From: Alphaproteobacteria bacterium | GTDB lineage: Bacteria > Pseudomonadota > Alphaproteobacteria > Paracaedibacterales > VGCI01 | Length of the DNA: 64,000 nt | Reading direction: 5' to 3' | Assembly (NCBI GenBank): GCA_019746225.1 | Contig: JAIESE010000013.1 | Span: 42,063 to 106,062, forward strand | Shown here: positions 1-64,000 of the stretch, in pieces | How the letters are laid out: every line of letters starts with the position of its first letter | How positions within the stretch are numbered: position 1 is the first letter of the stretch | The notes under the pieces: generated by a model | Seen by the model: only the letters and a program-made list of their open reading frames with translations | The model's database searches: none | Told to the model about the DNA's origin: nothing | Translations under genes and position numbers: made by a program

Positions 1-1
1 T

Positions 2-1237
2 ACGTATTTATTAAACCCTGACGTAAAAGGATCAATACAAGGACAATTGGGGATTATATACTATTTTCTTGGTGACAACATACAGGCAAAAGATTTGTTG
101 ATGACTAGTCTGTCAAACTTAAAGAAAGATTCTGATGAAAATCTTACAAGAATTCCTCTTTTCTTGGGATATCTAGGAAACGTCCAAAGGGATTTAGGAG
201 ATTATAAGGATGCAAAAAGACTTTTAGAAAGAAGTATTTCAATTTATGAGAAATCATATCCTAAAGAGGCTCAAAGATATGGATATTTTTTAGTCCATTT
301 GGGATGTGTGGAAAGAATCTTGGGAAATTATGAACAAGCAAGAATTTTATTTGAAAAAGGTTCCCTTATCCAGCAAAAATACTTCCCTGAAAATGATAAT
401 TACGCAGCCTGGGTCTCAGGACATTTGGGAATTATAGAAAGGGAGATGGGAGAATATGACAAAGCAAAAATTAATTTGGAAAGAAGTTTAGCAATTTTTA
501 AAAGGGATCGATCCCTTAATCATTTTGATACTGCCTGGGCTTTAGGTCATTTGACTGAAGTTTATGTCCAGCTCGGGGATTATGAAAAAGCAAAAGAAAC
601 ATCAAAAGAATGCCTTAAAATTCTTGCATCATTTTTACCAGATAAAATTGGCCCGGCTTGGATTTTAGCATATTTCGAATCTATTCCGGATTCTGAAATT
701 GAAAAAGAAGTAAAAAATCTATTTAATCAACTCCAAGCAATTTATAAAATTCATTTCCATGACAGCTATATTTATGTGGCATGGGCTATGAAACCCTTAG
801 CAAATACTTACATGAAGACCGGAAACTATGAGAGAGCTAAGTTTCTCTTGGGACAAATACTATCAATTTTTCAGAAAAACTATGGAACTGAACATATTGC
901 AACGGCTCAGATTTTTAGTGACCTTGGACAAGTCTTTTTGCTTGGGGGTAATCTTGAAGCTGCTGAGCCTATGCTTATTAAGGCATTTGGTGTCTTAAAG
1001 CTTAATAAACATCCGGCAAGTTACGTATGTTTGGAAAAATTATCAGATCTACTTCTAAAAAAATCTCTCTTAGCCAATGATTTAGGGAATGTAAATGAGG
1101 CCCGTAATTTTAAAACGCAATCGAGTGCATATTTAAAGCAAGCTCACGAAATTGTAAAAGATCATTTTCCTCCCAATTCTCCTCATATTATAAGGGTCCA
1201 GTCAAAACTTAAATCTCTAATCTCACAAGGCTCTTGA
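2..1237 (+). CDS. C-terminal TPR array of a STAND/TPR protein; 5' end cut by the window edge (third paralog of the 4820-8377 and 23521-26862 genes)
   Basis: The frame is open from nt 2, with no stop before the listed Met at 47. It contains repeated ~42-aa TPR_10/12-type units (LGxxYxxxGxYxxAxxxxExxL). The C-terminal tail AHEIVKDHFPPNSPHIIRVQSKLKSL matches AYDIVKAHFPEDSAHIKKIKEKLAKV and ALQVINARLPESSHKTRIQAKLQNIL of the two full-length paralogs. Confidence 0.8.
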   Translation, partial: TYLLNPDVKGSIQGQLGIIYYFLGDNIQAKDLLMTSLSNLKKDSDENLTRIPLFLGYLGNVQRDLGDYKDAKRLLERSISIYEKSYPKEAQRYGYFLVHLGCVERILGNYEQARILFEKGSLIQQKYFPENDNYAAWVSGHLGIIEREMGEYDKAKINLERSLAIFKRDRSLNHFDTAWALGHLTEVYVQLGDYEKAKETSKECLKILASFLPDKIGPAWILAYFESIPDSEIEKEVKNLFNQLQAIYKIHFHDSYIYVAWAMKPLANTYMKTGNYERAKFLLGQILSIFQKNYGTEHIATAQIFSDLGQVFLLGGNLEAAEPMLIKAFGVLKLNKHPASYVCLEKLSDLLLKKSLLANDLGNVNEARNFKTQSSAYLKQAHEIVKDHFPPNSPHIIRVQSKLKSLISQGS

Positions 1238-1294
1238 GAGTATTAGGAATTATTGTGCCAGGCTGTTTATTAGTAAGTCTCTTTAAAAGCAAGA

Positions 1295-1315
1295 TAGGGG
1301 GCAAGATACCCCCTA
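1295..1315 (+). terminator. Stem-loop just after the TPR gene stop
   Basis: TAGGGGG-caagata-CCCCCTA is a 7-bp GC stem about 58 nt after the stop at 1237. There is no clear T tract. Confidence 0.35.
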
Positions 1316-1505
1316 AAACCCCCATTCTCATTTTCAAATATTATGAAACTTAAAAAGTCAAAATTTGAACTAATTCAATCATTCATTTCGAACACTTGAG
1401 AAATGCGCGCTTACATGTTGCATTTGCAACCTCGCATTTGTTGCAAGCAACACATCTTAGAAAATGGAATTTTTTGGTTTCAAAAATAGAACATTTTGGT
1501 GAATA
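1309..1505 (+). repeat. Copy 1 of a ~195-bp imperfect direct repeat with a palindromic core
   Basis: It aligns by eye with 3515-3715. Both start CCCCCTA..ACCCCCA shortly after a stop codon. Both share the core GCTTA.A.GTTGCATTTGCAAC.TCGCATTTGT (1410-1445 vs 3613-3648) and ...GGAATTTT(T)GGTTT... Confidence 0.7.
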
Positions 1506-2101
1506 AAACGCCCTCTATCGGGGGGAGTAAAATCGAGGGGGACTTCCGCCCATTACTCCCGTGACCCACATGCAACACAAGAGGGAAAAGTTTCTCATTT
1601 CAAGGTGTTAATGAGGTTTTTTCTTGATTATCAGGACTCACCTCTTTACCTTGAAAGATAGGTTCAAGATGAGTGCGCCGACCCGGCAAATTATCTGAAC
1701 CTTCTCGACCCGGCAGTGCCGAAGTCGAGAGTAAGCGTGGCGAATAGGTTCGCGAAAACCCATACGCCACTAACCATAACACAACGGATGAGGTTGAAAT
1801 CATGGCTAAAGACATCTTAGCGCATACTGAGCGCATTTTCCAAGAACAGAACAAGAGAATCCCCCATAATTCTGGGCCCCCAGAAGTGTGTCTCTCTTAA
1901 ACACGTTCATCTGAAGGAGGCGAGGCGCTGTCTTGTTTCCTTCATGTTGTGTGATGTTTGAGACGACCTCTTCGGGTTTTCCTTGTCTTTAATTGGTTCA
2001 TTTTGCCTTCGCGGCTAGTTGATTCATCATGCCCAAAATTCAAGATAGAAGACCCTCTCAAGCATTCATACGTCGATTTTGTAAAGATAAGGAGACAGTG
2101 A
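1506..2101. other. Roughly 600-bp non-coding segment, GC-richer than its flanks, upstream of the 2-gene cassette
   Basis: Hand counts on 60-nt lines give 45-57% GC here versus about 35% in neighbouring coding DNA. No convincing ORF exists on either strand. Several local stems are present: GGGAGTAA..TTACTCCC at 1522-1561, CTCGAC..GTCGAG at 1705-1730, and GAAGGA..TCCTTC at 1913-1943. Confidence 0.4.
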
Positions 2102-2473
2102 ATGATAAAAATTGTGTCTTTGGATGGGACTCCAGCAGAGTACTTTGAGAGTTTCGATGAACTTCTTAAGGATATCCAAACGATTGAAAATTTGAAGCTC
2201 GTGGATGATCAACCGAATCTTTCACAACTGAATTGGAGCTTTACGATCTATTCCCCAAGACGAGTCGCCGCTCTCTATACCCACACCAAAGACCCATGTG
2301 GAGCAATGCAAGAAGCCTTTGAGGATAATCTCCCGCTAATCGAGATTTGTGCCGGTGATTACAAAATGCCCTTGTACATCGTCCTAACCGCTAATGTTGA
2401 TATGGATTACCTGAAGCGAAAGTGGTGTATCGATTGGTGCACATACCATCACCTTCTTGTGAAGGAGTTGTGA
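2102..2473 (+). CDS. Hypothetical 123-aa protein, first gene of the cassette
   Basis: ATG is preceded by AAGGAG at -13. No recognisable motif. Confidence 0.6.
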   Translation: MIKIVSLDGTPAEYFESFDELLKDIQTIENLKLVDDQPNLSQLNWSFTIYSPRRVAALYTHTKDPCGAMQEAFEDNLPLIEICAGDYKMPLYIVLTANVDMDYLKRKWCIDWCTYHHLLVKEL

Positions 2474-2582
2474 GGGTTACATAACCTTTTACAAGGCTGA
2501 CAAACAAAATAATTAATTATTCTTTAATTGTATATGCTCAAAATAATCTTTAGGTGGTTAGTGTTTAGGAGAGCAGCATAGA

Positions 2583-3512
2583 ATGCCGATAGATCTTTTT
2601 GAACATGCATATTTCGAGGAATACAATGTAACGCTTACAAACATTGATTTTTCTGGGATGCCGACATCATTACAAAATGAAATAATGAAGCAGTGGTTTT
2701 TAAAGAGATATTGTGATCCTGTTGAGAATACACCGTATGATTCAGGCGAGGGTGGATATCAATATATATCTGGTGGCCCATTTGATGCACTTGAAACACT
2801 AAGCGACCAATTTTCAGACGTGGCAACTGATGAATTTATTGCCGAAACTGCAAGAGAACTTGAAGAAGAATTTGATATATCAGATTGGGTATATACAGAC
2901 GCGTTCTTTCAACATCAGGAAAATAGTAATGATCAATTTTATGAAATCGATGCAGGGATACAAAACAATGATCCCTATCTAGCCCTTAACGAAAAACTCA
3001 CTTCCATTGAGGAGTTGCTCAATGAGCCTTCGAGAGATAAACAATTTCAATTGACGATGGCTTTCGTATTTGTTGTTACGAATTTAGAAACTTATTTATC
3101 TGATATTTTTGTGAAGAACATTTTTAAGCCAGAGATAGATTACAACACAAGAGAGAAATTTCTCAGAGCCTCAAGAAAATCTACCGAAAAAATGCTAATA
3201 TCAGAAATTTTCAGACGATATGATAAGATTGATGATGAAATCAAGGACGAAATACAGAACACATCCTTTCATAATCTTCCGTTGGTAAAAAAACTATTTG
3301 CAGAAGTCCTTGATATTTCTCTTGTCGATACCCAACAATTAGAAGTCTTTATACGAAAAAGACATGATTTTATTCATAGAGGGGGTAAAGATAAGGATGG
3401 TAAAGAAATTAGCACAGATGAAAATGAAATTAAAAATTTGATCAATTTAGCCAGAGAATTTACTAAGGATATTAATGGAAAGTTGCCTGATTTTTTTAGG
3501 GATGTGTTCTGA
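2583..3512 (+). CDS. 309-aa protein with a C-terminal HEPN-like domain (Rx4H motif); possible Abi/defence RNase
   Basis: An AGGAGAG RBS is present. The C-terminal half is predicted helical and contains FIRKRHDFIHRGGKD, with the Rx4H motif at nt 3360-3377. An upstream LETYLSDIF-type helix resembles RiboL-PSP / MAE_28990-like HEPN families. The N-terminal half is acidic and unassigned. Confidence 0.55.
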   Translation: MPIDLFEHAYFEEYNVTLTNIDFSGMPTSLQNEIMKQWFLKRYCDPVENTPYDSGEGGYQYISGGPFDALETLSDQFSDVATDEFIAETARELEEEFDISDWVYTDAFFQHQENSNDQFYEIDAGIQNNDPYLALNEKLTSIEELLNEPSRDKQFQLTMAFVFVVTNLETYLSDIFVKNIFKPEIDYNTREKFLRASRKSTEKMLISEIFRRYDKIDDEIKDEIQNTSFHNLPLVKKLFAEVLDISLVDTQQLEVFIRKRHDFIHRGGKDKDGKEISTDENEIKNLINLAREFTKDINGKLPDFFRDVF

Positions 3513-3514
3513 TG

Positions 3515-3715
3515 CCCCCTACGACCCCCACCTAAATTTCCAATTTAGACGCATGAAAAAATCTTAAATTGAAAAATAATTCATCGTTCTCGTTGAAGAA
3601 TTTCAAAGTGCGTGCTTATACGTTGCATTTGCAACATCGCATTTGTGCATGTAACAGATATTAAGAATTGCAGGAATTTTGGTTTTTAGAGTGGATTGAT
3701 TTGAGGGTTTTGGTA
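3515..3715 (+). repeat. Copy 2 of the ~195-bp imperfect direct repeat
   Basis: See copy 1. It starts 3 nt after the stop of the HEPN-like gene. Confidence 0.7.
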
Positions 3716-4096
3716 AGCTGTTGATAGGGGCATTATTGCAGGGTTGTTATTGGGATGTTTTTAGTCCCAGCGAAATGCTTGATGAATTGTTGGCTGGTTG
3801 CCTAGCTTTCTTTTCAAATTCTGCTCATCCATTTGGCTCTAATCTACCAAAGTCTTCGTAAAGCCACCTAAAATCGTCGTGGGGCGCTTTTAGGATGAGA
3901 TCCGCTACTGATCCCTAAAAATGCACCCAAAAGGGATCAGGAGGTCATTTATGGAAGATTAAACAATAATTTAAATTAAACTTAATTAAAAATTTATCAC
4001 ACTCCTCATCTTCCATTTTTTCTCGAAGTTTTCTGAAGGAGGAGATCAAGAGGAGGAAGAATATTAGTTCTTGTATTCATGTAGTCTCGGTAATGA

Positions 4097-4139
4097 GAGG
4101 TGGCCAAATTGGCCAGCTCGAGGTGGTCAAGTTGGCCAG
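4097..4139. repeat. Two tandem 20-bp units, each carrying the near-palindrome TGGCCAAnTTGGCCA
   Basis: GAGGTGGCCAAATTGGCCAG (4097-4116) and GAGGTGGTCAAGTTGGCCAG (4120-4139) repeat with a 23-bp period. They lie about 75 bp from the 3' end of the integrase remnant. Confidence 0.6.
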
Positions 4140-4213
4140 ATGGATTTGCTATCTTTTCAGAAAGAAATAATGCTCAAAAAAATTCAATTTAAAAAATGTC
4201 AACTTTCGTAATT

Positions 4214-4540
4214 CTAAGGAAGATCAATATTTGCTTTTAAAGTCCTTTCTTGAATCTTTTGTGTCTTGTTTCCAAAAAACTCCGCAGCCTGTCTCAACGG
4301 TGCATCCGCTAGATGTGCGTATCTTTGCGTCGTTGAGGCTTGGGTGTGTCCTAATAGTTTTCCAACTATACTCAAACTTAAACCACTGGAAACCAGGTGC
4401 GACGCATGGGTGTGACGTAAATCATGAAGACGAACGTTTTGGAGGCCGGCTCTTGTTTGAATGGTCTTCCAGGCTTTTTTAATATCTTGAAGAGATTGTC
4501 CCGCCACTTTACCAGGGAAGAGATATTCTTTGGCAAGAAT
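4214..4540 (-). pseudogene. 3' remnant of a tyrosine recombinase (integrase) gene
   Basis: The translation ILAKEYLFPGKVAGQSLQDIKKAWKTIQTRAGLQNVRLHDLRHTHASHLVSSGLSLSIVGKLLGHTQASTTQRYAHLADAPLRQAAEFFGNK is nearly identical to the C-terminus of the intact integrase at 18080-19267. DNA identity is about 90% by eye. An in-frame TAG sits at the 5' boundary and the N-terminal ~290 codons are missing. Confidence 0.9.
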
Positions 4541-4819
4541 CTAACCATGATCACATATGAAATCCCGAACAGTTTTGGCAAGTAAATTTAAATGACGTAT
4601 AATTAATGATAGAGTTAGCTCTATCAAAATTTAATGTTTTTGGCTTAAGTCTAAAGATTGTGATAAAAAATACCGTAGTCAATAAATAAAAATCCTTAAA
4701 AATAAGAGTAATTAACAATGCTTAAGAGTTTTTTGGTGTTATTTTTTGCTTGGGGCGAATTCACCAACTTTTGCAATGCATCAAGGTAAAGAATTTTTTA
4801 TCTTTTAGAATCGTTTCAT

Positions 4820-7800
4820 TTAAAGAATGTTTTGAAGTTTTGCTTGAATTCTGGTTTTGTGGGAAGATTCTGGAAGACGAGCATTTATCACTTGCAAGGC
4901 TTGATTGAACAGAGCAATGGCTTTTTGATCCAGCTCTCGAGATTCAATAATATTCTTATTTTCTTCAGCACGCTTCGACTTTTTAAGACACAGCTGAGCC
5001 AAATCTTCTAGAATGAGATATTGTTCTGTGTGATCCGCTGCTTGGAATTTTTGTAAAGCCTTAAGCAAATATTTTTCTGCCTCATTAATATTGCCTTCCA
5101 ACAGATAAACTCGTCCTAAACCATAGACCACACGAGCCACTTCCAAATGGTCTCTACCATAATTCCTTTCATAGATGAGCAGGCACTTTTGAAAGAGTTC
5201 ATGAGCTTCTTTGTAGTTCCCAAGGTCTGCCTGAACATTGCCAAGATATACCTTGGCGCGCGCAACTTCGACATAATGATCAGGTAGGTTTTTGCTATAA
5301 ATGGCCAAGCTTTTCTCGAGATACTCCTTTGCGGTTTCATAATCTCCTAATGTTCTATGAACATTTCCTAAATGAGCCAATGACCAAGCAAAGGCAACAT
5401 GATTCACAGGAAGGTGAGCACTGTAGATTTTGAGGCTTTTTTCAAATAATTCTTTTGCTTTTGTAAAGTTGCCCAAATCTCTATTTACATTCCCGAGACG
5501 AGCGTAAATTCTCCCTATCTCAACTTGATTATCTGGCAGGTGCTTTTTGTATAGCTGAAAACTCTTTTCATACAACGCATGAGCTTGCATGTAGTTTCCC
5601 ATATCTTTATTTATATTACCTAAATTTGAGAGAGCCCATGCATAGGGAATGTAATTTTCCGGAAGATGACTTTGATAAATTAACAGACTTTCCTCAAGAA
5701 CTTCTTTCGCTTTGTCATATTCACCCACATTACGATAAATAATACCTAAATGAATTAAAACTTGGGTAATGCCCGTATAGTTTTGTGGAAGATGGTCGCG
5801 GTAAATACGAAGACATGCGTTGAGAATGGATTTAGCTTTTTCATAGTTTTCCAACTCACCCTGAATGATACCCAAATAGCTCATAGCTTTTGCAAGGCCA
5901 AGCTTATTATCAGGAAGATCCCTTTGGTAAATGAGGGTTGCTTCTGTCAGATGGTTTTTTGCTTCTTTAAAACTACCAAGGTCCCAACAAGCATTGGATA
6001 GGTAAACCAACGCTTGTGCAACACGAGACACGTTTGCATATGGTTCTTTATTGAGTTTTGCAAGACTTGTTTCGAGCAGTACTTTCCCGTGTTTATAATT
6101 TCCTAAAGTATAATATAGATTCCCAAGCTCACACTCTATAGAGCCCTCTATCGTAGGTGTTAAAAGGCTCTTATGAGATAAAATTCGCTCATAATGATTT
6201 TTTAGCACCCTCATTTGCTGAAGATCTTCTTTATCTTCAATAACTTGTGAATATTCTTCTAGTCTTTTAGAAATGTATTCAATATTATGATGTTTTTTTT
6301 CCAAATCTAATATTTTTGTCAAATAAGCTAATATAATCTCTTGCGTGCTTCTATGAATGTAATAGCTTGAACCAGATGTTGCTGAGCTGGATAAATCATT
6401 GTTGATAAGAGAATATTTTTTTAAATGATATATGAAATTATCAATAACGACATCACTTTTATACGCGTCTAATAAATCCTTTGAAATATTTTGAGAATCA
6501 ATCAAGCTTATAAGGAGTAAAAGATCGCCAAAATCCTTATGAATATCCATAAGTGACCGTACTGCGGCAACGATAATTCCATAACGAGTCTTAGAATACT
6601 CACTTCTATCTTGTAAGACATTTTTTTGAAGAAGTGAAAAATCTGCATTAGAAACATTTAGATGCTCAAGATACTTAATATAGCTAATGTTTGTTGCTTT
6701 TAAATAATAAGCCGCAATACAAATATCTAAAGGAAAAGGTGGAAGACTCTTTAAAAACGTTATGGTATGTTCTTTTAGAGGAGGTTTAAAGTCTTGTTTG
6801 CTACCTTCTTCCATAACCTTCATAAATAAATCTAACTTTTCATCCTCCTCGAGTTCGTCAACTTGTATGACATGATTGACATGTGTGTTACTTTGAATAT
6901 GAGTATCTCGCGTTGTAATTATTACTTTGCCTTTTCCCCAAAAGGTCGCATCATGTGGAAAATATTTGTGAATATCAGAAAATTTTTCGACGTTATCATA
7001 AAAAAGAAACCAATCAGCCCGAGTCTTTAGACGTTCTCTGACAAATTGGATAAGTTTTTCTTCCTTTTCTGTAGGGTCTTTAATGTTATTTAAAGCAGTA
7101 AATACCTCTTTATCTTCGCGTGTTTTTAAAAGGGCCCCTGCAAGCTTCTCGAAAGAATCTTTGAGACTTTCCATTGATTCTGCATTCAATTCCCATGAGT
7201 TATCATTCTCTTTCTGATCTAAATATTGACGAGCAAGGAAGGTTTTCCCAGCCCCTCCAGGGCCAACAAGAGCAACTGTTTGAATGCCACCTTCCCCCAT
7301 CAGTTTATCGCCTAATAATGACAATAATTTAGGTCGCTGAAGAGTTGATGATAGTGACGCCTTCCTCGTAGTTAACGGTGTAAGATATCTATTTTTACCC
7401 TCAAACAAGAGAAACCCAGCTCCTACCAAGCTCAAACTTAACAAACATGCTGCAGTTAGATATCTCTTCCTAGGTCCCCAGAAAAAACCATTTTTAGGTG
7501 AGGGTTCCTCTTTCTTTGCACCATTATCCTTTGGTTTTGAACGTGACGGGAACATTTGTGGCTCCTCTAAAGGAACATCATTTGCGGCAAAAGGCTTAAA
7601 CTCATGAATATAAGGATCGATATTTATTAAAGGATAAATTTTTCTTACAAGGTCAAAAAAGGAGAAAAAGTAATTAGATTGATCCAGAAAATGAAAGGGC
7701 CCCCTTTCATAGGATCTTTTTGAAAATGTCCGCTTTCCGTCTTCTAAAACTAGGTAATATACCCGTTGCATATCATTTTGAGTGGACGAAGTTAAAAATC

Positions 7801-8377
7801 TTTTTTCAGGGACAATTTGAGGATCATTCAAATACTTCTCTGTAAGGATACAAAGGATATTCTCTTTTGAATAAGAGTTGATAACCTTTTCAAGGTTAAT
7901 GAGATTTTTAAGGAGAGGATTTTCTTTTTGAAAAATTTCCATCCCAGCCAAACTTAAATGATATTTTATTTGGTCGAGGATGGCCCCCTTCTCTTTGTTT
8001 AAACTTGGATCATACAGGAGGACCAAAAAATCTTTTGGATTTATATGAGATATTTTTTTTAAGGTGTTCTCAAAATGAAAATTTGCCATTAGCTGTGAAT
8101 AATACGGCTTGAAATGTACGTATTGATCACAATTTTCTACAAAATCAATGATGCCTTCTCGAGAGTTGCACTCCAGCTTAAGCATTATGTTACGTATATG
8201 AGTATCAACTGTTCTGGAAGAGATGTTCAGAAAGAAGGATATCTTTTTAGATGCTCTGCCATTGAGTAAGCACGAAATAATATCTATTTCTCTTTGAGTG
8301 AAATTTATCCCTCGCATTGTTTGAAGATGCACAGAATAAAACTTATTCAACAATGTATAATTATCTTTGATTTTCAA
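4820..8377 (-). CDS. STAND regulator, copy A: N-terminal LuxR/GerE HTH, one hydrophobic TM-like helix, NB-ARC P-loop NTPase, C-terminal TPR array (1185 aa)
   Basis: HTH: FTQREIDIISCLLNGRASKKISFFLNISSRTVDTHIRNIMLKL. Hydrophobic helix: YLTAACLLSLSLVGAGFLLF (aa 306-325). Walker A: GPGGAGKT. Walker B-like: WFLFYDNVE. RNBS-B-like: GKVIITTRD. GLPL-like: LPPFPLDICIAAYYL. About ten 42-aa TPRs follow. The listed start is TTG, so the true start is uncertain (alternative Met21 at 8317). Confidence 0.9.
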   Translation of the reverse strand: MKIKDNYTLLNKFYSVHLQTMRGINFTQREIDIISCLLNGRASKKISFFLNISSRTVDTHIRNIMLKLECNSREGIIDFVENCDQYVHFKPYYSQLMANFHFENTLKKISHINPKDFLVLLYDPSLNKEKGAILDQIKYHLSLAGMEIFQKENPLLKNLINLEKVINSYSKENILCILTEKYLNDPQIVPEKRFLTSSTQNDMQRVYYLVLEDGKRTFSKRSYERGPFHFLDQSNYFFSFFDLVRKIYPLINIDPYIHEFKPFAANDVPLEEPQMFPSRSKPKDNGAKKEEPSPKNGFFWGPRKRYLTAACLLSLSLVGAGFLLFEGKNRYLTPLTTRKASLSSTLQRPKLLSLLGDKLMGEGGIQTVALVGPGGAGKTFLARQYLDQKENDNSWELNAESMESLKDSFEKLAGALLKTREDKEVFTALNNIKDPTEKEEKLIQFVRERLKTRADWFLFYDNVEKFSDIHKYFPHDATFWGKGKVIITTRDTHIQSNTHVNHVIQVDELEEDEKLDLFMKVMEEGSKQDFKPPLKEHTITFLKSLPPFPLDICIAAYYLKATNISYIKYLEHLNVSNADFSLLQKNVLQDRSEYSKTRYGIIVAAVRSLMDIHKDFGDLLLLISLIDSQNISKDLLDAYKSDVVIDNFIYHLKKYSLINNDLSSSATSGSSYYIHRSTQEIILAYLTKILDLEKKHHNIEYISKRLEEYSQVIEDKEDLQQMRVLKNHYERILSHKSLLTPTIEGSIECELGNLYYTLGNYKHGKVLLETSLAKLNKEPYANVSRVAQALVYLSNACWDLGSFKEAKNHLTEATLIYQRDLPDNKLGLAKAMSYLGIIQGELENYEKAKSILNACLRIYRDHLPQNYTGITQVLIHLGIIYRNVGEYDKAKEVLEESLLIYQSHLPENYIPYAWALSNLGNINKDMGNYMQAHALYEKSFQLYKKHLPDNQVEIGRIYARLGNVNRDLGNFTKAKELFEKSLKIYSAHLPVNHVAFAWSLAHLGNVHRTLGDYETAKEYLEKSLAIYSKNLPDHYVEVARAKVYLGNVQADLGNYKEAHELFQKCLLIYERNYGRDHLEVARVVYGLGRVYLLEGNINEAEKYLLKALQKFQAADHTEQYLILEDLAQLCLKKSKRAEENKNIIESRELDQKAIALFNQALQVINARLPESSHKTRIQAKLQNIL

Positions 8378-8589
8378 AGCCTTGCGCGCAACTCTAAATT
8401 GTATGGTTGGTCTTTGTTTATTGATTCAAACTCTATACAGTTTCTACCTGGTGGTCTACGTAATTTTTACATAGATGAAGTCAAATACGTTTTTTTTGGG
8501 TTAGATTATTTGTTTGTTACTAACGTAAATTAAGAAATGTAAGGTATGCAGTTATTTTACGAGCCAACTTGAATAAAAAGGAGAAAGTC

Positions 8590-11500
8590 ATGAAAAGAAA
8601 AGGTTTATTAATAAAAAGCTTGTTATTAAGTACCACGATTATGTGTGGACTCACTATGGGTGCACAACAGATACAAGAAGGCCTTGTTTATTATGGTGGG
8701 GATGGATTAACAGCACACCGAGAACAATTTACTATGGTAGGTAATCAAAGAGTGGAGCAACCCCATGGAGAATTGCCAGAACATAAAGGGTGTACGGTCA
8801 ACTATGTAGAAGCATTCTATAAGAACCAAGCCCCTATACCTTTGGCGAGACAGGGTGAGAATGCAGGAGGGTATAGATACGATGGATTTATAACAGATAA
8901 TTTCCACCCGACAATTCGAGCACAGCATCTCCTTTACAGCGACGGAGTAGATATCTATGAACCTCATGCTACGCAAGAATTGTGGACTCGTGGACAGGGA
9001 ACTCCTGGACAAGAGGATGTTCGTATTTTTATATCATCTCATAAAGATAGCCTTAAGTTGAACTGGACGCCAGGTATACGCATTGATACCCCCAATGGTA
9101 AATTACCAGCTGGCCTTTATCAATTTAGTTCATCAGAAAATTTAACTGAAGAAGTGCCTTACCATCAGAATAATGTTAACGGCGTAAGAACAAATTATTT
9201 TCGTAAGGAAAAATGGTCAAAAGTAGGAAGTGAGCAATCTTTTTACATAAACATGCCCTCGCATCACCTTGTCAGTGTTCCTGGAATGCCAGAATATATT
9301 CTTAATGAATTTCCTGAAGCGCCAAAAGATTTTGTTGATTTGAAAATGATAATTGATGCATTTGAACAGGCAGTGGCTAATAACCTAAATTTGCAACGTC
9401 CTGAGCAACGAATCATTTTTATTGGGGATGCCCGAGTCGGGAAAGACGCTCTTGCACATTATTATGCAGGTTCTGATTTATCGGTTGCGCTCAATAGGGG
9501 TTTTAGACCAGCGCGGGTTGAATTACAAGGCAATCCTCAATTAGGCTCATTAAGTGTTGTGTCTGGTATTATTGGCTCCCGAAATGTTGGCTCTTGGTTT
9601 GATCAAGCAGGCCAACGTGTCATTTGGACAACGCCTGGAGCTAATGGAATTGAAACCCCTTTGAATGATATTTTGAATGTTAAATCTCTTAAAACATTAT
9701 TAACAAAAAACAACCCATCAAAATACGTTTTAACCATTAAAGAGTCAGATTTATTTGAAGCAAATTATAAAAATCTAACTGAGGTTTTAATAAGGTTATC
9801 GCGCATGTTTGGGTATCAAGTACGGGAAGATGGTACCGTTGATATGGGGATAAATAATGATTTAAAAAATGCGCTTTCACTTGTCGTATCTCAAACTGAT
9901 CGTATGAATCAAGGTGACTTGGTTGATGGAGTCTATTTAGACCAAAATGGAGTTCAGCAGCCAGTCAAAGGCATATTACGAAATATTTTAGAAGTCATGC
10001 AAAGTGCACCTTTGAACTATGATGCTGGCGGCATGGGCATCTTGGAATATTTAGTAAATCATCCTGAACGTGTTTCTTTCTTCTCTTTGCCAAATCTCGC
10101 CAATGCACTCTATGAACCTAGAGATCCCCTCAACACAAGAGAATCCATTCAACAGAGTATAGATGTAGCAAATGGAAACGAGTCGCGTTATATGGCAGTC
10201 CAAAACCCAGCTGATATTCATATTGTTTTTAAAGAAGAATCAAATACATTCATTAAACAAGTATTGGATAAATTAAATAATCAGGTGACAAAATACTTAA
10301 GTGAGGACGCAGTTGAAACAATATGGAATCTTTGCAATCAAAAAATACTTGGGCATGAAGGAACCGTAGATGAACTTCGTGATAAGCTTCTAGCTTTCTC
10401 TAATAAGTTTAACAACGCTAACACGCAACCTCTAGACGATTTTGTGCGGGACATTGAGAGTCTAATAGGTACGAATGGAATCACAAGGAATATAAATCAT
10501 ATACGCTATTTACAAGAAAAGTTGGGTATAAATACCAATTATGCTCGCGATCAGTGGCTTGCTCCGTTGATGTCTGTCATGAACAACATTCGTTACTTAA
10601 GCTCAAAAAATGTAGTCGATGGAAGTCAAAATTTAGATACATTAAATGGAATTAACTATATTTTTGATAGCCAAAATAAAGAATTAACGCTTGTTGGCTA
10701 CTTACTTGGCATGACCGATGTGAAGAAGTTTGTAGAAAATAATCTTACGCGTAGTGGAATTACAGGCCTAACTCCGAATACTGAAATACGAAAACTCAAT
10801 CTCCTATCTCTACGAAATTTGTTAGCAGATGGTAGTTTAAGTTTGAAAGAAGCAACGGTCGTTGGAATAACACCCGAAATAGTTCAGACAACCCAGTCTG
10901 TCACGCTCGATCTTTCTGCTAGAGCCCATCCATCTATGAGTAAGGCTGCCAATGATCAAGTTGGAACGCCAGGTCTTCCCGGAAGAAACGGTGGAAGCTT
11001 AGTCTTATTAGCAAATAAATTTACTGATGCCTATAAAGTAGCCCACCCACAAAATCCAACCACATTTGAAATTAAGAAAGACGGGGGGTCGGGACAAAAC
11101 GGCCAAGAAGGGGCAATAGCACATCGGTGCCTACACCAGCGGATGGTACTACGGGAGATTGGAACGAGCATAGTTCTACGCCGGTTTCCGTAGGTCGAGG
11201 AGTAGATGATCCTGAAAAAAATAGATATTATGTGTCTGCATTGAAAGTGAAGGGTGGAACTGACGAAGATAGAAAGGGAAATCCTATTCCATGGTATAAA
11301 GCCCATTTGAGCATTGATTATACTAAGAAAGAGTATAAACAGGCAGGCATAAAAGGGACTAAAGGTAGCAATGGTAAGAATGGCGGAGCCAAAGGACTAA
11401 AAGGGCATCAAGGTCTTTTAGTTGTGGATTGTCCCAAAATAAGCCCTATCGTCGCAAGCAATCCACCCCAGGATGGGTCTGATGGAAGTGGGGGTAGCGG

Positions 11501-11882
11501 TAGCGCAGGAGGGCTCGGAGGACGTGTTAATTATAAAATTACGTACAATTATCGGCCAGGTAAATATGATCATAATGGTACAGAAATTTGGGCTAATGCT
11601 GAGGATGGAACAAGCCATTTAGGAGATGGGGGTAGGTATAGAGAGGATGGTCCTCGTCTTCTCGACAATGAGCGTGGACCTTTAGGTGATCCTGGGGATG
11701 CTGGGACTTCAGGAGCCAATACTGCTGGTCAAGTTGCTCCATCCCCCCAAATTACCGCTGACCAATTGGAAACATTAAAGACCAATAAGCTACAACTTTA
11801 TAGCACCCAATATTATGCACTTGCCGTAGATCCTGTTAAACAAAAGCTTCTCGGTAAATTTACAAACATTCCGGCCCAATAA
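8590..11882 (+). pseudogene. Signal-peptide P-loop-GTPase-like / glycine-rich (collagen-like) protein, copy A, split by a -1 frameshift
   Basis: Two overlapping ORFs, 8569-11193 (frame 1) and 11127-11882 (frame 3), together are colinear with the intact paralog 27154-30033. ATG at 8590 follows AAGGAG. Signal peptide: MKRKGLLIKSLLLSTTIMCGLTMGA. The Walker A is degenerate: GDARVGKD versus GRTGSGKS in copy B. Gly-rich tracts include GTPGLPGRNGG, DGGSGQNGQEG, GIKGTKGSNGKNGGAKGLKGHQG and DGSDGSGGSGSAGGLGG. Confidence 0.75.
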
Positions 11883-11883
11883 G

Positions 11884-11912
11884 AAGGGGGGGCTATACCC
11901 CCCTTACTTTTA
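11884..11912 (+). terminator. GC stem-loop with a short T run between the GTPase-like gene and the CdiA-like gene
   Basis: AAGGGGGG-gctata-CCCCCCTT is followed by ACTTTTAT. This may be a terminator or attenuator. Confidence 0.4.
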
Positions 11913-11939
11913 TGCAGCTAAATTTTTAAGGAGGAAAGA

Positions 11940-14900
11940 ATGAAGTACGTAGTATCTAATAACTCAGTTCACAAGGTATTCACTTTGAAAGGATGCGTTA
12001 CAAGAATTGTCATTCTTTCTCAAATAAGCTCCCATATTGCTGGAGCTATGGAAGAAGCCTTAACGGATAATCCTGTTAAGGTGTCTTCATCTTCCACTCT
12101 CGCGTATGGATTTTCTGCTTTTCCAACCAACAAGTACATTGAGACTCAACAGCAAGCTCTTAATTATTTTGGGTCACTTGATTTAACTCCAAAAGATATA
12201 CTTATATTTCCTGCGCCAATAGCACAAGCTCTGATTGTCAATCGGATTGAAAGTGGACAACCATCTAATATTGCGGGTTCAATAAAATCAGATGAATTAT
12301 CCTCCATGATGTTTAAAAATCCAAAAGGGTTTGTTATAAACAACCCTTTAATTAGCAATGTTTTAGACCTGGATTTCGTAGCTCAAGCCGATGAGTATTT
12401 TGATAACTATTCGAAAGAACGAGGTGCGATAGAAATAAAAAGCACTTCTCTTTCAAGTGGCGAACGTTTAGAAAACTTACGCCTTAAGGCTGAGTCTATC
12501 TGCATTCAAGAATCTGTTCTAGATCCATTAAATTCACTATCTATTGAGTTGCTAAAGGGAGATAAGGATCGGCTTTTGTCTAATGCCGATAAAAAACAAG
12601 CATTATACATAAATCCAAACACGATCTTGCGGGCGGCAAAACTATCAATTCATTCCCACAATCAGTTGCCCTTAATAATCGAAGGTGTTTTACAGAGTAC
12701 CGGCGGAAATATTGAGATCTTTTCAGATGGAGATATTGTGCTTCATAACGTTTCTTGTAGTGGAAAGCTGATTATTCATACTAATGGAAGGGTTATTTTT
12801 GAAAATGATGCTGCCGTAATTGGTGGTGTGGAAATACATGCTTTATCTTTCGAGAACAAAGGACGCCTCATAACTAAGGGTAATATGGATTTTGGAAAAA
12901 CCCAAATCATCAACAAAGGTCTTCTGCAGACTGAAACAGACATTTCTTCTGAGACATTACATAATAGTAAATCTGGTCATATAATCGCCAGAACCCTTGA
13001 TAATCTTATGTCTATTTTGCCCCATAATGAAGGAACGATAGAATTTTTAGATGCATGTACATTAAATGGTGAACATTCGCTCGATCTGAAAGGAACTTTG
13101 GTCGTCAACGGCCTTCTAGATTGTCAATTATCCGGTGTTGACTCCACGCTTACTTTAAGAGAGGGCAGTCAAGTAAAGGCGTTAAAAGGTGCGACTGTCA
13201 AACTTCATACTCTCACTAATCATGGAAAGTTGAACATTACCGGAGAAAATCTAGGATTATATCTCACATGTTTAAATAACTTTGGGGATATTGAATCAGT
13301 AAACGGCACTTACGGTGAGGTATTCAAGTTAGTAAATAGCGCCACCATCCGCACGCTTGGCCATTCTACGCTTAACTGTACAACCGTTGAAAATAAAGAA
13401 TCCGGCAGGTTTTATACGGCAGGGGTTCATCATGTTAATGTGACGGGAAGTTATCTTGACTCAGGTTATGTTTATTCTCCCACATTATTTTTGCTACAAG
13501 GGGCTTATCTTCAATTTCTTCCTCATCACCAATCATTTATTGCTAATGGGGTTATTAAAGCGACGCAGAAGTTAACGGTTGCTTCAGAAGCAATTTTGAA
13601 CATGAGACACCGTCTGCAATTTTACTCTGATAACACGATTGTCCATCAAGGTGTAAATAATCAGCTCCAAGAATATCACAAGTCTGATGAGGATGCTCTT
13701 TATGACACTTACTATTTGCTCAACCCAGATTTCATTGCGCCCAGATGGGAGCGGAATGTTTTTAAAGCTTACGTTAATACGTTTTTAACAGGGCATTGGG
13801 GGGACTATTTAAGAAATTTGCTTAAAGAACCTTATGGCATTGTAACAATGGCCCGGGGCGATCTCACACGACGGGGCAATGACAATATCCAAGCGGGAGG
13901 TTCACGCTATACAACTTTTGGTCAATTTAAAGGGAGCAAATCTTATATAAAAACGGGATATTTCCCAGATAATCATGCCCAAATACAAGCAGATAGTGGC
14001 AACTTTTCAAATGTTACCTTAAATGCTCTTGGGGGAAAGGTTGCTGTGAAGTTAGATAAGGATATGGAAGCAAAGAAATTTCACGCTCAAGCAAAGACTA
14101 TTGCTGAGTTAAACGTAAGGGGCTCGATGAGTCTTAAAGATGCATCCATTGCAGCCAGACTAGTCAGTTTAGAGGCTCAAAAAGATATGCAGATGAACAC
14201 TGTCACGTTACAAGCCCAAGATCATATCCATGCTTCGACTCCCGGTAAATTTCAAGCTTCAGATTTACAATTGAAAGGCGGTGCAACGACACACATAGAA
14301 GGGGATCAAGGTATCCACATACAAGGATTGCAGAATCAAAACAAAACAAGATTGAAATCATCTAAGCAAGTAATATTAGACAAAGAGGCTAAAGGAGGTG
14401 AGTTAAGCATTGAAACAACTGAAAACTTTACCAATAACGCTTCTGTTGAAGTTGATAAATTTTCCCAGAGCAGTCTCCATTTTCAAAATAATAAAAAGGT
14501 TGTAGCGAAAGGTACCCTGAAATCAAAAAGCCAAACCTATGGCGATACAGAAGAAGCTATGTTGGAAGGTTCTGAAGTAGTGCTTGATGCGCCTTTAACA
14601 AGAGGAGGATTTAAGGGAATAGTTAAAGCGGATATGGCTGAAATTCTCCTAAAAGATATGCAGCTGCAAGAACTTTTACGGCACATAGATATTCAAAACA
14701 CATTAACCTACACAGTTGATGATCATCTGGTAGTTGATGAGGATATTATCATAAAATGCAAGATGGTATTGCACGCAGTAGGTCTAGAAAATAAGTCAAG
14801 GATTACAGCAGATAAGAACTTTTTGTCATTTATAAAAAGAAATATCTTGAATGGTGGTCTCTTTCTTGGTCAAGGTTCCGCATACTTTGAAGCCGGAGGT

Positions 14901-17900
14901 GCTTTTACTAACACTGCCCAGTTAAAAGCAAAAGAAGGTTTAGGGGTCAAAGCGGCCCAAATATTAAATAAAGGTGACGAAAAGCTTCCTGCGGTAATGG
15001 AAGGCCAGGATATTTCGTTAGAATCTACCCAAGGCAGCATTGAAAGCCAGTACGGACAATTTAGGGCAAAACAATCATTTCAAGCTCGATCGGCTCGCGA
15101 TACAACTCTCGATGCTTCAGAAGTTGACGCTGGTCAATCCATAAACATTACCTCGGCACGCGATACTTTGATCCAATCCGTTGTTAAGAGACTAAAGTCT
15201 GGTGAGGGAAACTATAAAGATATTGCTGTCCGTTCATTGCTTAATTCTGGCGGATCAATAGCTCTTTTATCGGGTAACAATACAACTCTTATTGGGGCAA
15301 GATTAAAGGCAGCGCTTGATATTGGAGTTGCTGCACAGAATGTTTATAGCTTAGCTTTAGGATTAGAAGAACAAGAAACACACGCTATTACTGACGGTTC
15401 TCAGACAAAGTATAAGCTGACAAATGATGTCAGTCAGATACAGGCAGGTGGAAATGTTGGTATTCATGCAAAAGGCATGAACTACCACCAGGCAACAGAT
15501 ATTGTCGCACAAAATTTGTCATTGCTGGGTCAAGATGTTGTGATCGATGACGTTACGGATAAGTTTTACTTATCGGAAACCACAAAGCATGAAGGTGGAT
15601 TGTTCGGTCAAAATACTGAACAACAGATGCAACGGCAAGAAAGTACATCAAGAGGTGCTAATTTCAACGTTTTTGAAAGAATAGGAGTGAAGGCATTAAA
15701 TAGTATTTCTGTAAAAAATATAAAATGCCAAGCTCAAGAGACCATTCTAGATTCTCCAGAAGTTAAAATTTTGTTGGGGCGTAACGAAATGCAATCCGCA
15801 TCAACAGAAAAGAGCTCCAATGTTTTATGGGTGCGAACCACACAATCCTCCGATGAAAAATTAGATCATCAGGCTTCTGAGTTTAAGGGAGCCGTTAAAA
15901 TCAATGCTAAAAACGCAATGATAGAAAGAGTTGCAGGCCAAACTCTGGGTTTTATGAAGACCTTGTCGGGAGATATACAAAATCTATCCGAATCAGAAGT
16001 CGTTGATTACTATAATAGAAAATCGAAAACAGTCGAGGGGCCATCTCAAGCCTTCGCCATGGTAATTGCTCTAGCTGTCTCAATGACAGGTGTTGGCAGT
16101 GCTTTGGGTGCAGCGCTCGTTGGCACAACATTGTCAACTACTCTCGCGGGAACAATGGTATCCGCTGCTGTGACAACTCTATGTAGTCAAGCAGCGGTAC
16201 AGCTTATAGCTGCCAAAGGCAATATCATACAAGCAGCAGAAGCCATGGCAAATACTAAGGTTCTTGAATCTATGGCGCTGAGTGCGATAACTGCAGGGAT
16301 TACAAGTCAACTTTGTGACGTATTGCATCTTCAGTTAGACCCCATAAAAAAGAATTTATTTGACAATATAAAACAGAAAGGTGTTGAGAATGTAGTAAAT
16401 CTAGGGGCTAATATTGTTCAAGGGGGAGATGCCGATATAGCCCTTCGCAATGCTGCAGTTTCGACAGTAGTTGGGGCTTTGAGTGCATCAGCCGCGTATG
16501 AAATTGGAAATGGGTATTCGCATAACCATGTTGATCCAGTAACTCATAAATTATTGCATGCTGCTTTGGGTGCAGCTTCAGGAGCTCTACAAGGAGATGA
16601 CCCCGCTAAAGGAGCCCTAACTGGAGCCATAAGCGCTACGGTAGCTGTGACTGTTACAGATATTATTCAAAAGGACTCAAAATCAGTTGCCAAAAGGGCT
16701 CTAGATAGAGCTGAAAGAGAAAATATAGAAACAACGCCTGAGAATATGCGCGCTCTTATTCGTCAAGAAATACAAATGACCGGGGCTGGTGGAAAAATTA
16801 CAAGCGCTATTACGGCAATGCTTTTAAAACAGGATATGAATATAGCGATCGGAGCCTCTACGAATGCAATAGAAAATAATTGTCTGGAATCAATGGCTGC
16901 GCTTGCACTCCACGAGGCCAATGTCATGGCTGAAGCTAGACAAAGTGAAGGTACTGGGAAAACGACTCTATTTGAGAAAGACCGAGAGGATACTGAATGG
17001 AGTGGAGAAATTCCTTCTAAAGCACATGTTGGCATTGAGGGGGAAAAGTCTTATGTCGCTCATTATATAGCGGGCAAAAAAGCGCAATATGAGCATGATG
17101 GAAAATCGTGGGGTGAAAAAGAAATAGCACAAGCCCGTAAGGAGGCAGAAACTGAATTAAAAGGCATTGAGCAAGTTACATGGCATGAAGATGTTTTGTT
17201 AGGAGGGGCAAATATTGCGCGCAAAGCCGGTGCACATGGTTTAAAAGCAGCGGGAACCTACACTGCAGAAAAAATTCGAGAATTTGCCAAAGGGAAAGTT
17301 CAAGAGAAGGTTCAGGAGATATTAGTAGGTGAAAGTTGCTTAGATGCTGGCCAGTTTGTTGAAAGGGAAGCCCACAACCTTGGTGCAAGTGATAAAATGG
17401 CTAAAGGGCTCGGGGCAGCGACAGAACAGGGTTGTGAGCTATTCGTTTCCAATGCAATAAGCAAAGCAGCTTCGGGAGCCCGCTCATCCTCATCAGATAT
17501 CCCTCATATAGAGGCGATTTCATCAGATCATGATCAAGTTGCGCATAAAGGTTATTACGGACGAAAAGCAGATAGGGCTGAAAAACATAAATGGGATAAG
17601 GCGGTAAATGAGGCTCAACCAGCAGTATACAGCAAACATCAAAAAGCGACAACGCGAGAAGAAGCTGAAAGATTGGCACGTCCTGGAAAACCATCACAAT
17701 ATTTTCCAGGTCAAAATGTAGAAGATTTGGAAAGGGAAGCTTTAAAAAGGGGAGCAAAACTTCCTGATCTTAAAGACAAAGGAAGCACTTATGTTGAATA
17801 TGCTTTTCCTTATGAGATTGGAGTTGCTAATGGAAAACCTACTAAGAGCATACGGGTTGAAATGACAAATTCTAGTGTTCCCGAGTTTCATGGACATCCC

Positions 17901-17918
17901 AGACCTGAAAAAAAATAA
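11940..17918 (+). CDS. TpsA/CdiA-like filamentous-haemagglutinin-family exoprotein with an ENN-delimited C-terminal toxin region (1992 aa)
   Basis: An AAGGAGG RBS is present. The TPS-domain-like segment is ALIVNRIESGQPSNIAGSIKSD..MFKNPKGFVINNP (compare ILNRVTG..S.I.G and the NPNGI motifs). A long beta-helix-type repeat region follows. A Gly/Ala-rich helical DUF637-like segment is GPSQAFAMVIALAVSMTGVGSALGAALVG... A VENN-like motif, STNAIENN, lies at nt 16866-16880 and is followed by a 345-aa C-terminal region. Confidence 0.85.
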   Translation: MKYVVSNNSVHKVFTLKGCVTRIVILSQISSHIAGAMEEALTDNPVKVSSSSTLAYGFSAFPTNKYIETQQQALNYFGSLDLTPKDILIFPAPIAQALIVNRIESGQPSNIAGSIKSDELSSMMFKNPKGFVINNPLISNVLDLDFVAQADEYFDNYSKERGAIEIKSTSLSSGERLENLRLKAESICIQESVLDPLNSLSIELLKGDKDRLLSNADKKQALYINPNTILRAAKLSIHSHNQLPLIIEGVLQSTGGNIEIFSDGDIVLHNVSCSGKLIIHTNGRVIFENDAAVIGGVEIHALSFENKGRLITKGNMDFGKTQIINKGLLQTETDISSETLHNSKSGHIIARTLDNLMSILPHNEGTIEFLDACTLNGEHSLDLKGTLVVNGLLDCQLSGVDSTLTLREGSQVKALKGATVKLHTLTNHGKLNITGENLGLYLTCLNNFGDIESVNGTYGEVFKLVNSATIRTLGHSTLNCTTVENKESGRFYTAGVHHVNVTGSYLDSGYVYSPTLFLLQGAYLQFLPHHQSFIANGVIKATQKLTVASEAILNMRHRLQFYSDNTIVHQGVNNQLQEYHKSDEDALYDTYYLLNPDFIAPRWERNVFKAYVNTFLTGHWGDYLRNLLKEPYGIVTMARGDLTRRGNDNIQAGGSRYTTFGQFKGSKSYIKTGYFPDNHAQIQADSGNFSNVTLNALGGKVAVKLDKDMEAKKFHAQAKTIAELNVRGSMSLKDASIAARLVSLEAQKDMQMNTVTLQAQDHIHASTPGKFQASDLQLKGGATTHIEGDQGIHIQGLQNQNKTRLKSSKQVILDKEAKGGELSIETTENFTNNASVEVDKFSQSSLHFQNNKKVVAKGTLKSKSQTYGDTEEAMLEGSEVVLDAPLTRGGFKGIVKADMAEILLKDMQLQELLRHIDIQNTLTYTVDDHLVVDEDIIIKCKMVLHAVGLENKSRITADKNFLSFIKRNILNGGLFLGQGSAYFEAGGAFTNTAQLKAKEGLGVKAAQILNKGDEKLPAVMEGQDISLESTQGSIESQYGQFRAKQSFQARSARDTTLDASEVDAGQSINITSARDTLIQSVVKRLKSGEGNYKDIAVRSLLNSGGSIALLSGNNTTLIGARLKAALDIGVAAQNVYSLALGLEEQETHAITDGSQTKYKLTNDVSQIQAGGNVGIHAKGMNYHQATDIVAQNLSLLGQDVVIDDVTDKFYLSETTKHEGGLFGQNTEQQMQRQESTSRGANFNVFERIGVKALNSISVKNIKCQAQETILDSPEVKILLGRNEMQSASTEKSSNVLWVRTTQSSDEKLDHQASEFKGAVKINAKNAMIERVAGQTLGFMKTLSGDIQNLSESEVVDYYNRKSKTVEGPSQAFAMVIALAVSMTGVGSALGAALVGTTLSTTLAGTMVSAAVTTLCSQAAVQLIAAKGNIIQAAEAMANTKVLESMALSAITAGITSQLCDVLHLQLDPIKKNLFDNIKQKGVENVVNLGANIVQGGDADIALRNAAVSTVVGALSASAAYEIGNGYSHNHVDPVTHKLLHAALGAASGALQGDDPAKGALTGAISATVAVTVTDIIQKDSKSVAKRALDRAERENIETTPENMRALIRQEIQMTGAGGKITSAITAMLLKQDMNIAIGASTNAIENNCLESMAALALHEANVMAEARQSEGTGKTTLFEKDREDTEWSGEIPSKAHVGIEGEKSYVAHYIAGKKAQYEHDGKSWGEKEIAQARKEAETELKGIEQVTWHEDVLLGGANIARKAGAHGLKAAGTYTAEKIREFAKGKVQEKVQEILVGESCLDAGQFVEREAHNLGASDKMAKGLGAATEQGCELFVSNAISKAASGARSSSSDIPHIEAISSDHDQVAHKGYYGRKADRAEKHKWDKAVNEAQPAVYSKHQKATTREEAERLARPGKPSQYFPGQNVEDLEREALKRGAKLPDLKDKGSTYVEYAFPYEIGVANGKPTKSIRVEMTNSSVPEFHGHPRPEKK

Positions 17919-18079
17919 GGTTGCTATTCTAATTCATCCTAATGATAGAGATGATGAAACATAATGGATTAAGGCCATACATACTCTTCTTATTTCAACG
18001 GCTGAAAAGCTTCAGGCGCTCAATGCTCATGCTTTCTTTACCTCATCAAGCCAACACCTTATTATTTTGATAAACTTTA

Positions 18080-19267
18080 TTAAGAGGACGCTCTACCTGC
18101 TTTATTACTTCTGGAACTGATTGCTTGCGCCTTATTTCCAAAAAACTCCGCAGCCTGTCTCAACGGTGCATCCGCTAGATGTGCATATCTTTGTGTCGTT
18201 GAGGCTTGGGTATGTCCTAGTAGTTTCCCAACAATACTCAAACTTAACCCACTGGAAACCAGGTGCGAAGCATGGGTGTGTCGTAAATCATGAAGACGAA
18301 CGTTTTGTAGGCCGGCCTTTGTTTGAATAGTCTTCCAGGCTTTTTTAATATCTTGGAGGGACTTTCCATGAACTCTTCCAGGGAACAAATGGTCATCCCT
18401 GCTTATTTCTTTCATGCCCTTTAAGAGTGTAATAACTTGAGAAGAAAGGGGGAGATGTTCCATACGATTTTGTTTGGTTGTATGGGCCGGCTTCGTCCAA
18501 ATGCCTTTCTCCAAATCGAATTGATCCCATGTAGCACTTAAGACTTCTCCGCGCCTGGAGCCTGTGAGCACAAGCAACCAAATGGCGTTAGCAACATTTT
18601 GATTGTGATAGGATTCAAGTGAGCCCCATAATTTTTCGAGCTCAACTTCATCAAGCCAGCGATTGCGTTTTTGTTCCTGGTATTTTTGAACACCATTCAC
18701 AGGATTATCCGTGCGCCATTTCCATTGGATAGCGATATTGAGCATTTTGCTTAATAATGCCCGAACACGATTAGCCATGTAGGGGGTGTCCTTTAGCTCA
18801 TGATGTAAATGTTGAATATCTTGTGCTGTGAGTTCCTCAACTTTTTTGTCAGCCCAACGTTTAAGAATAATTCCTTCAAGCATCTTTTCGTCTTCCCGAT
18901 AGCTCTTTGGTCTTTTGTTGGTTTTGGCATAGAACTCTAAATATTCCTTGGCAAGATCCGCGAATGATGGTTTGATTCTCCTCGCCTGTACCTCTTGTGA
19001 TGGATCGCCCCCTTTGGCTACATCACCTAAAAGTCCTTTGGCAATTTCACGAGCTTGCTCTGCGGTAACCGCTCCATGAACGCCGATCTTTTTGCGACGT
19101 GTCCGGAAAAATTCATTACGATATTGCACAAAATATGTCTTGCGACCTGTTGGGTAAACCCTTACACCAAACCCCCTGATCTCAGAATCCCAAACAAGCA
19201 GTTCCTCACTCTTATCTGGCTTAATGCTTTCAACAACCCACTTGGTTAGCTTCCTGCCGTCTTTCAT
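18080..19267 (-). CDS. int: P4-type tyrosine integrase (395 aa)
   Basis: The N-terminal arm-binding-type segment is GFGVRVYPTGRKTYFVQYR. The catalytic-region motifs are LHDLRHTHASHL (HxxR) and LLGHTQASTTQRYAHL (catalytic Tyr). Confidence 0.95.
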   Translation of the reverse strand: MKDGRKLTKWVVESIKPDKSEELLVWDSEIRGFGVRVYPTGRKTYFVQYRNEFFRTRRKKIGVHGAVTAEQAREIAKGLLGDVAKGGDPSQEVQARRIKPSFADLAKEYLEFYAKTNKRPKSYREDEKMLEGIILKRWADKKVEELTAQDIQHLHHELKDTPYMANRVRALLSKMLNIAIQWKWRTDNPVNGVQKYQEQKRNRWLDEVELEKLWGSLESYHNQNVANAIWLLVLTGSRRGEVLSATWDQFDLEKGIWTKPAHTTKQNRMEHLPLSSQVITLLKGMKEISRDDHLFPGRVHGKSLQDIKKAWKTIQTKAGLQNVRLHDLRHTHASHLVSSGLSLSIVGKLLGHTQASTTQRYAHLADAPLRQAAEFFGNKAQAISSRSNKAGRASS

Positions 19268-19440
19268 GTCTGTCTCCTTCTCATTGGTAATAGAAATTAT
19301 AAATCCGGAAGCAATCCGGAAGCAATTGAAATCGATTCAATGATATTTTGATGTATGATGCAAGATGTCAGTTTCGGCAAAAATCGTTTATTTATAGTTA
19401 GTTATAGACGCAGGGAGAACGTATGATATGATCAGTCCCA

Positions 19441-19489
19441 CTGACTCTTAATCAGCGGGTCGCAGGTTCGATCCCTGCAGCGCCCACCA
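19441..19489 (+). other. 3' fragment of tRNA-Lys(CTT), from the anticodon arm to CCA; probable att site
   Basis: CTGACTCTTAATCAGCGGGTCGCAGGTTCGATCCCTGCAGCGCCCACCA contains the anticodon loop CTCTTAA, a T arm GCAGG-TTCGATC-CCTGC, and the acceptor 3' strand plus CCA. No matching acceptor 5' strand (GGGCGCT) or D arm lies upstream, so the tRNA is incomplete. Confidence 0.8.
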
Positions 19490-19888
19490 TAGAAATCAAG
19501 GGTTTCAGGTCAAAGAAATCATAAAGATAGGCAACCAAGTTTTTCCAGGTCTAGATAAATGGTGTAAGCAAGTTCTAGACGTTAATTGGGGTGAAAATTT
19601 TATAAAAATGTACAAAGAGGGAAATCTTGATTATTATATGATTAACTTACAGAAAGTAGAATCAAGAGCTTACATAACGCCCAACCATATTCACTTTAAT
19701 ACCTGAAGCTATTCAGCTCCACTCTTGAATAAACCTTTCGTCTAAAATTTTAGTACTTTATTATATTTATGGGCAATTTTTGTTTATAATTTGCAAATAC
19801 TTAAAAATATCATTATACAAGCTAATTAGAATTTAAATTACATGTAAATCATGTATTGAAATTGTATTTAAATTTTTGGAGATATTTT

Positions 19889-20890
19889 ATGATACCTTGT
19901 TGTTTTCACCCAACCACAGTGTTGGTTATTGATGATCATTGTGAATTCCTAGAGGGACTCAACCTTGTCCTGTCGCCTGATCAAGCTATATATAAGTTTT
20001 TTACCAATCCTAAAAAAGCATTAGACGTTCTTGAATCTCACATCCCTAATCCCTTCTCCAACCGCTATATCCAAAATGTAGATGAGGAGCAATGGGAACA
20101 TCGTCGGTTAGACGTCAATATATTCGATATCTATCAGGAAATTTACAGACCTCATCGTTTTGATGAGATCTCAACAATTGTTGTTGATTACTCAATGCCA
20201 GAAATGACCGGTCTTGAATTATGTAAGAAGATTGCCCATTTGCCCATACAGAAAATCCTTTTAACAGGAGAAGCAGATGAGCAAATTGCTATTCAAGCTT
20301 TTAACGAGGGGTTGATACAGCATTATATTCGTAAACATGATCGAAGCATGGCTGACCAATTAAACCAAGCCATTATGAAAGCGCAATGGCGGTATTTTCT
20401 GAACTTATCCGAGGTTGCTCTTCAAGCAATTGCTGGCGTTGATGTTGTCGATCATGCCGTTCTCGATTCAAACTTCCACATTTTTTTCAATAATTTGCTT
20501 AAAGAACATAAGCTTAAAGAAGCATATATATGTGAATCAATGGGAAGCTATTTGTTTTTAACAGAAGAGGCTAAAGCGTATGGACTTGTCGTGAGTATTG
20601 CTGAGGAATTAGATATTTGTGCTGATATAGGAGAAGCTCATAACATTTCCCCATCACTTGTAAGACAGCTCAGGGATCGTAAAATGATGATGTGTTATCA
20701 TGATCGACAACGTTTATCGGAGCTTAATGCTGTGGATTGGGTTAAATATGCTTATCCAGTCAAAACTTTGGAAGGTGTCAATCGTACCTACTACCATGCA
20801 TTTGCGCCCAATATATTTCAGATTGATCAATCCAAAGTTATCTCTGTAGAGAATATCCAAGATGGAAAGAACTTTGAAGTTCAATCGTAA
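19889..20890 (+). CDS. Response regulator with an insert-containing receiver domain and an unassigned ~200-aa C-terminal domain (LqsR-like architecture)
   Basis: VLVIDDH is followed by an insertion of about 45 aa, then STIVVDYSMPEMTGLELC (acceptor Asp is residue 100 counted from Met at 19889) and ILLTGEAD. No HTH is recognisable. The listed TTG start at 19856 is probably spurious. Confidence 0.8.
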   Translation: MIPCCFHPTTVLVIDDHCEFLEGLNLVLSPDQAIYKFFTNPKKALDVLESHIPNPFSNRYIQNVDEEQWEHRRLDVNIFDIYQEIYRPHRFDEISTIVVDYSMPEMTGLELCKKIAHLPIQKILLTGEADEQIAIQAFNEGLIQHYIRKHDRSMADQLNQAIMKAQWRYFLNLSEVALQAIAGVDVVDHAVLDSNFHIFFNNLLKEHKLKEAYICESMGSYLFLTEEAKAYGLVVSIAEELDICADIGEAHNISPSLVRQLRDRKMMMCYHDRQRLSELNAVDWVKYAYPVKTLEGVNRTYYHAFAPNIFQIDQSKVISVENIQDGKNFEVQS

Positions 20891-21047
20891 AAATTACAAT
20901 TATGCGCTAAGAAGAGATATATAAATTCAGATCATGGAATAAGTAAATAACTAGCGATTAAGCGCCTGCGACAATTTGGCAGTATAAAGGTAGGTTTATT
21001 ACCGATAATTTTACAATATGTGATAAAAATAAAATGGAAAGCATATT

Positions 21048-21920
21048 GTGCATTATCAAAAGTGCCAAGAGGCAAATGTAACGTTTGCACCTATTTCTTT
21101 TAAATCTAGGAATGAAATAAATGAGAATAGATTAAACTGGCTTGAGAAGTATTCGAAAAAACTACCTGTGCCAAATTCATTTGGTAATTTCATATCAGAG
21201 CAACACCATTTAGATACCCTTGAGTTGTTTATTCAATCAACCCTGGAAACGCGCCATAGGGGGTTATTTTTTCTTCAAAAGATAATTCCTCAATTAACTA
21301 ACAAGTCTGCCTTTTTAGACATAGGTCCTGGCAAAGGAAAATTAACCAAATGGATAGGTAGAAAGTTTAAGGCTATTACCGTAGTAGACCCATGTTCATT
21401 AGCATTAGATAATATTAGGTTACAGCATTTCAAAACGGGTACTTCTTTGGCTAAAATCCAAGATAATTTTATGAACACTGAATTTAACACCCAGAGTTTT
21501 GATCTCATCAATATGTCACATGTCATTTATTATATTGAGAAAGATCATTTAATTGAAAATATGAAAAGGGCCTATGATCTTCTAAGACCGAATGGAGTCC
21601 TTGTGATTGTTTTCAATGAAGGGTTGCACAGGGAGCAGCTAGCACAGGATTTTGGAGCACGACCAAATTCTTTTGAATTATTTTTAAGAGAATTTTCAAT
21701 CTTCTATGATGTAAATATTCATTTATACTTATCAAAAGAAAGTTTTCTGGTAAGTAATTTAGCATCAATGCTGCATATATGCGGGTTACATCTGCATGAT
21801 TATGGGCAAAAAGTTGACAATAATTCTTTAAAAGCATATATTAAGCACCATTATTTACTTCCTGAAGGCAAGTACAGCATGAGCATGTACCAGAAGTTTG
21901 CTATCATCAGGAAAAACTAG
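21048..21920 (+). CDS. Class I SAM-dependent methyltransferase (290 aa)
   Basis: Motif I: LDIGPGKG. Post-I: VVDP. Motif II: FDLINMSHVIYY. Motif III: LRPNGVLVIVF. It has a GTG start, and the start is uncertain. Confidence 0.85.
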   Translation: MHYQKCQEANVTFAPISFKSRNEINENRLNWLEKYSKKLPVPNSFGNFISEQHHLDTLELFIQSTLETRHRGLFFLQKIIPQLTNKSAFLDIGPGKGKLTKWIGRKFKAITVVDPCSLALDNIRLQHFKTGTSLAKIQDNFMNTEFNTQSFDLINMSHVIYYIEKDHLIENMKRAYDLLRPNGVLVIVFNEGLHREQLAQDFGARPNSFELFLREFSIFYDVNIHLYLSKESFLVSNLASMLHICGLHLHDYGQKVDNNSLKAYIKHHYLLPEGKYSMSMYQKFAIIRKN

Positions 21921-21926
21921 GATAGC

Positions 21927-23246
21927 TTGGTGCTAAATTTTTTAGGTCGAATTCATAATAAAATTGTTCATAAATCTCAAGAAGAAGATTATCCATACTT
22001 CACGTATGGTTTGTTTCAACTGATCAGCAATCCTATTTACTACATCCTCTGGTTTTTTGTTGATGAACAAAGTTATGAGAATATCTGGGTAAGAACGCTC
22101 ATATCTCTTTCGTGCATACCACTGGTTTTTTTTAAACGTTGGCATCCAAACTATAAGAGGTTCTTACCACTATATTGGTATATTGTTTGTCTTTATACCC
22201 TCCCCTTCTTTTTTACCTTTATGCTCTTAAAGAATGACCTTTCTTATGGGTGGTCGCTCAACAGTCTCACTGGTGTTGTTTTATGTATTTTATTTCTTGA
22301 TATAGAATCTTTAATGATTCTTGTGCCGATAGGTACTTTTCTAGGATGGCTTGCACATCATATAACAACACCGCTTCCATATTATGATTTTGCTACTATC
22401 AAAACCCTGATGATAACATACGGCTCGGCGTTTATCTTTGGAGGGTTGTTTGCTCAGCGGGCACGAAAGACTAATAGAGAAAAAATTCAAACAATGAAAA
22501 TGTTAGCTGGCTCCATAGCACATGAGCTACGGACGCCTCTATCTGCCATAATGATGAACTCAGAAGCTTTATTACGTTATATGCCCTATTACCAAGATGC
22601 CTATCTCAAGGCTACAGATGCAAATTTGCTAACTAAGAAACTTCATCACAGTGAACATACCAATTTCAATAAAATACCTAGCAGTCTTCAGAAGCTCAGT
22701 GGTAATGCACAAACGATGATCAACATGCTTCTGACCAATTTAAGTGAAGGAAATGATGACAATAAAGAAGAGTTATGTTCGATGAATCAATGCATAAAAG
22801 AGGCCTTAACCGAATATCCGTTTGCTGCACCTGAAAAAACGATGGTTCATTGGGATGATAAAGATGATTTCTTGTTCCTTGGCCAAAAACAAATAATGAA
22901 GCACGTAATATTTAATTTATTGAAAAATTCTTTGTATGCCATTGCTGCTGTTGGAAAAGGGAAAATATTTATCAATCTGGTACCATCAAATTCTTTTGAA
23001 ACGAAAAATATTTTAGTTTTTACAGATACGGGCTCTGGAATTGCTGCACAGCATCTTCCTCATATTTTTGAACGTTTTTATACCAAGACCCGACATGGTA
23101 CAGGAATTGGCCTTGCGTTTTGCCAAACAGCTATTCAGGGATTTGGAGGAAAAATTTCTTGTTCATCTAAGTTTGGTGAAAATACAACTTTCACCATTAC
23201 ATTGCCTATTTTGAAGGATGGGAAACTGCGGGAAGTCGCCTTCTGA
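21927..23246 (+). CDS. Membrane sensor histidine kinase with 5-6 N-terminal TM helices (LqsS/CqsS-like architecture)
   Basis: The N-terminal ~180 aa is multi-pass and hydrophobic. The H box is SIAHELRTPLSAI, with His at residue 199. The N box is FNLLKNSLYA. The G boxes are DTGSGI and GTGIGLAFC. Confidence 0.9.
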   Translation: MVLNFLGRIHNKIVHKSQEEDYPYFTYGLFQLISNPIYYILWFFVDEQSYENIWVRTLISLSCIPLVFFKRWHPNYKRFLPLYWYIVCLYTLPFFFTFMLLKNDLSYGWSLNSLTGVVLCILFLDIESLMILVPIGTFLGWLAHHITTPLPYYDFATIKTLMITYGSAFIFGGLFAQRARKTNREKIQTMKMLAGSIAHELRTPLSAIMMNSEALLRYMPYYQDAYLKATDANLLTKKLHHSEHTNFNKIPSSLQKLSGNAQTMINMLLTNLSEGNDDNKEELCSMNQCIKEALTEYPFAAPEKTMVHWDDKDDFLFLGQKQIMKHVIFNLLKNSLYAIAAVGKGKIFINLVPSNSFETKNILVFTDTGSGIAAQHLPHIFERFYTKTRHGTGIGLAFCQTAIQGFGGKISCSSKFGENTTFTITLPILKDGKLREVAF

Positions 23247-23520
23247 AAATAATCTCAGCAATGCTCGTAAGAGAGTCAAAAGAAAGCACAGGAAGCTCTT
23301 TATTTGCTGCAAGCAGGATGAATTTACTTCCTTCAATAATCATGTTACGAACCAGAAAATGGTGAGGTTTCGTCTCATCAAAAAGCTACTCCGTTTCATT
23401 GTGGACCCCCTAAGGCAAACGTAAGGATAGATTCTTGGGACCTATAACTCTTAAAGAGTTATTGAGAGGCTTCCAATTTAAGAGGGAAATTTTGCAAGTG
23501 GCCCCAAATCCCTCGAATCC

Positions 23521-26500
23521 TCACACTTGGACCTTAGCTAGCTTTTCTTTAATTTTTTTTATATGGGCAGAATCTTCTGGGAAATGAGCTTTTACAATAT
23601 CATAGGCTTGTTTTAGGTAGTTATAGGCTTGATCTCTAAAGAGACCTTGAGTGTTTACAGTCAATGAAGCCTTTTTGAAATAGAGGTCGCCTAGGCTTTC
23701 AAGAGCTGCATATTTTTCAGGATGGTTGTTATTTTGATAAATCCCTAAAGCTTTAGATAGGAAATTATTAGCGTTATCCAATTCTCCTTCCATAAGATAG
23801 ACTCGACCAAGATCCAATATAATATGCGCTAAGAATATATTGGATTCACCATGGAGACTTTGATATACAACTAAAGCTTCTTTAAGAAGGGTTTTTGCTG
23901 TTATATAATTCCCTATTTCTCCCTCAAAGATACCTAAATTCACCTTGGCATTCGCAATTCTCATCGTATTTTCAGGGCAATATGCCTTATACATTTCTAG
24001 GGCGTTTTTAAGCAGGGGTTTAGCTTTTTCAAACTTTCCCATTTTTCGGTAAATGTTTCCTAGATTTGTTAAAGCAAAAGCTACCGCCGAATTATTCTCA
24101 TATTTATCCTTTTTATAGATTACAAGTGACTCTTCGAGTAATTTTGCAGCTTCCTCATAGTTGCCGAGGTCACCATGAGTTATCCCCAAAAGAACTAGAA
24201 TATGAGCAACCTTGAAATGAACTTCAGAAAAATTTCGTTTGGAAATCTCAAGGCTTTGTTCTAACAGATCTCGTGCTTTCTTATGGTTTCCAAGATAAGA
24301 ATGCACAATCGCTAAATGTGATAATGGTGTTAATGGTTCAGATAATAAGAAATCTTCTTTGGGAGATTGATGCTTGTTTATATCAATACACATTTCAAGT
24401 AGATTTTTGGCCTGACCATAATCGCCTAAATCTCTATAAACATTCCCCAAATAAAAGAGGGACCGACTATATTCTAATTGATTGTTGGGGAGATGGTGTT
24501 TATAAAGTGAAATGCTTTTCTCGAGGCTATCTTTAGCCGCTACATAATTACCTAAGGTCCGGTATGTATTTCCTAAAAAAGACAAGGTTCTGGCAAGAAG
24601 CATATCATCTTTATTTTTGAGAGAATTCAACGTAGCGATATTTTTTTCTAAATATATTCTAGAGTTTATATAATCGTTTAAAATAAAGTACATATATCCT
24701 AAATTTGTGGCCAACGTCGCCTTATTAGATTCATTTAATAAGTGATTATGGGTTAGAAATTTTTCTAAATGTTCTTTAAAGCGTCTTATCTTTATCGTAT
24801 TTCCCTTTTCGATTATATCATTTGTATGTACTTCTAAAACATGAGAAATATTTTTCAAAATTTCATTGTTGCTATCCAGTCTAACTCTTCTTGAAATATA
24901 GGCTAAAATGATCTCTTGTATCGAACGGTGAAACGATAATGTGGCTTCACTAGAATCAGAAGATGTATCTGTAACAAGAGAGTACTTTTTTAAATTATAA
25001 ATGAAATTATCAACAATCGTATGGTCTTTGTATTTTACTAACAAGTCTCTAGGTATATTTTGGGAATCAATAAGACTGACCAACAAGAGGAGATCTCTAA
25101 AATCGTTGTTTGTATCTATAAGTTTGTTAAGAGACAACGCAACGATCCCATATCGCGTCTTGGTGTAATCCCCTGCTTCCTTTAAAAGGGATTCTTGGAC
25201 TATTGTGAAATCTTGATTATCGTGAGTTAGGTTATCAAGATATTCTGAGTAGGTAATATTTGTGGTTTTTAAATAATAAGCCGCAATGGATACATCAAGA
25301 GGAAATGGGGGAAGCTTTTCAAGGAATATCTTTGCTTCTTCTGTCTGTGCGTGTGAAAAAACGTTTTCCTTTCCCCCACTCATAATCTTAGAAAAAAGAG
25401 CCAGTTTTTGCTGAGGGGTAAGTTCTTCGATTTGGAGTGTGCTACCAATATGCTTATTGTTTTGAATGTTGCTGTCCCGTGTTGCAAGAATAACTTTCCC
25501 CTGGCCCCACGTGGCAGAATCTTGAGGAAAGTGTGTTTGAATATCTGAAAACTTTTCCACGTTGTCAAAGATAAGAACCCAATCTGAATGTGACCTCAAG
25601 CGCTCTTTTACGAATTGGGTGATCCTGTCTTCTCTTTTATTCATAGGCTTTATATTTTGAATCTCTTTTAGGAGTTTTTGATCTTCATCAGTCTGAGCGA
25701 GAGCTTGGGATAAGGCTTCAAATGATGAATTAAGCATCTCATGAGTTTCTGCATTGATTTCCCAAATAACATTAGCTTTTTGTGCATGGGCAAATTGCCT
25801 TGCTAGGGTCGTCTTTCCTGCTCCTCCCGGTGCTATGAGGGCGATGGTTTGTATGCCCTTTTGTTCCGTAAGCTTCTTCTCTATCTTGGCAAGAAGCTCT
25901 GGTCGTGAAAGAAAAGATGACTCTGATGGAATAGCTAAATCTGAACGAATAACCGTTTGTCTTTGAGCTGTATAATAGTAGCCCCATTTATAGATCAGTA
26001 AGCCAGTACATGATAACATTATCAGAACAAGCAACCCAAAGAGAGCAAGCCAACTTCTCCGTTTCGACAAACTCTTGATACTCTTCTCTTCTTTTGTAGG
26101 AGTTTGAAGAAAGGAAGTTTTACCTTTCTGATCAAGCTTTGTGATGAGATCATCGAAATTAAAACCTGGAAAGAGGACCTTTAAAATCTCAATCAATGAG
26201 GCTAAATATGTCTTTTGGTCCAAGGAGAGAAGAACTCTTTTCTTTTTATCAATCACAAACAAAAGGGCATTGGTTGAACTTTCATTTTGGTCTTGTGACT
26301 CCTGAGATGCCTTTATACCCTCATTTTTTTCAAGTTCTTCTCTAAGGATGTTTGGAATAACATAAAGAGCATACCTTGAAGTGAGAGATTGTATCTCTTT
26401 CATAAGAGAAGACATTGTACATGGAATACAACGAGTCTCAAGTGTAACAATCACCCCAGCAGCTTTGAGAGGCTGTTCCAGTTGAGAAATGTCAGAGCTT

Positions 26501-26862
26501 TCTGTCCAAAGAATTAGAGAACACGATGGTCCAACGTCACCAACTTTTTTAGAGACTTCTTTTAGCTTCTGCTCAAAGGCAAATTGACAAACAAGTTCTG
26601 AATAATGCTGTTTCAAAAGATGAACTTTATCTGAGGCTTCAAGAAAGTCAATGATGCTCTCACGAGAATTGCACTCAAGCTTTATAGAGATGTTATGAAT
26701 ATAGTTTTCAACGGTTTTGGGAGAAAGTGACAAAAAAGAGGCTATTTTTTTAGCCGTCCTACCACTCAAGATACAGGCAAGAATGTCAATTTCACGGGGT
26801 GTAAATTTAATTCCATTTATTGAGCCTGCTTCAAGGATAGTTTTATGATTCATGTCTGTCAT
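23521..26862 (-). CDS. STAND regulator, copy B: LuxR/GerE HTH, TM-like helix, NB-ARC, TPR array (1113 aa)
   Basis: HTH: FTPREIDILACILSGRTAKKIASFLSLSPKTVENYIHNISIKL. Hydrophobic helix: WLALFGLLVLIMLSCTGLLIY (aa 271-291). Walker A: APGGAGKT. Further motifs: WVLIFDNVE, GKVILATRD and LPPFPLDVSIAAYYL. A TPR array follows. Confidence 0.9.
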   Translation of the reverse strand: MTDMNHKTILEAGSINGIKFTPREIDILACILSGRTAKKIASFLSLSPKTVENYIHNISIKLECNSRESIIDFLEASDKVHLLKQHYSELVCQFAFEQKLKEVSKKVGDVGPSCSLILWTESSDISQLEQPLKAAGVIVTLETRCIPCTMSSLMKEIQSLTSRYALYVIPNILREELEKNEGIKASQESQDQNESSTNALLFVIDKKKRVLLSLDQKTYLASLIEILKVLFPGFNFDDLITKLDQKGKTSFLQTPTKEEKSIKSLSKRRSWLALFGLLVLIMLSCTGLLIYKWGYYYTAQRQTVIRSDLAIPSESSFLSRPELLAKIEKKLTEQKGIQTIALIAPGGAGKTTLARQFAHAQKANVIWEINAETHEMLNSSFEALSQALAQTDEDQKLLKEIQNIKPMNKREDRITQFVKERLRSHSDWVLIFDNVEKFSDIQTHFPQDSATWGQGKVILATRDSNIQNNKHIGSTLQIEELTPQQKLALFSKIMSGGKENVFSHAQTEEAKIFLEKLPPFPLDVSIAAYYLKTTNITYSEYLDNLTHDNQDFTIVQESLLKEAGDYTKTRYGIVALSLNKLIDTNNDFRDLLLLVSLIDSQNIPRDLLVKYKDHTIVDNFIYNLKKYSLVTDTSSDSSEATLSFHRSIQEIILAYISRRVRLDSNNEILKNISHVLEVHTNDIIEKGNTIKIRRFKEHLEKFLTHNHLLNESNKATLATNLGYMYFILNDYINSRIYLEKNIATLNSLKNKDDMLLARTLSFLGNTYRTLGNYVAAKDSLEKSISLYKHHLPNNQLEYSRSLFYLGNVYRDLGDYGQAKNLLEMCIDINKHQSPKEDFLLSEPLTPLSHLAIVHSYLGNHKKARDLLEQSLEISKRNFSEVHFKVAHILVLLGITHGDLGNYEEAAKLLEESLVIYKKDKYENNSAVAFALTNLGNIYRKMGKFEKAKPLLKNALEMYKAYCPENTMRIANAKVNLGIFEGEIGNYITAKTLLKEALVVYQSLHGESNIFLAHIILDLGRVYLMEGELDNANNFLSKALGIYQNNNHPEKYAALESLGDLYFKKASLTVNTQGLFRDQAYNYLKQAYDIVKAHFPEDSAHIKKIKEKLAKVQV

Positions 26863-27153
26863 ATATAAATGATCTACTCAATATAATATAAATTAAAAGT
26901 TCCATTATGTTCCAAAGTGCCTTTATCCTGAATTATTAGCCAAAACCTTAGATAATATGTAAGAACATAGCCGGTTATTTTTAAGGGTATTTTATACCCT
27001 GAGGCCTCCTCAGAGGAGATATTCCGGATAAACTTCAGACAACTCCTCACATAGGTTTGTAATGCTTCTTGTGCTTCATTGCAACTCACTTGCTACCTTT
27101 GCATGAAAAACAAGTAGCTAAACTGACTTAACTTACATAGGAAAGGAAATGCT

Positions 27154-36636: not shown

Positions 36637-37049
36637 GTATTAGGCTCCTTCCTTCGCAAGGGCTAATGATAGGCGAATATACCTTAAGAAGGTTCAGAAA
36701 TCAATTAACAGAAGATTATTAGGAACAATAATCTCTGCCGAGACTCGTTCAAAAAGATTAGAAAACATTTTCTGTTAGAAATATGGGGGGTCAATAGCGA
36801 TTAAAATGTTCTCTTATGAGAACCTGTTTACACCATATAGCTATATAAAAGGGCTCAAAACTGTCATTGCTTTCAAAAATCTACTTTTTATCGTCATACA
36901 GAGGCTTTGGTTCATGCCCCTGTCTTGGCCCACAAAACCCCCCAAACGGCCATAGAGGGTTAATTATGGAGATCTACGAACTATTGTGCGGGGGGATTAG
37001 CCTTCATTTTTTCTTTCTTATCAATCTTGATAAAGGAGGCATTAAAAAA

Positions 37050-37982
37050 TCATTGTTCTTTTGGGGGGTCAAACATATGCCGAGCATCGTCCCACCATCC
37101 AAGATATTCCTCCAAGAAATCTAGATCCTCTTCTGTTATGTCATCATCAGCTTCCTGAAATCCATCTGCAGGAATCCTCATGATCGCTTCAAGATTGGAT
37201 TGAGCACACTTATTACCCCTATCAGCTAATTCTTTTGTTTTTCGGATACCCTGCTGAAAGTTCTTTTGAGAATTAAAATACCCTTCCCGTAAAGTTGCAA
37301 CCTCCAATTTGAATTCTGCCTCTTGTGATCCTAAAATAGCGGCTTCCTCACAAAGTAATTTTGCAATAGGGATACTCACGGTCATTTTTAGCCCCCAACC
37401 CCCTTGATAAAGCTGACTGAGCTCCAACAAGGCTTTTACATGCCCTTGAGCAGCTGAGCGAAACATAAATTCTTGTGAATTATCTTTACGTAATCTAAAG
37501 GCGACAAGAAACATTTTGTATTGAGCGCCAGCATGTCCCAATGAGGCTGCGTGTTGGAGGTGTGCGTAGTTGCGATTTTGAGCATAGAGGCCTTTTCCAG
37601 CAGCATAAAGAATATTAGCCAAAAGAATAACTTCTGGATCAGTAGATATTTCTTTCAAGGAGTAAGGGTGTAATAGTTCTTGTAAAGATGCGTTTCTAAA
37701 TTGATGAACACGAGGCTTCCATGCTTTATCTCCAAACATGTGTTTTAGGAGGTCCCCAAAATCATTTTGTTTATATGATTCATTAGATCCCATACTATTT
37801 AGAACCAAGTCTTTATTTAGGGAGTCACAACGGCTTACGAGATCTTTCACATATGGCGTAAGGGAAGGGTCTTTTGATAAAATATCAGGCAAAGAATTTT
37901 CAGCGGCAAAAATAGAGTATGAAATTAATAAAGCACTACAGAATTTTAACATAAAGGATAATTTTGTATATTGAGTTTTCAT
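37050..37982 (-). CDS. Secreted Sel1-like repeat protein, paralog of 32441-33331
   Basis: SLR units: AASLGHAGAQYKMFL and SAAQGHVKALLELSQLY. The shared C-terminus is ADDDITEEDLDFLEEYLGWWDD versus ADDETTDADLDFLEQFLGWKDD. The likely start is Met13 at 37982. Confidence 0.85.
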   Translation of the reverse strand: MKTQYTKLSFMLKFCSALLISYSIFAAENSLPDILSKDPSLTPYVKDLVSRCDSLNKDLVLNSMGSNESYKQNDFGDLLKHMFGDKAWKPRVHQFRNASLQELLHPYSLKEISTDPEVILLANILYAAGKGLYAQNRNYAHLQHAASLGHAGAQYKMFLVAFRLRKDNSQEFMFRSAAQGHVKALLELSQLYQGGWGLKMTVSIPIAKLLCEEAAILGSQEAEFKLEVATLREGYFNSQKNFQQGIRKTKELADRGNKCAQSNLEAIMRIPADGFQEADDDITEEDLDFLEEYLGWWDDARHMFDPPKEQ

Positions 37983-38212
37983 TTGTAACCCCTTCTGCGT
38001 GGTATTGAATGAGTGCACGGAATTAGCAGCTCTATATAATCATAACATTCATTTGGAGGCAATGAATATATAGACCCAACGCTGGAACATAGCAGTTGTC
38101 ATTGAATGATCATAATTATTATGAATATGTATTTATTAGATTGTCTGACCTAAAATTTACGGTAGGTAAATTCATATGATCAATTAGTAGCTTTCTTTGT
38201 TAACTCTTGTGC

Positions 38213-38923
38213 TTAATAATCTCTTGGTGTTTTGTCTGTAATACTTGTAAAACGAGCATCTATCTTTATTTGTGGATTCACAGTAATAAATTTCTCACCA
38301 GCATCCGTGATGCCTTTATTCCTAGTTACATCTAAGAATCTAAGGGAAGGCATTTGCACAAGCTGTTCTAATCCCACATTACTCACCTTTGTAACAGCTA
38401 TAGACAATGATTCAAGGCCCTCTATGCCTGTTATATAAGGGATGCAACCATCGCCAATCCTGTTCCCATCTAAATTAACCTTTCTCAATTTCTTGAATCG
38501 TGAAATACCTTCAAGATCGGCGTCAGATAAACCACAACCAGATAAAGAAAGAATTTCTACATCAGGGTTAATAGTTTCTGGAGAAATTGTTAGAGAGGAT
38601 TTCGGTAAAGGGACGAATCCCTCACTTGTTCTATGCCCTACATAAATACCTGTTAAATATATTTGCGTATAATCACTATCCAAGAGTTGTTCTAGCTCAT
38701 GGGCTTGGAAGGGGGTATCTCTTTTAAAAACCTTAGTTTGCCTTGAAACTTTCGATGGAGATGATCTTAAGGGGGATTGATGAGGGAAATTATTATGAAT
38801 AGATGATAGCTTGTTTGGACTTCTTAACGTTGTTATCGGCGATTCGTCTTCAGCAGCATTTATGCATAAGACAGTGCAGACTGTTAAGATAAGAAAGAAA
38901 CAATATATTCTTATTAAGCTCAT
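38213..38923 (-). CDS. Secreted LRR protein
   Basis: LRR region: LSLSGCGLSDADLEGISRFKKLRKVNLDGNRIGDGCIPYITGIEGLESLSIAVTKVSNVGLEQLVQMPSLRFLDVTRN. The likely start at 38923 (MSLIRIYCFF..) follows AAAGGA. Confidence 0.8.
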   Translation of the reverse strand: MSLIRIYCFFLILTVCTVLCINAAEDESPITTLRSPNKLSSIHNNFPHQSPLRSSPSKVSRQTKVFKRDTPFQAHELEQLLDSDYTQIYLTGIYVGHRTSEGFVPLPKSSLTISPETINPDVEILSLSGCGLSDADLEGISRFKKLRKVNLDGNRIGDGCIPYITGIEGLESLSIAVTKVSNVGLEQLVQMPSLRFLDVTRNKGITDAGEKFITVNPQIKIDARFTSITDKTPRDY

Positions 38924-38927
38924 TTTT

Positions 38928-39452
38928 CTAATCCTTTCTAGCTTTCTCGATAGATATCTGTACTGTATCAGCATCTATTTCTGTGGGTTGCTTTTGCGGA
39001 GAAGATGAATTGTGAGGTTTTTTTATTTCTTCTCTATTATAATAATCGCGGCGAAAATAAAGAGATCTTATTGGGTCAAAGAACCACTCATCTGTGACAT
39101 TAGATTTATGCTGCTTTACATGCTTAATAGGTGAGCAAGAGTCTTGTTTATCTTGATCGAACAAAAGAACCGGGGAGAAAGTTTCTTTTGGTTCTTGTTT
39201 GTTAAAACTACCATTTGGCACGTAGCCTTTGTTCCACGCTGCGGTTAGAGCAATATCGGGATTAGGATTTACTGCTGATGAATAAAACCGCCGATGCATT
39301 CGAGTGCCATGAAATGACCGGATAAAGAGTTTCGATGAGCCTATGAAAACTTGTTCTAAACGGTCCACAGCAAATGCTTTTGGAGTTACAACACTTGCCG
39401 TTGCGATTCCTATGAGTCCAAAACAAAATTGAATTTTAAGTTGTTTAATCAC
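38928..39452 (-). CDS. Secreted hypothetical protein (174 aa)
   Basis: It has a GTG start after GGGAGAAA. Signal peptide: MIKQLKIQFCFGLIGIATASVVTPKAFA. Confidence 0.6.
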   Translation of the reverse strand: MIKQLKIQFCFGLIGIATASVVTPKAFAVDRLEQVFIGSSKLFIRSFHGTRMHRRFYSSAVNPNPDIALTAAWNKGYVPNGSFNKQEPKETFSPVLLFDQDKQDSCSPIKHVKQHKSNVTDEWFFDPIRSLYFRRDYYNREEIKKPHNSSSPQKQPTEIDADTVQISIEKARKD

Positions 39453-39571
39453 GCCATTTCTCCCCTAGAATCAGATGTTACTATTTAGTATGCTTATCTT
39501 GAAATCAAAGACCTAGAAAAGCTCCCCTCCCCCAACCAAATTCCATAGTTACTCGGTTAAAAATCCTATTC

Positions 39572-40219
39572 TTAATAAATATATCCTTTAACAGAAGGGT
39601 CTACTAAATAAGGCGTCCTTTGAAGAAACGAATAACATGTATCTAAAACAATTCTTGGATTATTTTTGTATATCGTCATATCCACCTTATTTTGGTAAGG
39701 AGACCTTTTCCTCAGAAATTTTACACATATAGTAAGGTTCTTGTTTGAAGAAAGAAGGCCTTCTAAAATCTGCGACATTTCTTCGCAAGAATGTATATAA
39801 GATATATCTAACACTCGTAAAGAAGAGATTCGGCTAAGTTGGGTTAAGAGAGCCGTATCCATAATGTCTGCTCCGTTAATGTCTAATACCTCAAGATACG
39901 GAGTTTTTTCAGGTAAATCTGGCAATAGCTCTTCAAAATCAAATTTCATTCCTAAAAATCGCAGATCTGGCATTGGTTTTAGAAACAAGGCCAATGGGTT
40001 CTCAAGACCTGTAGCGTATGTCAAATTGAGGCCTACTATCCTCTGTTCAGGATCGCTTATAATTTCTTTAAGTTTACTGTCTCGTGCTCCAGAAGTGCAG
40101 CAAAGGTGATACTTAACTTTATGATCCAGTGCCTCCATATTGGCTGCAAAGCCATTAGAATATATAGAGAACACTATAACAAAAAATATGAATACCGTCC
40201 TCATTGTGCGAGACATCAT
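39572..40219 (-). CDS. Secreted LRR-like protein
   Basis: ATG at 40219 follows AAGGAG. LRR-like segment: LRFLGMKFDFEELLPDLPEKTPYLEVLDINGADIMDTALLTQLSRISSLRVLDISY. Confidence 0.7.
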   Translation of the reverse strand: MMSRTMRTVFIFFVIVFSIYSNGFAANMEALDHKVKYHLCCTSGARDSKLKEIISDPEQRIVGLNLTYATGLENPLALFLKPMPDLRFLGMKFDFEELLPDLPEKTPYLEVLDINGADIMDTALLTQLSRISSLRVLDISYIHSCEEMSQILEGLLSSNKNLTICVKFLRKRSPYQNKVDMTIYKNNPRIVLDTCYSFLQRTPYLVDPSVKGYIY

Positions 40220-40382
40220 TCTTATCTCCTTAAAGCAATAATCTATGAGCATAGAAGTACTTTACGCCTTTTTCTTGTGAAAGCACTTAAAAAACCTCTT
40301 TACTTAAGTTTTAATCGTCGTTTTTACAATAATTTGTTACAGTCAGGGAAACTCGTGTAGAGAGGAGTTAAGGAGAAAGTCA

Positions 40383-40766
40383 ATGAAAATTTCAATATAC
40401 CTTATTTGTGCTACAGTTGTTTTATCTCCTTTATGCCATTCAATGGAAGATTCTGAGACAGAGGGAACGGCTGATGGTGTTCTTCTCACACACCCTAGAG
40501 AAATTAAAAGAGAAAGAGAGCACCTTCCAAACAGCCTCATTACTCATAACAAACAAGTCATTAGCAAAGACATTGCAACATATTCCAATTTGTTGAAAGG
40601 TGTAGAAAATGATAATGGAGCGGCAGGTTTAATGTTAAAATATCATTATAAAATATATATAGAAGGGCTTCAAAGTCTTCTTGCTCAATCTGAAACAATC
40701 ACCGATATCGAGAGTAGGCTGCGTAAATTCAGCTCAGAGAACGGCCTTTTCGCAAGATATTATTGA
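40383..40766 (+). CDS. Secreted hypothetical protein (127 aa)
   Basis: An AAGGAGAAAG RBS and the signal peptide MKISIYLICATVVLSPLCHS are present. Confidence 0.6.
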   Translation: MKISIYLICATVVLSPLCHSMEDSETEGTADGVLLTHPREIKREREHLPNSLITHNKQVISKDIATYSNLLKGVENDNGAAGLMLKYHYKIYIEGLQSLLAQSETITDIESRLRKFSSENGLFARYY

Positions 40767-40818
40767 TTTGACGAATAAATTTAAGAAATATAATAAACCT
40801 ATTAGGGAAAAGCATTTC

Positions 40819-41310
40819 ATGAAATATAAATTATTTTTCGGGTTAATTGTTTCCCTTCAACCTACGTGTATTTCTGCCATGGATAGTTGTTGTGATCATA
40901 AATATCTCGAATCAACTGCTAAAAAATATGCGATATGTTCAGAAAATTCTCAAGAAATTAACCCTAAAGGCATCGTTAAGGATTTGCATTTTTTATCTCC
41001 GGAAGCTGTAAGAAGCGCAAGTTTTTCAAAATATATGCAGGAGAACTCGTTTGAGGTTATAGCAAGGTACGCATACACCCAACATCAGCAAGCTATCGTA
41101 ATGATATTTACGCAAGCATTTCAATTTGTAAAAGCCGACGTTTTATTGAACGCACAATTATGCATGTTATTGGATAAAGTTCTTATAAACCTAAGGCCAT
41201 CTATCAATATTGATCTATCCGCACATCCAGCCCTAAAAAGTTTTGCAGACAGTCCTTCATTTAAATGTCAAAAGATGTTATTGCCATCTTTAGATTGTGG
41301 GCCGTGGTAG
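40819..41310 (+). CDS. Secreted hypothetical protein (163 aa from the internal Met)
   Basis: The listed ORF at 40681 overlaps the previous gene. Met47 begins a signal peptide, MKYKLFFGLIVSLQPTCISA. Confidence 0.55.
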   Translation: MKYKLFFGLIVSLQPTCISAMDSCCDHKYLESTAKKYAICSENSQEINPKGIVKDLHFLSPEAVRSASFSKYMQENSFEVIARYAYTQHQQAIVMIFTQAFQFVKADVLLNAQLCMLLDKVLINLRPSINIDLSAHPALKSFADSPSFKCQKMLLPSLDCGPW

Positions 41311-41486
41311 ATGAGCCTATCATACAATAGCTAAATAACTTACCTCACTGCTTATCAGCTGCCTCTTTTAGCTTAAAGAATTAAAGCAATAGATACTCTG
41401 GACCATTGGGGGGGAATATACGCTCATGATATAGCAAGGCCTCAACGAATAACTTATTGTCGTCAACATTGCAGTTTGAGAGAGCT

Positions 41487-41909
41487 TCAAATCATATACT
41501 TAGATTGTCGTTCCAAGTTGGCTGCTATTCTTGTAATAACCTCTTCAATCTTCGCCGAATCTTTATCTTGTATATATCTAAGGGCTTGAGCATCCATTTT
41601 AAGAAGAAAATCCATTTCTTCTGAAAGACCGCCCATAGCTGCCCCAATCAGATACACCGCAGATTCTCGGAATTTTTCTAATTTAAATAATCTCTGATGT
41701 TCTTCTTCTAAAGCATAAGGATCATTTTCCCGAAAATCATCAAAGTTAACAACTGCTGGGCAAGGTGCTGTTTCAGCTTCATTGAAAAGCATAACTGTAC
41801 CATCCCTTTCTTTGGTAATGACTGTTAGCCCCTCCTCACTCATTTTGTCACAAGCATTTATTTGTATTATTGTTAGAAAACTTAAGACTGTATAGATTTT
41901 GAACATCAT
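41487..41909 (-). CDS. Secreted hypothetical protein (140 aa)
   Basis: A GGAGAAA RBS and the signal peptide MMFKIYTVLSFLTIIQINA are present. Confidence 0.6.
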   Translation of the reverse strand: MMFKIYTVLSFLTIIQINACDKMSEEGLTVITKERDGTVMLFNEAETAPCPAVVNFDDFRENDPYALEEEHQRLFKLEKFRESAVYLIGAAMGGLSEEMDFLLKMDAQALRYIQDKDSAKIEEVITRIAANLERQSKYMI

Positions 41910-42148
41910 TTTCTCCGAGCCTTTTTATATTTTCATCGGCTGCTGAGCAGCTCTCATTCTATCAAATCTGTGTTAAATATATTGCCTTTTTTTCCAACCC
42001 TTAACTCCGGTATTCTTTATAAGCGATTAGTTGTTTTGTCAAGGAGATCACAGGAATACAATCTTAATGCATAACAAGTAAAGGCGCAATTCGGAATTCT
42101 TAGAAAATATAATACGACGTATTGGCGCTAATATACGAACTTTGCAAG

Positions 42149-43780
42149 CTACCTCACTTCCCTCAGAAGCTCGGCTAATGGCTGACGCGTTCCACCCTCA
42201 AGGGGGTTTAAATCCAATTTTTGTTTCCTGTATTCAGCAACAAACCGGGAATACTTTTCTTTCTTCAAACCAGAAAATAAGAGCCTGCTAGTCTCAAGGC
42301 CATAAGCTATTAACACGGAAAGACTTTTCCTAGGATTAGTTTTGAATTTCGCTCGAGCGCGATAAATACTCTTCACATTAATCAAAGGGAGCAATCTGGC
42401 AAGAATTACGAGTTGGTATTCACTTTGATAATTTGCTAATCCTTGGATAAATCCCTGAAAGACTATATTTCTTGCTTCATGAATTTCTCTTAAGAGTTCA
42501 TGGGATACATCTAACAAAACAAGATGCCCATGAACATAGTAATACCGTGTTGCATAAGCTTTAAGAGGTAGATAGGTATCTAAATATACCTGGAGTGTCT
42601 TAACAATTTGTGATGTATCTCTATGATGAATGCTGCTTAATATATTGAACATTTCATTTGGAGTTATCGACGCAGATACTTGATTCAATGGTAAGTATGT
42701 TTCTATATAGCCGAAGAGATAAGACCCAGTACAAGCACCAGAGCTTTGAAGAGTCTCTAAGAAGGCGACAATATCTGGCTTATCAAACACTAGTCTGAAA
42801 AAATAGGCAATAGCTTCGGGTTGTGTGGCTATAAAGTAATTACCGTAAAGGCTATCCCTAAATTTCCCATAAAATATCTTTAGGGCAATTAAGCGTTCTT
42901 CTAAACTCATCATTCCATAATTATCTTGAGGCTGCGCATGTACCTTTTCCCAAACTTTAATAAAATTCCGATGCTTACAAAAATAACGAGTAGTGAGAAA
43001 GGGATCTATTATCTGCAAATGCCTTACTTTCATAAATGTATCGATAAGAAATCCATAATCGGGGATATCGAGCTTTCTCGTTGTGATACCTCTTTCTTTC
43101 ATTAATTCCTTAGTTTTACTTGGCATTTTGCGCTCAGTCGAACTCATCACGAGGCGTTTCACATTAACAAAAATATGGGAGAGAAGTATGCTAGGAACAT
43201 CGGATGATTCCCATCTTTCCTCCACAAACCCCATCTTTTCCAGGTCTCCGACGTACAGCTGATACAAATGCAATTCTTCTATTTGAGTAGCATCAGGGAA
43301 TGGGTTTCTACCGGCCTTTACTTCCCGCCAAGTTGCTGTGCGACAGAAATTAAATGGAAAAGATTTTACAACTCCATAACCAAAATCATGTAAAAACCAG
43401 CATGTTTCTCTCAAGTTAACGATATTCCCTGATTCTCTAGCGATTATTTTTATCAAGTCCTTCGGTAGATCTAAAAATAAACTTCTATTTGGGACGGGAT
43501 CTTCTGGATTCAACTTTTCAGGAAATGCAGTCTTCTGATAATGGTCCAAGCTCATCTCCACAACTTGTGGAAGTTGAGTTGATGAGGTAGCCCCAGATTT
43601 AGAATCATTCGAAGAAATCTCAATAGGTACTGAACCATGGTGGATAACTTTGACAGGAGCAGGACAATAGCTGACAATCGTTCGGGCTTGTGTTTCATGA
43701 ACATTTTCACTCGCATATGTGTCTAATGTGGTCAATCCTATGAAAATTAAACAAACAACTAAATTCCCACGACTGATCAT
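42149..43780 (-). CDS. 543-aa signal-peptide protein with an F-box-like motif
   Basis: FLDLPKDLIKIIARESGNIVNLRETCWFLHDF resembles the F-box core (LPxELLxxIxxxL...L..VC+.W..L). Confidence 0.6.
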   Translation of the reverse strand: MISRGNLVVCLIFIGLTTLDTYASENVHETQARTIVSYCPAPVKVIHHGSVPIEISSNDSKSGATSSTQLPQVVEMSLDHYQKTAFPEKLNPEDPVPNRSLFLDLPKDLIKIIARESGNIVNLRETCWFLHDFGYGVVKSFPFNFCRTATWREVKAGRNPFPDATQIEELHLYQLYVGDLEKMGFVEERWESSDVPSILLSHIFVNVKRLVMSSTERKMPSKTKELMKERGITTRKLDIPDYGFLIDTFMKVRHLQIIDPFLTTRYFCKHRNFIKVWEKVHAQPQDNYGMMSLEERLIALKIFYGKFRDSLYGNYFIATQPEAIAYFFRLVFDKPDIVAFLETLQSSGACTGSYLFGYIETYLPLNQVSASITPNEMFNILSSIHHRDTSQIVKTLQVYLDTYLPLKAYATRYYYVHGHLVLLDVSHELLREIHEARNIVFQGFIQGLANYQSEYQLVILARLLPLINVKSIYRARAKFKTNPRKSLSVLIAYGLETSRLLFSGLKKEKYSRFVAEYRKQKLDLNPLEGGTRQPLAELLREVR

Positions 43781-43962
43781 ATTTTATCCATTCTTATATA
43801 CCATTAAGAATAATGCTGCATTTGAGTTTTACAAATAGTGCAAACTTTTCTGTTATTTTTATATGTAATTTATTTTATAACACAAATTTAAGATTATTAG
43901 TCGTTTGATAGCATGTAAATGGTGTAATCATTTTTTGCATTTTTCTTGAGGGGCTATAGAAC

Positions 43963-44415
43963 CTAATGGCGAGTTTCTTCAAAATTCATCTCATTTTTGT
44001 AAATCATGCCCTTTATTTCAAAAGCCATCAAATCATTGACATTTATGGTATCTCCGAAAAGACACGTTGAATTGTAGGAATTGATAACAAACATCCCCAG
44101 TGGTGTTACTTGAGGTCTTTGTTTTTGGGCAGGTGAGCTATGAGTACGGTCGTTATATGGAAAGAAGACCCCAATCCTCTTCCAAAAGGGTTGAGGATCA
44201 TTCTCTTCACGGTACAGGACTATATCGACAGTTGGATCAGGATGAGGACCAACATATATCAGACGCTTAGGAGTATAAGGTTGCTCTGGATATTTACAAG
44301 CTGGTGGAGAAAGTGTATCCGTGGGGTTTTCTTCCTTTTCAACAGTAAATGCACTCACAGACAGCGCTAACCAAACAATCCAAGTTTTTAAGAGTTTACG
44401 TTCAGTTTTATACAT
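43963..44415 (-). CDS. Secreted hypothetical protein (150 aa)
   Basis: The hydrophobic N-terminus is LLKTWIVWLALSVSAFT. Confidence 0.55.
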   Translation of the reverse strand: MYKTERKLLKTWIVWLALSVSAFTVEKEENPTDTLSPPACKYPEQPYTPKRLIYVGPHPDPTVDIVLYREENDPQPFWKRIGVFFPYNDRTHSSPAQKQRPQVTPLGMFVINSYNSTCLFGDTINVNDLMAFEIKGMIYKNEMNFEETRH

Positions 44416-44545
44416 AGTTCGCCCCCAATATTTGAATTTTTTTCAATAAAACAACATAATTTTAGGGGTGTTTAGAGGGTTAAAATGACCCATTATCAAA
44501 ACACGAACTATCTCCTGCAAAAGGTAAATAAGTGAAATAGAACCC

Positions 44546-44926
44546 TTAATTGTAAAAATTCCCCGCTGGAGAGTGCATTAAAACAAACCACAATAACTCA
44601 GCTTCAGCATCCATAGTTGGATCTCCTTTGGCTTGATTATCTAATTTCATTAGGTCAGCCAACTGATCTATATATTTTTGTATTGTCGACTTAGGGACCT
44701 TGTCCTTTTGTTCTTCAAGCCAATCTAGGTGAGCTTTTGTTTCCAAGATAAAATTTTTGATAACGGTGCTGTTATCTTTAATTATCTCACTTTCCTTGCG
44801 GGCACTTTGCTCTGCAGCTTGGGATGCACTTATAGCTAAAGATATGATAATAATCAAATATTTTAAAAGAATCTTTTCTCTTCCTTTAAGGTTTTTTGCT
44901 ATGATTATATACCAAAATATAGGCAA
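44546..44926 (-). CDS. Small secreted hypothetical protein; start uncertain
   Basis: The signal-like segment KYLIIIISLAISASQA lies internal to the listed TTG-started ORF. Confidence 0.45.
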   Translation of the reverse strand: MPIFWYIIIAKNLKGREKILLKYLIIIISLAISASQAAEQSARKESEIIKDNSTVIKNFILETKAHLDWLEEQKDKVPKSTIQKYIDQLADLMKLDNQAKGDPTMDAEAELLWFVLMHSPAGNFYN

Positions 44927-44998
44927 AGTATTCTACTTATTTCCTCTTCAAAATGTGTTAAACTCCCTTAATAGCATACCCTGCTTAGGAGCCTCACT

Positions 44999-45658
44999 AT
45001 GAAGATTCTTTCAAACCTTTTCTGTTTAAATTTTGTTTTGTTACTCTCTTGTCATTCTGCAGATGACAAGCCTGATACTCTTGAACAATCATTAAGTAGC
45101 CGCTCAAGTCTTAAGGGGCTTAAATCAATAGACTCTATTGCTTCCCCTGAAGAACCAGCGGAAACAGAAAAAAGAAGAAAAGTGGATACAAAGATTGATT
45201 GGGATGACAATGAAATTACCCGAGAAAAGATAGAAGCCCGTCTAGAATATAAGGCACTTATTCTAACAAGTGAACTTCCGAAGGTTCGAGAAGGTCTCAC
45301 AAAAATCATCCCCGATCTAACAACAATAATTCGAGACTTAGCGAAAAGTGATTTCACACGCGCAACAGACTTAAGCGCTACTGCCACTGGTGTAATGGCA
45401 GTGATTTGTTCGACGAACACAATTCTTCGTAATTTAGAGAAAAGAAATTATGCAAACGAGAATTCAATGGTACATGTTGGTTTAGCTATTGCTGCCTCCG
45501 GCGCTTTGAAGAACCAGTTTGATCAGCTCATTGCAGCTTTGGGGGTGTTTGAGGAAGTTAATGGAATCAACCTTAACTTCCTAAAAGCAGCAAGCGCATC
45601 AATCCATGGTATTACAAAAGATATTGCAAACCCCTTACTTTCTGAAGGGGATGAGTAA
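44999..45658 (+). CDS. Secreted hypothetical protein (219 aa)
   Basis: An AGGAG RBS and the signal peptide MKILSNLFCLNFVLLLSCHS are present. Confidence 0.65.
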   Translation: MKILSNLFCLNFVLLLSCHSADDKPDTLEQSLSSRSSLKGLKSIDSIASPEEPAETEKRRKVDTKIDWDDNEITREKIEARLEYKALILTSELPKVREGLTKIIPDLTTIIRDLAKSDFTRATDLSATATGVMAVICSTNTILRNLEKRNYANENSMVHVGLAIAASGALKNQFDQLIAALGVFEEVNGINLNFLKAASASIHGITKDIANPLLSEGDE

Positions 45659-45769
45659 ATGGTCGTCTCTTTTAACATCATCCTATCCCTCAAAAACAAA
45701 GATGACTCAACTGTTTAATATAGAGTACAGCTCAAAGATTGCATGTGAGGAACTTACAGGGAGGAAAAA

Positions 45770-46609
45770 ATGAAAATTTCAAAATGGCTATATGTTTTTT
45801 GCTTTTTAAGCCTAATTTTAACACACTGTCCTTTTTCATACTCAAGTGAATTTGGCCCAGTGGATAGGCAAATAAAACCAAATCTTTTGCTAGGCAATAC
45901 CCAAGCTACCCCTTGCCCTACAAATGTCCCTTATATACCAAAGCTTATTTCACAAGGAATTTTGAGATGGTATAACTCAGACTCCGAACGAGATGAAGTT
46001 GAAATTGAATTTGATTTATCTAATGTTTCAGCCGTATATGCAACTTTGGAAAAGTTAAAAGAAACCCCTTATAGTTTAGGGTTGGTAGAGCAAACGTTTA
46101 GTCAAAATGATCTCCAAGAGCTTATCCCGTTTGCATCTACCTTATTTCGGTTGAACCTCATTGAAACCATGCTAGACAACGACCTATTGAGTAATTTGAC
46201 ATTATTTCCTCATATTCAGCAACTTGATATTTCAGACAACCGATTTGATGATGAGGGGTTGGAACATATTTCTTCTCTATCTCAGCTGCTTAGTTTACGA
46301 ATGGTTTATAATAAAATCACATGTAAGGGTATCAAACACTTAGGTAGCTTAAAAAAGTTACGGTTTTTAGATTTAGGCTGTACATATCTAAAAAACGAAG
46401 GGATAGAGATTTTATCCTCTGTGTGCAACCAACTAACAACCTTAGATGTGAGAGCCTGCAATTTCGATGATACTGCTTTAAGATTTTTTCATAATATGCC
46501 TAATCTTCAGTATTTGAACGTGTCGAGTAATATAGGTTTAACAACAACAGGCATTCAAAATTTCCTTTCTGAAAAGCGAAATGATCTCGTTGTGAAATTC
46601 GATCCATAG
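45770..46609 (+). CDS. Secreted RNI/FBXL-type LRR protein (279 aa)
   Basis: A GGGAGGAAAAA RBS is present. LRR region: IQQLDISDNRFDDEGLEHISSLSQLLSLRMVYNKITCKGIKHLGSLKKLRFLDLGCTYLKNEGIEILSS..LTTLDVRACNFDDTAL..MPNLQYLNVSSN. Confidence 0.85.
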   Translation: MKISKWLYVFCFLSLILTHCPFSYSSEFGPVDRQIKPNLLLGNTQATPCPTNVPYIPKLISQGILRWYNSDSERDEVEIEFDLSNVSAVYATLEKLKETPYSLGLVEQTFSQNDLQELIPFASTLFRLNLIETMLDNDLLSNLTLFPHIQQLDISDNRFDDEGLEHISSLSQLLSLRMVYNKITCKGIKHLGSLKKLRFLDLGCTYLKNEGIEILSSVCNQLTTLDVRACNFDDTALRFFHNMPNLQYLNVSSNIGLTTTGIQNFLSEKRNDLVVKFDP

Positions 46610-46704
46610 CGACCATTTTGTGCCGCTTCAAATGTGAAATTACCTGTTCCTGACGCCTTTTGACAAAAAAGAGGAGCAGTGAGCATATTAAAAGGAGAGA
46701 CAAG

Positions 46705-47205
46705 ATGAAAAATAAAATATTATCTTTTTTATTCATAATTCTAGCCCTAGCAAGGATTGAAGCAGCCGAAATAGTCAACTCTAATAAGGATGGTATACAG
46801 CCCCTATCGTCTGGGTTGCCTAAATCAGGAAATTCATTAAGTAATCAACAAGAGTGGGACAACGGACTGAACGTTCCTTGCACTTGTCCATTCGAACTTC
46901 AAGAAAGGAGTGAAGATTTTTTTGGTAACCGCCAATTTGAAGCTTCTGCACGGTCCACTATTGCTGCTGCTATTCATGGAAATTATGATTATATAGCTTT
47001 TCTATATGATATAGATCCCGAGTCTCACAAATACTTAATTTCTCGAACACCTCAATCACCTGAAGCCTTGACATATTATGGTAAAATTCTTCTCCCCAAA
47101 GTTATTAAACACGGAGAACTTGAATTTATAAAACTACAAAGACATCAAAATATGCCAATTATCTTATATTATGGCCAGACGACACAGGGGAAAATGTTAA
47201 CCTAA
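46705..47205 (+). CDS. Secreted hypothetical protein (166 aa from the internal Met)
   Basis: AAAAGGAGAG precedes ATG at 46705. Signal peptide: MKNKILSFLFIILALARIEA. Confidence 0.65.
   Translation: MKNKILSFLFIILALARIEAAEIVNSNKDGIQPLSSGLPKSGNSLSNQQEWDNGLNVPCTCPFELQERSEDFFGNRQFEASARSTIAAAIHGNYDYIAFLYDIDPESHKYLISRTPQSPEALTYYGKILLPKVIKHGELEFIKLQRHQNMPIILYYGQTTQGKMLT

Positions 47206-64000: not shown

Follow-up and report, generated by a model that had tools for sequence, protein, structure and literature searches.

The window, by which we mean the whole 64-kb stretch of DNA analyzed here, harbors at one side a compact group of genes and non-coding elements, in which two ORFs are located between two copies of a structured repeat. 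The features of this region are the following:

1296..1505, + strand: left copy (rep1) of a structured non-coding module of about 195 bp; aligned, and folding better than shuffled sequences
1594..1623, + strand: terminator-like hairpin CTCATT...AATGAG with a T run; read from the sequence and the first columns of alignment A4
1624..1652, + strand: putative sigma-70-type promoter of the leader, conserved (TTGATT, 17-nt spacer, TACCTT); manual reading of A4 columns ~46-85
1730..1945, + strand: predicted structured leader RNA upstream of ORF123, with seven helices (RNAalifold)
1802..1900, + strand: 32-codon micro-ORF MAKDILAHTERIFQEQNKRIPHNSGPPEVCLS with its own Shine-Dalgarno sequence; frame and length conservation
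2102..2473, + strand: ORF123, a small orphan protein of 123 aa; open reading frame and homologues
2583..3512, + strand: stand-alone HEPN protein of 309 aa, with an N-terminal HEPN/RES-NTD1 and a C-terminal RiboL-PSP-type HEPN domain; family profiles
3498..3715, + strand: right copy (rep2) of the same ~195-bp module; aligned, with an orthologous copy in the related locus L001
4088..4130, no strand assigned: two tandem palindromic sites, GAGGTGGCCAAATTGGCCAG and GAGGTGGTCAAGTTGGCCAG; read from the sequence
4214..4507, - strand: C-terminal stump (97 aa) of the island tyrosine integrase; Pfam Phage_integrase, E 1.9e-16

A proposed decayed integrative island and its relatives

A TPR/STAND gene is located to the left of the repeat region. 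At the other end, the DNA of the integrase stump is 80.7% identical to that of a 309-aa integrase from the related locus L009 and 73.7% identical to that of a 393-aa Arm-DNA-bind_3 integrase from L007, whereby the integrases of these two loci carry Phage_int_SAM_3, Phage_int_M, and Arm-DNA-bind_3 domains. At the place in L007 that is equivalent to the tandem palindromes of the window, three GGACAAnTTGTCC palindromes lie upstream of HTH_3/Gp49 genes, and the sites at 4088-4130 are probably operators orphaned by the loss of an HTH-Gp49 toxin-antitoxin pair.

The order of leader, ORF123, HEPN gene, and module, with an integrase gene further on, recurs in L007 and L009, where the HEPN proteins show 70% and 68-69% identity to the window protein, respectively. 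In L001 a truncated ORF123 is followed by the HEPN gene, the module, and, ~410 nt further on, a tRNA-Asn gene. L018 carries ORF123, an AbiEii-type cargo gene, and a module-like sequence, with a tRNA-Ser gene ~135 nt on. Islands of this family occur in Paracaedibacteraceae-like alphaproteobacterial genomes, including Ca. Finniella and Ca. Paracaedibacter MAGs. We consider it about an even chance (probability roughly 0.5) that the region ~1296-4507 is what decay has left of a small, tRNA-targeting integrative island with a HEPN RNase gene. The backbone of such an island would consist of a promoter, a structured leader with micro-ORF and terminator hairpin, ORF123, a variable defense cargo gene, the ~195-bp structured module, sometimes a toxin-antitoxin pair, and finally a P4-type integrase gene and/or a tRNA gene. 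The leader/ORF123 unit and the hairpin module are undescribed backbone elements. The family is comparable to tRNA-targeting islands and mobilizable elements with P4-type integrases, including the Rickettsiales amplified genetic elements: the relatives share the Arm-DNA-bind_3 integrase, tRNA adjacency, toxin-antitoxin modules, and variable defense cargo, and paralogous backbone genes occur inside elements with F-type transfer genes. The island in the window differs in that it is very small (about 3-6 kb) and its integrase is a stump. No tRNA or att repeat belonging to this island was recognizable in the window, and the only Rfam matches in the window were three tRNAs located elsewhere.

Leader, ORF123, and HEPN protein

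The region between the left repeat and ORF123 had been described in an earlier note on this DNA as a GC-richer non-coding stretch. The GC content of 0.43-0.49 at 1401-2100 compared to about 0.30-0.37 in the flanks agrees with this, but the stretch is not featureless, since it holds the candidate promoter, the predicted structured leader, the micro-ORF, and a terminator-like hairpin. The hairpin at 1594-1623 may close whatever lies upstream of it, and the homologous leader module of L009 starts at the equivalent hairpin. The candidate promoter at 1624-1652 was not listed by a simple promoter scan; its counterparts in homologues (six loci) read TTGATT/TTGCAT, 17 nt, and TAAAGT/TAAGCT. For the leader itself RNAalifold predicted 43 pairs, 16 of them with compensatory changes. 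The pairing was kept in 94.5% of cells compared to 39-47% with slid partners, and none of 500 shuffles reached the observed score. One of the helices pairs UAACC with GGUUG beside the Shine-Dalgarno sequence of the micro-ORF, and a 13-bp hairpin at 1912-1944, flagged as terminator-like, begins 11 nt after the micro-ORF stop. The micro-ORF was found in 11 loci and keeps its start, frame, and stop there; its length is 32 codons in 10 of them and 30 codons in the other one. It shows no codon-position bias, and pN/pS lies at about 0.2-1.2; it is the conservation of frame and length, not the substitution pattern, which suggests that it is translated. No Rfam family matched the leader. With its short upstream ORF and Shine-Dalgarno sequence, its RNA helices, and the terminator-like hairpin just past the micro-ORF stop and ahead of the regulated gene, the leader resembles leader-peptide attenuators (trp, tnaC, erm). 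It differs from them in that no alternative anti-terminator pairing was identified in the leader and in that the peptide carries, close to its end, a conserved Pro-Pro instead of regulatory codon runs.

ORF123 has 54 homologues, and a profile search yielded 184 clusters at 50% identity. Four residues are invariant, C83, C109, C113, and H116 (WCxDxCxxH), which form a Cys3His pattern. The AlphaFold model has a pLDDT of 91, and no fold match was obtained for it in PDB or BFVD, just as no family was found for the protein in Pfam, NCBIfam, or PADLOC. Paralogues of ORF123 adjoin F-type TraE/TraK/TraG/TraD genes in two related loci (L013 and L019), and a Ca. Finniella inopinata MAG contains ~10 full or partial copies. 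The HEPN gene is intact where ORF123 is truncated (L001, L007), and the HEPN cargo is independent of ORF123.

Both ORFs that the earlier note had placed between the repeats were confirmed, and its assignment of the 309-aa product to the HEPN proteins was borne out by family profiles as well as by the residues of the R-x4-H motif RHDFIH (residues 260-265, with R260 and H265). In an alignment of 14 family members, including the window protein, R260, H261, H265, and R266 are nearly invariant, and E169 and H230 upstream of the motif are also conserved. Pfam HEPN_RES_NTD1 (PF18870) was matched by 13 of the 14 members at E <= 0.01, and HEPN_RiboL-PSP (PF18735) by 8 of the 14 (best E 3e-9); precomputed PF18735 assignments exist for 7 homologues, including the 68% identical P0004. 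The window protein shares the R-x4-H motif and, apparently, the two-domain layout of the RiboL-PSP-HEPN family, whereas it remains itself below the Pfam thresholds: PF18870 matched residues 35-113 at E 1.7e-4 with 22.4 bits against a cut-off of 27.4 bits, and PF18735 gave no direct match at E <= 0.01. A match to phrog_17908 was obtained at E 4.8e-26. In the AlphaFold model the C-terminal half consists entirely of helices, and most blocks have a pLDDT of 84-96. Foldseek listed several HEPN toxins, Csm6, and YutE, all at E > 1, and no significant match was found among solved structures. As is the case for this family, the protein is found encoded by a solo gene among defense-type genes and in phage protein families. 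The distant homologues are solo genes in other settings, one of them located between a reverse-transcriptase gene pair (STM3845 + RVT_1), which we read as retron-like, and a NACHT gene. The defense-island context proposed before is thereby upheld, with STAND genes and the integrase stump flanking the locus and this distant homologue among defense-type genes. No PADLOC family matched the HEPN protein, and no defense-system model covers it. From its family membership and neighborhood, the protein is most likely an abortive-infection or defense effector.

Structure and origin of the repeated module

The two ~195-bp direct repeats with a conserved core are real. A repeat search of the window paired 1352-1441 with 3557-3646, a profile HMM placed the module at 1305-1499 and 3511-3704, blastn yielded 72.5% identity over 182 nt, and global alignment 66% identity over 234 columns. 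According to the MAFFT alignment, the homology spans from ...GAT.CCCCCTA..ACCCCCA through ...TTTTGGTTT. The DNA outside the repeats is unrelated and aligned no better than shuffled sequence, and thus the repeat unit is discrete. Within the core 30 of 33 bases (91%) are identical between the copies, compared to ~65% in the rest of the unit. The core sequence GCTTAnAnGTTGCATTTGCAACnTCGCATTTGT has two exact matches in 64 kb where 0 are expected, and GTTGCATTTGCAAC is confined to the same two sites within the window. In the collections scanned, to which the contig of the window does not belong, the exact core was found in one related genome only, once per contig, after the HEPN gene. Rep1 contains a GC hairpin (TAGGGGG n7 CCCCCTA), ACCCCCA, a spacer rich in A and T, the inverted repeat CATTTC n10 GAAATG, the GC box AAATGCGCGCTTACA, a long hairpin with GTTGC-ATTT-GCAAC at its tip, and GTTG-CAAG-CAAC.

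That each repeat starts just after a stop codon, as had been stated, applies to the right copy, which abuts one: the HEPN stop TGA (3510-3512) falls inside the repeat unit. It does not apply to the left copy, which begins ~60-70 nt past the stop of the STAND gene (1235-1237). Rep2 is the module in its native place, directly 3' of the HEPN stop codon, and its 3' part is partly decayed. Rep1 is a second, diverged, and better-preserved copy. The related islands L001, L007, L009, and L018 each contain a single copy, located after the cargo gene and before the integrase/tRNA end, and in L007, L009, and L016 a profile HMM detected no module on the left side of the leader. The L001 copy is orthologous to rep2 (82.8% identity); its 5' half matches rep2 and its 3' half rep1, whereby the 3' half of rep1 is closer than that of rep2 to this distant copy. 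The 5' half of rep1, with both arms of the GC hairpin and CATTTC n10 GAAATG, matches the L018 copy. From these mosaic matches it follows that rep1 and rep2 derive from different module lineages and not from a recent local duplication. As the simplest account, the left repeat would have been left behind by a neighboring or accreted sister island, and it does not mark the left edge of a cassette. Against accretion speaks that no second integrase, tRNA fragment, or leader-ORF123 unit was found in the DNA examined to the left of rep1. The left neighbor of rep1 is the STAND gene, which likewise counts against accretion. Only this genome has the left copy; among 14 independent assemblies of the strain 13 are 100% identical across the region and one is 99.9% identical.

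Folding was compared to shuffled sequences. Rep1 yielded a z of -3.1 and the L001 copy of -3.6 (both roughly -3, folded as RNA), the core of L007, folded as DNA, reached -2.9, and rep2 (+0.23) folded no better than shuffles. In GTTGC-ATTT-GCAAC a loop of 4 nt closes a stem of 5 bp, and this structure tips an imperfect hairpin of ~46 nt. The counterparts of this sequence are CAAAC-TTTT-GTTTG in L007 and GTGC-CTTT-GCGC in L009, so that the inner stem occurs as GTTGC/GCAAC, CAAAC/GTTTG, or GTGC/GCGC, and the outer stem as AAATGCG/CGCATTT or CAAAG../..CTTTG. The inverted repeat next to this hairpin likewise changes in a compensatory way and exists in two sequence types among the copies. Thus, the module hairpins keep their pairing through sequence change. 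The earlier note had preferred to see in the palindrome a protein-binding site instead of a hairpin, which is contradicted by the compensatory replacement of the stem in L007 and L009; this favors a folded single strand over a duplex operator, and the module may well act in this form. A manual count gave few G-T wobble pairs on the + strand (3 against 1), which does not separate RNA from single-stranded DNA.

An operator function would mean that the palindromes GTTGCA TT TGCAAC (AAGTGCGCACTT in relatives) are bound by a dimeric DNA-binding protein which controls the flanking genes. The strong conservation of the core relative to the remainder, the 12-bp GC box, perfectly palindromic in L007a and L009, and HTH regulators in related islands would fit, but we regard this as improbable: L007 and L009 keep the pairing potential and not the palindrome sequence, manual inspection showed no conserved promoter spacing beside the palindrome, a promoter scan found promoter-like sites no more often than expected, and the leader has its own candidate promoter ~150 nt further on. 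It might also be that the left copy is rearrangement debris and that both copies are now functionless relics. The island is decaying, with an integrase stump and its toxin-antitoxin genes gone, rep2 folds poorly now, and the population is clonal. Such complete loss of function appears unlikely, however, given that rep1 retains all hairpins and matches the 3' half of L001 better than rep2 does; together with the 91% core identity against about 65% in the rest, this suggests that one copy or both are still under constraint.

Possible roles of the module

The copies in the window, L001, L007, and L009 are located directly downstream of a + strand gene, and in rep2 and L001 the HEPN stop codon and the GC hairpin overlap. 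It is possible, if rather unlikely, that the module shares the transcript of the upstream gene, as a structured 3' UTR or as a small RNA, where it could serve as a terminator, as a stabilizer, or as an RNA that regulates or neutralizes the HEPN RNase. The covarying hairpins, including G-U pairs on the + strand, and the RNA folds of rep1 and L001 are in line with such a role. On the other hand, no Rfam family matched the module at or above the gathering score (weak sub-threshold matches were at chance level), no module hairpin on the + strand was flagged as terminator-like, and the L018 copy lies upstream of the 5' end of a minus-strand gene and not in a 3' UTR. Furthermore, nhmmer found no such module at the distant HEPN homologues examined, and rep2, the copy attached to the HEPN gene here, is the decayed one.

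Tentatively, and as a reading which we prefer but would not call likely, the module may represent an origin-of-transfer-like site. Its inverted repeat abuts the box A(A/G)(A/G)TGCG(C/T)(G/A)CTT, which resembles the nick-region consensus of MOBQ origins, NWACCNNTAAGTGCGCCCTYNN (PMC3832669); a predicted MOBQ3 oriT from Paracoccus reads ATAAGTGGGCACTTCGTG... (PMC3832669). The corresponding box is AAGTGCGCGCTT in L007 and AAGTGCGCACTTACGTG... in L009. Compared to the 12-position consensus TAAGTGCGCCCT, the window box agrees at 10 of 12 positions and the L007 and L009 boxes at 11 of 12, with the inverted repeat present in all copies. The motif match alone is not significant, since at <=2 mismatches AAGTGCGCCCTY has 10 matches in the window where 5.2 would be expected, and the GC box, where perfectly palindromic, could equally be a duplex protein site. 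As in the MOBQ oriT of RSF1010/R1162, the inverted repeat stands directly 5' of the AAGTGCGCCCTY-like box on the same strand, and the module sits inside a mobile-element backbone. The module differs in that no relaxase gene adjoins it and in that classical MOBQ origins do not have a further long hairpin using the box as one arm, as the module does. Among the loci examined, none showed a relaxase gene; L013 and L019 have TraE, TraK, TraG, and TraD-type genes only. An oriT-like module would allow an integrase-bearing island that has no transfer genes to be mobilized by the conjugative elements of the lineage.

The earlier note had proposed from the repeat-gene-repeat layout a mobilizable cassette, which as a general arrangement is not supported by the relatives, where the same gene order comes with one module, nor by any excised form. 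In its specific version, the two direct copies would be recombination or initiation-termination sites, and the 2.2-kb ORF123-HEPN segment would be excised or transferred, through a site-specific recombinase or through a relaxase that begins at one copy and stops at the second. The copies are indeed discrete units that point the same way and agree best in the core, the integrase stump is nearby, and directly repeated transfer origins recombine during R1162 transfer. We nevertheless consider this a poor prospect, because no relative has the module on both sides, all 14 strain assemblies show the full arrangement only, the copies are only about 70% alike with part of the structure lost in rep2, what remains of the integrase is a stump outside the bracketed segment, and the homology extends to both sides of the core, unlike in an attL/attR pair.

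Several known types of element were considered and rejected. An attL/attR pair fits neither the integrase stump outside the bracket nor the homology, which reaches beyond the core by ~110 nt on the left and ~60 nt on the right. Integron cassettes likewise consist of a gene and an imperfect palindromic element, directly repeated near a tyrosine recombinase gene, but the boxes of attC sites are absent, with GTTGCAT departing from GTTRRRY and TTGCAAC from RYYYAAC, the recombinase is related to the P4-type, and the relatives have one element copy. An integron integrase was dismissed as well, as the stump lies downstream, converges on the genes, and scores far below the integron-integrase cut-off. 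A miniature inverted-repeat or palindromic element does not agree with two copies in 64 kb, with a single exact core per contig in the one related genome that has it, and with no terminal inverted repeats seen, and the RNA repeats of a type III toxin-antitoxin system do not agree with copies 2.2 kb apart and relatives that have no copy upstream of the HEPN gene.

As a speculative extension of the origin-of-transfer reading, and a decidedly doubtful one, a hairpin oriT or a mimic of it would let tiny defense islands ride on conjugative elements of these endosymbiont-like bacteria, the two copies would delimit an ORF123-HEPN mini-element, and translation of the micro-ORF would gate the leader terminator. 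If this were true, transfer would start at one copy and end at the other, and from the left copy ORF123 and the HEPN gene would enter the recipient first. The locus is also a cautionary case, in which the cassette look of one genome was dissolved by its relatives into a duplicated element of an island backbone. Three elements of the locus merit attention: the hairpin module as a possible transfer origin, a covariation-supported micro-ORF leader that is absent from Rfam, and ORF123, which stands for a confidently folded Cys3His family of 184 clusters, linked to conjugative elements, which has neither a Pfam family nor a structural neighbor. Overall, the islands point to a compact design with conserved ends, one formed by leader and ORF123 and the other by the hairpin module with the integrase/tRNA, and swappable defense cargo, HEPN here and AbiEii-type elsewhere, and the conserved ends offer a handle for finding new cargo genes in the poorly studied Paracaedibacteraceae-like bacteria.

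The repeat pair and its hairpin module

The segment that follows the left STAND gene contains the following features (positions in the window):

1296-1505: left copy of the ~195-bp repeat (rep1)
2102-2473, plus strand: 123-aa ORF (ORF123)
2583-3512, plus strand: gene for the 309-aa HEPN protein (HEPN)
3498-3715: right copy of the repeat (rep2)
4088-4130: tandem palindromic sites, TGGCCAAATTGGCCA and TGGTCAAGTTGGCCA, beside the integrase stump
4214-4507, minus strand: 97-aa C-terminal remnant of a tyrosine integrase (integrase stump)

The two direct repeats reported in the earlier note are real, since they were recovered by repeat search, MAFFT, profile HMM, blastn, and global alignment. The repeat search of the window paired 1352-1441 with 3557-3646, the homology in MAFFT reaches from GAT.CCCCCTA..ACCCCCA to TTTTGGTTT, and a profile HMM made from the copies placed rep1 at 1305-1499 and rep2 at 3511-3704. 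Both copies share 72.5% identity over 182 nt (blastn); in a global alignment of 234 columns the identity is 66%. Beyond both ends the flanks aligned no better than shuffled sequence, thus the repeat unit has sharp edges. The conserved shared core was also borne out: it forms the best block of the global alignment (18 and 16 identities in two successive 20-column blocks), and a search of the 64 kb for its 33-nt pattern gave exactly two matches, with none expected. The claim that each copy starts just after a stop codon holds for rep2, which touches one, but not for rep1, which begins ~60-70 nt past the STAND stop. Both ORFs between the repeats were found in the ORF listing, and the STAND gene and the integrase stump were found as neighbours, which supports the suggested defence-island context. 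The exact core had no occurrence in the genome and viral collections and occurred at two metagenome loci, both of one relative; the pattern of the first genome-collection scan (NTCG) would miss the core variant of the relative. Plasmid blastn with the repeat, and also with the whole segment, yielded no match.

Read across both window copies and those of the comparison loci L001, L007, L009, and L018 from other genomes, the module consists of six parts:

Part 1, 5' end: GC hairpin, TAGGGGG-n7-CCCCCTA in rep1 and GTAAGGGGG-n9-CCCCCTTAC in L018
Part 2: ACCCCCA, followed by an AT-rich spacer of ~70 nt
Part 3: inverted repeat, of two sequence types
Part 4: GC box A(A/G)(A/G)TGCG(C/T)(G/A)CTTAYA, directly abutting the inverted repeat
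Part 5: long imperfect hairpin with outer stem AAATGCG/CGCATTT, 7-nt internal loop, and inner stem GTTGC-ATTT-GCAAC
Part 6: small third hairpin, GTTG-CAAG-CAAC

In rep2 and L001 the 5' arm of the GC hairpin is located inside the last HEPN codons. The inverted repeat is either CATTTC-n10-GAAATG (type 1; rep1, L018) or (C)TTTGAA(A)-n4-(T)TTCAAA(G) (type 2; rep2, L001, L007), and L009 carries type 2 with one mismatch and a 3-nt loop. The 14-nt palindrome, for which a protein-binding site had been considered more plausible than a hairpin, turned out to be the tip of a ~46-nt hairpin, whereby the conserved TCGCATTTG constitutes the 3' arm of the outer stem. The inner stem is swapped for CAAAC-TTTT-GTTTG in L007 and GTGC-CTTT-GCGC in L009, and the outer stem of both reads CAAAG../..CTTTG. 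Such compensatory replacements argue for a folded single strand over a duplex operator, and the preference for a protein-binding site is not supported in view of them. Folded as RNA, rep1 and L001 gave z-scores of -3.1 and -3.6, respectively; in rep2 the third hairpin is gone, and this copy folds no better than shuffled sequence. The 5' half of the L001 copy is like that of rep2 and its 3' half like that of rep1, and the 5' half of rep1 resembles the L018 copy. From this mosaic likeness it follows that the window copies stem from different module lineages, and it is more likely that rep1 was left behind by a sister island, either neighbouring or accreted, than that it arose by local duplication. 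No other debris of a sister island was found near rep1, and the 590 nt available upstream of that STAND gene contain neither ORF123 nor its leader.

Related islands and the cassette question

L001 encodes a HEPN protein with 87% identity to that of the window, preceded by a truncated ORF123 and followed by one repeat copy (82.8% identical to rep2), past which ~410 nt rich in short direct repeats lead to a tRNA-Asn gene; an integrase and a left repeat copy are absent from L001. In L007 and L009, where the HEPN proteins are 70% and 68-69% identical to the window protein, leader, ORF123, and HEPN are followed by a degenerate form of the repeat, which in L007 consists of two partial tandem copies; next come small genes or an HTH-Gp49 pair and, last, a full tyrosine integrase encoded on the other strand. 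The DNA of the integrase stump is 81% identical to the L009 integrase and 74% identical to that of L007. A fifth island, L018, shares a 374-kb contig with an L001-type copy and consists of leader-ORF123, a 785-aa gene, AbiEii-type genes, and a repeat-like sequence, with a tRNA-Ser ~135 nt further on. These orders point to a shared design of leader/ORF123, variable cargo, repeat module, and integrase and/or tRNA.

In every relative the module is present once per island, and a profile HMM detected none left of the leader in L007, L009, and L016. Moreover, 14 independent assemblies of the strain match the window at 100% (13 assemblies) or 99.9% (one assembly) identity over the covered parts, and the 14 assemblies, which carry the genes, show no sign of excision or of an empty-site variant. 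The repeat-gene-repeat layout, which the earlier note had interpreted as a recombination-mobilisable cassette, is thus not supported as such. Instead, the locus belongs, as a decayed member, to a family of small integrative islands whose defence cargo is swappable, and one backbone hairpin module of this family is present twice in the window.

Just past the L007 integrase, a 21-nt fragment (L007 11917-11937) matches the tRNA-Thr of L009 in its anticodon arm at 95% identity. In L009 this tRNA is intact (52-127) and located at the opposite end of the island, which hints that the family targets tRNA-Thr. With regard to the palindromic sites at 4088-4130, three GGACAAnTTGTCC palindromes lie in the equivalent place in L007 (9717-9790), upstream of the HTH-Gp49 pair, and the window sites are probably operators left over from a toxin-antitoxin module that has been lost.

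The window contains three paralogous LuxR(GerE)-NB-ARC-TPR STAND genes (47-1237, plus strand; 4820-8377 and 23521-26862, minus strand), two of which converge on the island remnant, one from each side. In the region 18080-23246 there is a second P4-type integrase, which is intact, 395 aa long, and encoded on the minus strand; behind it come genes for a response regulator, a methyltransferase, and a histidine kinase. This group has the look of a further island module; in L013, three genes of these kinds follow an ORF123 paralogue beside TraK/TraE. At 11940-17918, two ORFs of 874 aa and 251 aa, neither of which has a Pfam match, precede a 1992-aa ORF with a DUF637 domain (possible hemagglutinin).

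Candidate functions of the module

Neither an ORF, nor a conserved promoter spacing, nor an Rfam family accounts for the module. Small ORFs of 18 codons in rep1 and 4 codons in rep2 (our own reading) are not conserved, and for a sigma-70 promoter the hexamer spacing is, on inspection, not kept across copies, with a scan count equal to shuffle expectation. Repeats and leader had no Rfam match at gathering or permissive thresholds; a weak alpha-tmRNA match (E 0.014, minus strand) was gone on re-scan. Since CCCCC-TAAAACC-C-CCA after the GGGGG/CCCCC stem looks like a tRNA/tmRNA 3' end, a tRNA-derived att site was tested. However, neither ARAGORN nor Rfam detects a tRNA or tmRNA at this place, a matching acceptor strand is absent, and the local tRNAs are dissimilar; the idea was rejected. 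The defining features of an integron attC site, a MITE, an attL/attR pair, and a type III antitoxin were likewise tested and not found, and a candidate third GC-box site in the Finniella locus L030 lies within a 459-aa ORF and is attributed to chance.

As the module is a backbone hairpin element of an island with an integrase but without transfer genes, the data suggest, as a lead rather than a proof, that it might be an origin of transfer of MOBQ type. Sister elements of the same lineage carry F-type transfer genes. The likeness to MOBQ origins lies in the box that directly adjoins the inverted repeat on its 3' side and resembles the nick consensus NWACCNNTAAGTGCGCCCTYNN. The island boxes (AAGTGCGCGCTT in L007, AAGTGCGCACTTACGTG in L009; AAGTGCGTGCTT and AAATGCGCGCTT in the window) are also similar to the predicted Paracoccus MOBQ3 origin ATAAGTGGGCACTTCGTG... 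(PMC3832669). At two mismatches the nick motif occurs 10 times in the window versus 5.2 expected, no relaxase gene was seen in the DNA within reach, and the GC box is itself a perfect palindrome in L007a and L009, which speaks against taking the likeness as proof. The main alternative is that the module is a transcribed 3' UTR or small RNA, since it is located downstream of a plus-strand gene in five of the six settings and some of its pairs are G-U. However, the L018 setting does not fit such a transcript, and the copy attached to HEPN is the decayed one.

HEPN cargo, ORF123, and the leader

The HEPN-type motif RHDFIH is present in the 309-aa ORF. Both this protein and ORF123 have database entries at 100% identity that stem from an alphaproteobacterial MAG. 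On its own, the protein gave only a sub-threshold match to HEPN_RES_NTD1, but the HEPN assignment is supported through its family: in the alignment that includes the window protein, 13 of the 14 members match HEPN_RES_NTD1 and 8 match HEPN_RiboL-PSP (best E 3e-9), and E169, H230, R260, H261, H265, and R266 are near-invariant. The phage protein family phrog_17908 matches the protein with an E-value of 4.8e-26. AlphaFold predicts a helical C-terminal half, mostly with confidence; Foldseek with this model listed HEPN toxins, Csm6, and YutE, all non-significant, and PADLOC, a check proposed earlier, has no model for the protein. Distant homologues (32-41% identity) are solo genes. One of 39% identity in Bacteriovorax sp. 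PP10 (L036 2567-8137) is located between an STM3845 and RVT_1 pair, which we read as retron-like, and a NACHT STAND gene, which is a defence-island setting. In L001 and L007 HEPN is intact beside a 5'-truncated ORF123, thus ORF123 is not a required antitoxin. From family and neighbourhood, we infer that HEPN may be a defence or abortive-infection RNase.

ORF123 was analyzed in the window and in loci L013, L016-L019, and L024-L035. It has 54 close homologues, and a profile search yielded 184 clusters at 50% identity. Ca. Finniella and Ca. Paracaedibacter MAGs contain relatives of ORF123. C83, C109, C113, and H116 are invariant. No match was obtained in Pfam, NCBIfam, PADLOC, or solved structures, and the confident AlphaFold model (pLDDT 91) has no fold neighbour in PDB or BFVD. 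ORF123 adjoins TraE/TraK or TraG/TraD genes (F-type transfer) in L013 and L019, and its downstream neighbours differ between loci. ORF123 represents an orphan Cys3His small-protein family and belongs to the backbone of these mobile elements. A single Ca. Finniella inopinata MAG harbors ~10 full or partial copies, including 5'-truncated ones and short 3' fragments. Many copies in general are 5'-truncated, and short 3' fragments occur 450-700 nt past full copies in L027 and L032.

The stretch upstream of ORF123, which had been described as GC-richer and non-coding, is indeed GC-rich but constitutes a conserved leader: ~1640-2101 is 68-78% identical to the sequence 5' of ORF123 homologues in ten other loci.

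1624-1945: leader upstream of ORF123, with predicted promoter, structured leader, micro-ORF, and terminator-like hairpin; common to 11 loci
1802-1900: micro-ORF with a strong Shine-Dalgarno sequence, ending ...SGPP....*

We read a putative promoter (TTGATT, 17 nt, TACCTT) at its start from the upstream alignment A4. Of the 43 pairs predicted in the leader, which is absent from Rfam, 16 show compensatory changes; 94.5% of its alignment cells are paired, compared to 39-47% with slid partners, and none of 500 shuffles reached its pairing score. The micro-ORF was found in 11 loci and is 32 codons long in 10 of them (conserved residues MAK..AH...FQ......PP), and a 13-bp terminator-like hairpin begins 11 nt past its stop. 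Since substitutions in it are not biased by codon position, with pN/pS at ~0.2-1.2, the peptide sequence is weakly constrained, which would fit a putative regulatory upstream ORF that overlaps an RNA structure. It is possible that the leader acts as a ribosome-dependent attenuator controlling ORF123.

Four Finniella loci (L026, L028, L029, L032) carry a leader insertion of ~170 nt (A4 columns ~520-690) between the terminator hairpin and ORF123. This insertion contains a long inverted repeat (GGACGCGGCAATCCATG ... CATGGATTGCCGCGTCC) in its interior and resembles a miniature palindromic element. In one sample of a relative's genome (L016), an IS with a DDE_Tnp_1 transposase (1730-2878) lies within the ORF123 leader and splits its conserved part into 1397-1485 and 3056-3354.

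The value of the locus lies mainly in three elements: a hairpin module that is uncharacterised, the micro-ORF-bearing leader, and ORF123 with its orphan family.

Follow-up and report, generated by a model that had tools for sequence, protein, structure and literature searches.

Is a member of an exported GTPase-like family whose catalytic residues have been replaced (copy A) a gene in decay or a lineage with a conserved role, and is it tied to the regulator gene and the CdiA-like toxin gene on either side of it? Taken as a whole, the reading that we favor, and regard as probable, is a conserved pseudo- or rewired-GTPase lineage of an exported family within a regulator/toxin module, together with the roles proposed for it below. 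The features concerned lie in the window (the whole stretch of 64,000 nucleotides that was analysed) as follows:

4259 to 4489, reverse strand: 3′ fragment of an integrase gene (ORF 4214-4507)
4820 to 8377, reverse strand: STAND regulator A, 1185 aa (Pfam, hydropathy), with a LuxR/GerE HTH at aa 26-79, a TM-like segment at aa 306-327, NB-ARC at aa 355-545 and a TPR array
8378 to 8589, no strand: divergent intergenic region with TACGTA at 8457 and ATACGT at 8485, a candidate operator
8590 to 11882, forward strand: copy A, putative exported pseudo-GTPase paralog, 1097 aa after frameshift repair
9424 to 9447, forward strand: degenerate Walker A of copy A, GDARVGKD, Asp for Ser/Thr
9562 to 9591, forward strand: switch-I region of copy A, SGIIGSRNVG, Arg for the family-invariant Thr
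9619 to 9648, forward strand: degenerate G3/Walker B of copy A, VIWTTPGANG, Thr for Asp
11110 to 11113, forward strand: GGGG run, one G short relative to four other assemblies, the cause of the frameshift
11884 to 11905, forward strand: GC-rich hairpin plus CTTTTAT, intrinsic-terminator-like, right after the copy A stop codon
11940 to 17918, forward strand: CdiA-like TpsA polymorphic toxin, 1992 aa, ATG at 11940, with a TPS domain (aa 75-141), DUF637 (aa 1406-1561), AIENN at 16866-16880 (aa 1643) and a C-terminal region that varies from about aa 1699 onward (about nt 17034)
18080 to 19267, reverse strand: tyrosine integrase, 395 aa
23521 to 26862, reverse strand: STAND regulator B, 1113 aa, built like regulator A, its single TM-like segment lying at aa 269-295
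27154 to 30033, forward strand: copy B, canonical family member, 959 aa, with GRTGSGKS, switch-I Thr298 and WDCLGFGD
30107 to 30829, forward strand: mini-paralog, 240 aa, with the family signal peptide and C-terminal tail motif and without the GTPase and glycine-rich domains

The first-pass annotation described copy A as colinear with copy B, and this is borne out by 22% identity over 836 columns (E=1e-27). The motif strings that it quoted are all present, including VVSQTDR (9883-9903) in copy A and GRTGSGKS (27898-27921), VYWDCLGFGD (28087-28116) and VFTKQF (28318-28335) in copy B. Alignment of the paralogs and their homologs, which it had proposed as a check, places these motifs at homologous positions by profile HMM and by profile–profile comparison of the two copies (hhalign, probability 99.65%, E=3.7e-25, 413 columns). 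Judged by sequence, both copies are members of a large, unannotated and undescribed family of exported dynamin/IRG-like GTPases, for which a profile search at E<=1e-30 recovers 335 cluster representatives, a number that rises to 2026 once E<=1e-10 is allowed. Family proteins are built from a Sec-type signal peptide at the N-terminus, N-terminal domains that are beta-rich and variable, a large-GTPase domain with a helical stalk, a glycine-rich C-terminal domain and finally a conserved C-terminal tail. Signal peptides, like the regulator topology discussed below, were called by sequence rules; of 151 representatives, just 78 have a signal-like N-terminus by this crude rule, and many of the representatives could be truncated sequences.

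A motif survey of about 150 representatives revealed that the family conserves GxxxxGK[ST], the switch-I Thr and a WDxPG-type DxxG at about 97–100%. The Walker-A Lys is present in 149/149 and the Ser/Thr that follows it in 146/149; the switch-I Thr is found in 148/151 and the G3 Asp in 146/151. The fourth motif is another matter. The first-pass annotation counted a change from TKQF to SQTDR as a lost G4, an argument that does not survive the survey: the family consensus is [TS][KQRH]xx, neither copy B (TKQF) nor copy A (SQTD) has [N/T]KxD, and the Asp of the NKxD position, which copy A does have, occurs in only 18 of about 150 members. Consequently, guanine specificity is unsupported family-wide.

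The assignment of the P-loop domain to a GTPase-type fold stands. The predicted model of copy B (pLDDT 86.3, pTM 0.76) was compared with the PDB by Foldseek and matched Irga6 (5fph), IniA (6j72), GIMAP7 (3zjc), BDLP (2j69) and mitofusin (5gof) with E of about 5e-6 to 3e-5 and probability 0.97–1.0; Irga6/IIGP1, GIMAP2/7 and GBP are likewise matched. The GTPase fold with helical stalk is therefore predicted by model for copy B, and for copy A only via the profile alignment. The family shares this GTPase domain and helical stalk with its best structural matches (Irga6/IIGP1, GIMAP, BDLP, IniA, mitofusin and GBP) but differs from IRG, GIMAP and dynamin-like proteins in having just 12–17% identity to them, no sequence match in Pfam or the PDB outside the P-loop, no conserved NKxD Asp, and additional parts in the form of the signal peptide, the beta-rich N-terminal domains and the glycine-rich C-terminal domain. 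The latter, modelled separately (pLDDT 90.5), found no match in a structure search of the PDB (best E=0.07); the fold is predicted with confidence and has no relative among solved structures.

The linkage between regulator, copy A and toxin gene that was proposed from the window is real, to judge from conserved synteny. Three further loci (L012, L013 and L014), representing two ortholog lineages, have the order STAND gene (reverse), copy A ortholog (forward) and CdiA-like gene (forward). By this gene order the regulator, copy A and the CdiA-like toxin make up a module of three genes that two other ortholog lineages have kept, and the unit occurs in amoeba-symbiont-type bacteria. The integrase fragment at 4259-4489 repeats the integrase 3′ end at 18125-18355 in direct orientation (231 bp, 93% identical), and the two repeats bracket module A. 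The island on which the module sits is bounded by integrases and belongs to a Paracaedibacteraceae-like alphaproteobacterium.

Regulators A and B align with 35% identity across about 1190 columns and are paralogs. In regulator A, Pfam identifies GerE (1e-13), NB-ARC (1e-12) and TPR_12 (1e-56), so that the HTH effector, NB-ARC NTPase and repeat sensor of a STAND regulator are all present, the same combination of HTH, NB-ARC/STAND ATPase and TPR sensor that is seen in MalT/AfsR-type regulators. Unlike those soluble cytoplasmic proteins, the regulator has a predicted TM segment between HTH and NB-ARC, which gives it a ToxR-like bitopic layout. Hydropathy finds one TM-like segment between the HTH and the P-loop/NB-ARC at 6/6 loci and in 104/109 homologs, and with a single such segment the NB-ARC-TPR part, which holds both ATPase and sensor, is predicted to lie outside the cytoplasm. 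The STAND protein may control the locus, a proposal based on gene neighbourhood. The cytoplasmic HTH would then bind the divergent promoter, where the TACGTA/ATACGT block is conserved with the orthologous loci, while the NB-ARC-TPR part would sense beyond the inner membrane.

The 1992-aa gene that starts 57 bp after copy A had been called TpsA/CdiA-like, and this identification is upheld by TIGR01901 (31.0 bits vs a cutoff of 29.1, aa 75-141), by DUF637 (3e-15) and by AIENN; the Pfam Haemagg_act model gave no match in the protein. It matches its L012 ortholog at 68% identity as far as aa 1698, a little beyond AIENN, after which the two diverge, and the L013 ortholog carries a C-terminal LHH nuclease domain. 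Thus the TPS domain, DUF637, the VENN-type pretoxin region with its (A)IENN demarcation and the variable C-terminus of CdiA/TpsA toxins are all present. The locus differs from those of known CdiA/TpsA toxins in that it has no adjacent CdiB/TpsB or evident immunity gene, belongs to an endosymbiont-type host and has a gene for a GTPase-family protein upstream. Between the CdiA-like gene and the integrase the window holds only a 42-aa ORF (17942-18070); the ORFs that come after the CdiA-like genes in L012 measure 67 and 95 aa.

It is possible, if somewhat unlikely, that the GTPase-family and CdiA-like genes are independent cargo of one mobile island, separately transcribed and with no functional coupling. 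The terminator-like hairpin in the 57-bp gap is conserved in the orthologous loci and, with its T-run, means that co-transcription of copy A and the toxin gene would need read-through. Moreover, the modules are flanked by integrases, endosymbiont islands gather unrelated effectors (PMC3482391), and family members are frequently alone: window module B and L006–L011 have no TpsA-like neighbour, so that coupling of the GTPase family to TpsA is not obligatory. Yet the same order recurs in two locus groups whose proteins are only ~23–27% identical, the window with L012–L014 and, with canonical family members directly before TpsA-like genes, L003–L005; in L005 the gap is 6 bp. A STAND gene also adjoins a family member in L003 and L007 (Ca. 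Paracaedibacter symbiosus). The distance from the hairpin to the toxin ATG, only about 35 bp with a conserved Shine-Dalgarno sequence, is too short for a promoter of the toxin gene's own. In the reading that we favor, the hairpin would lower rather than abolish toxin-gene transcription.

Within the family, copy A is the sole sequence among the ~150 representatives without the G1 Ser/Thr, the switch-I Thr and the G3 Asp together. Copy B and 146/149 members have Walker A GxxxxGK[S/T], whereas copy A has GDARVGKD; it has Arg in place of the switch-I (G2) Thr and TTPG in place of DxxG. The motif survey accordingly confirms the loss of the catalytic G1 Ser/Thr and G3 Asp, and by this measure the degeneracy of copy A far exceeds chance drift. 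The first-pass annotation had missed the switch-I replacement. Two orthologs, P0153 (69% identical) and P0154 (66%), keep GDARVGKDALAHYYAG and VIWTTPGA(N/D)G, and the P-loop and its flanks are invariant across the three proteins. The dN/dS ratio is 0.14–0.23 overall and lowest (0.10–0.19) in the GTPase-like domain, values that are approximate given a dS of 0.9–1.5, near saturation. On these comparisons copy A is a separate orthologous lineage in which the Mg/gamma-phosphate ligands of G1, switch I and G3 have all been replaced; these changes have become fixed and are under purifying selection. Copy A should therefore be a stable pseudo-GTPase or a rewired GTPase rather than a decaying one. Lost catalytic G-motif residues combined with purifying selection, both seen in copy A, are one mark of pseudoGTPases, the other being that they do not hydrolyse GTP, whether or not they bind it; copy A resembles them in its lost G1/G2/G3 ligands. 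Those described are, to our knowledge, eukaryotic and cytoplasmic, whereas copy A is bacterial, has a signal peptide and is part of a toxin module.

Nucleotide binding by GDARVGKD may be possible, as the Lys is retained and the P-loop is perfectly conserved among orthologs, a conservation equally in keeping with a working and with a structural site. We consider it unlikely that copy A is an active NTPase with a rewired site, in which the acidic Mg ligand would have shifted from Walker B (Asp to Thr) to Walker A (Ser/Thr to Asp) and the switch-I change of Thr to Arg would supply an arginine in cis. The only other representative with GKD, P0046 (GPTRSGKD), is likewise without the G3 Asp (WNCPG). 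P0046 and copy A are not closely related (23.6% identity, vs 29–35% between P0046 and canonical members), so the pairing of GKD with G3 loss arose at least twice, and with only 5/151 members lacking the G3 Asp this co-occurrence is unlikely by chance. The invariant P-loop and flanks and the low dN/dS of the GTPase-like domain are also consistent with rewiring. Against it, three ligands are lost together, plus Asp321 to Gly, the pairing is confined to two lineages, and P0046 retains the switch-I Thr. Among the TRAFAC GTPases we know of none that functions with such a ligand set.

What, then, might the module do? In the reading that we favor, the exported GTPase-like protein would be a partner that helps to release or deliver the large exoprotein, at work either in the envelope or on the side of the host, and in the copy A lineage this role would no longer require GTP hydrolysis. 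The closest precedent could be LeoA of enterotoxigenic E. coli. LeoA and LeoBC are dynamin-like GTPases reported to be periplasmic; their genes lie on a pathogenicity island, they have no signal sequence, and LeoA promotes toxin release through vesicles (PMC4159319). Here too there is an island-encoded large GTPase, predicted to lie outside the cytoplasm and to be linked to a toxin, with paired or tandem paralogs, a likeness at the level of fold class, but the Leo system is without the glycine-rich domain, the STAND regulator and the TpsA neighbour. A second precedent is that effectors of endosymbiotic bacteria contain GIMAP-type GTPase domains and STAND NTPase domains (Zhang et al. 2012, PMC3482391), the same ecological setting and domain classes; there the domains lie within multidomain effectors, whereas here a separate exported GTPase family accompanies a separate membrane-anchored STAND regulator.

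A more speculative proposal, and one that we hold with little confidence, is that an extracytoplasmic nucleotide-sensing switch times deployment of the CdiA-like exoprotein. The regulator NB-ARC-TPR part and the exported GTPase family would both work outside the cytoplasmic membrane, where, in a bacterium living free in the amoeba cytoplasm, host ATP and GTP entering via porins could power or gate these P-loop machines. Copy A would be the nucleotide-independent partner, and the regulator TPR might read the conserved C-terminal tail of the family.

It is very doubtful that the family protein replaces TpsB/CdiB as outer-membrane exporter of the TpsA-like protein. It does sit where cdiB does in cdiBAI-type loci, it has a signal peptide by sequence rules, and a search of the window ORFs and the called genes of related loci gave no ShlB/POTRA match; neither the window nor the flanks of L003 and L012–L015 contain a TpsB. 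However, the model contains no beta-barrel or POTRA domains, the glycine-rich domain has no Omp85-like match, and a TpsB gene may lie in another part of the genome.

In the window, copy A is split by a -1 frameshift into ORFs 8569-11193 and 11127-11882, a feature on which the earlier reading was silent. Addition of one G to the GGGG run at 11110-11113 restores a reading frame that encodes exactly P0152, a protein of 1097 aa that is intact on 4 contigs, and four other assemblies, 99.98% identical to the window, differ by that one G and have no frameshift. In the first-pass verdict of "pseudo-GTPase or decaying", the loss of catalytic ligands holds but the decay does not: the split frame and the missing motifs would suit a decaying pseudogene, an explanation that we give almost no credence because the frameshift is a single homopolymer G absent from four independent assemblies, orthologs at 66–69% identity are intact with the same altered motifs, and dN/dS is 0.14–0.23, so that decay is already refuted unless a systematic error is common to the four other assemblies.

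If these readings are true, copies B and A would constitute a natural active/inactive pair with which to dissect a large, unstudied exported dynamin/IRG-like GTPase family. The locus would also provide a CdiA-like toxin that has, as its conserved partner upstream, a protein of GTPase fold in place of CdiB, and a widespread STAND regulator with an ATPase-sensor part predicted outside the cytoplasm, and would sharpen the question, raised by LeoA, of how it is possible for P-loop NTPases to work in the periplasm. Amoeba symbionts share the family, namely Holosporales-type alphaproteobacteria and MAGs of Coxiellaceae and Oligoflexia, and giant viruses share it at the level of the fold.

The divergent pair of a LuxR HTH-NB-ARC-TPR STAND regulator and a GTPase-like gene is present twice in the window, as modules A and B:

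4820-8377, minus strand: regulator A, 1185 aa (module A)
8569/8590-11882, plus strand: copy A, secreted-type protein (module A)
11940-17918, plus strand: CdiA-like toxin gene, 1992 aa (module A, 3′ of copy A)
18080-19267, minus strand: integrase (after the toxin gene)
23521-26862, minus strand: regulator B, 1113 aa (module B)
27154-30033, plus strand: copy B, 959 aa (module B)
30107-30829, plus strand: 240-aa ORF (module B)

Module A is a variant that joins a probable pseudo-GTPase, a CdiA-like toxin locus and a STAND regulator, and it is built on an undescribed protein family. The two regulators share 35% identity along their full length, and both contain a LuxR/GerE HTH, an NB-ARC domain and TPR repeats. 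Copy A is colinear with copy B (22% identity, E=1e-27), as the first-pass annotation had proposed, and every string it quoted from the two proteins was found in its place. The G-motif positions compared there are homologous: they align in a profile HMM from which copy A was left out. Profile-profile comparison also places the copy A lineage in the family (probability 99.65%, E=3.7e-25).

A word-indexed search with copy B recovered only 6 relatives; an exhaustive profile search recovered 335 cluster representatives at E<=1e-30 and 2026 at E<=1e-10. Carriers include Ca. Odyssella thessalonicensis, Ca. Paracaedibacter symbiosus, alphaproteobacterial MAGs, a Coxiellaceae MAG and an Oligoflexia MAG, and relatives with 27-28% identity are encoded on two IMG/VR contigs. 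In close relatives the signal peptide is nearly identical (MKRKxLLLLTLLLTQTTPVWAM), and a P-loop domain, a helical region, a region rich in glycine and the C-terminal tail NPxVSPFxKxFPNL are shared. Pfam and NCBIfam hold no family for copy A and give only sub-threshold P-loop matches for copy B; a PDB sequence search with the family profile returned generic P-loop stretches (midasin, ABC and Clp proteins), and literature searches returned no description of the family or of DUF7932. Members P0033 (1480 aa), P0022 and P0041 carry extra C-terminal modules, namely a class-3 lipase domain (Pfam 1e-14), proline-rich repeats or a long coiled coil, which fits an effector-like, modular family. At L001/L004 (3078-7384), in an alphaproteobacterial MAG, an IS (DDE_Tnp_1) element interrupts one of three tandem paralogs.

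The AlphaFold2 model of copy B (64 sequences; mean pLDDT 86.3, pTM 0.76) matched Irga6/IIGP1, IniA, GIMAP7/2, BDLP, mitofusin/Fzo1 and GBPs in the PDB by Foldseek (E ~5e-6 to 4e-4, probability 0.9-1.0). The original GTPase call is correct as to fold class, which is that of large GTPases with helical stalks. Modelled apart, the C-terminal 355 residues (pLDDT 90.5) gave only meaningless Foldseek matches in the PDB (best, capping protein, E=0.07, rmsd >40 Å), and a Pfam scan of 24 such C-terminal domains gave weak collagen matches and nothing else. Among predicted structures in BFVD, this glycine-rich domain has fold-level counterparts in amoebal giant viruses, namely a Mimivirus LCMiAC02 protein (E=2.5e-11) and a Terrestrivirus DUF7932 protein (E=1.3e-4; the two entries are A0A481Z1I0 and A0A3G4ZNF8).

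Motif conservation was counted over ~150 family representatives. Walker A Gly and Lys are invariant (149/149 each) and its Ser/Thr is found in 146/149; the switch-I Thr is present in 148/151, and the G3 Asp and Gly in 146/151 and 148/150. The region designated G4 reads [TS][KQRH]. Guanine specificity is not supported for the family, since Asp occupies the NKxD position in only 18 of the ~150. The argument drawn from the G4 change in copy A (TKQF to SQTDR) consequently fails, as the NKxD Asp is not conserved and copy A actually carries it. Copy A is the only sequence in which the G1 Ser/Thr, switch-I Thr and G3 Asp are all missing. Partial losses occur sporadically and independently elsewhere in the family (P0046, P0058 and P0136). 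The first-pass annotation had called copy A a pseudo-GTPase or a decaying gene, and the former designation is supported. That the site is instead rewired by a charge swap and still active seems unlikely; it stays open because the pairing of GKD with loss of the G3 Asp (WNCPG) recurs in P0046, a protein only 23.6% identical to copy A.

In the window, copy A is split into ORFs 8569-11193 and 11127-11882 by a -1 frameshift, which the first-pass annotation had not recorded. The protein database contains an intact 1097-aa copy A (P0152), encoded on four contigs that come from four JGI samples. These contigs match the window at 99.98-99.99% identity over 4-22 kb, and all have GGGGG in place of the window's GGGG (11110-11113); apart from this, a single mismatch at 19240 is the sole difference in ~22 kb. 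Adding one G to the window sequence yields P0152 exactly, so the frameshift is either an error in a homopolymer or a rare variant. The orthologs P0153 (69% identical) and P0154 (66%) retain RIIF(I/L)GDARVGKDALAHYYAG, SGIIGSR and VIWTTPGA(N/D)G unchanged. Nei-Gojobori dN/dS among the copy A orthologs is 0.14-0.23 overall and 0.10-0.19 in the GTPase-like domain, values that are approximate because dS is near saturation. Decay is refuted by the confinement of the frameshift to the window assembly, the intact orthologs with their conserved altered motifs and the low dN/dS. Copy A is a maintained gene in which an altered nucleotide site has become fixed.

The 1992-aa gene downstream is TpsA/CdiA-like, as first described, with a TPS domain (TIGR01901, 31.0 bits against a cutoff of 29.1), DUF637 (3e-15), an AIENN motif at aa 1643 and a variable C-terminus. 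Its product is 68% identical to the ortholog at the related locus L012 up to aa 1698 and unrelated beyond, the classic CdiA pattern, and the ortholog at L013 has an LHH nuclease at its end (25.8 bits, cutoff 23.3). No TpsB/CdiB gene was found within the window, nor a convincing immunity ORF 3′ of the toxin gene. At L012, the regulator/copy A ortholog pair lies between two CdiA-like genes (1-5822 and 13358-19045); a small ORF comes after each of them (95 and 67 aa) and is a possible immunity gene.

The order STAND (minus), copy A ortholog (plus), CdiA-like gene (plus) is found again in L012, L013 and L014. Canonical family members, single or tandem, precede TpsA-like genes in L003, L004 and L005, with a gap of 6 bp in L005, and a STAND gene adjoins the family gene in L003 and L007 (Ca. 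Paracaedibacter symbiosus). Because proteins of the window and L012-L014 are only ~23-27% identical to those of L003-L005, the linkage of family gene and toxin gene is either ancient or has arisen repeatedly, a pattern that speaks for functional coupling. Synteny supports the link between toxin, regulator and copy A. Many family members, including module B and L006-L011, have no TpsA-like neighbor.

The proposed operon of copy A and the toxin gene looks attenuated rather than simple. Directly 3′ of the copy A stop lies a GC-rich hairpin with a T-run (11884-11905, -18.2 kcal/mol); equivalent hairpins, whose stems differ in sequence, are present in L012 (13298-13320) and L013 (9201-9223), and in all three loci a conserved Shine-Dalgarno sequence and ATG follow. 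No more than ~35 bp is left for a promoter, and the toxin gene is probably transcribed by read-through. Hairpins are also found 3′ of family genes in L003 and L004. A consensus promoter scan performed no better than shuffles (24 sites, 25.5 expected), and no inverted repeat suggestive of a shared operator was found in either divergent intergenic region of the window. Paired (A)TACGT(A) elements are present in the divergent promoter of module A (8457 and 8485) and in the corresponding regions of L012, L013 and L014, forming a perfect 18-nt inverted repeat in L014. The pair is absent from module B and may reflect mere orthology, as it is limited to the copy A lineage.

Hydropathy shows a single TM-like segment between the HTH and NB-ARC domains in each of the six regulators examined, and likewise in 104/109 full-length homologs, always upstream of the P-loop. 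As the HTH is necessarily cytoplasmic, this topology would place the NB-ARC-TPR part in the periplasm, the compartment to which the signal peptide would assign the GTPase family. A periplasmic NB-ARC-TPR region would be unusual, if true; the LeoA study (PMC4159319) drew attention to the same puzzle in a dynamin-like GTPase of the periplasm. An endosymbiont-specific effector repertoire has been noted to include GIMAP-type GTPase and STAND domains (PMC3482391). The regulator belongs to a multi-copy family of at least 218 clusters, several in one MAG (“Alphaproteobacteria bacterium 41-28”). A third copy crosses the window start (TPR end at 47-1237; a 1181-aa gene in L015), and a small LuxR-only protein is encoded at 49979-50692.

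Module A (~13.9 kb) is bracketed by a 231-bp direct repeat (4259-4489 and 18125-18355, 93% identical) corresponding to the 3′ end of the integrase gene, which suggests an integrase-mediated island or duplicative insertion. In module B, the 240-aa ORF has the family signal peptide (77% identity to family member P0008 over 26 aa) and C-terminal tail motif (LAPFMRAFPSLP), but neither the GTPase nor the glycine-rich domain, and it has ~100 extra residues; the tail may function as a module of its own. LRR (LRR_6/LRR_8) and TPR/Sel1 proteins are encoded at 34082-35326, 38213-38974, 45770-46609 and 47672-48904 amid many ORFs without Pfam matches, a repertoire typical of amoeba-associated intracellular bacteria. 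The low-GC stretch from 1 to 52 kb may be a large accessory region; GC rises from ~0.37 to 0.43-0.51 at ~52000-61500, where housekeeping genes are found (lipoyl ligase, BCAA and MFS transporters, UvrB, porin and tRNA-Ser/Leu).

Follow-up and report, generated by a model that had tools for sequence, protein, structure and literature searches.

A CdiA/TpsA-type polymorphic toxin gene preceded by a conserved dynamin-like GTPase gene in place of a linked transporter gene

INTRODUCTION

Two-partner secretion (TPS) systems vary in gene order and in extra components, and accessory proteins can be required for toxin function (PMC5422565). Burkholderia bcpAIOB and other noncanonical TPS/CDI operons (BcpO, CdiC, HMW1C) contain accessory genes and retain the TpsB gene. 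Unlinked tpsA and tpsB genes and further gene arrangements have also been documented, and certain TpsBs export two or more TpsA proteins (reviewed in PMC5422565). Bacterial dynamin-like proteins are encoded beside virulence or toxin functions and have been linked to the release of toxins or vesicles (PMC4159319, PMC10240201).

Here, we analyzed a toxin locus within a 64,000-nucleotide stretch of DNA (the window). Its toxin resembles CdiA of cdiBAI (type Vb) systems in its very large size and its parts: an N-terminal TPS domain and a β-helical shaft are followed by FHA-2-type repeats, a DUF637 pre-toxin region, a boundary of the VENN type (AIENN in this case), and a C-terminal tip that is exchangeable; in relatives of the window toxin, an immunity gene also directly follows the toxin gene. 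Unlike cdiBAI, the window copy lacks cdiI, none of the seven loci compared carries cdiB next to the toxin gene, and the genes found upstream are those of a STAND regulator and an exported dynamin-like GTPase. The bcpAIOB-type operons share the presence of accessory genes; however, the window locus has no transporter gene, and none of BcpO, CdiC, and HMW1C is a GTPase, whereas the accessory candidate here is a dynamin/atlastin-like protein of 1,100 aa.

RESULTS

The gene at 11940-17918 encodes a CdiA/TpsA-type polymorphic contact toxin, as a reading of the sequence alone had proposed (Table 1). The ORF (5,979 nt) is uninterrupted by stops, and GGAGG is located 6 nt 5′ of the start codon, as in two orthologous loci. 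The product is organized into a signal-peptide-like N terminus, a diverged TPS domain, the β-helical shaft, FHA-2 repeats, DUF637, AIENN, and the exchangeable tip. The toxin clade is small, and its members come only from metagenome-assembled genomes labeled Alphaproteobacteria.

Table 1. Features of the toxin locus and its surroundings in the window
Feature	Position	Strand	Basis or details
Tyrosine-integrase gene remnant, 97-aa product	4214..4507	-	Phage_integrase match
LuxR(GerE)-NB-ARC-TPR STAND-type regulator	4820..8377	-	Pfam GerE, NB-ARC, TPR_12
Partner gene, dynamin/atlastin-like GTPase, 1,097 aa	8590..11882	+	AF2 model, Foldseek, intact copies elsewhere
GC-rich hairpin and T-rich tract, terminator-/attenuator-like	11884..11905	+	Terminator-like scan match
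Shine-Dalgarno sequence GGAGG of toxin gene	11930..11934	+	Read from sequence; conserved in L006 and L007
Toxin gene, CdiA/TpsA-like polymorphic toxin, 1,992 aa	11940..17918	+	
N-terminal 36 aa, probable weak Sec signal peptide	11940..12047	+	Ortholog conservation, alignment to distant homologs
Diverged TPS domain	12147..12929	+	TIGR01901, PF05860, family profile
Hemagglutinin (FHA-2-type) repeats	14940..16139	+	Fil_haemagg_2, 37.8 bits, E 2.8e-9, four stretches
DUF637 (pre-toxin region)	16155..16622	+	PF04830, 56.8 bits, aa 1406-1561
AIENN motif (VENN equivalent), shaft/tip boundary	16866..16880	+	aa 1643-1647; orthologs diverge just after
Orphan C-terminal region, 345 aa, presumed entry and toxin domains	16881..17915	+	No domain match
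Spacer at expected immunity-gene site, 161 bp	17919..18079		42-aa ORF and tail of 29-aa ORF
Intact P4-type tyrosine integrase	18080..19267	-	Pfam Phage_integrase, Arm-DNA-bind_3, Phage_int_M
Second module copy without toxin	23521..30033		STAND regulator and partner paralog
Second-module STAND regulator	23521-26862	-	
Second-module partner paralog, 959 aa	27154-30033	+	Intact Walker A, GRTGSGKST

The sequence-only reading had seen no obvious signal peptide at the N terminus of the toxin, which holds only in that the hydrophobic core is weak. The first 36 residues comprise K12, K17, and R22, the core IVILSQISSHI, and a cleavage motif (AGA↓ME), and they are conserved in three orthologs. Residues 15 to 36 align position by position with the clear signal peptide of the distant homologs L009, L010, and L012 (SLRKxMAYxMIFSLLWQNCLWA; unmistakable in L009 and L010) and retain the small-x-A cleavage motif. 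Their hydropathy is close to that of neighboring putative signal peptides.

The TPS-like segment, with its core motif LIVNRIESGQPSNIAGSI...FKNPKGFVINNP at 12162-12362, was recognized by TIGR01901 (adhes_NPXG; 31.0 bits versus a cutoff of 29.1, aa 75-141), and Pfam TPS (PF05860) scored 25.1 bits, under its cutoff of 33.5; for the window protein taken singly, the match is marginal. A family profile built from six sequences, the window toxin among them, matched only solved TPS domains (FHA 1RWR, 8.8e-8; HxuA, 7.7e-6; HMW1, 0.011; EtpA, 0.05). By this profile, the region models as a TPS domain, a point on which the earlier proposal had been made to depend. The AF2 model of aa 1-160 was of low confidence, and the toxin model gave no significant fold matches to TPS structures. 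Among the homologs, the L009 toxin passed PF05860 at 49 bits, and no Pfam TPS match at E ≤ 0.001 was found for L010. The window and L006 have a degenerate form of the domain, and the L007 ortholog lacks the whole segment; it is nonetheless an intact 1,855-aa ORF with a nuclease tip.

The remaining hallmarks suggested from the sequence, a long β-helical repeat region, a DUF637-like segment, a VENN-like AIENN motif, and a variable C terminus, were all recovered. The β-helix was modeled with a pLDDT above 85 for aa 220-350, and the Fil_haemagg_2 match falls within aa 1001-1400. PT-VENN scored a subthreshold 14.6 bits, with the end of the match coinciding exactly with AIENN; in L010, the same NAIENNC motif passes the cutoff. 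Orthologs are collinear through AIENNC.E.M.ALAL.E and unrelated beyond. For the orphan tip, no Pfam, NCBIfam, or PDB matches were found, and a word-indexed homolog search was empty, which is a weak negative, as the parent protein was likewise not returned. The tips of relatives carry LHH or Tox-URI2 nuclease-type domains.

The gene upstream of the toxin, referred to here as the partner, had been described as encoding a GTPase-like, Gly-rich protein that is not Omp85/POTRA, and both parts of this description were confirmed. A Pfam search gave no match, to neither ShlB nor POTRA. The AF2 model (pLDDT 83, pTM 0.74) was matched by Foldseek to RNF112, atlastin, BDLP, mitofusin, and IRG, with E values between 8e-6 and 1e-3; the atlastin, GBP, and dynamin proteins of giant viruses also ranked among the best fold matches, and IniA was found among the matches as well. 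The protein has a signal peptide, a degenerate Walker A motif (GDARVGKD), a helical stalk, and a Gly-rich β domain. An Omp85 or membrane barrel identity was rejected on the basis of the fold, the polar strands of the C-terminal domain, and the lack of a ShlB/POTRA match; the terminus of the protein is a helix. The partner thus models confidently as a soluble, signal-peptide-bearing dynamin/atlastin-like GTPase with a Gly-rich β domain. It resembles LeoABC of ETEC and IniA/IniC of Mycobacterium in being a large GTPase with a helical stalk. In contrast to these, it has a signal peptide, an N-terminal all-β domain, and the Gly-rich β domain, its Walker A motif is degenerate in this clade, no membrane-binding paddle was identified in it, and it is known from sequence and a model.

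The partner family comprises 600 representative clusters and occurs mostly without such toxins, with tandem triplicates among the examples. Lipase, TIR, ankyrin, or jacalin domains are present in some members, which resemble effectors themselves, and one member is annotated Candidatus Paracaedibacter. In the window, the partner gene reads as two pieces owing to a 1-bp deletion at about 11109 (G4 versus G5 run); L001, L002, and L004 have it as a single intact gene of 1,097 aa. The gene is disrupted in two of the six assemblies of the strain, both with an intact toxin gene; four of the five other assemblies lack the window frameshift, and the fifth, L005, has a different deletion of 74 bp. Compared with L006, the partner showed a dN/dS of 0.14. 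The toxin gene is identical across the six assemblies except for one SNP. As judged from dN/dS values of 0.04 to 0.39 against a 68% ortholog (0.30 in the TPS region), its collinear part (aa 1-1642) is shown to be under purifying selection.

Inspection of homolog neighborhoods revealed the toxin gene directly 3′ of a partner-family gene in all seven distinct loci found (window, L006, L007, L008, L009, L010, and L012). This order holds down to 24% identity, with flanking genes that vary from locus to locus. L010, L012, and the organism of L009 were retrieved with the toxin as the query, and the presence of a partner was not selected for there. A divergent LuxR-NB-ARC-TPR regulator precedes the partner gene in all five loci with a readable upstream side (the window, where it is transcribed divergently from the toxin operon, and, with the same architecture and position, L006, L007, L009, and L010). 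The hairpin between the partner and toxin genes (-18.2 kcal/mol) is conserved in L006 and L007, and L010 has a different, stronger hairpin at the equivalent site. The conserved module comprises the regulator, the exported GTPase partner, the hairpin, and the toxin; relatives add an immunity gene. In the window, this module is bracketed by the integrase remnant and the intact integrase, the latter convergent with the toxin gene. A 266-nt direct repeat (4259-4524 and 18125-18390; 89% identical) has its left copy overlapped by the remnant and its right copy inside the intact integrase gene, and homology is confined to this internal piece. The 959-aa paralog of the second module is 32 to 34% identical to the L008, L010, and L012 partners and is nearer to them than the partner of the first module is. 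The neighborhood also encodes Sel1, patatin, and PLD-like proteins.

The absence of TpsB/CdiB and immunity genes in cis, already noted from the sequence, was corroborated over a wider range. No ShlB/POTRA protein was found among window ORFs of at least 500 aa or among the genes called in the 10 kb adjoining each window end (about 84 kb in total), and flanks of roughly 10 kb retrieved around the related loci contained no tpsB/cdiB gene. Neither small ORF of the spacer behind the toxin gene has a Shine-Dalgarno sequence, and no credible immunity ORF was found there. Relatives of the small ORFs that follow both L006 toxins were found nowhere in the window. L010 has Imm30 (65 bits) after its PT-VENN motif. 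The toxin/integrase junction is identical in every assembly of the strain.

DISCUSSION

Of the explanations offered by the sequence-only reading, the leading one is that the transporter and immunity genes are located elsewhere in the genome. We give an even chance to the proposal that the toxin is a functional type Vb (TpsA-family) CdiA-like protein that leaves the cell through Sec plus an unlinked TpsB and that the GTPase serves as an accessory protein or effector under shared regulation. The STAND regulator would switch on the divergent operon, and the hairpin would reduce read-through into the toxin gene. The toxin would cross the inner membrane by Sec and, because it retains a TPS domain, the outer membrane through an unlinked Omp85/TpsB, possibly one serving several TpsA proteins. 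Its tip would then be delivered into a neighboring cell, and the partner would act as an accessory factor or a co-secreted effector rather than as a pore. The absence of the immunity gene may stem from a rearrangement of the downstream side at the integrase-bearing junction, in which case the tip would be either harmless to self or neutralized from elsewhere in the genome. Several observations run counter to this model. A transporter that is unlinked throughout a clade would be unusual among CDI systems, and the intact L007 ortholog without a TPS segment fits poorly with TpsB-dependent export in that sub-clade. The weak hydrophobic core of the signal peptide and the marginal TPS match of the window protein by itself also speak against it.

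A toxin aimed at a non-self target, a host or a competitor, was another explanation suggested from the sequence. A tip that needs no immunity would also be expected if the organism is an intracellular symbiont of protists and the GTPase and the filamentous protein both act on the host. In structure, the partner comes closest to atlastin, GBP, IRG, and dynamin proteins of eukaryotes and giant viruses, and such a role would fit the ankyrin, TIR, and lipase domains in its family, the Candidatus Paracaedibacter member, the Sel1, patatin, and PLD-like proteins nearby, and a tip with neither a known antibacterial toxin domain nor an immunity ORF behind it. However, homologous toxins have nuclease-type tips, Imm30, and small ORFs behind them, and this tip-plus-immunity pattern is the self-protection signature of polymorphic toxin systems. 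The lifestyle is itself inferred, and nothing at the locus shows a eukaryotic target. We regard a host-directed pair as unlikely.

The sequence-only reading had also considered export through the co-transcribed upstream protein. The invariant gene order lends real if indirect support to this idea, as do the changing flanks, the seven loci without TpsB in cis, the decay or loss of the TPS domain, and the purifying selection on the partner. LeoA of ETEC, an island-encoded dynamin-like GTPase that enhances toxin release, potentially in vesicles, offers a precedent (PMC4159319). An exported GTPase with its Gly-rich β domain, as an obligatory component, could then replace or bypass Omp85, for example, by membrane remodeling or vesicle release. 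Yet the partner is a soluble protein without a membrane barrel or POTRA domain, a GTPase behind a signal peptide would lack nucleotide in the periplasm, and the gene is disrupted in two assemblies that keep the toxin. Moreover, its large family is mostly toxin-free (including the second copy in the window) and partly effector-like, and common ancestry of the loci could account for part of the synteny. TpsB-independent export is quite improbable. A CDI system stripped of its transporter and immunity genes by island rearrangements and heading to decay, as the partner frameshift, the degenerate TPS domain, the missing immunity gene beside an integrase, and the upstream integrase remnant might suggest, is disfavored and very unlikely, given the intact 1,992-codon ORF with its collinear core under selection and a single SNP in six assemblies, the Shine-Dalgarno sequence and start conserved across species, a frameshift not shared by four of the five further assemblies, and the retention of the TpsB-less architecture by three members of the sub-clade and by four distant loci.

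A functional toxin with unlinked TpsB export would resemble orphan tpsA genes served by a shared TpsB in having no adjacent TpsB gene. It differs from them in that the unlinked state is common to the whole clade and another gene is conserved at the usual place of the transporter. This conserved dynamin-like GTPase gene where the transporter gene usually sits is what is new here.

The toxin is a TpsA/CdiA-type protein with a variable tip

The toxin is of the TpsA/CdiA kind. Its ORF (1,992 aa) is real and has a GGAGG 6 nt before the start codon. Start and Shine-Dalgarno sequence are kept in two orthologous loci. As a protein, the toxin is rare. Among 5.8 billion proteins searched, the only matches were the toxin itself (its database entry is annotated as MAG Alphaproteobacteria bacterium) and three relatives: a 68% ortholog (P0002, locus L006), a 52% partial ortholog (P0003, locus L007), and a single distant protein with DUF637. 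In public genomes and metagenomes, scans yielded distant homologs (24 to 26% identity, about 800 aa) in L009, L010, and L012 and the start of one in L008. L009 comes from Alphaproteobacteria bacterium 41-28, as do L011 and L013. No TPS or hemagglutinin report was found in the literature on Paracaedibacter.

An ESPR was considered in HKVFTLKGCVTRIVILSQIS, which by eye resembles the ESPR motifs of autotransporter and TpsA proteins; this reading was dropped because Pfam, run at E as high as 10 on the three N-terminal peptides, gave no match. The sequence-only reading, which had seen no obvious extended signal peptide, was half right. Toxin residues 15 to 36 (TLKGCVTRIVILSQISSHIAGA) align, in a six-sequence alignment, with the signal peptide of the homologs in L009, L010, and L012 (SLRKxMAYxMIFSLLWQNCLWA). 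The core IVILSQISSHI within residues 1 to 36 is accompanied by K12, K17, and R22 and by a small-x-A site (AGA|ME) that is present in all three close orthologs. The L009 homolog has an unmistakable signal peptide, and the L010 homolog has the same one plus DUF637, Fil_haemagg_2, and PT-VENN. Hydropathy of the toxin N terminus is modest (best 12-residue window, 1.56) and the hydrophobic core is weak, a measure that does not discriminate signal peptides here, where the median of background ORFs lies above known signal peptides. Judged by the alignment, a Sec signal peptide at the toxin N terminus is probable.

The NCBIfam hemagglutinin N-terminal domain (TIGR01901) scored 31.0 bits on the toxin (cut-off, 29.1), and the Pfam TPS domain (PF05860) scored 25.1 bits, below its cut-off of 33.5, in a sub-sequence scan; the L009 homolog passes PF05860 at 49 bits. 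The toxin stays in register across the region in the six-sequence alignment (LIVNRIESGQPSNIAGSI...FKNPKGFVINNP versus LIYNRVYSKKPTRLSGAI...FANPRGIILENP). In an AF2 model of aa 1 to 430 built from a two-sequence alignment, aa 1 to 160 had a pLDDT below 50. The best Foldseek matches in the PDB included the TPS domains of EtpA, FHA, HMW1, HxuA, and HpmA, with unrelated beta-helix proteins ranked between them, and none was significant. The question was therefore decided by comparing a six-sequence family profile with PDB sequences in place of structure comparison. The profile matched solved TPS domains only (FHA 1RWR, 8.8e-8; HxuA, 7.7e-6; HMW1, 0.011; EtpA, 0.05). Because the profile finds solved TPS structures, we conclude that this is a diverged TPS domain. 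The TPS-like segment of the sequence-only reading was thereby borne out by TIGR01901 and by the profile, and that reading's proviso that the region might not model as a TPS domain is answered by the profile matches. P0003 lacks the whole segment (aa 40 to 212 of the window protein) and keeps the conserved N-terminal 38 aa; its ORF is intact, with an LHH nuclease domain as the tip. The gene caller missed the true start of P0003, an upstream ATG behind a conserved GGAGG.

Behind the TPS region, a beta-helix was modeled with a pLDDT above 85 (same model of aa 1 to 430). Fil_haemagg_2 repeats scored 37.8 bits (cut-off, 22) in a sub-sequence scan and DUF637 scored 56.8 bits in a whole-protein scan, which substantiates the long beta-helical repeat region and the DUF637-like segment recognized earlier. 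The boundary motif is AIENN, not VENN. PT-VENN (PF04829) reached 14.6 bits, below its cut-off of 20.3, and its match ends exactly at this motif, in keeping with the earlier label VENN-like; in L010, the identical NAIENNC motif passes PT-VENN at 20.5 bits. The toxin (P0001) runs collinear with P0002 up to AIENNC.E.M.ALAL.E, at 74 to 80% identity before the boundary, and beyond it the two are unrelated, so the C terminus is indeed variable, as had been proposed. Since the orthologs diverge past the boundary and relatives end in LHH (P0003) or Tox-URI2 (P0004), the toxin bears a polymorphic-toxin signature, with a tip predicted to be exchangeable from a VENN-type boundary. The 345-aa tip had no match in Pfam, NCBIfam, or PDB sequences. 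A word-indexed search with the 350-aa tip found no homolog, a weak negative since the parent protein was also missed.

Compared with the L006 ortholog, dN/dS was 0.30 in the TPS-like region and 0.04 to 0.22 across the remaining shaft; values of 0.45 to 0.64 occurred solely past AIENN, where the two sequences are not homologous. The toxin gene is identical in six same-strain assemblies except for one SNP.

Coordinates of the features discussed (window positions unless another locus or a protein is named; L014 and L016, DNA beyond the left and right window ends)
Feature	Location	Strand	Remarks
Asn_synthase-like, Transglut_core3, and ABC exporter genes	L014 1-4900		Immediately left of window position 1; two tiny ORFs (40 and 47 aa)
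309-aa ORF	2583-3512	+	Weak, sub-cut-off match to HEPN/RES N-terminal domain 1 (22.4 bits)
Piece of related integrase	4259-4524		Direct-repeat copy
Deletion in L003	8512-8543		32 bp
Partner gene	8590-11882	+	Window ORFs 8569-11193 and 11127-11882
Deletion in L005	9515-9588		74 bp
Deletion in window	~11109		1 bp
Toxin gene	11940-17918	+	
Toxin SNP	13016		
Part of intact integrase	18125-18390		Direct-repeat copy
Second regulator and partner pair	23521-30033		No toxin gene
Second pair with 240-aa protein	23521-30829		
Repeated signal-peptide DNA	27163-27208, 30137-30182		Paralog and 240-aa protein
543-aa ORF	42149-43780	-	
Segment of raised G+C	52000-60000		0.43-0.51 versus ~0.37 elsewhere in window; includes uvrB and tRNA-Ser
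Rap1a, patatin, PLD-like, Sel1-repeat, and phage-lysozyme genes	60100-61443 and L016 1-10000		Near Porin_4 and uvrB
Partner homolog	L009 9315-13894		
P0003	L007 9261-14849		
TIGR01901	toxin aa 75-141		
PF05860	toxin aa 70-135		
Beta-helix	toxin aa 220-350		
Fil_haemagg_2	toxin aa 1001-1400		
DUF637	toxin aa 1406-1561		
AIENN	toxin aa 1643-1647		
Beta domain, model	partner aa 28-222		Preceded by signal helix
G domain, model	partner aa 246-500		
Helical stalk, model	partner aa 549-670		
Beta-rich, Gly-rich domain, model	partner aa 675-1030		Followed by C-terminal helix

The upstream partner is a dynamin-like GTPase

The partner is a single 1,097-aa gene, which appears as two ORFs in the window because one G is missing from a G5 run. 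An exhaustive profile search placed 600 representative clusters in its family, 48 of them below 1e-30. The family consensus consists of a signal peptide, an N-terminal domain with Y.PH.TQE.W, a TRAFAC-type G domain (GxTGxGKST, WDCPGFGD, TK), a helical region, and Gly-rich repeats. Some members carry additional jacalin, lipase, ankyrin, or TIR domains; the lipase domain is C-terminal in a Candidatus Paracaedibacter member. Pfam found no family on the partner at E ≤ 1. The AF2 model (57-sequence alignment) had a pLDDT of 83 and a pTM of 0.74, and Foldseek matched it to RNF112 (7.9e-6), atlastin-1 (2.2e-5), a bacterial dynamin pair (5.6e-5), mitofusin-1 (1.1e-4), and Irgb6 and IniA (about 1e-3). 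Matches in BFVD were atlastin-, GBP-, and dynamin-like proteins of giant viruses. All 50 fold matches listed are P-loop NTPases or members of the dynamin superfamily, and no Omp85 protein is among them. As modeled, the partner has the fold of a dynamin-superfamily large GTPase, a G domain followed by a helical stalk.

We rejected the partner as a TpsB/Omp85 transporter on the grounds that it has no POTRA, no transmembrane barrel, polar strands, and dynamin-type fold matches. The C-terminal domain has polar strands (IDYTKKEYKQ, RVNYKITYNY). At its very end the protein has a helix and then ...FTNIPAQ, without a terminal aromatic beta-signal. The earlier statement that the upstream gene is not an Omp85/POTRA barrel agrees with the blank Pfam scan and the fold matches listed.

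An intact G1 P-loop, GxxxxGK[ST], is absent from the partners of module 1 (regulator, partner, and toxin genes), which read GDARVGKD in all three orthologs. Walker A is intact in the second paralog of the window (GRTGSGKST), in the L010 partner (GPSGSGKT), and in the family consensus. Despite the degenerate Walker A in the window clade, a partner dN/dS of 0.14 indicates purifying selection. The six same-strain assemblies contain three different partner lesions: a 1-bp deletion in the G5 run of the window, a larger deletion in L005, and, in L003, a promoter-side deletion ahead of the start. Assembly noise could explain these indels, as could phase variation or selection against the partner. The partner homolog in L009 has no G domain and carries a long C-terminal extension with GTNMECFFNAAG and proline-rich repeats, which by eye looks like a cysteine-protease or OTU-like module.

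A regulator-partner-toxin order is conserved

A partner-family gene lies directly upstream of the toxin homolog in all seven distinct loci (window, L006, L007, L008 with three tandem partner copies, L009, L010, and L012), which answers the question, raised from the sequence alone, of whether the GTPase-like gene occupies the place of cdiB elsewhere. L010, L012, and the L009 organism were retrieved by the toxin query; their partners are therefore unselected. A divergent LuxR-NB-ARC-TPR regulator precedes the partner in the five readable loci (window, L006, L007, L009, and L010); the upstream ORF in L012 has no Pfam match. The outer flanking genes vary between loci. Between partner gene and toxin gene, both clades have a structured hairpin, though of differing sequence, which suggests attenuated co-transcription of the two genes.

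The window also holds a second regulator and partner pair without a toxin gene. Its paralog, with Walker A intact, is closer to the partners of the distant loci than the module 1 partner is. The pair is followed by a secreted-looking protein of 240 aa; the DNA that encodes its signal peptide also occurs, as a repeat, in the paralog.

The locus has no transporter gene in cis and lacks an immunity gene downstream

No ShlB or POTRA match was found among window ORFs of at least 500 aa, which encode two STAND regulators, two partners, the toxin, UvrB, and one 543-aa protein without a Pfam match and without beta-barrel character by eye. The latter has an N-terminal hydrophobic segment, and its LPKDLIKIIA is F-box-like by eye only. 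Nor was a TpsB present among the genes 10 kb beyond either window end (a lasso-peptide-like cluster and a STAND regulator on one side; Sel1, patatin, Rap1a-like, and Porin_4 genes on the other) or, by ShlB and POTRA, in L006, L007, L009, and L010. The sequence-only reading of a toxin without a transporter gene in cis holds for the window, for 10 kb on either side, and for these related loci.

That reading also saw no immunity gene. A credible candidate is indeed lacking downstream: in the 161-bp spacer there are only one ORF of 42 aa and the tail end of another of 29 aa, and no Shine-Dalgarno sequence precedes either of them. A convergent P4-type integrase gene comes next. At the corresponding position L010 has an Imm30 gene (65 bits) that overlaps the toxin stop, and L006 has small ORFs (67 and 95 aa) behind two toxin genes; no relatives of these two ORFs were found in the window.

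A 266-nt direct repeat (89% identity) is formed by a piece of a related integrase and part of the intact one. The regulator, partner, and toxin genes lie between the two copies, whose flanks are not homologous. This places the locus in a rearranged, integrase-associated region, and we infer that such rearrangement is the simplest explanation of the missing immunity gene. Att sites were sought and rejected: the sole long repeat is an internal integrase fragment, its flanks are not homologous, and no att-like repeat was seen. There is no tRNA near the repeat. Neither an empty site nor an alternative junction was found in other metagenomes, where all contigs show the same arrangement. The 309-aa ORF adjoining the integrase remnant may be part of an older island.

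Further out, the genes of L014 have a layout resembling a lasso-peptide biosynthesis cluster, adjoined by a LuxR-NB-ARC-TPR regulator. On the L016 side, Rap1a is a type VI immunity family, and the genes hint at further antagonism or host-interaction functions.

Possible export routes and implications

What defines CDI and two-partner secretion is the pairing of a passenger with a dedicated outer-membrane transporter. The CdiA-like clade described here, in contrast, never has an adjacent transporter gene; a regulator and an exported GTPase precede the toxin. Unlike cdiBAI, the window locus also has no immunity gene, whereas L010 has Imm30. What is new, then, is the setting of a CdiA-like toxin: a conserved module of regulator, GTPase, and toxin, with no transporter in cis and, in this strain, no immunity gene.

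Because the toxin retains a TPS domain, we give about even chances to its crossing the outer membrane via an Omp85 partner (TpsB) encoded elsewhere in the genome. Published cases include unlinked arrangements as well as TpsBs that are shared (PMC5422565). A toxin directed at a host would account for the missing immunity gene, although we regard this as unlikely. Still somewhat less likely is export that depends on the partner in place of TpsB. The absence of a transporter gene from all seven loci, the invariant partner-then-toxin order, and the L007 ortholog, which lost its TPS segment with ORF and nuclease tip intact, speak for this route, and ETEC offers a loose precedent in its dynamin-like GTPase LeoA, which enhances toxin release (PMC4159319). 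However, the partner is soluble, its signal peptide places it where GTP is unavailable, its family mostly occurs without toxins, and it itself resembles a modular effector. That the exported dynamin/atlastin-like GTPase is an obligatory component of a TpsA/CdiA system, replacing or aiding the Omp85 transporter, is accordingly doubtful. Least probable is decay: the remnant envisaged by the sequence-only reading is disfavored by dN/dS values of 0.04 to 0.30 up to the boundary and by the near identity of the six assemblies.

Either the transporter is stably unlinked and shared across the lineage, or these toxins need a different helper. With a transporter elsewhere in the genome, the toxin would be an atypically organized, otherwise ordinary CDI-type toxin that has lost its immunity gene. 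If the GTPase were obligatory, the clade would use a new export or delivery route for giant filamentous toxins, and the family of about 600 clusters would constitute a new class of secreted GTPase scaffolds. The locus provides a concrete, testable toxin-GTPase pairing and reveals a large uncharacterized family of signal-peptide-bearing large GTPases.

Follow-up and report, generated by a model that had tools for sequence, protein, structure and literature searches.

An LqsR-family response regulator (RR), a class I SAM-dependent methyltransferase (MT-A) and an LqsS/CqsS-family histidine kinase (HK) lie together on one strand in a 64-kb stretch of DNA (the window) from the metagenome-assembled genome of a Holosporales-type, Paracaedibacteraceae-like alphaproteobacterium of the protist-symbiont type. 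Among the relatives of this locus, the enzyme in front of the kinase and the sensor domain of the kinase travel together. We therefore consider it somewhat probable that the locus encodes a signal/receptor module complete in itself, whose ligand is methylated and not an α-hydroxyketone. It would operate in the manner of Ralstonia phcB-phcS-phcR, with MT-A in place of LqsA/CqsA on an LqsS/LqsR chassis. The initial annotation had placed the three genes at 19889–23246, and the ORF coordinates confirm their positions:

19889–20890, + strand: LqsR-family response regulator (RR), 333 aa (phmmer against the PDB, BLASTP, Pfam)
21048–21920, + strand: MT-A, class I SAM-dependent methyltransferase of small-molecule type, 290 aa (Pfam, AlphaFold2, Foldseek)
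21921–21926, + strand: gap of 6 bases between the methyltransferase stop codon and the kinase start codon (ORF coordinates)
21927–22481, + strand: six-TM LqsS/CqsS-type sensor domain of the kinase, residues 1–185 (alignments, sensor tree)
22482–23246, + strand: kinase core, consisting of the DHp domain with His199 and the CA domain (Pfam HisKA, HATPase_c)

The whole kinase gene (21927–23246, 439 aa) starts 1 kb downstream of the RR gene. The 6-base gap in front of it implies that MT-A and the kinase are co-transcribed. Relatives have either a spacer of no more than 22 bp between these genes or an overlap of 4 to 26 bp. For the regulator, an alternative TTG start at 19856 would add 11 aa (a 344-aa ORF), but we place the start at the ATG at 19889 because homologues begin at MIPCC. 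The non-coding stretch upstream of the regulator, given earlier as 400 bp, is actually about 620 bp long (19268–19888) and abuts a tyrosine integrase gene at 18080–19267. Within it, positions 19415–19489 resemble a degenerate 3′ part of a tRNA. Such a remnant beside an integrase fits the island junction that had been suggested at this place.

By sequence comparison, the regulator is a true full-length LqsR homologue, the LqsR output domain included. A phmmer search of the PDB matched it to L. pneumophila LqsR (6sy9; E 3.4e-46, query 8–331 on chain 21–346), and BLASTP aligned it to the L. pneumophila LqsR ORF with 31% identity over 326 aa (E 8e-50), so that its initial description as LqsR-like holds over its full length. 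Its sole Pfam domain is Response_reg, at residues 81–161 of the 344-aa ORF, and this match enters the profile only at position 19. The first receiver strand (TVLVIDD) lies ~50 aa further upstream, which indicates that the receiver domain is interrupted, as an insertion proposed earlier would have it. Asp100 (333-aa numbering), in the motif VVDYxMP, falls opposite the acceptor Asp of LqsR and is the residue that had been named as acceptor. In LqsR this is D108 (PMC3376566), and the literature positions given in the initial annotation, LqsR D108 and LqsS H200, are correct. Neither Pfam nor further domain searches detected an HTH or other output domain in the regulator, in agreement with the earlier view that it lacks an HTH. 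In most of 79 related loci, the regulator is paired with an LqsS-type kinase.

The kinase has HisKA and HATPase_c domains and six hydrophobic segments between residues 27 and 176, where five to six N-terminal TM helices had been anticipated. Its H-box His, likewise as annotated, is residue 199 in the motif HELRTP; the corresponding residues are H194 in CqsS and H200 in LqsS (PMC3376566). Aligned with L. moravica LqsS (34% identity over residues 28–429), His199 falls opposite His200, and the alignment, starting at residue 28, covers all of the hydrophobic segments. Over 139 aa, the sensor also shares 34% identity with the membrane region at the N-terminus of the L. pneumophila LqsS ORF (E 2e-21), and the kinase as a whole matched a V. 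campbellii CqsS whose gene adjoins cqsA (29% identity over 418 aa, E 2e-54). These alignments identify the protein as a true full-length LqsS/CqsS homologue, including the six-TM sensor, and so bear out the LqsS-like assignment.

A synthase of the usual kind is missing from its neighborhood. We searched the window ORFs of at least 70 aa with a profile HMM of 25 LqsA/CqsA homologues and obtained no match even at E≤10, which agrees with the earlier remark that no LqsA/CqsA-type synthase is nearby. Nor did any Holosporales-type locus show such a gene within ~8 kb on either side of the RR gene.

The gene between regulator and kinase had been called a class I SAM methyltransferase, and Pfam supports this with matches to Methyltransf_23/11/25 at E 1e-12 to 1e-13. 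Motif I (LDIGPGKGKLT) is at residue 90. The best Foldseek matches of an AlphaFold2 model of the protein (pLDDT 88.6) were histamine N-methyltransferase (HNMT), BioC, trans-aconitate MTase, JHAMT and NodS; the structural neighbors thus include carboxyl methyltransferases (BioC, trans-aconitate MTase, JHAMT) as well as N-methyltransferases. We propose MT-A as the ligand-forming or ligand-modifying enzyme of the module. Its family is rare and discrete: among 5.8 billion proteins it comprises only 23 clusters, and a gap separates its weakest member (263 bits) from the next matches at E 1e-8. In 14 of 15 independent contexts MT-A adjoins an LqsS-like kinase and an LqsR-like regulator, and in 12 of the 15 it stands immediately upstream of the kinase gene, mostly overlapping it or at the close spacing given above. 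For one member, L093, the contig (8.4 kb) contains no kinase gene. The linkage extends over two or more bacterial classes and holds for several arrangements of the genes; six to seven loci (including L030, L032, L084, L092, L094 and L095) have the order methyltransferase, kinase, regulator.

Could the methyltransferase merely happen to lie between regulator and kinase? The hdeD gene of the L. pneumophila cluster offers a precedent: it is found in the lqs cluster of only six closely related Legionella species, and its presence there is considered coincidental (PMC8023197). The initial annotation had in fact likened the layout in the window to lqsR-hdeD-lqsS. This likeness turned out to be superficial, since the gene order in L. 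pneumophila is lqsS(+), hdeD(-), lqsR(+), lqsA(-), and since MT-A is tightly and recurrently coupled to the kinase and hdeD is considered a chance neighbor. Because so rare a family sits beside these kinases and regulators in 14 of 15 contexts, we conclude that MT-A is not a bystander. Its recurrence across classes and gene orders, its overlap or near-contact with the kinase gene and the virtual absence of the family elsewhere leave a coincidental neighbor with a negligible probability.

We then compared the residues that determine ligand recognition in this receptor family. A Ser in TM4 (CqsS S107, LqsS S114) is common to all CqsS and LqsS proteins, the α-hydroxyketone receptors, and a Phe in TM6 (CqsS F162, LqsS F168) acts as gatekeeper. 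The determinant residues in the window sensor are W109, N112, Y165, S167, F171, L174 and F175: the Trp of CqsS W104 is kept as W109, but the TM4 Ser is replaced by Asn112 and the gatekeeper Phe by Ser167. These replacements recur with the linked enzyme. At the position of LqsS S114, all 12 LqsA/CqsA-linked kinases have Ser and all 13 MT-A-linked ones have Asn; the position of LqsS F168 holds Phe in 11 of 11 LqsA/CqsA-linked kinases, Ser in 11 of 13 MT-A-linked kinases, Tyr or Trp in kinases linked to a second methyltransferase (MT-B) and Ala in those linked to a heme-oxygenase-like (HO) protein. Exceptions at this second position are the MT-A-linked sensors L030 and L032, which lack the Ser, and the sensors L024 and L050, which have it next to unrelated upstream ORFs. 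Judged from these alignments, the determinant residues co-vary with the linked enzyme, a pattern partly confounded by shared descent. The equivalents of LqsS S114 and F168 could serve as simple sequence markers of whether an orphan LqsS is likely still to read α-hydroxyketones, which is relevant to the eavesdropping hypothesis for lqsA-less Legionella species.

The same residues bear on the first reading in the initial annotation, in which the kinase and regulator would detect LAI-1- or CAI-1-type α-hydroxyketones released by Legionella or Vibrio sharing the niche, and the methyltransferase would have no part in signaling. True LqsS/LqsR homologues without an LqsA in the 64-kb window are what such a receptor would look like, and eavesdropping has already been proposed for receptor-only Legionella species (PMC8023197). 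However, the conserved Ser and the gatekeeper Phe are both gone from the window sensor, the Ser being kept in none of the 13 MT-A-linked kinases, and the sensor is only 28% identical to that of L. moravica LqsS. MT-A is moreover linked to the kinase in nearly all contexts and is exchanged along with the sensor domain, as described below. We consider eavesdropping improbable.

Other LqsS-like kinases of Holosporales have a different enzyme in the slot upstream of the kinase. MT-B, a Methyltransf_11 protein, occupies it in L002 and L059, with an additional EgtD-like methyltransferase in L002, and the HO protein (PF14518) occupies it in L001 and L009. The window sensor is 53–56% identical to the MT-A-linked sensors of L011 and L084, but 37% to the HO-linked sensor of L001 and 34% to the MT-B-linked sensor of L002. 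For the kinase core the ranking is reversed: 61% with L001, 58% with L002 and 39–41% with L011 and L084. L011 and L009 are the most extreme pair, with 29% identity in the sensor and 96% in the kinase core. Neighbor-joining trees of 37 sequences with partitioned bootstrap gave the same result. The sensor tree groups the MT-A-linked sequences together (98% bootstrap), the kinase-core tree unites the mixed-enzyme lineage of the window (96%) and L011 with L009 (100%), and the opposite groupings received 0% bootstrap in both. The sensor thus follows the enzyme type and the kinase core follows the lineage.

L011 and L009 are both loci of Ca. Paracaedibacter symbiosus, and their DNA is 83.6% identical over 3.37 kb. 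Their homology ends at the sensor/kinase junction and restarts 112 bp past the enzyme gene: a cassette of ~1.5 kb, made up of enzyme and sensor, has been swapped within otherwise homologous DNA. The enzyme and the sensor domain are therefore co-inherited as one cassette. The kinases of both loci may be decaying, because each of their genes is split into two ORFs.

This pattern also bears on a CheR-like role for MT-A, as a protein methyltransferase that tunes signaling by methylating the kinase or the regulator. Pfam gave weak matches of MT-A to two protein methyltransferase families, CheR (E 0.009) and the N-terminal methyltransferases of PF05891 (E 6e-8), and NTMT1 is among its lower Foldseek matches. 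Its top structural neighbors, though, are small-molecule methyltransferases; it co-varies with the membrane sensor, whereas the kinase core and the regulator follow the lineage; and unrelated enzymes (HO-like, MT-B) fill the same slot. A protein substrate is accordingly very improbable, even more so than eavesdropping.

Since MT-A is co-inherited with the sensor and replaces the usual synthase, the locus points to an undescribed signal chemistry rather than to listening in on Legionella or Vibrio. A module with a methylated ligand, the second reading in the initial annotation, fits the evidence best. That the methyltransferase is the signal maker and its product the ligand is our inference, as is what follows on the nature of that ligand, on which way it drives the kinase and on the output. 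MT-A would methylate a common cellular metabolite to give a membrane-soluble small molecule; in a less likely variant, it would methylate the molecule that is being sensed. The six-TM sensor would bind the small molecule within the membrane and thereby switch the kinase between kinase and phosphatase activity at His199, and phosphate would pass from His199 to Asp100 of the regulator. As its output domain has no DNA-binding fold, the regulator would act indirectly on downstream partners, as LqsR does.

That enzyme and sensor are inherited together would be just as well explained by a sensor that reads the substrate of the enzyme instead of its product. The bacterium would then not be a signal maker: the sensor would detect a small molecule from the environment or the host, and MT-A would modify, inactivate or detoxify it, a form of signal quenching or adaptation. 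Co-variation of the determinant residues is likewise expected if both proteins bind one compound; the top structural match of MT-A, HNMT, is a catabolic, inactivating enzyme; and the bacteria concerned are intracellular symbionts, obligate or facultative, that encounter host metabolites. Against this, MT-A lies upstream of the kinase in the same operon instead of being a target gene under its own control, the induction of a detoxification gene would need a DNA-binding domain that the regulator lacks, and synthase followed by receptor is the typical order of autoinducer systems such as phcBSR. We regard substrate sensing as unlikely, though as a serious alternative to the signal/receptor module that we prefer.

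LqsS/CqsS receptors have so far been treated as dedicated α-hydroxyketone sensors that work with a CqsA/LqsA synthase, and receptor-only loci have been read as eavesdropping. The window locus and its relatives form a large unstudied branch of this family in intracellular protist symbionts, in which other enzymes sit in the synthase slot, and enzyme and sensor domain move jointly as a recombining cassette. It is possible, and we suggest it tentatively, that protist-associated Holosporales, and some other lineages, use the receptor family as a common base for a range of private signals. The ~1.5-kb cassette, a one-enzyme synthase with its matching six-TM sensor, would be recombined onto a conserved chassis of kinase core and LqsR. 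The three enzyme types (MT-A, MT-B with or without the EgtD-like methyltransferase, and the heme-oxygenase-like oxidase) would then make several undescribed non-α-hydroxyketone autoinducers, sometimes with three systems per genome, as in Ca. Paracaedibacter symbiosus. If the enzymes do make ligands, these loci would add new signal classes in bacteria, offer a natural experiment on the co-evolution of receptor specificity and signal synthesis, and supply ready-made orthogonal signal/receptor pairs for synthetic biology.

Among known systems, Lqs of L. pneumophila (LqsA, LqsS/LqsT, LqsR, signal LAI-1) shares with the window the interrupted receiver (D100 versus D108), the non-DNA-binding output and the six-TM sensor kinase (His199 versus His200 of LqsS). 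Unlike Lqs, the window has no LqsA and a SAM methyltransferase co-operonic with the kinase; its three genes are on one strand, the Ser and Phe that read α-hydroxyketones are replaced, and the host is a Holosporales-type alphaproteobacterium. LqsS and LqsR without LqsA are also found in the receptor-only loci of Legionella species other than L. pneumophila (Herran et al. 2021), for which interspecies listening was proposed. Those loci keep the synteny of Legionella and lack an enzyme in the kinase operon, in contrast to the dedicated enzyme-plus-sensor cassette in the window. Vibrio CqsA/CqsS (CAI-1) has the same six-TM sensor family, with the equivalent of W104 kept; however, CqsS is a hybrid kinase whose own receiver feeds LuxU/LuxO, whereas the window uses a separate LqsR-type regulator, lacks CqsA and does not conserve S107 and F162. 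The closest functional analogy is probably phcB-phcS-phcR of Ralstonia, a quorum-sensing operon of synthase, receptor and regulator. In phcBSR(Q), the methyltransferase PhcB makes methyl 3-hydroxymyristate or -palmitate, PhcS is the kinase (His230), and the regulators PhcR/PhcQ have a receiver and no DNA-binding domain. We found no MT-A homologue on Ralstonia megaplasmids. The kinase and regulator of the window clearly belong to the LqsS and LqsR families. The likeness to Phc is one of analogy only. It consists in a SAM methyltransferase gene upstream of a membrane histidine kinase, an arrangement seen in 12 MT-A loci, together with a regulator without a DNA-binding domain, and it extends in six to seven of these loci to the full phcBSR-type order.

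The module comprises three genes on one strand, identified by ORF listing and domain scans and preceded by an integrase and a tRNA-like sequence. Its genes and flanks are as follows.

47-1237, plus strand: TPR-only fragment
4820-8377, minus strand: second paralogue of the LuxR(GerE)-NB-ARC-TPR STAND protein
8569-17918, just left of the integrase: CdiA-like/hemagglutinin-like DUF637 protein (1,992 aa) and the ORFs before it
18080-19267, minus strand: P4-type tyrosine integrase, upstream of the regulator gene
19415-19489: degenerate tRNA-like 3' part, 150 bp from the integrase start (Rfam tRNA, 20 bits; threshold 29)
From the ATG at 19889, same strand as the next two genes: response regulator (RR), 333 aa
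21048-21920, same strand as RR and HK: class I SAM methyltransferase (MT-A), 290 aa
21927-23246, same strand as RR and MT-A: histidine kinase (HK), 439 aa
23521-26862, minus strand: LuxR(GerE)-NB-ARC-TPR STAND protein, downstream of and convergent with the HK gene

The interval of about 620 bp between the integrase and RR genes is non-coding. Within it, the tRNA-like sequence retains an intact T-arm, 3' acceptor strand and CCA and has no matching 5' acceptor strand; ARAGORN called no tRNA at 19415-19489, and no second copy of its 33-nt 3' part was found in the window. It is probably an att remnant at an island junction. The DUF637 protein, which is preceded by ORFs of 874 and 251 aa without Pfam domains, may be contact-dependent toxin cargo of the island. 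Besides the module, the window encodes this giant protein, an LRR protein, STAND regulators and many orphans, a content that fits a protist symbiont. A scan for promoters and terminators gave no useful signal, with 16 promoter-like sites against 17.3 expected.

The initial annotation had described the regulator and kinase as an LqsR/LqsS-like pair, and BLASTP bore this out. RR is 31% identical to Legionella pneumophila LqsR (E 8e-50) and shares the start MIPCC with its homologues. It also matches PDB 6sy9 nearly from end to end, with the C-terminal domain of roughly 170 aa included (E 3.4e-46); we identified this structure as LqsR because its chain is almost identical to an L. pneumophila ORF flanked by hdeD and lqsA homologues. 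Over residues 28-429, HK is collinear with L. moravica LqsS (34% identity, E 5e-52); it is also 34% identical over 139 aa to the N-terminal membrane region encoded by the L. pneumophila LqsS ORF, and 29% identical over 418 aa (E 2e-54) to V. campbellii CqsS, whose gene adjoins a CqsA homologue. We used L. moravica for the full-length LqsS reference because in the genome collection the lqsS gene of L. pneumophila subsp. fraseri (L065, about 6330-6400) is broken by a masked N run just upstream of the H-box. On overall sequence similarity, RR therefore belongs to the LqsR family and HK to the CqsS/LqsS family. The acceptor Asp100 of RR, the H-box His199 of HK, which aligns with LqsS His200, and the six hydrophobic segments before the H-box had all been described accurately, and the phosphorylation sites given there, LqsR D108 and LqsS H200, agree with Tiaden and Hilbi 2012 (PMC3376566).

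We scanned genomes for relatives of RR with a nine-sequence alignment that included LqsR. Among GTDB species representatives, a Ca. Finniella MAG has the best match (65%), and the next nearest regulators come from other Holosporales, namely Ca. Paracaedibacter symbiosus, Ca. Odyssella and Nucleicultricaceae. A non-exhaustive search of the literature turned up neither LqsS/LqsR homologues from Holosporales nor any link between LqsR and Paracaedibacter. In alphaproteobacterial MAGs, one subgroup of LqsR homologues (P0043, P0053, P0061, P0069 and P0073) no longer has the acceptor Asp or contains insertions of 4-13 aa at the phosphorylation site (alignment A1, columns 113-129); these proteins look like pseudo-receivers and may signal without phosphorylation. 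In three loci the LqsS-like kinase gene is represented by two overlapping ORFs, namely L009 (9046-10358, minus) and L011 (9024-10300, minus) of Ca. P. symbiosus and L004 (2575-3895, plus) of Ca. Finniella, which could reflect a frameshift, an assembly error or pseudogenisation.

RR has no HTH. We considered the adjoining LuxR-NB-ARC-TPR regulator as the missing DNA-binding output and rejected it, as such a gene lies next to the module in no related locus; the two paralogues in the window are 35% identical over about 1,100 aa. A protein of about 230 aa with weak HTH_19 or Peptidase_S24 (LexA/CI-like) similarity recurs beside several LqsS/LqsR-like pairs (L087, 3523-4236; L091, 3742-4419; L008, 9139-9852; L018, 2746-3405; L004, 993-1766) and is a candidate DNA-binding partner.

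Lqs homologues accompanied by LqsA are known in several proteobacteria (PMC3376566). Among 79 related loci, those of Legionella and of several beta- and gammaproteobacteria share the canonical layout HK (+), optionally hdeD (-), LqsR (+) and LqsA (-). A profile HMM made from 25 homologues of LqsA/CqsA found no match among the ORFs of the 64-kb window, even at E<=10, in agreement with the absence of a synthase reported initially, and none in any Holosporales-type locus.

What accompanies the pair instead is the methyltransferase. A single-sequence search of 5.8 billion protein clusters found 14 relatives of MT-A at E<1e-5, and a profile search of the same number of clusters found 23; the family is discrete, since its weakest member still scores 263 bits. 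The window protein is 100% identical to an NCBI protein of 'MAG: Alphaproteobacteria bacterium', and comparison with plasmids gave only two weak, irrelevant matches. We examined all contexts that were readable, and in 14 of 15 independent ones MT-A adjoins an LqsR-like regulator and an LqsS-like kinase of full length; the remaining context (L093) holds the most distant member, on a short contig of a conjugative element. The gene order varies (RR>MT>HK, MT>HK>RR, RR> <HK<MT and MT> <RR<HK), and in 12 contexts MT-A lies directly 5' of the kinase, in most of them overlapping it or separated by at most 22 bp (exceptions: a 159-bp gap in L032, and maximal ORFs overlapping by 1.3 kb in L030). Unannotated ORFs upstream of the L050 and L024 kinases, tested as hidden members, are not MT-A. 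The methyltransferase is thus part of the LqsS/LqsR system. That it is a coincidental neighbour, as hdeD is in the Legionella lqs cluster (PMC8023197), is contradicted by this linkage and is scarcely credible.

In other Holosporales loci a different gene abuts the kinase start. A second methyltransferase family (MT-B, Methyltransf_11), which has only the generic SAM motif in common with MT-A and is unrelated to it, occupies this position in L002 and L059 (60% identity between the two), and a PF14518 heme-oxygenase-like iron enzyme (HO) does so in L001 and L009 (51%). Ca. P. symbiosus has three loci, with HO (L009), MT-A (L011) and a divergent MT-A (L032). Several cassettes are extended: L081 (1014-4662) encodes MT-A, an amidohydrolase, a second MT-A and then the kinase; L002 (9626-11748) has an EgtD-like histidine-type methyltransferase (Methyltransf_33) besides MT-B; and in L085 (4916-5731) and L086 an Asp/Glu racemase is divergent from MT-A.

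Comparing the six-TM sensor and the kinase core separately, we found that they have different closest relatives.

Amino-acid identity of sensor and kinase core between loci
Window and MT-A-linked L011/L084: sensor 53-56%, core 39-41%
Window and HO-linked L001: sensor 37%, core 61%
Window and MT-B-linked L002: sensor 34%, core 58%
L011 (MT-A) and L009 (HO), both P. symbiosus: sensor 29%, core 96%

Partitioned neighbour-joining bootstraps confirmed the conflict. The sensor partition grouped the MT-A-linked window, L081, L084 and L011 (98%), whereas the kinase partition grouped the window, L081, L001 and L002 (96%) and paired L011 with L009 (100%); each tree gave the opposite grouping 0%. At the DNA level, L011 and L009 are 83.6% identical over 3.37 kb, a stretch that takes in the regulator and kinase core together with an ORF upstream. 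This homology ends near kinase residue 180, at the sensor/kinase junction, and resumes for 112 bp past the enzyme gene; what is exchanged is therefore an enzyme-plus-sensor-domain cassette of about 1.5 kb. The regulators go with the kinase core and with lineage in their identities (window to L001 65%, L002 54%, L011 35%). Judging from these sequences, the enzyme moves with the sensor domain and not with the kinase core. MT-A could alternatively methylate a protein, but it co-varies with the membrane-embedded sensor rather than with the core or RR, and we consider this very improbable. In the same non-exhaustive search we found no methyltransferase- or oxidase-linked LqsS kinases, nothing tying LqsS/CqsS to a methyltransferase and no report of enzyme-plus-sensor cassette exchange.

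The residues that determine ligand recognition are known for both receptors: in TM4, CqsS W104 and S107 correspond to LqsS S111 and S114, and in TM6, CqsS F160, F162, F166 and C170 correspond to LqsS I166, F168, A172 and T175/L176; LqsS and every Vibrio CqsS keep the TM4 Ser (PMC3376566). We compared these positions in an alignment of 45 sensors.

Residues at LqsS positions 114 and 168 by linked enzyme
LqsA/CqsA: Ser in 12/12; Phe in 11/11
MT-A: Asn in 13/13 (window N112); Ser in 11/13 (window S167), Cys in L030, Ala in L032
MT-B: Asn; Tyr or Trp
HO: Asn; Ala

The changes recur in lineages that the core tree separates and therefore track the enzyme, not descent alone; common ancestry of the sensor cassettes still contributes. 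Among Legionella-type sensors (L013-L079), both Ser114 and Phe168 are kept in all 14 with lqsA in the locus and in 10 of 18 without it, one being replaced (by L, A, V or S) in the other eight. This pattern suggests that ligand specificity may be relaxed or altered in some 'listening-only' Legionella species, and it bears on the eavesdropping hypothesis already published for receptor-only lqsS/lqsR loci in Legionella (Herran et al. 2021; PMC8023197). For the window, the proposal that HK eavesdrops on α-hydroxyketones of Legionella or Vibrio fared poorly: the residues that read these compounds have been substituted, identity to the L. moravica LqsS sensor is only 28%, and the receptor is accompanied by its own enzyme. 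We regard it as improbable.

Taken together, these results reveal an LqsS/LqsR chassis with a sensor that is matched to a dedicated small-molecule enzyme. The AlphaFold2 model of MT-A is confident (pLDDT 88.6) and is closest in structure to small-molecule methyltransferases, with histamine N-methyltransferase matching over its full length (TM about 0.6) and further matches to BioC, HvrF, trans-aconitate methyltransferase, juvenile-hormone acid methyltransferase and NodS. The likeness to histamine N-methyltransferase and the extended cassettes hint at ligands derived from amino acids or amines.

The most economical mechanism, which we favour slightly, is a synthase-receptor-regulator module. 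MT-A would turn a common metabolite into a methylated, membrane-soluble ligand, the six-TM sensor would read it, His199 and Asp100 would relay its state, and the LqsR-type output domain would act on downstream partners. The main rival, that the sensor reads a host or environmental compound that MT-A then modifies, seems to us unlikely, though a serious contender. The synthase-receptor-regulator module would work like phcB-phcS-phcR of Ralstonia, in which the methyltransferase PhcB produces methyl 3-hydroxymyristate, PhcS (His230) senses it and the regulators have no DNA-binding domains; we offer the comparison as a functional analogy.

Follow-up and report, generated by a model that had tools for sequence, protein, structure and literature searches.

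Genes and domains at the two loci

The window, i.e. the whole stretch of 64,000 nucleotides that was analysed, contained two paralogous genes on the reverse strand (copies A and B), each arranged divergently from a gene for one of two related P-loop proteins. The following features were assigned (evidence in parentheses where applicable).

4820..8377, reverse strand: copy A, 1185-aa paralog with the same order of domains as copy B (ORF, Pfam)
7403..7462, reverse strand: copy A, predicted transmembrane (TM) helix, aa 306-325 (KD19, dG)
8378..8568, no strand: divergent intergenic region of cassette A, 191 bp
8569..11193, forward strand: paralog of the exported protein beside copy B, divergent from copy A, with a degenerate P-loop (GDARVGKD)
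23521..26862, reverse strand: copy B, 1113 aa, in the order HTH, alpha/beta domain, TM, NB-ARC, TPR (ORF, Pfam, AlphaFold)
23563..24765, reverse strand: copy B, TPR sensor array, ~aa 700-1100 (Pfam TPR_12/TPR_10)
25240..25893, reverse strand: copy B, NB-ARC NTPase, aa 324-541 (Pfam NB-ARC, conserved motifs)
25990..26052, reverse strand: copy B, predicted TM signal-anchor helix, aa 271-291 (KD19, dG, AlphaFold, flank charges)
26110..26607, reverse strand: copy B, middle alpha/beta domain, weakly TIR-like, aa 86-251 (AlphaFold, profile comparison)
26644..26805, reverse strand: copy B, LuxR/GerE helix-turn-helix (HTH), aa 20-73 (Pfam GerE, E 1.3e-13, 50.8 bits)
26863..27153, no strand: divergent intergenic region of copy B, 291 bp, presumed promoter/operator
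27154..30033, forward strand: exported P-loop (GTPase-like) protein with a Gly/Pro-rich C-terminus, divergent from copy B (signal peptide, P-loop)

Copies A and B were 36% identical when aligned. Copy B was identical to a protein (P0001) encoded on a JGI metagenome contig, and its full-length AlphaFold model had a mean pLDDT of 84.8. Pfam located the GerE and NB-ARC domains of copy A at aa 26-79 and 355-545, respectively, and found TPR arrays in both copies. The GerE scores (50.8 and 51.0 bits) exceeded the gathering cutoff of 23.5, and the NB-ARC score in both copies was 48 bits against a cutoff of 23.5. The GerE HTH was among the most conserved blocks in the family alignment.

The product of 27154..30033 carried the signal peptide MKRYYLLLSALLTQTTPVLS and the P-loop GRTGSGKS, and was 22% identical to that of 8569..11193. 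In L001, L002, L009, L020, and L046, STAND genes had a homolog of it upstream in divergent orientation, at a distance of 215-370 bp. The protein is a candidate regulatory target or periplasmic partner of copy B. Since other P-loop proteins encoded beside the family genes had Sec signal peptides, exported NTPases recur in these genomes. A palindrome, AGGGTATtttATACCCT, was present at 26984-27000, inside the divergent intergenic region of copy B; as for a shared operator, a comparison of seven homologous divergent intergenic regions gave no more exact 7-/8-mers in common than shuffled sequences did.

NB-ARC-TPR module and middle domain

The elements that define a STAND/NB-ARC protein, i.e. Walker A, Walker B, the sensor-1 Arg, a GLPL-like motif, and an MHD-like His, were all found in the sequence. 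The Walker A motif of copy B was APGGAGKT (aa 344-351; GxGGAGKT in the family), in which G347, G349, and K350 were invariant. P521, L522, and D523 of the GLPL-like motif (PPFPLD) and H645 of the MHD-like motif (SxHRS) were also invariant, while D433 and N434 of Walker B (LIYDN) and T460 and T461 of the sensor (ILTTRD; TTR) were at least 90% conserved. Predicted nucleotide binding is therefore under selection. The nearest NCBIfam family for the NB-ARC-TPR part was NF040586, the FxSxx-COOH system TPR protein (E 1e-62; profile positions 4-337 aligned onto aa 313-662); membership was rejected, as the scores of 212.9 and 200.4 bits lay under the curated cutoff of 300. AfsR and MalT were weak NCBIfam matches, and the NB-ARC region had no match among PDB sequences. 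In a Foldseek search with the TPR array of copy B, the top matches were peptide-binding TPRs, LGN/Pins, and kinesin light chain.

The initial annotation had proposed that the region between the HTH and the hydrophobic segment might be a TIR- or receiver-like fold. Its alpha/beta nature was borne out by a confident AlphaFold model (copy B aa 86-251; pLDDT 78, pTM 0.73) with the element order a-b-a-b-a-b-a-b-b-a-a. Fragments of this domain for alignment were cut from the family alignment; the family profile aligned in register with the TIR domain of SARM1 at a marginal E of ~0.06, so that similarity to TIR, as judged from profiles, is marginal. A Foldseek search against the PDB yielded no match with E<1e-3. 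The residue corresponding to the TIR catalytic Glu (aC region) was not conserved: column identity was 0-30% after the third strand, and the region was deleted in several members. The receiver-like alternative was discarded, since Response_reg matched 0 of 34 members even at E<=10 and the first strand (CLIVYW) had no acidic pair. The middle domain was found in 820 representative proteins; among the best 150 of these, it started near residue 91 in most and occurred only in the HTH-TM-NB-ARC-TPR architecture or in shorter fragments. The N-terminal 300 residues were used to look for relatives with C-terminal domains of known compartment, as an independent check on topology; all 13 sequences obtained were short fragments or truncated members of the family.

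A single hydrophobic segment in each copy

Translation and a Kyte-Doolittle scan agreed on one strongly hydrophobic segment of ~20 residues per paralog, as annotated initially: WLALFGLLVLIMLSCTGLLIY in copy B (reverse-strand translation, nt 25990-26052, aa 271-291) and YLTAACLLSLSLVGAGFLLF in copy A (reverse-strand translation, nt 7403-7462, aa 306-325). It lay between the LuxR/GerE HTH plus alpha/beta part and the NB-ARC-TPR module. The peak 19-residue mean (KD19) was 2.65 in copy B and 2.17 in copy A, and the runner-up windows were at most 1.21 in both, leaving one candidate segment per protein. The summed dG on the Hessa biological scale was -3.5 and -0.9, respectively. The basic clusters claimed to precede the segments, SKRRS and GPRKR, were present. 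In copy B, six K+R flanked the segment on the N-side and three on the C-side; copy A had four on each side without charge bias and, therefore, gives no orientation by itself. In the AlphaFold model of copy B, the helix (270-297) stood alone, unpacked against the HTH, middle domain, or NB-ARC, and was bordered by linkers with pLDDT <50 (251-271 and 292-301).

Conservation of the segment across the family

The segment was counted in homologs when KD19 was at least 1.6. One such segment, 46-69 aa upstream of Walker A, was found in 113 of 120 homologs, and the same criterion identified it in 72 of 79 further representatives. Thus, 185 of 199 full-length homologs (~93%) had one segment, always 46-69 residues before Walker A, and none of the 199 had two. 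These 199 homologs share only ~40% identity. The columns of the segment had full occupancy in the family alignment and an identity of just 20-40%: its hydrophobicity is kept and its sequence mostly is not. The possibility that the stretch arose by chance from composition and has no function at the membrane is effectively refuted by these counts: shuffles of such Leu/Ile-rich proteins of ~1100 residues reached the observed peak in 24 of 2000 cases for copy B and 185 of 2000 for copy A (1-9%), so that any single protein is weak evidence, but chance cannot explain a segment kept at one position across the family.

The uncharged stretch was of a length that fits a single span (median, 21 residues; 10th-90th percentile, 18-26). 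Mean K+R was 3.95 in the N-flank vs 2.28 in the C-flank, and mean D+E was 0.69 vs 2.03. By protein, K+R was higher on the N-side in 82 and lower in 10; in an independent set, the corresponding numbers were 53 and 5. By the positive-inside rule, these charges support an N-terminus located inside; the ~2.3 K+R that the C-flank retains on average count against it. The helix was followed, beyond a short polar linker, by the conserved motif IRSDLxIPxES..LxRPEL. Among the family proteins alone, Cys accounted for 1.60% of residues before the helix and 0.52% after it, a three-fold drop that is only suggestive; the even-number bias of Cys that marks periplasmic disulfides was not seen after the helix (57 even vs 55 odd).

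Distribution of the family

At the 50% identity level, the family numbered about 800 representatives, and one MAG had ten or more paralogs. It was essentially confined to endosymbionts of protists (amoebae) in Paracaedibacteraceae/Holosporales, including Ca. Paracaedibacter symbiosus, Ca. Odyssella, Ca. Caedibacter acanthamoebae, and Paracaedibacteraceae MAGs. Relatives elsewhere were in single Parachlamydiaceae, Bacteriovoracaceae, and Flavobacteriales MAGs (as labelled). This restriction could simply be the outcome of a lineage-specific expansion. Literature searches for this architecture found no published description of the family.

Proposed membrane topology and mechanism

The initial annotation had pointed to a topology paradox, and at the level of sequence this is real: a signal-anchor-like helix is combined with intact NB-ARC motifs, and a second membrane pass that would return the NB-ARC to the cytoplasm was looked for and found in neither copy nor in any of the 199 homologs. 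A re-entrant hairpin, one of the solutions offered, is unlikely with a median uncharged stretch of 21 residues. The other, a layout as in ToxR/CadC with the sensor in the periplasm, is the best-supported reading because of the single-pass helix, the absent second pass, and the intact NB-ARC motifs. As far as bioinformatic properties go, the helix has every one expected of a single-pass signal-anchor, from which we infer its insertion and orientation. We put the probability that these proteins are ToxR/CadC-style bitopic one-component regulators with a STAND sensor facing the periplasm at roughly 50%.

The hydrophobic segment would then be a genuine single-pass signal-anchor. The N-terminal part (LuxR-type HTH and weakly TIR-like alpha/beta domain), already folded, would remain cytoplasmic, and the NB-ARC-TPR module would be threaded through Sec to face the periplasm. 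In type II signal-anchor proteins, a folded N-terminal domain of 270 residues is not translocatable once the anchor leaves the ribosome. The TPR array may bind a ligand accessible from the periplasm, for instance a peptide or protein fragment of the host, or else the neighbouring exported P-loop protein. On binding, the NB-ARC would exchange ADP for ATP and oligomerise on the outer face of the inner membrane; the TM helices would be bundled, and the cytoplasmic alpha/beta and HTH domains would meet on DNA, the adjoining divergent promoter being the likeliest site.

Textbooks treat the lack of ATP in the periplasm as a basic limit on envelope biology; host ATP in the periplasm of bacteria living in the host cytoplasm would be the putative nucleotide source. 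In this lineage, the objection that no ATP should be available beyond the cytoplasm fails in its stated form: ATP/ADP translocases importing host ATP across the inner membrane have been reported for its core, at the level of the lineage (PMC4198247), and ATP must therefore cross the periplasm. The ATP problem would be lifted because bacteria in the host cytoplasm import host ATP via these inner-membrane nucleotide translocases. The fuller proposal, that a STAND (NB-ARC) ATPase outside the cytoplasmic membrane forms transmembrane receptors charged by host ATP diffusing into the periplasm, with oligomerisation signalled via the single helix to the TIR-like domain and LuxR HTH, has a little under an even chance of being correct. 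Such a receptor would amount to a transcription factor joined to a bacterial counterpart of the Toll-like-receptor layout, and only life in an ATP-rich intracellular niche would allow it.

The strongest competitor, which we nevertheless consider unlikely, keeps both halves in the cytoplasm, with the helix as a peripheral/monotopic anchor or a self-association helix and the protein as a GutR/AfsR-like STAND held at the inner face of the membrane. The NB-ARC would then stay where ATP is certain, and its module resembles those of cytoplasmic families, a TPR_12-type NB-ARC-TPR module being typical of cytoplasmic proteins. The helix was lost with the motifs intact in ~7 of the 199 relatives, two of which, when examined, were nested among helix-bearing paralogs; the NB-ARC-TPR module is therefore evidently able to work in the cytoplasm. 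If the middle domain is TIR-derived, the ancestor was probably a cytoplasmic TIR-NB-ARC-TPR protein. However, the segment is evenly hydrophobic over ~21 residues with charges at both ends, unlike amphipathic in-plane anchors, and is too short for a hairpin. SRP is expected to catch such a segment co-translationally, and an entirely cytoplasmic protein predicts no charge asymmetry, against the 82 vs 10 seen.

It is improbable that these proteins are cytoplasmic defence/conflict STANDs (Avs/bNACHT-like), in which the TIR-like domain and helix form a latent effector damaging the membrane after activation. TPR-STANDs that carry a TIR or TM effector at the N-terminus recur in bacterial immunity, and the marginal TIR similarity, the many paralogs per genome, and the mobile-element genes and integrase among the neighbours of family genes are consistent with it. 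On the other hand, the sole PADLOC match was to PDLC01169, a generic TPR model, with none to a defence STAND family (Avs, bNACHT); the LuxR HTH ranks with the best-conserved blocks of the protein, the region of the TIR catalytic Glu is poorly conserved, and the AlphaFold model revealed no intramolecular shielding of the helix. The conserved bacterial LuxR-type HTH makes it more improbable still that the proteins are exported effectors anchored in a host membrane by the helix. The helix is hydrophobic enough that insertion into the inner membrane of the bacterium itself would be expected, and no secretion signal was found in the proteins. In favour of export, the endosymbiont encodes many eukaryote-like repeat proteins (the window has LRR and TPR ORFs), and the adjoining genes encode exported proteins.

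STAND/NLR-type switches are, to our knowledge, regarded as strictly cytosolic, and we know of no periplasmic STAND or NB-ARC that has been described. The family breaks one of two assumptions: either a conserved 21-residue helix stops short of spanning the membrane, or the periplasm of bacteria in the host cytosol houses an NLR-like sensor that depends on ATP. If the periplasmic sensor is real, it would be the first extracytoplasmic STAND, the intracellular lifestyle would relax a basic compartment rule, and the leading candidates for regulators that sense the host in Holosporales endosymbionts would have been identified. The mechanisms by which these endosymbionts interact with their hosts are still poorly understood, according to a recent review (PMC11909080).

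Comparison with known systems

The predicted layout resembles that of ToxR/CadC/VtrA: a cytoplasmic DNA-binding domain at the N-terminus is joined by one TM helix to a sensor at the C-terminus, and the gene adjoins its presumed target or partner (cf. cadC-cadBA, toxRS, and vtrAC). ToxR and CadC have an OmpR-type winged helix instead of the LuxR/GerE type, so the resemblance is functional and not one of family membership. Copies A and B also have an extra folded cytoplasmic alpha/beta domain, and their sensor is an NB-ARC ATPase plus TPR of ~820 residues, whereas that of ToxR/CadC/VtrA is small, ATP-independent, and periplasmic.

GutR (Bacillus subtilis), AfsR, and MalT share with copies A and B an HTH, a STAND NTPase, and TPR-type sensor repeats, the order HTH, NB-ARC, TPR of GutR being the same, and their ligand-triggered, nucleotide-dependent oligomerisation leading to transcription activation is also expected here; all three are soluble cytoplasmic proteins, and differ in having neither a membrane helix nor a middle alpha/beta domain. 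NF040586 is the best sequence-family match of the NB-ARC-TPR part, but lacks the HTH, middle domain, and TM helix. A possible TIR-like domain N-terminal to the NB-ARC recalls plant TNLs and bacterial TIR-STANDs; TNLs, however, have no membrane helix between TIR and NB-ARC. Were the C-terminal part to face outwards, its repeats would lie on the outer side of a single TM helix and the TIR-like domain on the inner side, much as in Toll-like receptors, which differ in having no NTPase.

Helix conservation and predicted orientation

The proteins of interest are two paralogs of the window, copy A and copy B, in which a hydrophobic segment separates a LuxR/GerE helix-turn-helix (HTH) and a middle alpha/beta domain from an NB-ARC–TPR module.

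23521-26862 (-): copy B ORF, 1113 aa; GerE/LuxR HTH at aa 20-73, NB-ARC at aa 324-541
4820-8377 (-): copy A ORF, 1185 aa; GerE/LuxR HTH at aa 26-79, NB-ARC at aa 355-545

The domains were assigned with Pfam (NB-ARC, 48 bits against a cutoff of 23.5), and TPR_12/TPR_10 arrays occupied the C-terminal third of both copies. The initial annotation described one hydrophobic segment per protein, at aa 271-291 (B) and aa 306-325 (A), preceded by the basic clusters SKRRS and GPRKR; translation of the coordinates recovered both segments exactly, and the clusters were present. The peak Kyte-Doolittle values were 2.65 (B) and 2.17 (A), with runner-up windows at ≤1.21 and one window per protein above the usual threshold, and the summed Hessa-scale dG values were -3.5 and -0.9, respectively. 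Both proteins are long and Leu/Ile-rich, and 1.2% of the shuffles of B and 9% of those of A matched the real score, so the segment of a single protein is weak evidence.

A protein search yielded 532 relatives, the best 120 of which were approximately 40% identical over the full length. Exactly one segment with a 19-residue Kyte-Doolittle mean of ≥1.6 was found in 113 of these 120, ending 46-69 residues (median, 57) before Walker A (aa 344-351 in copy B) in the 111 proteins with a recognisable motif; four further proteins had a weaker segment at the equivalent position, and a polar linker replaced it in two (P0105 and P0113). Among 79 further full-length representatives, analysed as an independent set, one segment was present in 72 and two in none; a second hydrophobic pass that might return the chain to the cytoplasm was looked for and not found. 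The segment columns of the family alignment were fully occupied with 20-40% identity (HTH and NB-ARC blocks, 80-100%), as expected for a lipid-facing helix, and the uncharged stretch (median, 21 residues; 10th-90th percentile, 18-26) has the predicted length of a single span. A small-x-Gly-hydrophobic motif was enriched in the outer half of the helix (36/113 proteins versus 13.9 ± 3.3 in shuffles), which hints at helix-helix packing. In the AlphaFold model of the full-length protein (mean pLDDT, 84.8), helix 270-297 was isolated and packed against no domain, and its flanking linkers (residues 251-271 and 292-301) had pLDDT below 50. It was followed by a short polar linker and, ahead of the P-loop, a strongly conserved IRSDLxIPxES..LxRPEL motif, which we read as a putative STAND hhGRExE element.

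The 15 residues preceding the helix contained means of 3.95 K+R and 0.69 D+E, and the 15 past it 2.28 and 2.03, respectively. K+R was higher in the N-flank in 82 proteins and lower in 10 (53 versus 5 in the independent set), and many members had a basic amphipathic stretch right ahead of the helix (e.g. IFNFLQKKKR and LFLILKRR). Copy B (6 versus 3 K+R) fits N-in, and copy A (4 versus 4) is neutral. The positive-inside rule predicts a cytoplasmic HTH side and a translocated NB-ARC–TPR side. A folded 270-residue N-terminal domain is not exportable after a signal-anchor leaves the ribosome, in agreement with N-in. Cysteine content, compared within the family only, was 1.60% in N-terminal and 0.52% in post-helix parts, a drop in the direction expected for exported domains and suggestive only; the counts had no even-number bias. 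Overall, the helix is a real, conserved feature, and all sequence rules predict it to be an N-in/C-out signal-anchor.

NB-ARC motifs and ATP supply

By sequence, the ATPase is probably alive: G347, G349, and K350 of Walker A, P521, L522, and D523 of the GLPL-like motif, and the MHD-like H645 were invariant, T351 of Walker A and D433 and N434 of Walker B were ≥90% conserved, and T460 and T461 of the TTR sensor motif were conserved. Nucleotide must therefore be available on whichever side the module occupies.

Genome scanning found at least 294 family loci, in Ca. Paracaedibacter symbiosus, Ca. Odyssella thessalonicensis, Caedibacter sp., Ca. Caedibacter acanthamoebae (chromosome and plasmid), Paracaedibacteraceae MAGs, and unclassified alphaproteobacterial MAGs. 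A single MAG (Alphaproteobacteria bacterium 41-28) accounted for 10 of the 77 loci retained. The protein-search matches also included Ca. Odyssella acanthamoebae. Members also occurred in one MAG each of Parachlamydiaceae (L034), Bacteriovoracaceae (L021), and Flavobacteriales (L032 and L037), assignments that could represent horizontal transfer among amoeba symbionts or binning errors. These bacteria are obligate endosymbionts living inside amoebae and other protists (PMC11909080), and a plastid/parasite-type ATP/ADP translocase is reported to be inherited vertically in the lineage and to import host ATP (Wang and Wu, PMC4198247). With such a translocase in the inner membrane, ATP would cross the periplasm. 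The topology paradox raised initially holds at sequence level, with a single helix, no second pass, and intact ATPase motifs; the objection that no ATP is found there loses force for bacteria that inhabit the host cytosol and reportedly take up host ATP.

Middle alpha/beta domain

A TIR- or receiver-like fold had been raised as a possibility for the ~200-aa region between the HTH and the helix. AlphaFold (aa 86-268, 34-sequence alignment) predicted a confident alpha/beta domain (pLDDT, 78; pTM, 0.73) with a helix followed by b-a-b-a-b-a-b-b-a-a, and we take the domain to be real on this model. The receiver identity was rejected, with Response_reg (Pfam) touched by none of the 34 members. TIR likeness was marginal: in a profile search of PDB sequences, positions 24-101 matched the beginning of the SARM1 TIR domain in register (PDVFISYRR... 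/ LLKVHLQLHGFSVFID...), at E values of only 0.056-0.09, and TIR_2 and SEFIR were each touched by one of the 34 members (E 0.006 and 0.016). The region expected to hold the TIR catalytic Glu was unconserved, and deleted in some members. Foldseek against PDB gave no match with E < 1e-3, the best being generic three-layer sandwiches (FolD N-domain and class II aaRS anticodon-binding domain; TM 0.3-0.37). The domain is possibly a degenerate, non-catalytic TIR relative. An exhaustive profile search detected the domain in 820 representatives, 576 of them at E ≤ 1e-10; in the best 150, the domain mostly started near residue 91, and the proteins had the HTH–middle domain–helix–NB-ARC–TPR layout or were fragments thereof.

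Gene neighbourhood

Each copy has a divergent neighbour, and the two neighbours are paralogous; with copy B and copy A, they form cassettes B and A, respectively.

27154-30033 (+): exported P-loop protein gene, cassette B (GRTGSGKS)
8569-11193 (+): exported P-loop protein gene, cassette A, 874 aa (degenerate GDARVGKD)

The exported proteins share a conserved Sec signal peptide (MKxKHLxLLxxLLSQxxPxWA), a GTPase-like P-loop, and a Gly/Pro-rich collagen-like C-terminus, and matched no Pfam or NCBIfam family. Homologs were found at six other loci.

L001:225-2720, L002:522-3140, L009:3299-5680: exported P-loop homologs
L020:3247-5709, L046:4560-5633, L028:3314-5776: exported P-loop homologs

At five, including one of Ca. 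Paracaedibacter symbiosus, homologs with matching signal peptide and P-loop were divergently oriented, 215-370 bp upstream of family members; at the sixth, both genes were on the same strand. The regulator and the exported P-loop gene form a recurrent two-gene cassette in a subset of the family. A 251-aa ORF (11127-11882, +), overlapping the 3' end of 8569-11193 in another frame, may continue that gene after a frameshift, in which case the cassette A neighbour is possibly a pseudogene. Between the divergent genes of cassette B lies a perfect 7-bp inverted repeat (AGGGTATtttATACCCT, 26984-27000). No shared operator was found in seven homologous divergent intergenic regions compared with shuffles; the 8-mer GGGTATTT occurred in 4/7, not above shuffled expectation.

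Directly downstream of cassette A is a gene for a 1992-aa two-partner-secretion/filamentous-haemagglutinin-like exoprotein (11940-17918, +; TPS, aa 75-141; DUF637, aa 1406-1561). A tyrosine integrase gene (18080-19267, -; Phage_integrase and Arm-DNA-bind_3) lies between the cassettes, and this region may be a genomic island. TPR-only ORFs of 396 and 410 aa (47-1237, +; 47672-48904, -) may be either remnants of the sensor array or relatives of it that stand alone, and 49979-50692 (+) encodes a separate 237-aa protein with a C-terminal GerE HTH. Leucine-rich-repeat proteins (34082-35326, -; 38213-38974, -; 45770-46609, +), typical eukaryote-like repeat proteins of intracellular symbionts, are surrounded by many ORFs without a Pfam match. 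With a GC content of 39% and LRR and TPR proteins, a porin, an integrase, and the exoprotein, the window looks like a protist-endosymbiont genome.

Neighbours at other family loci varied: lasso-peptide-like genes, a giant NB-ARC protein, mobile-element genes, and a signal-peptide, AAA, and Sel1 protein. The last (L012:2636-5410, -; 924 aa; signal peptide, AAA ATPase domain, and Sel1 repeats) adjoins a family member and represents a second kind of predicted exported ATPase among these endosymbionts. Several members have a lasso-peptide-type pairing of asparagine-synthase-like and transglutaminase-core genes on their divergent upstream side (L033:2642-4438, -; L044:4565-5344, -; and related loci), and others are followed downstream by a radical-SAM gene (L025:9742-10656). 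The giant protein (L059:9417-15404, +; ≥1996 aa), immediately downstream of a family member, has a second NB-ARC, HEAT repeats, and DUF7779; its cluster comprised 16 ORFs in 12 loci.

Interpretation and comparison with known systems

Because the helix is real, conserved, and of N-in/C-out signal-anchor type as predicted by sequence rules, we favour, at a probability of approximately 0.5, a ToxR/CadC-style bitopic regulator with a periplasm-facing STAND sensor. In STAND oligomers, the N-termini of NOD modules converge, so a STAND ring seated on the periplasmic side of the inner membrane would be expected to bundle the helices, and bundling would bring the cytoplasmic alpha/beta and HTH domains together.

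That the helix is instead a non-spanning cytoplasmic anchor is rather unlikely. Two observations speak against the periplasm-facing reading. Approximately 7 of the 199 relatives were full length and helix-less (P0105, P0113, P0135, P0152, P0223, P0250, and P0255), and because these keep intact motifs, the NB-ARC–TPR module can work in the cytoplasm; and the proteins closest to it in sequence are NB-ARC–TPR proteins of the cytoplasm. P0105 and P0113, the two inspected, had an intact Walker A and nested beside helix-bearing paralogs (47-51% identity), and this nesting points to a secondary loss of the helix. Minor alternatives share the remaining probability; the re-entrant helix proposed initially is unlikely because the uncharged stretch is too short for a re-entrant hairpin.

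If the periplasm-facing topology is confirmed, this family would be the first extracytoplasmic STAND. Public annotations of its members go no further than 'tetratricopeptide repeat protein' or 'CsgD family regulator', no PADLOC defence model matched, and no published description of this architecture was found in the literature. The family scores under the cutoff of the nearest curated NB-ARC–TPR family. It shares its domain order with GutR and its logic with AfsR/MalT, and differs from both in the added membrane helix and extra domain. On the favoured reading it would work like ToxR/CadC, but does not belong to that group because its DNA-binding fold differs.
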